A stretch of 32,000 nt of DNA from an archaeon (GTDB lineage Archaea; Asgardarchaeota; Thorarchaeia; Thorarchaeales; Thorarchaeaceae). Where the stretch lies: NCBI GenBank assembly GCA_024275415.1, contig JAJRZD010000042.1, positions 30,001-62,000 of the forward strand, read 5' to 3'. A model generated the notes under the pieces. The model had not been told where the DNA came from. It ran no database searches and saw nothing but the letters and a program-made list of their open reading frames with translations. The position numbers were made by a program, and so were the translations under genes. The number at the start of each line of letters is the position of its first letter. The stretch's first letter is position 1. This document shows positions 1-32,000 of this stretch, one piece after another.

Positions 1-2785
1 CAAAACTCAGCCCTATTGCATCCAAAACTTGCCCGAATACAGACTTGAGAGTGTCTATGTACTTGTCCTTGTCAATCCAGTATGATCGCTCCTTGGCAAG
101 TGAAACTGGGAGAACTCCATTATGATCCTTGGTCTTGATATATTCAATCAAAGACCCTGCATGGGGTTTCTCGCTAAGCATCCTAGCAGCACGGACATGC
201 TGCGGCTGAACATCCCCATAACTTTCGAGTTCCTTTGTCAGTTGCACTCGAAACGCCAACTCCTCGGGCGTGTACGGCTCTGCTTTCCCCTCAAGGCGGT
301 CGATGACTGTGTGAACAATCTTGCTGATTTCCTCACGTGCGGTTTCGAACCCTTCTGGACTGTCTACCTTCGCCAGAACGTCAAGCATCTCTCTGAAAGC
401 ATTCTGCACGAATAGAGGCGTATTGCGTTTCTTCCCGCTTAGTCCCTTGACCTCTACGTATCCAGACTTGTATACTCCAATGTAATTCTTCTTCCTTTCT
501 GAAAGAGCTACGTACTTGTAGGTCTTCTCCACCTCAAGGTCAATCCCAAGCTCGTCCCGTGACCACCGGACGAGCTCCTCTTGTTGTTCCTTCGAAGGAT
601 TATCGAGGAATACAGAGTCAGTATCACCATATATCACTTTGACTCCCATTTGCTCTGCTTTTTCTTTAGTGCGAAGGATTGCATTCCGGCCATATGCAGT
701 GACGCTCTCTGCCGCAGGCATACAGAATAATTCGAAGTGCTGTGCTCCTGTGACGCCGTAAGATGCGTTAACGAACACCTTTAGTGCTTTCTCCACGACC
801 ACATACCAATTGCGAGTCTGTTCATCAAGGGACTTGTCCTTGCTTTTCCCCTTGAACCAGTTCACCCGAGTGTCCCTGAAGAACCCGATTGTTTCGCTAA
901 TCATCCCCCTGTTCTTGATACATGTCCAGTGATTGGTTTCTGGAACGCGGTTGTGGGTAGCCTTCTTGCATTCGTCGTGGGGACAATCGACGGTTTCATA
1001 GCTGATATTATGTGTCTTCATAATCGTAGGGTATAGGCTTGCAAAGTCAAGTACGGTCGCATTGAAGTGGACTCCGGGCACAGGCTCGATGACGATGGCG
1101 CCCTTGAACGCCTTGTCTTTAATCATCGCCTCGGTCTGTGCAGAGCTTGATTTCAGCATCTGGATCTCATGTTGCTGAGGAATCAAGAAACCCCTTAAGC
1201 GGTGTTCCTGCCTGAACAGTGATTGTATCCAGCTAGATATTCCGAATCGGGTAACATCCTCCATGGACAATCGGGAGATACGCATCAGGAGAATGATCAA
1301 TCTCAGTAGCAGATTCTCATTATACTGAGTGATGCGCAGAGTGATTCGAGCATCCAGCCAACAATAATGTGCTAGCTCATAGTAAGGTAGATTATTGATG
1401 TTATCACTCAGACCCAGCTTCCCGATTCCCAGAAGACCTTGCCCGATGGACTCAAGACTGCTCCGCTCGTATGCACCGGATAACGCATATAGTCGGATTG
1501 ACGGGTTCTTGAGGAACCTGTACAGGTCGATGTGTATCCCGCCTTTCATCAGCGCGGTGTCTTGGTTATAGGACATACGAATCGGGCATTCATTATCCAT
1601 ACGTATGCCCAGGTTCTTCGCACGGTTGTAGAGGTATTTCAAATCGAAAGTGTCACCGACAAAGGTCAGAACAAGGGGGTACTTGTCAATCATTCGAAAG
1701 GCTTGGGTAATCATCTCCTTCTCATCATGGAAGAAGACAATTTCAAGCTCTTCGGGATAATCGGGCGTCTTCTCGCCCTTCGGGTGTCCATCACGACGTA
1801 AGACATAACACATGTTTAGACTCTCATTGTCAGAGAGACCAATTGCAGTAACAGGATGTTCTGCCTTAGCGGAATCGGGGATGCGATTCTTTTGGGGAGA
1901 ATACACCTCGATATCGATGGCAATCCTTCTGATATCAGGGACTTCAGTGAAGAACATCGGTGCGTATTGATTGATTATCCGTTCAAGCCCCGTAGGATCA
2001 CCCAATGACTTCTTGAACGCTTCTAAGATTTCCAAGTCAACCTTCGGTTCGCAACGTACTAGATTCCCTTTCTCGATTCGGTATGGCAGCCCTAGAACCA
2101 AGTCATGGTCATAAGTGTAGCAGTTGCGATAACGGATATTGGCCTCCCATGCATGACTGATGGTTGTCAGGTCTGGGGTACGTTCAACCAGTACCTCTCT
2201 GATCGAGTCATTCCGTCCACCAATAGCGAGTGGATCATCAGCAATCACCTTGGTCATCCGCCGAGTTTCATCCCGTAGAAGGTCTTTGAGTTCAACAGTT
2301 TTGGTTCCGATGAAGCCAGGTTTGTTACCGACTTTACTTTGGACAACCTGTGGTGGAAAATCAGTGTAGCAAAAGGGTTTGTGCCCAGTGTTATCGTACC
2401 AAAAATACAGCTTCTTTGTTTCGGGGTTGTACAGTCTAGCAATCGCCTTCTTGATATCGCCCCCAACATAATCCACTGATAGTAGATAGGATGGGCCTAA
2501 ACTATCAGGAGTTTCACGATACCCAGCGAGATTGTGTACAGTTTCGCCATCATAGACAGAATCGATGATATCCTCTAAGGTGTCATAATCGACATCATCT
2601 TCTGTATCGGTGGGCTCCGGGCTCTTAGAGATTTGAGGGGAGCTTTGAGATGATGACTGGTGTGATACTTTTTTGGGCTGTGCCGCAGGATCGTCTGGGA
2701 GTGACGCTTTCCTACTGCCACCGCCAAAGAAATCCTCCAAACGGGATTGGCTGCTTTCTTCTTTCTCATCCTTCAACGGTTCCAC
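1..2785 (-). CDS. polB1: Family B DNA polymerase, PolB1-type; 3' end lies beyond the window
   Basis: Hand translation of a minus-strand frame missing from the ORF track (no stop inside the window). N-terminal YLLSVDY...WYDNTGHKPFCY; exonuclease AIDIEVY, FVGDTFDLKY, HYCWLDAR; polymerase motifs DFASLYPT, ALKVFVNASYG, YGDTDSVF; C-terminal QPQHVRAARML. First in-frame start after an upstream TGA is GTG 2785 (TTG 2776 is an alternative). Confidence 0.95.
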   Translation of the reverse strand, partial: MEPLKDEKEESSQSRLEDFFGGGSRKASLPDDPAAQPKKVSHQSSSQSSPQISKSPEPTDTEDDVDYDTLEDIIDSVYDGETVHNLAGYRETPDSLGPSYLLSVDYVGGDIKKAIARLYNPETKKLYFWYDNTGHKPFCYTDFPPQVVQSKVGNKPGFIGTKTVELKDLLRDETRRMTKVIADDPLAIGGRNDSIREVLVERTPDLTTISHAWEANIRYRNCYTYDHDLVLGLPYRIEKGNLVRCEPKVDLEILEAFKKSLGDPTGLERIINQYAPMFFTEVPDIRRIAIDIEVYSPQKNRIPDSAKAEHPVTAIGLSDNESLNMCYVLRRDGHPKGEKTPDYPEELEIVFFHDEKEMITQAFRMIDKYPLVLTFVGDTFDLKYLYNRAKNLGIRMDNECPIRMSYNQDTALMKGGIHIDLYRFLKNPSIRLYALSGAYERSSLESIGQGLLGIGKLGLSDNINNLPYYELAHYCWLDARITLRITQYNENLLLRLIILLMRISRLSMEDVTRFGISSWIQSLFRQEHRLRGFLIPQQHEIQMLKSSSAQTEAMIKDKAFKGAIVIEPVPGVHFNATVLDFASLYPTIMKTHNISYETVDCPHDECKKATHNRVPETNHWTCIKNRGMISETIGFFRDTRVNWFKGKSKDKSLDEQTRNWYVVVEKALKVFVNASYGVTGAQHFELFCMPAAESVTAYGRNAILRTKEKAEQMGVKVIYGDTDSVFLDNPSKEQQEELVRWSRDELGIDLEVEKTYKYVALSERKKNYIGVYKSGYVEVKGLSGKKRNTPLFVQNAFREMLDVLAKVDSPEGFETAREEISKIVHTVIDRLEGKAEPYTPEELAFRVQLTKELESYGDVQPQHVRAARMLSEKPHAGSLIEYIKTKDHNGVLPVSLAKERSYWIDKDKYIDTLKSVFGQVLDAIGLSF

Positions 2786-2918
2786 TCAAAGTTATTGGCT
2801 AGTTTCTCTTGATAAGCACTTCCCATAACAAGCAAGTGGAACCGGGCTGAGTTGTGTTATTTAGTAATCATTGTGACATAGGAAAATTGTTCATTAGTCA
2901 CGGCGTCATAGGAAAAAT

Positions 2919-3356
2919 ATGACAACACTACAAAAGACCAGTATTACCCACACACTGGTGGTTCGACTATCTTCAGGGGAGGATATCTTGGAGTCGCTAG
3001 AGAAGATTGTGCTGGAACATGACATCAAAGGAGGGCAACTCTCGTTGATTGGTGCCATCAGTAGTGCAACACTTGGTTACTTTGACATGGAGTCGAAAGA
3101 GTACAAGAGCGTCACATTAGATGAGAATCTCGAGGTGACAAGCTGCATTGGCAACATATCCCGACTCGAGGATGGAACGCCAGTAGTCCACGCACATATG
3201 GTGGTGTCCAATGAATATGGAAGCTCTTTCAGCGGACATCTGATGAAGGGGTGCAAAGTGTCAGCCACTATCGAGGTCATATTGCATGTGTTCGAGGGGC
3301 AACTCACTAGAGCAAAAGACGGTGCTACCGGACTGAATCTGCTCAAGCTTCAGTAG
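2919..3356 (+). CDS. PPC/DUF296 domain protein
   Basis: RLSSGEDILESL, IGAIS, HAHMVVS and GHL motifs; 145 aa. Confidence 0.88.
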   Translation: MTTLQKTSITHTLVVRLSSGEDILESLEKIVLEHDIKGGQLSLIGAISSATLGYFDMESKEYKSVTLDENLEVTSCIGNISRLEDGTPVVHAHMVVSNEYGSSFSGHLMKGCKVSATIEVILHVFEGQLTRAKDGATGLNLLKLQ

Positions 3357-3777
3357 CATTCCTGATGAGCCCAGCCACTCGCTCAAGTTCCTCCCGAGGT
3401 GCCATCGAATCACGATATCCTTCAGGGTACCGGAATCCGAAGTCGTCATTAGGGCGTCGAGGGATCACATGGAAATGTAAGTGAGGAACCTCCTGACCCG
3501 CGTATTCACCATTTGCGACTGCGTTCAGTATCCCCACGTCATTGTATGCTGCTGAAACTTTCCTGTCAAGAAGAGACAGCTTTGTGATAAGATGCTGGAG
3601 CACAGCCTCGTCAGCGTCAAGCAAATTTGTGAAATGTTCCTTTGGGATGAGCAGGCAGTGTCCTTCGGATATCGGGAAGATGTCCATGAACGCCATGCAA
3701 ATATCATCCTGAAAGATAATAGTAGATGGAATCTCGCCTTTCACGATTTTACAGAAGATACACTCATCGCCAGTCAT
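3343..3777 (-). CDS. hit: HIT family nucleotide hydrolase
   Basis: CIFCKIVKGEIP N-terminus, AFMDIFP, GH.LLIPK.H, intact triad HLHFH preceded by AGQEV. Confidence 0.95.
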   Translation of the reverse strand: MTGDECIFCKIVKGEIPSTIIFQDDICMAFMDIFPISEGHCLLIPKEHFTNLLDADEAVLQHLITKLSLLDRKVSAAYNDVGILNAVANGEYAGQEVPHLHFHVIPRRPNDDFGFRYPEGYRDSMAPREELERVAGLIRNATEA

Positions 3778-3887
3778 GGAGATAGGATGGGTGATGCGTG
3801 AGATAAATTATTCGAAAGATTCCAATAGGCATCCCAGCAAGCCTCATTAGTCATTCCCACAAAGTAAGAAGCATTCAGGTTCAGAAG

Positions 3888-5069
3888 GTGTCATGTGTGA
3901 GCGACCGCATAAAACTTGTCTACTTCGATCAAACACAAAATGAGAGAGGTCGCCTAGATTCAACCTATTCAGAACTAGGTAGATTGCTTAAAGACAATGA
4001 CTACGATGTGCAGCCATATACTGAATTCATGATTCTGCCAAAGAACCTTGAGAGTTGTGATGTGATCGTATTTGGTTGTCCAAACAGCTCGAAACTGCGA
4101 CAGGCCGAGATAGATACACTCAAGAAGTACGTTAAGAAGGGTGGCGGCTTGTTCCTTCTGTCACTTTCGGGTGGGGATAGAGGACTGATGAACAACATGA
4201 GCAAGGTGTCAGAGATATTTGGCATCACCTTCGAGAACACCGCGGTCAAGGATGAGCGAAACAACGCGGGACTTCCAACTATGCCTGTGATCAACATCCT
4301 GACAGATCACCCTACCACGAGAGGAGTGAACGATATTCTGCTGCCTTCCGCATGTGCCCTCAAGGTCACAGACAAAGCGATAGTAATCGCAAAGACCTCA
4401 GATACTGCAGAACCACCCAGCCAGCCAGTGATAGCGGCTGCCGAATTTGGAAAAGGCAGGGTCGTATGTGTGGGAACCTATGAGATATTTCGCCGAGGAG
4501 GAGGATTAAACCATCCTGGAAATACCCAGTTCGCAGTCAATGCATTCAGATGGCTCAGTAAAGGTAGTTTGGAACCTGTAAAGGAGAAAGAAACAGTACC
4601 TGACAAGGGGGAGAAGAAAGTGAAAGCAGCAGACGAGTCCTTTGCTTCCAAGGAAATGGAACAGACCATGAGAAGACTTGTGAATGCAGTATTTGACCTA
4701 CAGAAGGACATTGGGAAGCTTACTGAGAAGGTTTCACATGTGGAAACCAACATAGAACTCCTCAGAGATCAGTTTCAGGACTTCGCAGAGAAGACACAAG
4801 AACAGCTCGGGGTGATGATTCCAGCAAGGCAGTTCAAGAGCGAGGACGAGAACAGGAAGGAAACACTGGAAGCCGACATCAAGTCCCTTGATGCCGAACT
4901 CCGTTCAGTGAAGCAACTGTTAGAGCACATCGAGCAGCGGCATTCTTCGGGAGCGATGCCAAGAGAAGCCTTTGATGAGCAATCCAAGAAGCTGACAGAG
5001 AGGATAGAGAACCTCAGCAAGAAATTGGAAAAGAAAAAGGAAGAAATAGAATCCCTTTCGGCCGAATAG
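3888..5069 (+). CDS. Soluble GIFT (GldG/IFT52; DUF4350-like) domain protein with C-terminal coiled coil
   Basis: Residues ~8-225 show the GIFT pattern (YFDQTQNE, AEIDTLKKYVKKGGGL, HPTTRGV, GKGRVVCVG, N.QF..NAFRWL); residues ~255-393 are heptad-rich. No signal peptide or TM helix. True start probably GTG 3897, after AGGTG. Confidence 0.75.
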   Translation: MSCVSDRIKLVYFDQTQNERGRLDSTYSELGRLLKDNDYDVQPYTEFMILPKNLESCDVIVFGCPNSSKLRQAEIDTLKKYVKKGGGLFLLSLSGGDRGLMNNMSKVSEIFGITFENTAVKDERNNAGLPTMPVINILTDHPTTRGVNDILLPSACALKVTDKAIVIAKTSDTAEPPSQPVIAAAEFGKGRVVCVGTYEIFRRGGGLNHPGNTQFAVNAFRWLSKGSLEPVKEKETVPDKGEKKVKAADESFASKEMEQTMRRLVNAVFDLQKDIGKLTEKVSHVETNIELLRDQFQDFAEKTQEQLGVMIPARQFKSEDENRKETLEADIKSLDAELRSVKQLLEHIEQRHSSGAMPREAFDEQSKKLTERIENLSKKLEKKKEEIESLSAE

Positions 5070-5097
5070 AATCATTACCTATACGGATGTTCTCATA

Positions 5098-6657
5098 TTA
5101 TGAGCCATTTGAGAGTGATAATCGTTCATAAAGCGAATCCTTCATAGGTCGTAGTTTGTTCGTTACGGGCTCAAACCGCTGTCTAACACGTTTCAGACAC
5201 CATCTATACGGTGTGGTAATGACTCTCCAGCAGATCCCAATTTGTTCGACCAGTAAATAGGAAAGGAAAATCAGTAGAACAGAGAACAGATAGACTGTCC
5301 TAGATGGGAGAATGATTGCAAAGGACAGAAGAAATGGGATGATTAGCATGGTGAATGAGAACTGTACATTATCATCCTTGCTTTGTACCATCTTTGCCGA
5401 GGAGAAGATGGAAAAGAAGGGAGCAAAAAGGACAAAGTAGTATTTGTACACACCCCGTGGGCCCATGAGATGTACCCACAGCATGAGAAGCATCGCCAGA
5501 AATAATATCCGCCTCAAATAGGATTTGGGATGTTCCTTCGGTCTTCGTTCGAGGAGCATGATGCCAAAGAGAAGCATGACACCAAAAGTAAGCATAAATC
5601 CATAGTAGATAATCGTATCTAGGAACTGGGCCAACTCGGGCATTCCTGCCGCGACAGCAAGGATCTGAAACCGCATCGGGCTTCCATACGACGGCAGGTC
5701 GGTATAGGATTCTAATGCGAATCCTCCTGCTGCAAGGAGTAGATTGTTCGTGAACCATGGAGTGGCAATGATATAGGGAAGGAAAACGGCAATGACAAAA
5801 GACACCACAAAGATGGTGCTTTTCAAGAAACCTTTCAGATCGAAATAACCGAGGAGAAACTCTGTCGCCCCCTTTTTATCGCTGGTAGAGTCGTTCTCAT
5901 CAGCGGATTTGTCCATCGGTTCCTGCGAGGGCTGAGGCCGGACGAGGAGATAAGCGATGAGCGGTAGTCCGAGAAACCATGCGGTTTGCTTGAAGAGTGC
6001 GGCGCATACAATCAAGATGGTGCCGGTATATTTCCGATTCTTGAGGAGCATGTAGAATCCTAGAAAGAAGAAAAAGACAAACGGTGCTGGATTCATCCAT
6101 GCAAACAATGTGTAGTATAATGTCAACGGGTTGAATAGATAAGTAACGGCCGCCGCCTCGCCAACTCGCGGATTGTTCGACAGATCTTTTGCGATACCGT
6201 ATACGGGGAACACAGTAAGGTATCCGAATATGGCGATAAGCAGACCTATCCCCCAATGATCGACAGGAAGGGCAATCCCAGCAGCGTAGAGATATGCGTA
6301 GAATGGGGGAAACATATAGGCACCATTCTCATTGGTGTACCCATTTAAAACAAGATAACCAAAGTCAGGATCATATGGCAGGACTCCACGTAGCATATTC
6401 GTGCCCCAGTGGACGTAGTAGAAGCTATAATCGGTATAGCCTTCGAACTGGAAAGTCACCGTTGCCCCGAAGAGATTTATCGAATCATTACCAAGCCAGA
6501 CACCCCGAGCGCGCCATAGTTCGGTTTCAAGATAATCCTCGACAGCAATGCCGAAAATGAGCATCCATACCTGAAGGGCAATCACAAGTATCAATATGAA
6601 AGGTACGTAGCCAGTGACGAACTTGATAATCCTACGTACCCAGGTATCTCTGCTCAT
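5098..6657 (-). CDS. GT-C fold polytopic membrane glycosyltransferase (GT87/PIG-M-like)
   Basis: More than 10 hydrophobic segments; first-loop acidic motif EGYTDY, YMFPPF, YLFNPL and FKQ motifs. Confidence 0.7.
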   Translation of the reverse strand: MSRDTWVRRIIKFVTGYVPFILILVIALQVWMLIFGIAVEDYLETELWRARGVWLGNDSINLFGATVTFQFEGYTDYSFYYVHWGTNMLRGVLPYDPDFGYLVLNGYTNENGAYMFPPFYAYLYAAGIALPVDHWGIGLLIAIFGYLTVFPVYGIAKDLSNNPRVGEAAAVTYLFNPLTLYYTLFAWMNPAPFVFFFFLGFYMLLKNRKYTGTILIVCAALFKQTAWFLGLPLIAYLLVRPQPSQEPMDKSADENDSTSDKKGATEFLLGYFDLKGFLKSTIFVVSFVIAVFLPYIIATPWFTNNLLLAAGGFALESYTDLPSYGSPMRFQILAVAAGMPELAQFLDTIIYYGFMLTFGVMLLFGIMLLERRPKEHPKSYLRRILFLAMLLMLWVHLMGPRGVYKYYFVLFAPFFSIFSSAKMVQSKDDNVQFSFTMLIIPFLLSFAIILPSRTVYLFSVLLIFLSYLLVEQIGICWRVITTPYRWCLKRVRQRFEPVTNKLRPMKDSLYERLSLSNGS

Positions 6658-6706
6658 GGGAATCCCTACGGCGCAAACCTCTCATTAATCCTTTCCTTTT
6701 TCGAGT

Positions 6707-8791
6707 CTACTCGTCTGAGTCCCTCATCAGTACAGCAACACTAGAGATCCCGGTCTTGCTCACATCAACGACAGGGACTCCTTGCCATGACTGTACATCG
6801 GTATGGGTGATGAGAAAGATTTGTTTGAATGATTGGTCATTGAGAAGGTTCTGAACAACGGCAGTCCTTCGTTGTTTATCGAGACCTCCCAAAGGCTCGT
6901 CGAGAAGTACACATTTGACGCGGGGGGATATTGCGGGACTCTCTTTCAAAGGACGCATCGCACTCATTGTCCTGCTGATGCCAAGTCGTAGAGCAAGGCT
7001 TACAGCGGTTCGATCACCGTAGCTGAGCTGTGAGGACTTCTTGTCTGCATTGTCGCGCATATCCCGAATTTTCAATAGAAGACCCGCACCACCGCGGCCA
7101 GTAGCCTTTGTAGGTATGAGGTCAATCCCTGAATACTGGTCATTAGTGAATGCACGCACATAGGGATTTGTTGCACCTCGAACGATTCCGATAAGCCTTT
7201 TTTGAATGACATAGTCTGCAAGGAACCCGCTGACCAGTTTCCGCCGCACATATTGGGTGTGTTCGACGAGTGACTTGAGATTGTCAAGCTCGGCACCGAT
7301 ACGCTTCATAGCGACTACATCGGCATCCAGCTGTTTCATCTGCTTTTCTTCGGTGGCAATCGTCTGCTCAATAGAAGCATACTCGGTTCTCAACCCTTTC
7401 AAGTCGCCCATCAACCTTGTTATCTTCAGATGCAATTCATTGATGCTTTTTGATCCATGCTTCTGTAACAAGGAAGAGATTTCGTCAAGCCCACTCTTTG
7501 CAAGTGCAGATTTCATTTCTTCTTTAGCAGTCTGGATTTGATTCTCTATCTTTTCGAGTTCCTGTTGTAGACCAAGTACTCGTTCGGCGGTATTCACGAG
7601 CTTTTCGATTTCTGATTTCTTGTCAGTTGCCTCACGGGATGCCTCGATGAGTTTGTGCCTATCGTTCTTCAATGATTCAGCTGTTTCTACAGATGAGGTG
7701 ATTTTCTGGGTATATTCTTTGATTAACTTGGTACGTTCTTCATTTGTGATTGGTTTTGAACAGGTGGGACATTTTGCATCGTCTACACTGGCCTTCAACG
7801 TGTCCATTGCTTTCTGCAACCGTCTACTTTCGCCTATAAGATTCCCAACTTCAAAATCAATTGCAGATATTTTCTCCTTCAGTCCTTCAATGGTTTCGTC
7901 CAAGCGTTTAGATTGTTTCTTGAGAGAAGTGATTCTCGCAAGGATGAGCTTCTCTTCTGCAACAAGCAGCCCATCATCCTTGCTTAACTCGCGATCTCTC
8001 ATTTCGACTGTACGTTCTAAAACAGAATGCAGCCTGTCAACCTCGTTCTGGAGAGTGCTTAGATTTTCTAGCAAACTTGGGTCAGGGAACTCACTCAGAG
8101 CAGATTCGAGCTTTTTGACCTCGGCATCCTTCCTACCCAACTTGGTCTGATAATCATTGATACGTTTCTCAGTCTTTCGAATCTGTTCTTTGATATAATC
8201 GGGATTCGTGTAGTCCTCTTCCAATGCATTGTATCGATTATTGAGGTCTGTTTCAAGATGTTTTAGTTGATTCTCCATGTCCTCAAGCAAGGCAAGATTA
8301 TAGACATCCACAAGCATGTCACGCAAGACTGACGCTGTAGCATTGGCGATGAGCGCAACCTCGCCTTGACGAACAAGAAGCGTATGCAGTGCCTGATTGG
8401 AATCAATGTTCAAAATGGATTCCATTGCCCTTTCGACACTTCGAGTCTTGTCTGCAATACGTCTCCATGCAGATTTGGATTTCATATACAGGATGACTTT
8501 CATCCCAGAAGCAGAGTCGTACGATCTTTCAATCTTGTATCTATGGCCCATCACTTCGAATATCAGTATCACTTTGCAGAACGAAGAGGAGAAGCTTACT
8601 AACTCGTCATTCGTGGGCTTCACGCTGCTAGGACCCCACAACGCCCAAAGGATTGCTTCAAACAACGAGGACTTGCCTGTAGAATTGGGCCCTTTGATGA
8701 GGATGAGCCCATCAGGCAATTCTCCGTCTTCAGGAAGGGACAGATTCTTGAATGGTTTGAAATTCTGGATTTTGACAGACACTATCTTCAA
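6707..8791 (-). CDS. rad50: Rad50/SbcC ATPase
   Basis: Walker A GPNSTGKSS, Q-loop VRQGE, central Zn hook CPTC between coiled coils, signature LSYGD, Walker B LLDEP, D-loop GGLD, H-loop ITH. TTG start overlaps the mre11 stop (TTGA). Confidence 0.95.
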   Translation of the reverse strand: MKIVSVKIQNFKPFKNLSLPEDGELPDGLILIKGPNSTGKSSLFEAILWALWGPSSVKPTNDELVSFSSSFCKVILIFEVMGHRYKIERSYDSASGMKVILYMKSKSAWRRIADKTRSVERAMESILNIDSNQALHTLLVRQGEVALIANATASVLRDMLVDVYNLALLEDMENQLKHLETDLNNRYNALEEDYTNPDYIKEQIRKTEKRINDYQTKLGRKDAEVKKLESALSEFPDPSLLENLSTLQNEVDRLHSVLERTVEMRDRELSKDDGLLVAEEKLILARITSLKKQSKRLDETIEGLKEKISAIDFEVGNLIGESRRLQKAMDTLKASVDDAKCPTCSKPITNEERTKLIKEYTQKITSSVETAESLKNDRHKLIEASREATDKKSEIEKLVNTAERVLGLQQELEKIENQIQTAKEEMKSALAKSGLDEISSLLQKHGSKSINELHLKITRLMGDLKGLRTEYASIEQTIATEEKQMKQLDADVVAMKRIGAELDNLKSLVEHTQYVRRKLVSGFLADYVIQKRLIGIVRGATNPYVRAFTNDQYSGIDLIPTKATGRGGAGLLLKIRDMRDNADKKSSQLSYGDRTAVSLALRLGISRTMSAMRPLKESPAISPRVKCVLLDEPLGGLDKQRRTAVVQNLLNDQSFKQIFLITHTDVQSWQGVPVVDVSKTGISSVAVLMRDSDE

Positions 8792-10098
8792 TCTGAACCC
8801 TCCTCTGTTATTGTTTCCAGTGTCATTTTCTCGTCATCCTGAGTGACTGACTTTTTGAGCGCGCTCACAGCAATCTTGGTCAGCAGAGCAGGGTCATATC
8901 GGTCATCAATCTTTACAGTTTCGAGATACGCGAGGAAATCTTGCTCTGGATCCTCAATCAAGTATTCAGACTCAATCTCAGGATAAGAAGCAGCATCACC
9001 CTCCAGTGTGGGTGTCCGAACAGTCCATTTCATCTGCGCGATGTTGTACCCGGACTCGTTCGCAAGCACACGCATCCGAAGGGACTCCAAAGAAACATTG
9101 AGGTCTACTAGGTTGACCTTCGATGACGAGCCCTCGAACACCAATCGAACCCTTGCAGCCGTGGCCGAATCCCATCCGGCCTTAATGCCGTTCGCCTCGA
9201 AGAATGCCTCTACCTTCTCGAGAACCGAGTCCACTGTATCATCAGATTCGATAGATATCTTGTCGTTATACACAGGACGAGTGAAATCTAGATGATGCGG
9301 TTTGATAGAAACCGAATGGTTGTCGGTGATATCCACAACCAGAAATCCTTTCTCATGCCGAGTTTCATCAAAGCGCCAACGTTCAGGAGAGCCTGCATAC
9401 CAAGCATTCTTCGCATGCTTGTGCTGATGATGGTCATGACCCAATGCAAAGTAGTCATATTGCAGACTGAACATTGCATCAGGGAGGGTCTCATCAAGGG
9501 TCATCCCATGTGCGACAGCAACAGATATCCTCTTTGGGTCGGGTTTCTGGCAGGTCATGATCCAGTCATGGTATTCTTCCAGAAGATTAGAAGATTCGAG
9601 GACATGCTTGTCTATGAAGGGGTAACAGAACACATCAAGACTCTCAAAGGTACGTACGACAGGCTTTTCGCTAACTATTGCCCTCTTTAGTTCCTGTTGC
9701 GTAACAACATGAAGACCAGGTACAGCCATCTGAAGTCCGTCCAACAGGGAAACGTCCCAGTTGCGATATAGGCCGTGATTCCCCTCGATAATTAGAACTG
9801 GGATTCCTGTGGACTCGATAAAATCCTTTAGGACAGAGATAGCTACTTCTTGGGATACAACAGGGGGTTGAAGTGGATTGCCCTCCCAAGGCGAATTGTA
9901 AAGGTCTCCAGAATGGATGACAATGTCGACTCTTGGCTCAAGTTGTGATATGATCTTGAACAGCTCGGCAAAACGCTCATAGAAGTCGTTCTCAAGCAGC
10001 TGGGTTCTCATCTCAATGCCCCACACATTCTGCCTGATGCCATCTCTGGGTCTGGTTCCAAGATGAGTATCCGAGATATGAGCGATTCGTACTTGCAT
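8788..10098 (-). CDS. mre11: Mre11/SbcD nuclease
   Basis: Phosphoesterase motifs HISDTHLG, HSGDLY, EGNH, AHG, LGHDH, YAGSPE; directly upstream of rad50. Confidence 0.95.
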   Translation of the reverse strand: MQVRIAHISDTHLGTRPRDGIRQNVWGIEMRTQLLENDFYERFAELFKIISQLEPRVDIVIHSGDLYNSPWEGNPLQPPVVSQEVAISVLKDFIESTGIPVLIIEGNHGLYRNWDVSLLDGLQMAVPGLHVVTQQELKRAIVSEKPVVRTFESLDVFCYPFIDKHVLESSNLLEEYHDWIMTCQKPDPKRISVAVAHGMTLDETLPDAMFSLQYDYFALGHDHHQHKHAKNAWYAGSPERWRFDETRHEKGFLVVDITDNHSVSIKPHHLDFTRPVYNDKISIESDDTVDSVLEKVEAFFEANGIKAGWDSATAARVRLVFEGSSSKVNLVDLNVSLESLRMRVLANESGYNIAQMKWTVRTPTLEGDAASYPEIESEYLIEDPEQDFLAYLETVKIDDRYDPALLTKIAVSALKKSVTQDDEKMTLETITEEGSD

Positions 10099-10109
10099 TC
10101 AAACTGACC

Positions 10110-11873
10110 TCAAATGACATGTTTCTCCTTTTTCTTCTTTGTACCTTTCGACGCATACCGTTCTTTGTCTTTCTTGAAGATTTTGTCAAATTTGGGAATC
10201 TTTACAGGTAGAGGCAGTTCCCGGTAAGAAGCGGTCACTATCGCCTCCCCACGGGACATCACGTGGAACTCCTCCTCAAACCCTGAGATATTCACACTTG
10301 CATTTTCAATACAAGCACGAATCTCTTTCTCATTCCCAAGACGTAGATTAATCTCTGTATTCATCTGTGAAAGAATCACATTGTCCAAGACGCTGACCTG
10401 CTGACTGACTACAAGAAGTCCGATATGGAACTTTCGTCCCTGTCTTGAGATGTCCTTGAAGACCGATTGTCCTCGCATCAGCTCAGGGTTCAAGATGGAG
10501 GGTGCTTCTTCCACAGTGATTAGGATTACTGGAAGGTCTCGTGGATCCTTTGTAGGCGAGCTATCATTATTCCCAGATGCCCCATAGAAGCTTCGTGCTT
10601 TAGCCTTGATGCGACTAAAGAAGGGCCTTGGGAGCCTTATCTCAGCTTGTCTGTCAAAGTCGCCAAGAGTGCCACTGCTTTTCAACGCCCTGCGCAAGTC
10701 CGAGAGCGTCCTAGTCACAATCGTGGTCAGGAGGAACTGCTCTCTGTCACTCATCAGACTTGTATTGACCACAAGGATGCGTCCGGTTTCCATTGCCTCA
10801 AAGATATGGTCAAGAACCGATGAACATTGCTCCTCAAAGATAGGACTTCGTTCTAGGAACCGGAGCCGTCGCTGTACTGCTCTGAGTGTGCCAACAGGAG
10901 TGCCATGTGGGTCTCCGTCCATTGACAAGATATCGGATATCCAATTCTCGCGAGCAGAACCATATACAGCATCTATAAACGATGCCATCGGTGGGGAGAA
11001 CTCCATAATGGAGTACAGGTCACGGGGCAAAATCTCATCCCATCGTATGCGAATGTCTTTGCCATATCTCTGTATTTCCCTTGGTGTTGCGGAAAGGGAT
11101 GTTGTTAGATAATAGAAATTACCAAGCACTTGTTGACGTGTGGTGGCATCCATCATCTCGACAATATCTTGGATACCGTACGTATCAGTGCCCTTCGCAA
11201 ACTCATCATGAGGATCGATGCAAAAGGCAGACACCTTGCAGGCGTCATTCAACTGACCTTGGTTGATGGCAAGATTCGTGTCAATCATCGACTTGATTAG
11301 AACCATCATCAGATTGCTTTTTCCAGAACCTGTCGAACCAAAGATTCCAAGGTGCATTGGAAAGAACTTCGTAGGAATCATAATGGGGACATCGAGTGAA
11401 TCCTCTCCAATTTGGAGGTCGCCTACGTAAATCTCACCACCTATCTGGTCTTCAAGCATTTGTTGGACATTTGAGTCTGAAGTGCCAGGACGCGGACGAT
11501 ATACATCTGCAAGATGGTCTGGAAGTCTGCGCGGAGAATGGAATTTCCATGTGCCATCGTCCTTTTCCGCATAGCCAAGCATCTTGCCTGCGACGTAGAG
11601 GAGCATGTTTCGCTCAATGCCCGAAAGATACGAGTCACCCTCTACCATCAATGTGCTAGCGATCTGAGCCATATCATCAATCTGTCGCAAATAGTTCTCA
11701 AGACCTAGAACCCTAAAGAAGAAGACACGTTCGTGCCCATCGCGACAGCTGTAGATCAGGAAAATCTCACCCACACTGACATCGCGGTTATTCCCCATGA
11801 TGCCGAGCAGGGTCTGGTTTCCAACACCAACCTTGCCATAGAGTTCACCAAGTTCGTCCTTTTTCAATGTCAT
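10110..11873 (-). CDS. herA: HerA DNA translocase/helicase
   Basis: N-terminal HAS-barrel-like region, HLGIFGSTGSGKSN Walker A, VEEA Walker B, ISRQGRKF.IGLLVVSQ; operon context. Confidence 0.92.
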   Translation of the reverse strand: MTLKKDELGELYGKVGVGNQTLLGIMGNNRDVSVGEIFLIYSCRDGHERVFFFRVLGLENYLRQIDDMAQIASTLMVEGDSYLSGIERNMLLYVAGKMLGYAEKDDGTWKFHSPRRLPDHLADVYRPRPGTSDSNVQQMLEDQIGGEIYVGDLQIGEDSLDVPIMIPTKFFPMHLGIFGSTGSGKSNLMMVLIKSMIDTNLAINQGQLNDACKVSAFCIDPHDEFAKGTDTYGIQDIVEMMDATTRQQVLGNFYYLTTSLSATPREIQRYGKDIRIRWDEILPRDLYSIMEFSPPMASFIDAVYGSARENWISDILSMDGDPHGTPVGTLRAVQRRLRFLERSPIFEEQCSSVLDHIFEAMETGRILVVNTSLMSDREQFLLTTIVTRTLSDLRRALKSSGTLGDFDRQAEIRLPRPFFSRIKAKARSFYGASGNNDSSPTKDPRDLPVILITVEEAPSILNPELMRGQSVFKDISRQGRKFHIGLLVVSQQVSVLDNVILSQMNTEINLRLGNEKEIRACIENASVNISGFEEEFHVMSRGEAIVTASYRELPLPVKIPKFDKIFKKDKERYASKGTKKKKEKHVI

Positions 11874-11889
11874 CAGATTTCCTCCGTGT

Positions 11890-13233
11890 TCATACTCCTA
11901 AATCATCTCGTAATGGGTTGATTCGCTTAGGGTCATACCCCAGCTCGTGATACACATCTTTTGCAATCGCACGCGCTAGACGTACATCCTCATAACTGAC
12001 CCGACATGCCTCATGTGCCAGAGCAAGCGCCACTGGATATCCATAGTATCGTGCATCCCTAGAAATGAATTCCAGTTCTGAGAAGAGCCTGATCTCATTC
12101 TCCCGAGTTGTTTCCGGGTCATTTGGCACGAAGATATTCTCCAACCACCAGACCCTGTCAAAGTCAATCCTTGAGGGTCTGTTGTCGCTGGAAAAACTGA
12201 AGAGATAGGGCACTGCAAGGACAGGAGGGATATATGTGCGATCCTCATAGATATGAAGACCACCGCCTGGTTCATGTTTGCTGGGAAGCAGGCAGAACCA
12301 TTTCATGCCATCACCAAACTTCTCATTTGCCATCTTAGCGATTCTATGAGCAAATGGAATAGTATGATTCTTGCTTACTGCTGCCAGTGTCACTCCGTTC
12401 TTTCGTGCTAATTGACACAGCTCTCTAAGGATGAACCCGCTAGGCATTGAGGGATACTTCCGTACGAAATGCAAGAAGATAGAAAGAGCGCCATCAAGCA
12501 GCAGGTATTTGGGCCTCAACTTGCTAGTCAGTATGTTTCGAGCCGCTGCATATTCCATGACAACCCTGAGTTCATCATGGACAATTGGGTTTGTGAGAAG
12601 CTGTTCGCGAGATATCAACCCTTCCATACTTTTCAGGTCTGGGACATATTTGTGATACTCGACCGATTTGACAAGATCCTTCAGACTACTAATACTCCCA
12701 TTCGTATGGTCAATGAAGAACGGAAGCACGACCTCAGAAATGTCATTGATCGGATATATCTGCTCCAATGACTCAGCTAACTTCTTCTTGGCATCACCAC
12801 GGACACCTGTGTGCCAATGTAGCTCGAGGAGAGGTTGTTCGCCGAGTTCTGCCTCTATAACGGGCCTATCTAGAGGTTCGAGCAAACGACCTGTGCGAGT
12901 TCCAGTAGATAGAACTATTGTGGCCGAACTTAGAAGATGAACGCGGATATCATCAAGGGTTGTCAGATCGGGTGTGCCAGACCCGTCAATTGCGGCGACA
13001 AGAAAATCTTCATCAATCTGTGGGTTCTTTGGGTAGCAATCAATTTGTGTAAGAAGGTCGTTCATAATTCGTCGCTTGTCTTTCGCAAACTCCTCCTCAG
13101 TTCGCTTATCCTGTTGATTCTTGATATCCTTGAAGGTATACTCCAGTTTCTTCCGGAAGTCCTCTGTAAGGATTCGTTCTAGCATGATACCCCTCTTTGT
13201 CAGTTTAAGAATAAGAAAGCTGATAGCTTTCAT
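11890..13233 (-). CDS. nurA: NurA 5'-3' nuclease
   Basis: AAIDGS, LLLDGAL, GYPVALALAHE motifs; first gene of the operon. ATG 13185 (MLERI, preceded by GAGGG) is a likely true start. Confidence 0.9.
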   Translation of the reverse strand: MKAISFLILKLTKRGIMLERILTEDFRKKLEYTFKDIKNQQDKRTEEEFAKDKRRIMNDLLTQIDCYPKNPQIDEDFLVAAIDGSGTPDLTTLDDIRVHLLSSATIVLSTGTRTGRLLEPLDRPVIEAELGEQPLLELHWHTGVRGDAKKKLAESLEQIYPINDISEVVLPFFIDHTNGSISSLKDLVKSVEYHKYVPDLKSMEGLISREQLLTNPIVHDELRVVMEYAAARNILTSKLRPKYLLLDGALSIFLHFVRKYPSMPSGFILRELCQLARKNGVTLAAVSKNHTIPFAHRIAKMANEKFGDGMKWFCLLPSKHEPGGGLHIYEDRTYIPPVLAVPYLFSFSSDNRPSRIDFDRVWWLENIFVPNDPETTRENEIRLFSELEFISRDARYYGYPVALALAHEACRVSYEDVRLARAIAKDVYHELGYDPKRINPLRDDLGV

Positions 13234-13371
13234 AACAACTTACGGACTAGATAATAAAAACATAGCACTCGGAATAGTCGAGAGAAGGGATTGATTCAAA
13301 CCGTCGTCGGTGCATTGGATGCAGTGGAAAAGCGAATTGAAACCTGTTTTTGTCTGTCGATGGCAAATTAC

Positions 13372-13379
13372 TTTTTAAG
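13372..13379 (+). promoter_or_regulatory. Candidate TATA box for the MBL-fold gene
   Basis: TTTTTAAG in the divergent nurA/MBL intergenic region, ~38 nt before TTG 13417. Confidence 0.35.
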
Positions 13380-13416
13380 AAACGAATCAATGAAGAAGCA
13401 ATAGCGCATATCTGAC

Positions 13417-14148
13417 TTGTCGCTGTCAGAAGGGACTATGGGAAGTGGTTCATTGCTTAAAATGACTTACATGGGTCATACGACTTTCAGGTTTGAAACG
13501 GATGAAGTATCACTACTTGTCAACCCAGGAATCTGGGATGACGAGCCAGTTGTTCCTGCTGACCATGATGTAAGAGTCATTGCAGTGACAAATCATGTGA
13601 ATGATGCATTGGGCAATGCCACAGAGATTGCAGAAAATGCAAAGGCTTGGATACTCGGAAATGAAGCTACGATTCAGAAGGCACAGGCTCAAGGAGGGAA
13701 GCCGTGGCTACTCCATGTACTGCGATCGGAAACACCCTATGAGATTCCTGGGATGAAACTCACTCCTTTCTCACTCTCGAGGAACGATATTGAGAGAGGC
13801 GGGCGTTTCGAGAATCTCGGGTTCTATATCGAGATGGGAAAGATGAAAATTGCATACTTGGGTGATACCGTGGTAAGAGGTCCGTTCGGCCAACTTGAGA
13901 TCGATATCATGATCACCCCGATTGGGGGGAATGATGTCTTCGAAGTGAAGGATGCCACAAGCCTGTGTATCGATGCAAAGCCAAGAGTCGTCTTCCCGAT
14001 GAGATGGACCTCACCTGAACAACCAAAGAAGTTCATGCGCTATATTGACCAGTTCGGTCAAGGTACAAACGCCCTTGTTCTTGAACCGGGACAAGTGTTT
14101 CAGGCGGAATGGGCTGCCGGAAACGAATTCAGATACAAGGTAGACTGA
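13417..14148 (+). CDS. Metallo-beta-lactamase fold protein (UPF0173-like) with degenerate metal site
   Basis: YMGHTTF start, GDT, PIGG and PM.W landmarks of the family, but HxHxDH reads NHVNDA, IDP reads VNP and PMHY reads PMRW. Start may be ATG 13438. Confidence 0.8.
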   Translation: MSLSEGTMGSGSLLKMTYMGHTTFRFETDEVSLLVNPGIWDDEPVVPADHDVRVIAVTNHVNDALGNATEIAENAKAWILGNEATIQKAQAQGGKPWLLHVLRSETPYEIPGMKLTPFSLSRNDIERGGRFENLGFYIEMGKMKIAYLGDTVVRGPFGQLEIDIMITPIGGNDVFEVKDATSLCIDAKPRVVFPMRWTSPEQPKKFMRYIDQFGQGTNALVLEPGQVFQAEWAAGNEFRYKVD

Positions 14149-14220
14149 TATTATCAAATCCCGTTATCTAGATGACCAAACCATCATCTGGACAAGCATA
14201 GGATAAGAAGGTGACTCCTG

Positions 14221-16002
14221 TTGAGTGAACACAAATCGATAATAATTGATCTGGAAGAAACCGAAATAGCGAATCTCAGTGAGTTTGGAGATCTATCGAC
14301 AATCAAAACCACTGGCATATTGAGTGTGAACAATGTTTCGGAACGATGTAGGGTCTGGAACGTCAGGGTTTTGGTGCCTGATGAACGTGAGGGCACAGAT
14401 ATCCAAGAAGACACTCTTATTGCAGGGGAAATAGAAGCCGGTGGAAAATGGGAACACGCCTACACTGTAGATGTGAGTGCACCCATAGTCACGCTCACCG
14501 AAACGTATGATACATGTAGTGACTTTGGAGGTGATCTGCCGAATTGGGCATATGTCCACGGAAAAGAAACCAAAGTGAAGGTCACTCTGCATCTGAAAAA
14601 TGAAACAGATGCCCAGCTTGAGAATGTTATTTTAAACAAGACCATTCCTCCAGAGCTAACGAATGTCGAGATATCAAGTGTGAAGTCCGGCAACGCAGAG
14701 TATGATGAAGGAACCAGACAAGTGGTTTGGAGAGATCTGGTGATATATCCCAATGAAGAATCCACATTGGTATTGACAGGGATTAGTCGTGTGGATGATG
14801 TTGAGATCAGAAATGCCGGAGAGATTGTCGTTACCTACAAAGCGGAGAACCTTCAGAGATCATCACTCAAACCAGATATGACTGCCCTGACCGAGTTCCT
14901 GACAGGAATAGAAACAGCCGAAACCGAGCCAAACGAGTGGGAGTGTACCTTAGAATGCTCAAACGAAAGCGACCTCATGGTCAGGCTTGATAAAGCAGAG
15001 GTCTACCTGATTCCCGAGGATGGAGGCGAGAAAGTAAAGAAAATCGAGGAAGCCCCCGCATTGGAGATGATCCCTGGTCAAGAATGGTCTTCGACTTTTG
15101 AGGTCAGCAGCAAGTCACCACCAAAATGCACTCAAGAAGTGATATACACGCCCATGAATAGAGTCACTTCGCGTGTCATTGGAACCATTGAGAAGGCAGG
15201 TCAACCAATACCTGTTGCACATATCACATATACGAAGGTGTTCGATCCTCCCGAGGTGAACAGCTTTGACAAGACACCTGTCGAAGTTGATATCGAGGTG
15301 AAGAATGCAGGAACAGCCAAGCTGAATTCCATCAAAATCGTCGATAAATTACCTGACGATGTGATGCCTCCCAAGACAGAACATGTTTCTATCTGGGTAC
15401 GGGGCGAAGAATACACAGGCGAATTCAAAGTCACAGTTGATCCGGACGACCAAAATCCCGAAACCCCACATACAATGACATTTGAGATACTAAACCTAAA
15501 AGATACCGTAGGCGAGCTGGAGCCTGGCGAGTCGGTGAAAGTGAATTATGCGATTATGGCATGGAGAAGCAGACCTGAGAAGGAGTACCCGAGCCCTATC
15601 GAGATTTATGCAAATACTCATCCTGAAGGAGTCACCGCGGACGCCATCAGCGAGCCTGACACGCACAAGATCGGGATTCTCTATAAGAAGCGGAGGATTT
15701 CCGTAAAGAAGGCCATCAACAAGGGAGCGAACGCAGGAGAATACATCATCTTGTTGGTGGTCGAAAACAAGGGTGAGGTGACAGTCGAGAATGTTAAGGT
15801 CACTGATTGGATTCCATCCGCTTTTGAATATGTTTCGACTGACCCGATGGAGGAAGAGCCGAGTGTGACCGAGGTCGAGGACTGCTCGGCCATGACATGG
15901 ATTTGGACAAGGATGAACCCTGGAGATCAAAAGAAGCTACGGGTTTCGGTGAAAGGCGAAGGGGAATACGAACGCAGAGAGCCCGAAGTCGTATCAGACT
16001 GA
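14221..16002 (+). CDS. Acidic cytoplasmic multi-beta-sandwich protein: mu-homology-like N-terminal region plus DUF11-like Ig domains
   Basis: 593 aa, TTG start after AGGTGA. Three N..NV...D/T.LP...W..L.PGE-type repeats (~115-190, 333-450, 492-580). No signal peptide or TM segment. Confidence 0.7.
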   Translation: MSEHKSIIIDLEETEIANLSEFGDLSTIKTTGILSVNNVSERCRVWNVRVLVPDEREGTDIQEDTLIAGEIEAGGKWEHAYTVDVSAPIVTLTETYDTCSDFGGDLPNWAYVHGKETKVKVTLHLKNETDAQLENVILNKTIPPELTNVEISSVKSGNAEYDEGTRQVVWRDLVIYPNEESTLVLTGISRVDDVEIRNAGEIVVTYKAENLQRSSLKPDMTALTEFLTGIETAETEPNEWECTLECSNESDLMVRLDKAEVYLIPEDGGEKVKKIEEAPALEMIPGQEWSSTFEVSSKSPPKCTQEVIYTPMNRVTSRVIGTIEKAGQPIPVAHITYTKVFDPPEVNSFDKTPVEVDIEVKNAGTAKLNSIKIVDKLPDDVMPPKTEHVSIWVRGEEYTGEFKVTVDPDDQNPETPHTMTFEILNLKDTVGELEPGESVKVNYAIMAWRSRPEKEYPSPIEIYANTHPEGVTADAISEPDTHKIGILYKKRRISVKKAINKGANAGEYIILLVVENKGEVTVENVKVTDWIPSAFEYVSTDPMEEEPSVTEVEDCSAMTWIWTRMNPGDQKKLRVSVKGEGEYERREPEVVSD

Positions 16003-16011
16003 ATGTGAAGA

Positions 16012-16035
16012 AAGGGAGCTATGTATCGCTCCCTT
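16012..16035. terminator. Hairpin between convergent genes, possibly a bidirectional terminator
   Basis: Perfect 8-bp stem AAGGGAGC/GCTCCCTT with 8-nt loop, followed by a T-rich tract on the + strand. Confidence 0.55.
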
Positions 16036-16057
16036 CATGTTTCTTTGTTCCGCTGAA

Positions 16058-16423
16058 TTATGAAACAGTTTCTTCTTTTTCTATTTCTTGTAGCTCTTCT
16101 TCGATTTTCTTCAATTCTTCATCAATTACGTCCAGTGGCACAAAATCCCCAACCTCATCAGCAGGATGCGTGGCCAACGTGTAATGTACATTGAATCCGG
16201 ATAGTGTTTCGTGGAGAGCATTGGCAGTTTCAAGGATGGCAGTGGTCAAATCAGCACCACTCATTTCTCTTGTCGAATCATGATAGTACACAAAATCGTA
16301 AGCTCCACGCACGAGTGTGAATCCCATCTCGAGCAGTTTCTTGATTATTATGGCAGGGGACGCACCCTCGCTACTAAACCAGATTGATACGCGTGTCACG
16401 TATGACATATCTTCAGACCTCAT
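16058..16423 (-). CDS. Conserved small archaeal hypothetical protein with acidic helical tail
   Basis: WFSSEGA.P...L..MGF..V.G.YDFVY pattern recalled from uncharacterised archaeal proteins; last gene of the helicase-arcS-raSEA run. Confidence 0.65.
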   Translation of the reverse strand: MRSEDMSYVTRVSIWFSSEGASPAIIIKKLLEMGFTLVRGAYDFVYYHDSTREMSGADLTTAILETANALHETLSGFNVHYTLATHPADEVGDFVPLDVIDEELKKIEEELQEIEKEETVS

Positions 16424-16444
16424 TATCTAAGTAAAGGAACGCCA

Positions 16445-17581
16445 TTATGCTTTCGCTATAAGGCTTTTCAAGCGGTCTTTATGCCTATCAGTATGCACCA
16501 GTGATGAGAATTCCTCATGCTGAATGACATGTTCCCACTGCAACAGGCAATCACAGGACAGGTCATCAAGTACCGCGACTGATTGGGACAACGAGAATGA
16601 CTTGATCGAGTCTGCGATGATATTGTCGCATTTCCCGCAGTTGTGGACACCTCGCGATTTGCCTACGGCGACAGGGTCGCATATGATATTGATGTTCGAA
16701 TCAATCTCTTTACGGGCACGTTTCAGGAGTTCCACTAGGCTCCACAACCAAGGCGGCCTGAATTCGCCTCGATGCCATAGCCTCTCAACAAGAGTGTGTT
16801 TCTGTATATTGACGGGGTTCACTGATACCGTTGTAACACCCATCCTTTCACAGTCGAGAACCGTCTGCAATGCGTCATCCAATGCAGTCTTTTCAGATAG
16901 AAATGGTGGCTTCAATAAGACGTATGCCCGAACACCAATATCATTTTCACGCGCAACCCGAGTCGCATCCATGAAGTCCTGCTTGCTGAACCCCTTGTTG
17001 ATGCACAGTCTTCTGATATTATCGTTGCTGCTCTCAAGTCCGATACCTATCTCCACTCTCCGAGTTCCAAGAGCCCTTCTCAATGCCTCCATAGATTTGG
17101 ATGTGACATAGTCTGGACGGGATTCGATAACTACTTCCGTGACACGCTCATCTTTTGCCAACAACAACAGTATCTCTTCTCGGACTGGAATAGGAACCTC
17201 ATCGGGATCCAAGAAACTTCCACTAGTATACAGCTTCACTGAGAGGGGAGCCTGTTTTTTTTCAAGTTTTGACATTGCATTCTGAAACTGCTTAATTATC
17301 TGTTCACCAGAGGGGGGCGTTTCAGAGCCATCTAAGAGATAGGAACACATCGTACAACCGCCAGAGATTCCTCGGGCATGGCTACATCCAATTGTTGCCA
17401 ACACAATCGAAAGGGCAGTCCCATCCGTTCCTCCAATGCGTGTGGTCGAGAGCCATGCTGCGGCAGGCTGAGATAGATCCTTGCTCTTCCTTCGTTTAAT
17501 TGAGTCTTGCCGGGCATCCATTGATGCTCTGGCGATTGCTTCCTGTATCGATACTATATGGTCAGGGCACATAATCGTCAC
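16445..17581 (-). CDS. raSEA: Archaeosine biosynthesis radical SAM enzyme RaSEA
   Basis: GCSHARGISGGCTMC, KLYTSGSFLD..EVP, ESRP, GLESSND, YVLLKPPFL, FRPPWLWS, RG.HNCG.C; overlaps the arcS stop (GTGA). Confidence 0.92.
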   Translation of the reverse strand: MTIMCPDHIVSIQEAIARASMDARQDSIKRRKSKDLSQPAAAWLSTTRIGGTDGTALSIVLATIGCSHARGISGGCTMCSYLLDGSETPPSGEQIIKQFQNAMSKLEKKQAPLSVKLYTSGSFLDPDEVPIPVREEILLLLAKDERVTEVVIESRPDYVTSKSMEALRRALGTRRVEIGIGLESSNDNIRRLCINKGFSKQDFMDATRVARENDIGVRAYVLLKPPFLSEKTALDDALQTVLDCERMGVTTVSVNPVNIQKHTLVERLWHRGEFRPPWLWSLVELLKRARKEIDSNINIICDPVAVGKSRGVHNCGKCDNIIADSIKSFSLSQSVAVLDDLSCDCLLQWEHVIQHEEFSSLVHTDRHKDRLKSLIAKA

Positions 17582-19506
17582 TTCTCCTTGTGGCGGATTC
17601 GCACAGCAATCCCATTTGTGAAATCACACATCTCTTGTCCGCTCATCTCACTTCTGCCCACTCCAAGGACACGATCATTGGAATCAACCACAATGACTTC
17701 GTCACCAGGGCGGATTGCTGTGTCTGCCGAACTCACACCCACTGCGAATATGGAACTCCCTTCAATTTGAGGGGCATCGAACCTGACCCAGTAACGGCCC
17801 AAAGATGCCAGTCTTTTACCACCCTCGAGGGTCAGGGACAGACGACCATTTATACCGGAGTACAGACAGGTTTGTGCATTACTGACTCGACATATTATAG
17901 AGCCATATACCTTCCCACGTACGCTCGCATCAGACGGCGCCAAACAATCTCCTGCACCCTCTCCAAACATGAAATCAGCAGTAGCCCGAATCGTGTCCAG
18001 TAGAGTGCTGCGTTTTGGCAAGAGAGTGATGATGTCAAGCAAATCAGAGATGGTGTCTTTCAATGCTGCTAATGCAGTGTTACTTGTGGGGGATGCCTCG
18101 TGTGCTGTATAGATGATGCTTTGACGGATTTGAACCTCTGCTTGCCTGACGACATCAAGATAACCTCCTGATACATGAGCGATGACGACAACAGACTCAT
18201 CAAATTTGGAAAGATGCGTTACGAGAGCTTCAGCCGCAATCGTGGTTTCTTCAGCATCCCATTGCCCGGTCACTGGAATGTCATAATATCCGGCGGGGTA
18301 AATACGTTCCAGCTCTCTGGGAACCAGTCCCAATGGCGAAGTGATTATCGTTTCGGCCACAGCATCCCGTTTGTTACCAAGAATACGGTCAAGTACAGCG
18401 GAGAATCTACGATGTGACTTAGAGTCAGAATAGGGTTTTCTCGCAGAACAGGGGAACAATACGACTAGTTTCTTGTCATCAGAAGGCTTGTATCTGCGGG
18501 CAACAAACTCTCTGAAACGAATGACTGTGGGTGAATAATATGATTCTGTGCCGATGAAAGGAATCTTCGTCCCGACGTGATTGGGGGTGAACTCCTCAAG
18601 AAAAGAATACAGGGATGAATCGATTCTGCGAAGGAACGATGCTGCCTCTGGGCTTGCATGTGTCTTGGACTCCACAAACCACCGCAAGTTCCCATTGGCC
18701 GCAAAATGGATGGCTGAGGACAGTACCTGTGCATAGATGCTCGCATTGTGCTTCTCCAAGAGAGTTCGAGGGTCAGTGGATTCCTTCTCGGTTCCCATGC
18801 AATAGACACAGGAGCAATACCTCCGCTCGGATCCGAAACCTACAGGTTCTTCGTCCAGCCCCCACAGTCTGAGATTCCTACTGGCTGCTTCGAAGGCATA
18901 TCCAAAATCGATCACATCGAACCCGACATAGTACAAGAGCGGGAGCATGGAAGGGGGAATTCGCCCTAGTGCAATACACAAGACATTACGCGGGAGCATG
19001 GATCGTAGAGTGAGATTTCTGAGGTCAGGTGGCCCATTCTCACCATTGAAAGTGAAGGCAACAACGGTAATCTCAGATGCTTTGATGAGTTCGACCAACG
19101 CATGCATGTCAGAATCGGAGATGTTAGACGGGATTCGGATAGCGAAACAAGAGCGGTCAGATTGGTCACCAGGGATTGCAGGCAATTGAGCCCGAACGTA
19201 GTTGATACCTATTTCAGATGGCATTGCAGAGAGTCCTGTCATAGATGGAAGTAGATAGATCATGTTTGCTCTTTTGATATCGTAAGAGATTGCTCCTTCT
19301 TGAAATAAAGAACCTGTGCTGCACATGTAGAACCCACTAGTAGATTCATTCAGGGCTGATACAGTGCAATACTGGATCTTAGAGTATGCCGAAGAAGCAG
19401 GTCCAAGTAATGCGGGAGTTTCTAGTCTTTCTTCTGCAAAGTGAAGAAATCCTCGTCTTGCCGGACCGTCATGACCTTTACGTATCATAAAGCGTACCAA
19501 AATCAA
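17578..19506 (-). CDS. arcS: Archaeosine synthase alpha subunit ArcS (TGT-like + DUF5591 + PUA)
   Basis: DGPARRG start, Zn site CSCVYC...H, PCSARKPYSDSKSH, TSPLGLVPRELE..YP..YYDIPVTG.W, C-terminal PUA (IFAVGV..AD..IRPGDEV). TTG start with GGAGGT RBS. Confidence 0.92.
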   Translation of the reverse strand: MILVRFMIRKGHDGPARRGFLHFAEERLETPALLGPASSAYSKIQYCTVSALNESTSGFYMCSTGSLFQEGAISYDIKRANMIYLLPSMTGLSAMPSEIGINYVRAQLPAIPGDQSDRSCFAIRIPSNISDSDMHALVELIKASEITVVAFTFNGENGPPDLRNLTLRSMLPRNVLCIALGRIPPSMLPLLYYVGFDVIDFGYAFEAASRNLRLWGLDEEPVGFGSERRYCSCVYCMGTEKESTDPRTLLEKHNASIYAQVLSSAIHFAANGNLRWFVESKTHASPEAASFLRRIDSSLYSFLEEFTPNHVGTKIPFIGTESYYSPTVIRFREFVARRYKPSDDKKLVVLFPCSARKPYSDSKSHRRFSAVLDRILGNKRDAVAETIITSPLGLVPRELERIYPAGYYDIPVTGQWDAEETTIAAEALVTHLSKFDESVVVIAHVSGGYLDVVRQAEVQIRQSIIYTAHEASPTSNTALAALKDTISDLLDIITLLPKRSTLLDTIRATADFMFGEGAGDCLAPSDASVRGKVYGSIICRVSNAQTCLYSGINGRLSLTLEGGKRLASLGRYWVRFDAPQIEGSSIFAVGVSSADTAIRPGDEVIVVDSNDRVLGVGRSEMSGQEMCDFTNGIAVRIRHKEK

Positions 19507-19518
19507 GTACCTCCGTTC

Positions 19519-22155
19519 CTAAACCAATGGCTGATAGGTTCGATAGTCTTTAAGATTAACATCGGTCGAAGCGCCTTTCAGAATTTTCTGGACACTCTCG
19601 AGAGCACCATATCGGAAGAGGGGACGGTTATTGTTCCCACAGTAATATGAATAGGTGCATAGAGGGCACCCATCATCCGTTCTGCAATCACACTTCGCCA
19701 GAATGACCTCAGTTCGATGCAGGGCTTCCTCAAACCGCCTGAAGAGGAGTTTGGACGCACCATTTCCTCCAGGACTCGCATCATGGACGAATATGATACC
19801 AGAATCGCCCATTGAAACTCCCCCAATCTCACGTGCACCTCCTCCAGTCAGCATATCGCTAGACTCTATCACAACATGCTCGAGTGCATGGAATGACCCT
19901 CCGAACAGTTCGACAGGCCCCATTGTTGGACCAGAAGAACGCTTCAAACGGCCGGCAAGGTACTCGCTAATCGATGTTCCAGGCTCGGGAGCTCTAAATG
20001 TGAAACCACGAGTCAGGTATTTGTAAGTCAATGGTGAGGGAAGTTCGGAGCTTTGGAGTACACGCCAGCTCCTCGTGTCCTTTTTGACATACCCAAAAAC
20101 GGTCTGGGTCATTTCCAACGTGCAATAGGACATGGTCATCCCATGAACCCTTCGTGTTTCGTGGACCTCGATGATTCTTGGCATAGTGCCGTAGAGAGGT
20201 TTTGTATGTGCACTTCGGTCATTAAGTGGAACTACAGTGGCCTTTCCCAGCCCGGGTCGGTATTTGAAATCCACAGAAAGGTAATTCTTGCCACCGTGGA
20301 GATAGATTGCCCCTGGATGCAGTTCTTGGGCCGCCATTGGCATCGTCCGTTCACCAAGCTTTCGGCCCTGGAGCTTGATCTCTACTGTGTCGCCAATCCC
20401 ACGGATGCTATAGCCTCGCCATTCCTTTCTAGCCTGTTCAAAGTCTACAACACGCACTTTACCAGAATCATCAATGTACAGCAAGTCTTCGCCTACGAGC
20501 TCTTCAAGTATCTTCTTTTGCTTTGGGAAAAGGGACACATGCAGCTTGCCACTCATCGCAGCAGCCAATAATTGGTATCTCCCAACTACCTCATTCTCGG
20601 GCTCCATGTAAGCTGCGTCCACATCAGTGAAGTACTTCTCGGGTTTGTGGCGGTAGAACGAGGATATTGGATCCTTCTCTCGAAGGGCTAGTACTGCTAC
20701 ACTTTCCTGCCCTTTTCTCCCAGCACGCCCAATCCGTTGTGTCAGCCGTGTGATAGACACTATCATGCTGACAACCGCATCGAGGTCACCTATGTCAATT
20801 CCTAGTTCAAGAGTTGGCGTGGAAACTAGGACAGGGAGTTTTCCAGAGCGGAACTTGCTCTCAACTTCATTCCGGTAGGACTTGGAAAGCCCAGCACGGT
20901 GTACCATCGACCGTATCCCAGTATCACTGATCAGGACATTAAGTACCTCTGCCTCAGAATGGGTATTGCCAAAGACAAGGGTCTGGAATTTACCACGGTT
21001 CAATGCCTTGACGATATCTACTATCATACTGTACTTGCTTCTGTGTCCGGGATAGTACATGAGAAAATGGATAGGGCCTCTCTTTGCACTCTTTGATTCT
21101 ATCAGGCGTACCTCTCCATCGAAAAGCATCTCGGCATACTCTTTTGGGTTTGCAATGGTAGCCGAAGCACCTATCCGTTGGAACCTGCCGGTTTCCATCT
21201 CAAGTCGCTTCAGGATGTAATAGATGTTCGTTCCCATCGAACCGGTGTAGAGGTGTATCTCATCGAGGACGACGTACTTGACTGTTCGTAATAAGGGAAC
21301 AAGACGTGAGCGGCTCCAACCGAGATGGTAGTGTAAGACATCAGGATTTGTGAGGAGAATGTCTGGTGGTGAGTCATACATCTTCTGTCGTTGCGTGGTA
21401 GAAACATCCCCATCAAAGATTCCAGCCTTGAGGCTGGCAATATCACAGAGTGCCTTGATTTTCTCGAATTGATCACGTGCCAGTGCCTTAGTGGGATACA
21501 GAAGCAGTGCCCGGACTCCCGGATTACCAACTGTTTCTTGAACTGCAAGTAGTATGTTCCGGATGATGGGGAGGACGAATCCCTCGGTCTTTCCCTGTGC
21601 GGTCGGTGCAGCAATGATGACATCATGACCGTTGCAAATCGCATCAAAGGATTCCTCTTGGAATTTGTAGAGGCGTTTGAACCTTTTTGAAACGAGATAG
21701 TCCTTCAATCGGTGTGGCAGCTTGAGGTCGTCTAGACTAGCACCATATTCTGCTTTACTTGCAGGGATGTACTTGTAACTTACGAGAAAGTCCCTACCCA
21801 TCAAAACCATGTCACGAACGGCATCGGGTAGATCATCGATATCCAGCCCACCCTCACGAATAATCTTTAAGATCTCAGACTCGGGCTGAACCCTATCGCC
21901 GGAATATGCCTTCTTTTGTACCCGACTTCCTTTCGAAGTGATTATCGGCCCTGATAATCGGTTCGGACGGCTAGAAGATGAAAGAGTCTCATTTGTCAAA
22001 GCTGTGATATAGGCGTCATATGCATCAAAGAAATCCTTATTCTTTCCGGCTACCTTTGTTTCTGCGTTGCACCCATAACATCGTACAGTCCATATATGTC
22101 CCCCTCTCTGGATTTCCAGCTTTGAGCCACGCTTTGGGCAATGCATGACTGGCAT
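19519..22155 (-). CDS. SF2 DEAD/DEAH helicase with DUF1998 (Hrq1/MrfA-like)
   Basis: APTAQGKT, DEIH, SAT, HRAGL, TPTLELGIDIG, QRIGRAGR; C-terminal FHALEH and CDC....GCPLC Zn site. Confidence 0.92.
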   Translation of the reverse strand: MPVMHCPKRGSKLEIQRGGHIWTVRCYGCNAETKVAGKNKDFFDAYDAYITALTNETLSSSSRPNRLSGPIITSKGSRVQKKAYSGDRVQPESEILKIIREGGLDIDDLPDAVRDMVLMGRDFLVSYKYIPASKAEYGASLDDLKLPHRLKDYLVSKRFKRLYKFQEESFDAICNGHDVIIAAPTAQGKTEGFVLPIIRNILLAVQETVGNPGVRALLLYPTKALARDQFEKIKALCDIASLKAGIFDGDVSTTQRQKMYDSPPDILLTNPDVLHYHLGWSRSRLVPLLRTVKYVVLDEIHLYTGSMGTNIYYILKRLEMETGRFQRIGASATIANPKEYAEMLFDGEVRLIESKSAKRGPIHFLMYYPGHRSKYSMIVDIVKALNRGKFQTLVFGNTHSEAEVLNVLISDTGIRSMVHRAGLSKSYRNEVESKFRSGKLPVLVSTPTLELGIDIGDLDAVVSMIVSITRLTQRIGRAGRKGQESVAVLALREKDPISSFYRHKPEKYFTDVDAAYMEPENEVVGRYQLLAAAMSGKLHVSLFPKQKKILEELVGEDLLYIDDSGKVRVVDFEQARKEWRGYSIRGIGDTVEIKLQGRKLGERTMPMAAQELHPGAIYLHGGKNYLSVDFKYRPGLGKATVVPLNDRSAHTKPLYGTMPRIIEVHETRRVHGMTMSYCTLEMTQTVFGYVKKDTRSWRVLQSSELPSPLTYKYLTRGFTFRAPEPGTSISEYLAGRLKRSSGPTMGPVELFGGSFHALEHVVIESSDMLTGGGAREIGGVSMGDSGIIFVHDASPGGNGASKLLFRRFEEALHRTEVILAKCDCRTDDGCPLCTYSYYCGNNNRPLFRYGALESVQKILKGASTDVNLKDYRTYQPLV

Positions 22156-22290
22156 GATACCACCGATGTTATCTCATTGCATTTGCTGCGACTTAAAATC
22201 TTGTCATTATGTTACTTTTCGAGGTCATATGAACAATTACATAAGCCAATGTTGGAGTTATCCGCGGGACACACGGTTGTTCATAACCAT

Positions 22291-22347
22291 TGCACAACTC
22301 TTATAAGCTTAGGTTTTGAGTGTCAATTGTGCAGTATTAATGCACAA
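22291..22347 (+). promoter_or_regulatory. Thioredoxin promoter: TATA box with TGCACAA boxes and a palindromic operator
   Basis: TGCACAAC 22291-22298, TTATAA 22301-22306, perfect inverted repeat TTGTGCA-N7-TGCACAA 22327-22347. Confidence 0.5.
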
Positions 22348-22377
22348 CCGAATAATCCGTAAAGGGAGATAAATCAA

Positions 22378-22740
22378 ATGGTCGAAGAAATAACAGCGGA
22401 TCAACTAAGCGAGGTCTTAGAGTCAAACAGGGTTGTGTTCGTGGATTGTCATGCTACTTGGTGTGGTCCATGTAAGACATTGTCGCCCATAATGGAAGAG
22501 ATTGACGCTAAGTATGGCGATAAAGGCGTGAAAGTTGTCAAGATTGATGTTGATCAGAACAGGCAGTTCAGCATGGAAAACCAGATTACAGGCGTTCCTA
22601 GCGTGCTTGTATATTCCGAGGGCAGAAGGGTCGTTTTCGATGATGGAAGCGGACGCAAAATGGACAAATTGGTCGGTGTAATGCCACCTGAAGTGTACAG
22701 CCAGATAGCTGAGAACCTCCTTGAGGAAGCTCCGGCATAG
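22378..22740 (+). CDS. trxA: Thioredoxin
   Basis: WCGPC active site, VKIDVD, GVPS cis-Pro loop; GGGAG RBS. Confidence 0.95.
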   Translation: MVEEITADQLSEVLESNRVVFVDCHATWCGPCKTLSPIMEEIDAKYGDKGVKVVKIDVDQNRQFSMENQITGVPSVLVYSEGRRVVFDDGSGRKMDKLVGVMPPEVYSQIAENLLEEAPA

Positions 22741-22754
22741 GACAGAAAACACAC

Positions 22755-22793
22755 GGGGGAACACGGGATCCCCCATTCTATTAATTTTTCATT
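22755..22793 (+). terminator. Candidate terminator after the first thioredoxin
   Basis: GGGGGA-N8-TCCCCC hairpin followed by ATTCTATTAATTTTTCATT. Confidence 0.45.
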
Positions 22794-22869
22794 TCAACGA
22801 ATCAGAGTAGTACGCAGATACATTCATAGGGTGCCTTTGAAAAAGCCTCTTAGAAGGATGTGAGAAAAC

Positions 22870-23235
22870 GTGGTTCGTGATATAACACCCGATGAAGCAG
22901 CTGAGATGATTGAGAATACAAAAATCCTATTCATAGACTGTTGGGCACCGTGGTGTGGGCCATGTCTTGCCTTGGCCCCAACAATGGAGGAGTTGGAAGA
23001 GAAATACAAGGACAATAGGGACATCGAGTTTGTGAAGATTAACACGCAGAATCACAGACAGTTCGCCATGGACAATAATATCGTAGCGATCCCTTGTGTC
23101 CTTGTGTTCAAGGACGGAAAGCCTGCATCCTTCAAGATTGAGGATGCCAGATCCAAAAATCAAGTCACAACTGATAGATTAATTGGTCTGCGGCCCATAG
23201 AACATTATGAGGCAGTGATTGATCAACTGCTGTGA
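22870..23235 (+). CDS. trxA: Thioredoxin (second paralog)
   Basis: WAPWCGPC active site, FVKIN, AIPC cis-Pro loop. Confidence 0.93.
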   Translation: MVRDITPDEAAEMIENTKILFIDCWAPWCGPCLALAPTMEELEEKYKDNRDIEFVKINTQNHRQFAMDNNIVAIPCVLVFKDGKPASFKIEDARSKNQVTTDRLIGLRPIEHYEAVIDQLL

Positions 23236-23245
23236 GGTGTTAAGG

Positions 23246-23770
23246 ATGCCAATTCTACCATTCGGAAACCATGCACCAAAGATAGACCCCGATGCTTATG
23301 TAAGTGCACAAGCAACCATCATCGGCAATGTGGAGATTAGCTCTAATGCCAACATTTGGCCGGGTGCGGTAATCAGGGGGGATCAAGCTCAAGTAAGGAT
23401 AGGAGAGGGCTCTTGCATTCAAGACAGTGTCGTTATTCACGCACATAATCCAGACAATCCGGCGATACTTGGAAATAGCACCATAATAGGGACAGCAGCG
23501 GTATTGCATGGAGTATACATAGGAGATTATGCCAGCGTTGGTGAGGGATGTGCCCTTTTTGATGGAGCGACTCTAGGAGAGGGAGTCCTTCTTACACCTG
23601 GAAGCATCGTCCCCGGAAATGTCGTCATACCTCCAAGAAGCCTCAACTCGGGTGTGCCAGCAGCTCAGATTCGGGAGATAACCCGAGAAGAAGTAGAAAA
23701 GCAAAAGGCAAAGGCAGAAACTATCGCCGCAGTCTTTCAGAAGCTCAAGGGCTGGCAGCTAACAATCTAA
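23246..23770 (+). CDS. Gamma-carbonic-anhydrase-like hexapeptide-repeat protein lacking one Zn histidine
   Basis: PKIDPDAYV, IGNV.I, IWPGAVIRGD, IQD..VIH, LHG, GVPA. The usual IGH reads IGT. Start placed at ATG 23246 after GAGGTG, not 23219. Confidence 0.88.
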   Translation: MPILPFGNHAPKIDPDAYVSAQATIIGNVEISSNANIWPGAVIRGDQAQVRIGEGSCIQDSVVIHAHNPDNPAILGNSTIIGTAAVLHGVYIGDYASVGEGCALFDGATLGEGVLLTPGSIVPGNVVIPPRSLNSGVPAAQIREITREEVEKQKAKAETIAAVFQKLKGWQLTI

Positions 23771-24898
23771 TCAAACTATATCACGAGCAAGGGTGTTGCT
23801 ACTCTCATATCCATCTTCAGTGATGAATACTACATCGGCAATCTTCGAACCACCTAACGAGGGATCATAGCATGAAGGATGGATAGAAAAGACCATTCCA
23901 GGCCGAAGAGTGGTCTGCCCACCTAGCAATATATGAGGTGGTTCTCGCAGATCAAGCCCTATTGAGCTACCAAGTGGCTGTAGGATATTCCTGTGAGAAC
24001 AGACTCCTTCAGCCACCGAAACCGCATTCTGTGCAAGCTCATCAACTAATACACCTGGCGCAAGATGTTGTTGGATAGCTTCAAAGACACGCAGATTTGT
24101 TTGAAACATCTCGTTTTGCATCTTTGATGGTTTGCCTAGATGTATCGTTCGGGCGACTTCTGCAAAATAGCCCCTGTGGCTAACCGTGATGTCAATCACT
24201 ACAAGTTCATCATCACTGAGTCGCTGCGGCCCAGGGGTTGCAATGGGGAAACGGGCGGACTTGCCTGACAGAATGGCAGCTCTGATACCACGAAGATGCC
24301 CACCCGCGTTGCGCATAGCAGACTCGACTTCTATCGAAACGTCGATTTCCGACTTTTCTGGCGACACTATCTCAAGTGCGGTCATGATGCCAATCTCAGC
24401 TATACGGACTGCATTGGATATCATGTCGATTTCTGATGGGTCTTTTATCTGCCTCAGTTTCCACAGTGATGACGAGAAATCTTTGAAACCTGCCTCTGGT
24501 AGTGCAGCCTTCAGCCGTTCAAATTCCCTGACAGATAGCCATTCCAGTTGTAATCCAATCATCCCAGACTGCATGCCTGTTGCGGCTATTTCTGAAACCA
24601 CATGATCCCAGAAAGCGGTGCTATGTTGGGGATACCAAGTGTCCGTGTCATTGTTCGTGAAAGGACGGATCTCGGACATCACCGAATTCTGCCCAAGCAG
24701 TTCTGATTGCATCTCGGAGATTAGAAGTCGAGGAATGTCATTGGCAGAAACGATGCATGCAGTAGGGAGGTATTTCTTCTGCGCCTGATATCCTGTCAGG
24801 TATTGCACATCCTGAGTGCGAGTAATGAGAAGAAGATCGACCTCTTCATGCTGCATTGAGTGGTGTACTCGATCTAGTCGTTGAGAAGTGAATAGCAT
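23771..24898 (-). CDS. M24 (Xaa-Pro aminopeptidase/creatinase) fold protein with degenerate metal site
   Basis: Creatinase_N-like start (RLDRV...LLIT..DVQYLTGY), R.IKDPSEI, ID...GY....RT, GMVFSI.P; four of five metal ligands altered. Confidence 0.85.
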   Translation of the reverse strand: MLFTSQRLDRVHHSMQHEEVDLLLITRTQDVQYLTGYQAQKKYLPTACIVSANDIPRLLISEMQSELLGQNSVMSEIRPFTNNDTDTWYPQHSTAFWDHVVSEIAATGMQSGMIGLQLEWLSVREFERLKAALPEAGFKDFSSSLWKLRQIKDPSEIDMISNAVRIAEIGIMTALEIVSPEKSEIDVSIEVESAMRNAGGHLRGIRAAILSGKSARFPIATPGPQRLSDDELVVIDITVSHRGYFAEVARTIHLGKPSKMQNEMFQTNLRVFEAIQQHLAPGVLVDELAQNAVSVAEGVCSHRNILQPLGSSIGLDLREPPHILLGGQTTLRPGMVFSIHPSCYDPSLGGSKIADVVFITEDGYESSNTLARDIV

Positions 24899-25064
24899 TC
24901 TTTGAGGACTCTCGCTAATAGATTGTTTCTTCTCATCTGACAGGCGAGAAGAGTTTTTTCTCCTGCCGACTTTGTTCCACTTTTAAGCATCACGACGTCG
25001 AACTCGGACTTGTTCCCGAAGAGCATCATCATCATCACCCGAATGCACCGGAAACGAGAAGCGA

Positions 25065-25175
25065 TGGTGGGACCGCCCGGATTCGAACCGGGGAAAACCA
25101 ACTCCGCAGGCTGGCGCCTTATATGCATCTCACCACCAATGAAGTGTGATTGAGACCATGCTAGACTACGGCCCC
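25065..25175 (-). tRNA. trnR: tRNA-Arg(GCG) with 33-nt intron in the D loop (25123-25155) and encoded CCA
   Basis: Acceptor GGGGCCG/CGGTCCC+ACCA, D stem GTCT/AGGC, anticodon stem CCAGC/GTTGG with loop CTGCGGA (anticodon 25105-25107), T arm CCCGG-TTCGAAT-CCGGG. Removing the intron gives a 78-nt cloverleaf, and the intron boundaries form a bulge-helix-bulge. Confidence 0.95.
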
Positions 25176-25309
25176 AAGCCGTCGGCTCAAGATTCATTCA
25201 TAAAGATTGTTGTTAGAAAGCCTGAAGTCCAAGGAGAACTCATCAGGTTTCACAATGACGATTCCACACTTCTTCTGGTATAACGAATTGGGTTAGAATC
25301 GTGTTACTT

Positions 25310-25924
25310 CTAAGAGGAGTATGTGGCATTAAGGCTTTGAATTCTCAAAGAACAGGGATTCTCCAACGAGGTTCCACCAATGGCGGAAGAACCACTAAGA
25401 ATGATTGTTAGTCTTACACCAATCCAGTATTGAGAGTTCTCCAAAACTGTAAAGTGGCTGTTGGCGCTCACCGACCTCGATACGTTTGCTTGTTTGGTAT
25501 TTGAGGAAACAGATGCATTAAACACATCCATTCGATCTATTTCGTTGTAATACGCTCCAAAGATCAAATAGCTTACTATCAAAGTGACACTTGAAAGATA
25601 GCCTGATTGCATATAGTAGGTAAGATTCCATTCAGAGGTTATCGAGATGATGCTCTGGGCCGTTGAGTTAAACGGAATTGTATACTGAACATAAGAGGAT
25701 TTATGGGAGGAGAGATATCCTTGATTTCCTCTAATAGTTAGGACTCTTTCTTCTTGGTTCATACCCACATGAACGAACACACGTGCATCCTGATTGTAAA
25801 AATTATCACCTTCAATTGTATCCATCCGTGAGTCCCAGATCAACCAGCTTGTAGGAATAAGTATCAAGAACAACACACAGATGCCAAATACCAGCTTTTT
25901 CCTAGACGTTATTCCCGAGTTCAT
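25310..25924 (-). CDS. Membrane-anchored or exported beta-rich hypothetical protein (paralog A)
   Basis: RKK followed by one N-terminal hydrophobic helix; Ser/Thr/Asn-rich beta-strand pattern; five N-x-S/T sequons. Confidence 0.75.
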   Translation of the reverse strand: MNSGITSRKKLVFGICVLFLILIPTSWLIWDSRMDTIEGDNFYNQDARVFVHVGMNQEERVLTIRGNQGYLSSHKSSYVQYTIPFNSTAQSIISITSEWNLTYYMQSGYLSSVTLIVSYLIFGAYYNEIDRMDVFNASVSSNTKQANVSRSVSANSHFTVLENSQYWIGVRLTIILSGSSAIGGTSLENPCSLRIQSLNATYSS

Positions 25925-26150
25925 TTTCTGACTGCCTTACGAGAATTTGATCTTTTACATTTCTCGTGCGAATTTCTTGTTTCAAGGAGTTATAATTCTA
26001 TCTTCAAAAGGGGCCCTGAAAAGCCAAGAAGAATTTGCTCAGTCTTAGTGGTACCGAAAATTAACCAACGCACGTTCATATTTGTTGAATATCTGTTTCA
26101 TTCTACTCTGCTTATGATAGCAAATTCAGACATTTCAAACAACTCTGATT

Positions 26151-26335
26151 TGTAAGGTAACAAAACATTTGAGACAAGTGGGAGCCACAGGAGACCATCA
26201 CATGAAAACGTGATTAAGATGATGAGCTCCGTGACTCACCGAGAACGAATTGTGAAGTATGCCCTTAAGAAATCTGTGACTGCCGCCTCCATGGTGTTCA
26301 GTGTTTCGAGGTCCTCCGTCTACCCTTGGCGCAAA
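26151..26335 (+). mobile_element. IS481-like insertion sequence remnant (candidate left end plus transposase HTH)
   Basis: Begins TGTAAGGTAACAAAACATTTGAGACA (IS481-family ends start with TGT), then a GGAG RBS and an HTH-coding fragment. No matching right end in the window. Confidence 0.5.
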
Positions 26336-26383
26336 TTGGTGCTGTATAAAGTGATTGTTTTCAAACAGGCAGGAGATTTGTAA
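26219..26383 (+). pseudogene. Truncated transposase N-terminal helix-turn-helix (54 aa, below the ORF-track cutoff)
   Basis: Hand translation MMSSVTHRERIVKYALKKSVTAASMVFSVSRSSVYPWRK-LVLYKVIVFKQAGDL*. The first 39 aa fit the R.RIVKYA....V..A.....SR..VY.W.K transposase HTH pattern; no DDE domain follows. Confidence 0.6.
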
Positions 26384-27058
26384 TTGAAGAAGCAGAATAA
26401 TAGATTAATTGTGATTGGAATTACAATCCTCTTTCTAATGCCCCATCTGAGTACAATACTAGCAGGTTCCTCATCAAACCTTACTAAAAGGCATTTGATC
26501 CCTGCATACTTAGAGTCCACACCATTCGATGAGGATAGAGCTTATGAAACTCCAGTTTCCGGGGTTATTACAGTTGTTAGTGCTGATTCAAGTACTGGCG
26601 ATGCACAAATAGAAGGATCTACGAATTGGCCATTGACTGGATTGGGCACTTGGCATGCGTATGTATATGTACACATACAGATTATCCCTACACTGCTCAA
26701 TCAGAAAGTGAAGATTGGATTTTCGGGATTGCTAAGTTACAAACTGGAAAGTTTTTGGCAAGGATCCGGTTCCATTGATATATCAGTAGTCTTACTCTCG
26801 GCCGCAGAAACTGAGCTGGATAGTCATTTGATATGGGCAGACTCGGTTTACGATTCGGAGGCATCGGGAACACCAGTCTGGAGTTCAAGCACTACATATA
26901 AACTGGACGGCGAATTTACTCTTCAATATGGTCAAACGTATTATCTAGCTGTTCGATTACATGTAGTACTTGATAACAATGGCGGGATTCACTCAGCGAC
27001 AGGTGTAGACCCTGCATACCTTGATGTAAGCGCAATTCGGTATTATTTCTACACATAA
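26384..27058 (+). CDS. Exported beta-rich hypothetical protein (paralog B)
   Basis: TTG start after GGAG; signal-peptide-like MKKQNNRLIVIGITILFLMPHLSTILA; candidate TATAAA at 26345-26350. Confidence 0.75.
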   Translation: MKKQNNRLIVIGITILFLMPHLSTILAGSSSNLTKRHLIPAYLESTPFDEDRAYETPVSGVITVVSADSSTGDAQIEGSTNWPLTGLGTWHAYVYVHIQIIPTLLNQKVKIGFSGLLSYKLESFWQGSGSIDISVVLLSAAETELDSHLIWADSVYDSEASGTPVWSSSTTYKLDGEFTLQYGQTYYLAVRLHVVLDNNGGIHSATGVDPAYLDVSAIRYYFYT

Positions 27059-27067
27059 CAGATTAGT

Positions 27068-27091
27068 TGAAGATGCGCTAGTGCATCTTCA
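27068..27091 (+). terminator. Hairpin downstream of paralog B
   Basis: Perfect 9-bp stem TGAAGATGC/GCATCTTCA with 6-nt loop, 10 nt after the stop codon. Confidence 0.45.
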
Positions 27092-27205
27092 CATTTATCT
27101 TATTCAGATGCTCAGCGAATTAATAATTGAGGTTTCAAATCACAAGCATGAGGAATTTAAGCAATTACATGCGCAATATTATCGTATAGTGTAGGGGCCT
27201 GAAAG

Positions 27206-29872
27206 ATGAGTTACTTCGAACTTGGTACATCAAATAAAGTTCTAGTCTTTTGCTTTGTCCTGTCATGCTTAATCCCATCTATGACGTATATTCTAATAGA
27301 TACTTCAGCAGGAGCTAACTGGATAAAATCCATTGAGAACTTGCCAATAGATGCATCAATTATAACTACGAAGAAACAAGATCAAATTCTTCAGACGGCA
27401 CGAGGATTAGAAGTCGTAGCAAGCATCGAGAAGAGCATACTTGGATATTTACAAGTGAATGCTACAGAAACGCTCGCTACTACTCAGTATGGATCAGTAG
27501 AGTATTTTGGCTTATTTCCAAGATTGGTTTCTCTCATATCAGGACATCTTCCGATGAATTCTTCTGAGGTTGCCATTGAGATTAATTATTCTCGATATCA
27601 TGGTTTCAATCTGAGTGACGTTCTAAGTTTCGGGAATAATGAATCTACGTCATTTGATATCGTAGGTTTCTTCGAGATAAAATCCAAGCATCCATACTCA
27701 GGGGGCTTATTGAATGGTCGTCCAACTATTATCTTAGATATGTCATCATTCGAAAAAACCAGAAACCTGCTAGAAACTTATCGGTTCTTTTATGATATCG
27801 ATATAAAGAATGAATTACTTACTCCTATTGTCTACGATTCGCTAGACACGATCCTTAAAGAGATTTCAGAACCTATCATACAAATTGGATCTGCCTATGG
27901 AGAAACAGAAATTCATATCCTAAGGGTTTTTCAGGAGTTTGAGATACAACAGGAGTTAGCAAATAGGCAGCTTGTTTACATCGAGATGCCAACATGGGTA
28001 GTTACAGTTGTTCTTGTATCGATGGGCGTTCACTATGTTCAGGCTTCACATCAATCATTGATTCGTGTTTTCAAGTCGAGGGGTGCAAGCCACCGACAAA
28101 TTATACGATTTGAACAACGAAATCTTGTCAAGAGCTTTTTTACGGGTGCACCACTTGGAATAATTATGGGCAGTGTACTTGCACTCGTAATGGCTACTAT
28201 AAGCAATATGACCGATGAATCAGCCATTGAAACCATCACACCCTTGTTCATTTCATCTAGGTCAATCATCAATATTCTATCTCTTGGATTTGTTCTACCA
28301 TGGGTCATTTGGATGATAATATTCTTTATCTCTGATATTCAAAGAACCTCAAAGAGAATTTCTGATTCTGGTTTGAATGACTATTTGATAAAGGGGCTAT
28401 TAGTGACATTATTCTTTGTTGGAATGGTTAGCATCGTTCTTTCGATATCTTCCAAGATACGGCCTTCTCAGAATCCTTGGATTGTGAATGGATTATTGAT
28501 GGGTAGTATCCTTGTGACTCCGCCAATCATTTGGATTGCTTGGAAAAGTATTGCTCACATTGGATTCAAGTCGAGGTCTAGTAGCGATATACGAACAAAG
28601 AGGATGTCATCTCTTTTAGGTTCAGCTAGAGTAATCTTGGTTAGGAAAAGGATGTTAGTTACAGTCACGGTGGTAACACTGGCAATATCATCCTCACTCA
28701 TAGTAGGAAATGTCAGTGAGATGGTTATCATATCTCGCATCAATCAAGCACGCCAAGTTCTTGGAAGCGATGTCACATTTACGGTATTCCCTTCGAAACT
28801 GGAAGACTTGGAAGAAAATCTGATACGGCTTCGGAGTATTGAATATGTAAAAGATGCGACCTACGTCACATATCGTCAAGCTAAAGTGGGCGACGAATTG
28901 TATGCAGATTTGATAGGGATAAGACCAATTGAATTCGGTAAAACCGTATATACACAGCTTGGAAAGGATATGGAGGACTCGGCTATCAAGCCATATTTAG
29001 ATGTGATGAAGAATACGACCAATGGCTTGATAATAAGCCAAGACTTGGCAGACATTCTTCATGTTTCGATTGGAGATACATTACGAGCGGCTCTGTTTGT
29101 TCAGCAAGAAGGGGATTTTCTTCATATCCCTGTGGATTTCCTCATTCTATTCATATCCGAAGAGTTGACGAATCCGGAATTGCTTATGGAATACAATAAC
29201 AACCACGAACTGATTTCAGAGAATCTTGGAAAGCGAATAATGTGGGCAAATATGGAATACATTCTAAGCTTGTCAGATTTTGATATCTCTTATGGCATTA
29301 TATTAGCAAAGACAGATAGCCATGTTCAGGAAGACCAACTTGCTGAACTCATCAGTGATATCAATATTGAAAACTATAGTCCAAAGGGGTATTCAGCGTG
29401 GGTCTACGCTAATCCAGCCGAGATCATCTATGTTGATTCACTGAGAAGAACTGTTGGGACAGTAGCACTAGTTGGGACTTTTATCGTGTGCTTCACCCTA
29501 CCATTGGTATATTTTCACTCTGACCGGGAATCAAGAGATCGTGAGATTGCCATACTCAAAGCGCTAGGAGTGTTGGATTCATCAATATTCAAATCATACT
29601 TCATCGAGTTCCTATATCTTGTGTTGGTAATGATGGAGTTGCTTGTTCTATTTATCCCTGTGTTCTTAATGACATCACTTACGATTGGAATCGATGGGGC
29701 CTGGAATTATGTTAGGTTGGAAACAAACATCCTGTATGCATATCTACTAGCTCCGATAGCGGTATTCTTGTTTGCGGGCATCCTATCCATAATATTCAGT
29801 CTGAGGAAACGCTCAGAATCTATTAGATTGATGTTACGCAGACAAGAGATGTATCATTTGGAGGAATGGTAA
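27206..29872 (+). CDS. MacB/FtsX-type ABC transporter permease (two repeats in one chain)
   Basis: Two TM + extracytoplasmic domain + TM-cluster units; FKSRGAS..QI, LGSDV, IGDTL, RDREIAILKALG motifs. Confidence 0.88.
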   Translation: MSYFELGTSNKVLVFCFVLSCLIPSMTYILIDTSAGANWIKSIENLPIDASIITTKKQDQILQTARGLEVVASIEKSILGYLQVNATETLATTQYGSVEYFGLFPRLVSLISGHLPMNSSEVAIEINYSRYHGFNLSDVLSFGNNESTSFDIVGFFEIKSKHPYSGGLLNGRPTIILDMSSFEKTRNLLETYRFFYDIDIKNELLTPIVYDSLDTILKEISEPIIQIGSAYGETEIHILRVFQEFEIQQELANRQLVYIEMPTWVVTVVLVSMGVHYVQASHQSLIRVFKSRGASHRQIIRFEQRNLVKSFFTGAPLGIIMGSVLALVMATISNMTDESAIETITPLFISSRSIINILSLGFVLPWVIWMIIFFISDIQRTSKRISDSGLNDYLIKGLLVTLFFVGMVSIVLSISSKIRPSQNPWIVNGLLMGSILVTPPIIWIAWKSIAHIGFKSRSSSDIRTKRMSSLLGSARVILVRKRMLVTVTVVTLAISSSLIVGNVSEMVIISRINQARQVLGSDVTFTVFPSKLEDLEENLIRLRSIEYVKDATYVTYRQAKVGDELYADLIGIRPIEFGKTVYTQLGKDMEDSAIKPYLDVMKNTTNGLIISQDLADILHVSIGDTLRAALFVQQEGDFLHIPVDFLILFISEELTNPELLMEYNNNHELISENLGKRIMWANMEYILSLSDFDISYGIILAKTDSHVQEDQLAELISDINIENYSPKGYSAWVYANPAEIIYVDSLRRTVGTVALVGTFIVCFTLPLVYFHSDRESRDREIAILKALGVLDSSIFKSYFIEFLYLVLVMMELLVLFIPVFLMTSLTIGIDGAWNYVRLETNILYAYLLAPIAVFLFAGILSIIFSLRKRSESIRLMLRRQEMYHLEEW

Positions 29873-32000
29873 TTGTTTCTATCTGAAAGAGTGACATTCA
29901 ACACTAATATTACTATTCTCGGAATAGTATCGTGGTTACTACTATCATCCGCCGTTAGTGGAAGTATTACTATTATCGCGATATTTGAGTCGAACATCAC
30001 AATGGATTATTTAGATTCAGTATCATTGGACATTGGTGTCAGTGCACAGAAAGAGTACAAAACTCAAACTACGATGAAGATTGGCGATGTGGTTGCGATA
30101 ATTGAACGACTGGGAATGTCCAATCGAGTAGAAGCTATCGGTCGATTATTGGTGTCAACTAGTTCAATTTCATGGAACCCTATTACACTAATAGGAGTCA
30201 ATGACTCCTTTTTTTATTCATTCGATGATTCCTTCACAATTCAAACCTCATCTAGTCTTGACCCATACTCGTGCATAGTGGATCTCGAATACTTATTGGA
30301 ACAGGGACTTCATATCGGAGATAACATCACATTGACACTTTTCGGAACTAACGAGAATGAGAAAAGCATCTCAAAGGAGTTTCGAATAATTGGAACATAT
30401 GATTCGACATTCTTGGATGCAGAGAAGAAAATTAATCCATATGATGACTGGATTGAGCCAAGAATAATTACTTCATATAATGGAGTTCGTGCTAGATACA
30501 ATGATAGCTATTTTGGAGAGTCAAATGGTGTCAATGTGGATATTCTCATAAGAATCCGAAGGGACTTGCTAATTGGTAAGGATGTAGATCACATACTTGG
30601 TTTTATTCAGGAAACGCAAAGTGAAATTGATCAATTGCTATTACCGTACTTCTTTGTCTATTTGAGCGGACTTGAGGATGCTATATCTTCGTTGGAGGGT
30701 TGGAGGAATGCTGCGTATGGACTGTTTGGAGTTGTTTTCTTGCCAGGGGTAATATCATCTTTTTTGCTCACAATTTCCTATTTATCATTCCATAAAGTGA
30801 ATTCTTCAAAACGCTTTGTTGAATGGCGAGGCGCAAGTAAAAAACAAAGAGCGCTATGGGAGTGTACACCTTTTATCTTCTGTGGAGTTACTGGTATTCT
30901 CATCTCAATTGTCATAGATGTTGTTCTAATATACGCACTTCTGAATACTCGATCATTAAACTATATTCTTAATATTGCATCCACAGCATCCTTACCTGCA
31001 TCATTCTTATTGCTAGTGCCATTACTTGTTATAACTGGATCGTATTTTCTGTGGGATGAAATCAAAAAGAAGCCCACTATCAGATTCGCAAACTGGCACA
31101 AGATGTTCTTCTCCACGGTTTTCATTCTATTGCTTGTGTATAGTGGGGTTTCAGTAAGCATCCTCTCACAATCTTTTTGGTCAAACCTTGGATATTCTGC
31201 AACATATATTGTTACGTACCAACTAATCCTATCACTTGTTGTATTCTTAGTTCTAGGAATCTCAGGATTCGCAGTCGTTGGAAGGAACATGTATTCATCG
31301 ATAATGCATTATATCGGCTTTAGAAAGCAGAATATTCTATTTCGCATCATTGTTCGTAGATTATCAAGAAATGGGATTAGATTCATTTTGTCATTGTTCT
31401 TTATCATCCTCGTTACTGCATCTATAGGATATGGGCAGATAATTTCTCAAACTTCTCACAGACACATCCATGATACAATTTGGTTCTCAAATGGAGCTGA
31501 CCTTCGAGTGACCAGCGATTCAGACCCTGATTCGATTCTTCAGGTTCTTGATAACTCGAATAGTATCAGCTCAATGAGCAAGGTAGACATCTACCAAGCA
31601 TACTTTCTAAGTCAGGGTGAGATGGTACACACTTTACTATTTGGGCTTTCCGAATCGTGGTGGGATACTGTATTTCTACGAGATGATTTCTTTATTGGTC
31701 AAAGTCAGCAAAATGCAAGGGATGCCTTTCTCAAAAGTAACTTTTCGGCAATAACTAACTTTGGCAAAGTCATCGGGTTCGACTCAACAGGGCCGTTAGT
31801 AGACAACTCCGTACAGCTCTTTCTAACAGAAAACTCATCAGATTACATATCTTTGAATGTCGTAGATAGATTAGCTTTCTTTGATATTGAATCAATGTCA
31901 TTTAGTCAGAGTTTCCTGCCAGGTCATCCAAGGTTCTCGGGAAATTTCATTTTGGTTCGTGACATGGTTTTTGAGTCGTTCAACATTTCAGCAAGCAGTT
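29873..32000 (+). CDS. Second MacB/FtsX-type ABC permease; 3' end lies beyond the window
   Basis: Hand translation from TTG 29873 (GGAGG RBS). No stop was found in the lines read, which include the last ones up to 32000. ITLIGV, GLHIGDNITL, F.IIG.Y, WRGASK.Q, NGADLRV and multiple TM helices. Missing from the ORF track because it has no stop. Confidence 0.85.
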   Translation, partial: MFLSERVTFNTNITILGIVSWLLLSSAVSGSITIIAIFESNITMDYLDSVSLDIGVSAQKEYKTQTTMKIGDVVAIIERLGMSNRVEAIGRLLVSTSSISWNPITLIGVNDSFFYSFDDSFTIQTSSSLDPYSCIVDLEYLLEQGLHIGDNITLTLFGTNENEKSISKEFRIIGTYDSTFLDAEKKINPYDDWIEPRIITSYNGVRARYNDSYFGESNGVNVDILIRIRRDLLIGKDVDHILGFIQETQSEIDQLLLPYFFVYLSGLEDAISSLEGWRNAAYGLFGVVFLPGVISSFLLTISYLSFHKVNSSKRFVEWRGASKKQRALWECTPFIFCGVTGILISIVIDVVLIYALLNTRSLNYILNIASTASLPASFLLLVPLLVITGSYFLWDEIKKKPTIRFANWHKMFFSTVFILLLVYSGVSVSILSQSFWSNLGYSATYIVTYQLILSLVVFLVLGISGFAVVGRNMYSSIMHYIGFRKQNILFRIIVRRLSRNGIRFILSLFFIILVTASIGYGQIISQTSHRHIHDTIWFSNGADLRVTSDSDPDSILQVLDNSNSISSMSKVDIYQAYFLSQGEMVHTLLFGLSESWWDTVFLRDDFFIGQSQQNARDAFLKSNFSAITNFGKVIGFDSTGPLVDNSVQLFLTENSSDYISLNVVDRLAFFDIESMSFSQSFLPGHPRFSGNFILVRDMVFESFNISASS

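Follow-up and report, generated by a model that had tools for sequence, protein, structure and literature searches.

In eukaryotic vesicle coats, mu-homology domains (MHDs) are the modules that read cargo and motifs, and their ancestry is relevant to the rise of membrane trafficking. Archaeal candidates were catalogued by Eme et al. 2023 (Nature 618:992, PMC10307638), whose Supplementary Table 3 lists Thorarchaeota proteins as Adap_comp_sub (PF00928) candidates together with members from Loki-, Hel-, Hermod- and Jordarchaeia. That work gave a Pfam label only, called the distribution sparse and offered no structure, architecture or partner. It also found that other AP domains are scattered in Asgard genomes, never fused or co-located. 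A few entries of the table look unrelated to the family described here. One entry, GBS33_23710, has a printed N-terminal sequence equal to that of P0060, a protein that shares 65% identity across the full length with the one we analyzed; the latter is thus an orthologue of the listed Thorarchaeota candidates. Full-text literature searches on an Asgard mu homology domain or Adap_comp_sub returned no paper, the prior listing being in the PMC10307638 supplement, and the domain was not discussed in the structure-based ESP literature that we examined. The identification of this family is not new: a sequence-only reading of the DNA had asked for its novelty to be checked, and Thorarchaeota orthologues were already in the 2023 table. 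What we add to that listing is agreement with MHDs in a stringent fold test, presence in most Asgard genomes and, in several lineages, conserved pairing with an MBL-fold gene whose product is predicted to bind the Ig domains.

The window, by which we mean the whole stretch of 32,000 nucleotides of Thorarchaeaceae DNA that was analyzed, contains the coding sequence of this MHD-CLIPPER protein at 14221..16002 on the + strand (ORF list; stop included). It starts with TTG and encodes 593 aa. Equally long orthologues, 62-83% identical, mark the open reading frame as a real gene, the TTG-started N-terminus agrees with that of ATG-started orthologues, and the window's own genome carries a single copy. 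A motif read from the sequence, GGTGA at 14210-14214 (+ strand, 6 nt 5' of the TTG), probably acts as a Shine-Dalgarno sequence. The protein is acidic, with a pI of 4.58 and 110 D+E versus 61 K+R, and the MHD alone is also net acidic (pI 4.44; 61 D+E versus 30 K+R). The highest 19-residue Kyte-Doolittle mean is 0.81, indicating that there is neither a signal peptide nor a transmembrane segment, and no sorting signal was found in the 593 residues. Among 249 relatives, whose median pI is 4.6, 247 had no hydrophobic N-terminus. The N-terminal extensions found in relatives are HEAT, proline-rich or polybasic. A hydrophobic N-terminal helix was observed in two relatives. The earlier description of the protein as very acidic and without an export signal therefore stands, and the protein is predicted to be soluble and cytosolic.

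We modeled the protein with AF2, both at full length (pLDDT 93.1, pTM 0.75) and as residues 1-332 alone (pLDDT 95.3, pTM 0.85). An unbiased VIA-align search of 48,161 PDB chains with the domain model returned MHDs at each of ranks 1-10, from AP mu1-4, delta-COP, SGIP1 and Syp1, with Z between 12.7 and 16.0. The match to mu2 (9fiw_M) had Z 16.0, rmsd 3.4 and 229 aligned residues, with model residues 2..327 on chain residues 168..435. It was followed by mu4 (Z 15.9, rmsd 2.8, 210 aligned), mu3A (Z 15.8, rmsd 3.0, 218 aligned), mu1 (Z 15.0, rmsd 3.3, 217 aligned), delta-COP (Z 14.8, rmsd 3.3, 216 aligned) and SGIP1 (Z 14.6, rmsd 3.4, 216 aligned), with yeast delta-COP at Z 13.3 and Syp1 at Z 12.7. 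Below the MHDs came single Ig domains with Z of 11.3 or less and just 107-139 residues aligned. The full-length model matched mu2 with Z 17.0, rmsd 3.2 and 225 residues aligned. In Foldseek, MHDs made up the whole top 50 for the domain model, with E values starting at 2e-12 and target-normalized TM scores of 0.38-0.72 (isolated MHD chains, approximately 0.5-0.7). Foldseek with the full-length model was dominated by multi-Ig proteins and its TM scores are meaningless, hence the use of the domain model. In the ESM Atlas, eukaryotic mu clusters were found at TM 0.55-0.61. Identity to eukaryotic MHDs is 11-14%. As read from the aligned ranges of the AF2 models, subdomain B is inserted in subdomain A of an all-beta, two-sandwich fold that agrees with solved MHDs along the whole domain. 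Thus, the comparison with MHD structures that had been proposed for this protein came out in favor of the domain, with mu2 matched at Z 16-17 and MHDs as all top matches. The opposite outcome, tandem independent Ig domains only and broadly secreted homologues, was not observed: the model is MHD-like and 247 of the 249 relatives have no export signal. As modeled, residues 2-327 are a mu-homology domain at high predicted confidence (pLDDT 93-95).

Sequence comparisons pointed to the same family. The best 22 matches of the family profile among PDB sequences were all MHDs. HMMER placed family positions 5-35 without gaps on the mu2 segment starting NELFLDVLES, with matches at D10, E13, G23 and G32, and VIA-align set model residue 2 on mu2 residue 168. 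This independently reproduces the gapless alignment of residues 6-36 with the first MHD strands put forward by the sequence-only reading. Over residues ~116-215, the alignment covered the subdomain B and return-strand regions of AP-3 mu at E 1.2e-4, of AP-2 mu at 1.5e-3 and of delta-COP at 3e-3, in agreement with the earlier assignment of residues ~120-186 to subdomain B. The return strand, previously placed at residues 201-216, was recovered as well, the HMM aligning 196-215 to that of AP-3 mu. Only diverse N-terminal alignments (A3, A4) reached MHDs in the PDB sequence searches; the single protein, a Thorarchaeota-only alignment and residues 330-593 gave no match there. PF00928 did not match the window protein even at E 10. 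It scored 24.3-27.5 bits in Thorarchaeota orthologues, under the curated cut-off of 31.6, and 34.4-35.2 bits in distant family members. The matches in relatives span profile positions ~116-243, the subdomain B region; in P0148, position 243 is reached at about residue 231 in window-protein numbering, and in P0079 a weak colinear match pairs residues 12-220 with profile positions 10-222. PF00928 never matched the DUF11 domains at the C-terminus, which are the better-scoring ones. No PF00928 match was found by HMM in the window's own genome and the control genomes were silent too; because the controls were equally silent, genome-wide negatives for PF00928 and PF01217 carry little weight.

The domain order is as follows, all on the + strand, with the nested topology and the insertion read from aligned ranges of predicted models. 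The N-terminal part of subdomain A (14224..14535; residues 2-105; AF2, VIA-align and HMM) has six predicted strands at 7-19, 25-37, 45-51, 65-71, 76-83 and 90-97. Subdomain B (14548..14814; residues 110-198), delimited by profile matches, resembles a DUF11 sandwich and sits within subdomain A. The return strands to subdomain A (14818..14928; residues 200-236) include the segment placed on the AP-3 mu return strand. An extra beta unit of six strands and approximately 75 residues (14935..15153; residues 239-311) probably interrupts the MHD ahead of its last strand, and the best-conserved motif of the family, the region of E234, P237, W240 and N248, sits in this feature. Approximately 100 of the 326 MHD residues are unaligned to eukaryotic MHDs in VIA-align, and Foldseek alignments fall in two sizes, of ~240 and ~346 columns. 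The closing strand (15154..15201; residues 312-327) carries the conserved RVxGxIxK, and residue 327 falls on the C-terminal residue 435 of mu2 in the sequential VIA-align alignment. The earlier placement of the end of the MHD near residue 216 is thus too short; the domain reaches approximately residue 327, with the extra strands at 239-311. Two DUF11-like Ig domains follow, as had been claimed. The first (15223..15648; residues 335-476; Pfam DUF11 and AF2 strands) contains most of the predicted MBL docking surface, and the second (15673..15993; residues 485-591) has its best DUF11 stretch at 495-578. DUF11 (PF01345) matched the protein in three stretches at 52.5 bits versus a cut-off of 24.6, and TIGR01451 matched above its cut-off at 46.7 bits. 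K339 and D375, which may be the Lys and the catalytic Asp of an intramolecular Lys-Asn isopeptide bond as in CLIPPER adhesins, are invariant in orthologues.

The MHD-CLIPPER family was present in 348 of 400 genomes of the Asgard phylum. The distribution is therefore not sparse, and the family appears to be near-universal in Asgard archaea. Every relative that could be named is from this group. ESM Atlas clusters with the MHD-CLIPPER fold are labelled 'commonest Thermoplasmatota', a label that we take as unreliable because clusters near-identical to the Thorarchaeota protein carry it too and all nameable relatives are Asgard.

We consider it probable, at roughly 0.7, that the gene product is a cytosolic protein and a stand-alone member of the MHD superfamily, the Thorarchaeota orthologue of the Adap_comp_sub candidates, acting as a non-enzymatic scaffold with a CLIPPER-docked MBL protein. 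According to the models, residues 2-327 would form an MHD of banana shape, built from two sandwiches, in which subdomain A encloses subdomain B, followed by the two CLIPPER/DUF11 Ig domains. The most likely role would be that of a non-enzymatic interaction scaffold. Its MHD would offer a peptide- or protein-binding surface, like eukaryotic MHDs, and its two CLIPPER domains are predicted to dock the UPF0173-type MBL-fold protein encoded upstream, the Thorarchaeota copy of which has no metal-binding histidines. Such a binding surface combined with CLIPPER docking would allow the protein to bridge the MBL-like subunit and the target of the MHD. A further-reaching proposal is tentative and, in our estimate, open to considerable doubt: that in Thorarchaeota and a few other lineages the protein forms a stable heterodimer with the degenerate UPF0173 protein, and that the family is a near-universal Asgard hub that predates the recruitment of MHDs to AP, COPI and muniscins. 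If true, the family would provide a tractable prokaryotic model of MHD binding before vesicle coats existed.

The MBL-fold gene lies directly upstream at 13417..14148 (+ strand), with a probable true start near 13438 and a spacer of 72 nt between it and the MHD gene. Its product belongs to Pfam Lactamase_B_3 and matched TM_1162 (E 5e-24) and Igni_1254 (E 2e-16) in the PDB over its whole length. The gene was a same-strand neighbor in 31 of 31 Thorarchaeota (f1) loci and was also adjacent in f2, f15, f16 and Ranarchaeia, five families altogether, despite differing other neighbors. This conserved two-gene unit speaks for a rival reading, in which the MHD-CLIPPER protein would mainly assist a UPF0173 MBL-fold hydrolase as an accessory subunit that recruits substrate or regulates, with the MHD binding substrate and the pair having become non-catalytic in Thorarchaeota. 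The state of the HxHxDH motif speaks for it too, being intact in the partners from f15 and f16 and gone from those in Thorarchaeota, f2 and Ranarchaeia. Both genes were also absent from five genomes that are 90-99% complete, of genera g14 and g15, a joint loss to be read with the caveat that neighboring genes vanish together trivially in fragmented assemblies. No fused MBL-MHD protein was found among the longer relatives inspected.

A complex model of the two proteins bears on both the scaffold and the hydrolase subunit. It reached an ipSAE of 0.74 (runs 0.72-0.75) versus 0.00 for the best of three controls, a value that is the model's own confidence and no measurement. Among solved complexes, 58 of 80 attained the ipSAE mark, and among mismatched pairs 2 of 110, counts that hold only roughly here because custom alignments were fed to the complex model. 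The runs shared at least 88% of contacts, with partner pLDDT of at least 90. The predicted interface comprises residues 343, 350-353, 382-388, 411, 444 and 446 of the first CLIPPER domain, which are invariant among Thorarchaeota orthologues, and residues 521 and 563-569 of the second. Among Thorarchaeota, conservation was 0.95 at the interface versus 0.77 elsewhere in 335-593 (Mann-Whitney p 6e-5). The model thus supports binding of the upstream MBL-fold protein by the CLIPPER domains. By contrast, outside Thorarchaeota the interface is not conserved above background (0.27 versus 0.27), which counts against a hydrolase subunit. So does the observation that most Asgard lineages keep the MHD-CLIPPER protein, often in several copies, without an MBL orthologue: in f22 the orthologue was found in 0 of 135 genomes and the MHD family in most of them. 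In f28 an MBL relative occurs without the MHD protein. Since the MBL orthologue is confined to a few lineages, the pairing cannot be the general function of the MHD family. The biochemical role of UPF0173 proteins themselves is also not known. Together these points leave a hydrolase subunit as the strongest competitor to the scaffold, and a rather unlikely one. On the other side of the MHD gene is a convergent gene for a 121-aa protein with an acidic tail (16058..16423, - strand) that has no Pfam family and may be unrelated. A tblastn search located it beside the MHD gene in nearly all f1 loci and in none outside, a synteny found only in Thorarchaeota.

We regard it as unlikely that the protein is the cargo-recognizing medium subunit of an archaeal AP/COPI-like vesicle coat, binding membranes and the sorting motifs that membrane proteins carry in their tails. 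In favor of this reading, the fold agrees with the MHDs of mu, delta-COP and muniscins. The YxxPhi pocket of mu2, consisting of F174, D176, K203, W421 and R423, is matched at D10, which aligns with D176. R318 of RVxGxIxK may correspond to R423. I8 is at the position of F174, and most pocket residues are not conserved. A polybasic N-terminus, or in rare cases a TM helix there, could place some paralogues at membranes, and one Promethearchaeota paralogue is encoded two genes from an Arf/Gtr1-like GTPase. Against a coat role, the MHD begins at residue 2, leaving no longin domain, and PF01217 (Clat_adaptor_s) had no match on the protein. Clat_adaptor_s and Adaptin_N were not detected at E <=0.01 in the 92.9% complete genome, which is weak evidence given that the PF01217 controls were silent and that divergent homologues may escape such a search. 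The acidic MHD is unlike mu2 with its basic lipid-binding patches, and the gene context is one of housekeeping, the neighbors being DNA repair, tRNA modification and MBL-fold genes. Other AP domains do exist in Asgard genomes, but they are scattered and neither fused nor co-located (PMC10307638). The suggestion in the sequence-only reading of a cytosolic coat- or adaptor-like protein thus survives in part: MHD homology and cytosolic location are supported by the fold, the profiles and 247 of the 249 relatives, whereas a coat or cargo role has no direct support, there being no longin domain, an acidic MHD and no coat partners detected.

The resemblance might also be convergent, a DUF11/CLIPPER Ig array packing like an MHD and sharing no ancestry with the eukaryotic domain. 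DUF11 and PF00928 match the same subdomain B residues, identity to eukaryotic MHDs is only 11-14%, and one portion of the model superposes on a CLIPPER domain of solved structure (Z 10.1, rmsd 3.4, 119 aligned). However, the model covers approximately 90% of mu2 in sequence order and in both subdomains, at 4-5 Z above any single Ig domain. Several members score above the curated PF00928 cut-off, weak colinear matches such as that of P0079 (12-220 on profile 10-222) reach the first strands, and the canonical C-terminal DUF11 domains never match PF00928. We therefore view convergence as very unlikely. An exported surface or adhesin stalk protein is least probable of all, since the DUF11 precedent, for which fibrillar adhesins of the cell surface and surface proteins of archaea are the main source (PMC12617251), and the N-terminal hydrophobic helix of two relatives are set against the lack of a signal peptide, TM segment or sorting signal here and in 247 of 249 relatives, a fixed length of ~593 aa in one genomic copy, and HEAT and proline-rich fusions in relatives that are typical of cytosolic proteins.

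Compared with known systems, the scaffold that we propose shares with the C-terminal MHD of the AP mu subunits mu1-mu4 (for example AP-2 mu2, PDB 1bw8, 2pr9, 9fiw) a two-sandwich, all-beta fold with subdomain B nested (Z 15-17, 210-230 aligned). AP mu and the window protein also have in common D10, E13, both glycines and, in subdomain B, the motif G-x-A-x-[YF]...W (G157, W170). The window protein differs from AP mu in lacking a longin domain at its N-terminus, in being acidic with no basic PIP2 patches, and in carrying approximately 75 additional residues ahead of the final strand as well as two further Ig domains. AP mu functions in a heterotetramer, whereas the window protein is not known in one. 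Delta-COP and the muniscins (FCHo, SGIP1, Syp1) match in fold at Z 12.7-14.8. In these proteins the MHD is a motif-binding hub joined to other modules, and Asgard paralogues similarly tether the MHD to N-terminal modules by long acidic or proline-rich linkers, although the modules are HEAT repeats, a ~90-aa domain or CLIPPER rather than F-BAR or longin. We know of no WxW or DPF ligand in archaea. As in the DUF11/CLIPPER (PF01345) surface adhesins (PMC12617251; PDB 9ifr), the C-terminal pair of domains is recognized by PF01345 and TIGR01451, and the N-x-G ... [DK]-x-[LI]-P signature recurs in subdomain B. In contrast to those adhesins, the window protein is cytosolic and short, with two canonical DUF11 domains and no repeat stalk. 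Finally, the upstream protein matches the UPF0173 hydrolases TM_1162 and Igni_1254 over its whole length; unlike these, the copies in Thorarchaeota no longer have the histidines of HxHxDH, and docking onto the CLIPPER domains is predicted for them.

The ORF at 14221..16002 on the plus strand encodes a 593-residue protein that we call the MHD-CLIPPER protein after its mu-homology domain (MHD; PF00928, Adap_comp_sub) and its DUF11-type immunoglobulin (Ig) domains (CLIPPER). Read directly from the sequence, its start codon is TTG with a GGTGA motif ending six bases before, and the N-terminus aligns collinearly with ATG-started orthologues from the first residues. As the sequence-only reading had claimed, the protein is acidic (pI 4.58; 110 D+E versus 61 K+R) and lacks an export signal; the highest mean hydropathy over 19-residue windows was 0.81, and it therefore has no signal peptide and no membrane segment. 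Among 249 relatives of at least 400 aa, 247 had no hydrophobic stretch at the N-terminus; the median pI was 4.6.

Above cut-off, Pfam and NCBIfam detected only DUF11/TIGR01451 in this protein, and a PDB search with the single sequence gave no match. Several Thorarchaeota orthologues matched PF00928 at 24-27.5 bits, one of them colinear across profile positions 10-222, and more distant members reached 34.4-35.2 bits, exceeding the cut-off of 31.6 bits. These matches were confined to residues ~108-230 and never fell on the stronger C-terminal DUF11 domains. When a profile built from the first 240 residues was compared with the PDB, the first 22 sequences ranked were all MHDs, led by AP-3 mu (E 1.2e-4), AP-2 mu (1.5e-3) and delta-COP (3e-3). 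The gapless alignment of the first strands noticed in the sequence was also printed by HMMER, with D10, E13, G23 and G32 matched.

AlphaFold2 modeled the full-length protein from a 72-row alignment with a pLDDT of 93.1 and a pTM of 0.75, and residues 1-332 alone with 95.3 and 0.85. We used the predicted model as the query in an unbiased VIA-align fold search of 48,161 representative chains, and ranks 1-10 were MHDs without exception. These included mu2 (Z 16.0, rmsd 3.4, 229 residues aligned), mu4 (15.9, 2.8, 210), mu3A (15.8, 3.0, 218), mu1 (15.0, 3.3, 217), delta-COP (14.8, 3.3, 216), SGIP1 (14.6, 3.4, 216), yeast delta-COP (13.3, 3.5, 219) and Syp1 (12.7, 3.8, 220). Below this block there was a gap, followed by single Ig domains with Z at most 11.3 and merely 107-139 residues aligned. 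The best 50 Foldseek matches were MHDs throughout, and eukaryotic mu clusters were found in the ESM Atlas at TM 0.55-0.61. The superposition on mu2 is sequential and spans the whole domain (model 2..327 on mu2 168..435). For the predicted model, these fold matches rule against tandem independent Ig domains and favor the nested MHD topology.

We mapped the domains from predicted strands, HMM coordinates and the two size classes of Foldseek alignment (~240 and ~346 columns). Subdomain A begins with six strands at residues 2-105, is interrupted by subdomain B at 110-198, and resumes at 200-236. An extra six-stranded unit without a eukaryotic counterpart, predicted to be an insertion at residues 239-311, precedes a closing strand at 312-327 that carries a conserved RVxGxIxK motif and superposes on the C-terminal strand of mu2. 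The MHD thus ends at ~327 rather than near residue 216, the only part of the original observation that had to be corrected. Two canonical CLIPPER domains follow at residues 335-476 (window 15223-15648) and 485-591. In the first, K339 and D375 are invariant in orthologues and occupy the positions of the CLIPPER isopeptide Lys and catalytic Asp; N442 or N465 may serve as a partner Asn.

More than 200 clusters (90% identity), nearly all from Thorarchaeota MAGs, resemble the protein at 62-83% identity with an almost constant length of 593-603 residues. An exhaustive HMMER search yielded 348 family representatives, with full-length relatives down at 22-35% identity; those bearing taxon names belong to Ranarchaeia, Jordarchaeales, Heimdallarchaeota and 'Promethearchaeota'. 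Many longer relatives have added N-terminal modules (HEAT repeats, PPAPPG-type repeats, polybasic tracts or a conserved domain of ~90 residues) joined via acidic or proline-rich linkers. In a whole-genome search the N-terminal profile had a match in 348 of 400 genomes from the phylum, in 77 of 90 high-quality genomes and in 80 of 85 genera, with one copy per genome in the window's own family and up to seven matches in another. The family appears near-universal in Asgard archaea. ESM Atlas clusters of exactly the same fold are labeled as commonest in Thermoplasmatota, and 23% of one cluster's members carry PF27408 (AF2028_C); this label may be a taxonomy artefact because Thorarchaeota-like clusters bear it too.

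Eme et al. 2023 describe Adap_comp_sub domains as present across most Asgard phyla 'with a sparse distribution', and as never joined to a longin domain. Supplementary Table 3 of that study lists 44 candidates. Among them are Thorarchaeota orthologues of the MHD-CLIPPER protein as well as numerous family members from Loki-, Hel-, Hermod- and Jordarchaeia; one sequence matches P0060, a Thorarchaeota orthologue 65% identical to our protein. The Adap_comp_sub identification is therefore already in the literature and is not novel. A literature search found no structure, partner or function for the family. The present analysis adds a stringent test of the fold, evidence for a near-universal distribution, a domain map that includes the predicted insertion, and a testable hypothesis about a partner with an MBL fold.

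The gene for this candidate partner, of UPF0173 type (13417-14148, plus strand), lies directly upstream with a spacing of 72 nt. Every one of the 31 Thorarchaeota loci examined keeps the pair, as does the sister family f2. It also persists in Ranarchaeia and in two further Asgard families, f15 (to which the Jordarchaeales locus belongs) and f16, three lineages in which all other neighbors differ; in twelve other families the MBL gene does not adjoin the MHD-CLIPPER gene. A strong MBL orthologue is confined to lineages having the pair. In the window's family, the genomes without an MBL orthologue are exactly those without the MHD gene, including five at 90-99% completeness in two genera; because these genomes are related, one loss event may account for the joint absence. 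Partners from f15 and f16 retain an intact HxHxDH motif, and in Thorarchaeota, f2 and Ranarchaeia it is replaced. The window's copy reads N-H-V-N-D-A in an intact reading frame, and judging by these residues it looks like a pseudoenzyme.

A complex model of the two proteins gave an ipSAE of 0.74 (runs 0.72-0.75) versus 0.00 for the best of three controls. This ipSAE mark was attained by 58 of 80 complexes with solved structures, and by 2 of 110 mismatched pairs, counts that are approximate here because we modeled the complex with our own alignments. Contact agreement between the runs is 88% or better, and the partner has a pLDDT of 90 or higher. No such complex with a solved structure is known to us, so the model is unlikely to have simply reproduced one. 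The modeling supports a putative binding of the MBL protein to the MHD-CLIPPER protein. The predicted interface involves both CLIPPER domains (residues 343, 350-353, 382-388, 411, 444, 446, 521 and 563-569). Among Thorarchaeota its conservation was 0.95 versus 0.77 for the rest of residues 335-593 (p 6e-5), and in other lineages the same positions were not conserved above background, which fits a lineage-restricted partner.

Housekeeping genes make up the wider context. Upstream lies a complete operon for DNA end resection, Rad50-Mre11-HerA-NurA (6707-13233, minus strand; NurA match weak at 25 bits), and other neighbors are a radical-SAM gene, an ArcS-like gene and, downstream, a helicase. A convergent gene (16058-16423, minus strand) encodes a 121-aa protein with an acidic Glu-rich tail and no Pfam family; it holds this position in nearly all Thorarchaeota loci and in no other lineage. 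A 393-aa protein (3888-5069, plus strand) has an IFT52-type GIFT domain at residues 11-120 (PF23355, E 1.7e-14, 54 bits versus a cut-off of 27.2) and then a coiled-coil-like half; this is another domain common to the archaeon and eukaryotic machinery, here intraflagellar transport. From 26000 to 32000 the GC content drops from ~0.47 to 0.38-0.40, and the large ORFs at 27206-29872 and 29873-31999 (the latter running past the window end) yielded a single family, an FtsX-like permease C-terminus; this stretch may be a foreign island. In other genomes, locus L004 (Promethearchaeota) has a 353-aa Arf/Gtr1-RagA-type GTPase (8127-9188) two genes downstream of a 687-aa MHD-family paralogue, and locus L006 (Ranarchaeia) a roadblock/LC7 gene immediately downstream of the MHD-CLIPPER orthologue.

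Our results confirm the observation on this gene and show that its product is soluble, combines the MHD fold with two Ig domains, and is conserved across Asgard archaea. The sequence-only reading was right about the fold, and the coat or adaptor function it proposed is unproven. Membership of an AP/COPI-like coat keeps some probability given the MHD fold, the equivalence of D10 to D176 of mu2 and the existence of polybasic or membrane-anchored paralogues. However, it is not supported, since the protein lacks a longin domain, the domain charge is acidic rather than basic, no trafficking genes occur in the context, and no adaptin or sigma-like gene was detected in its own genome, these last being weak negatives. 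We favor instead a role as a linker or scaffold: if the MBL-like protein sits on the Ig domains as modeled, the MHD would be left free for another ligand. To our knowledge every characterised MHD binds a peptide motif or another protein, and by analogy this one may do likewise.
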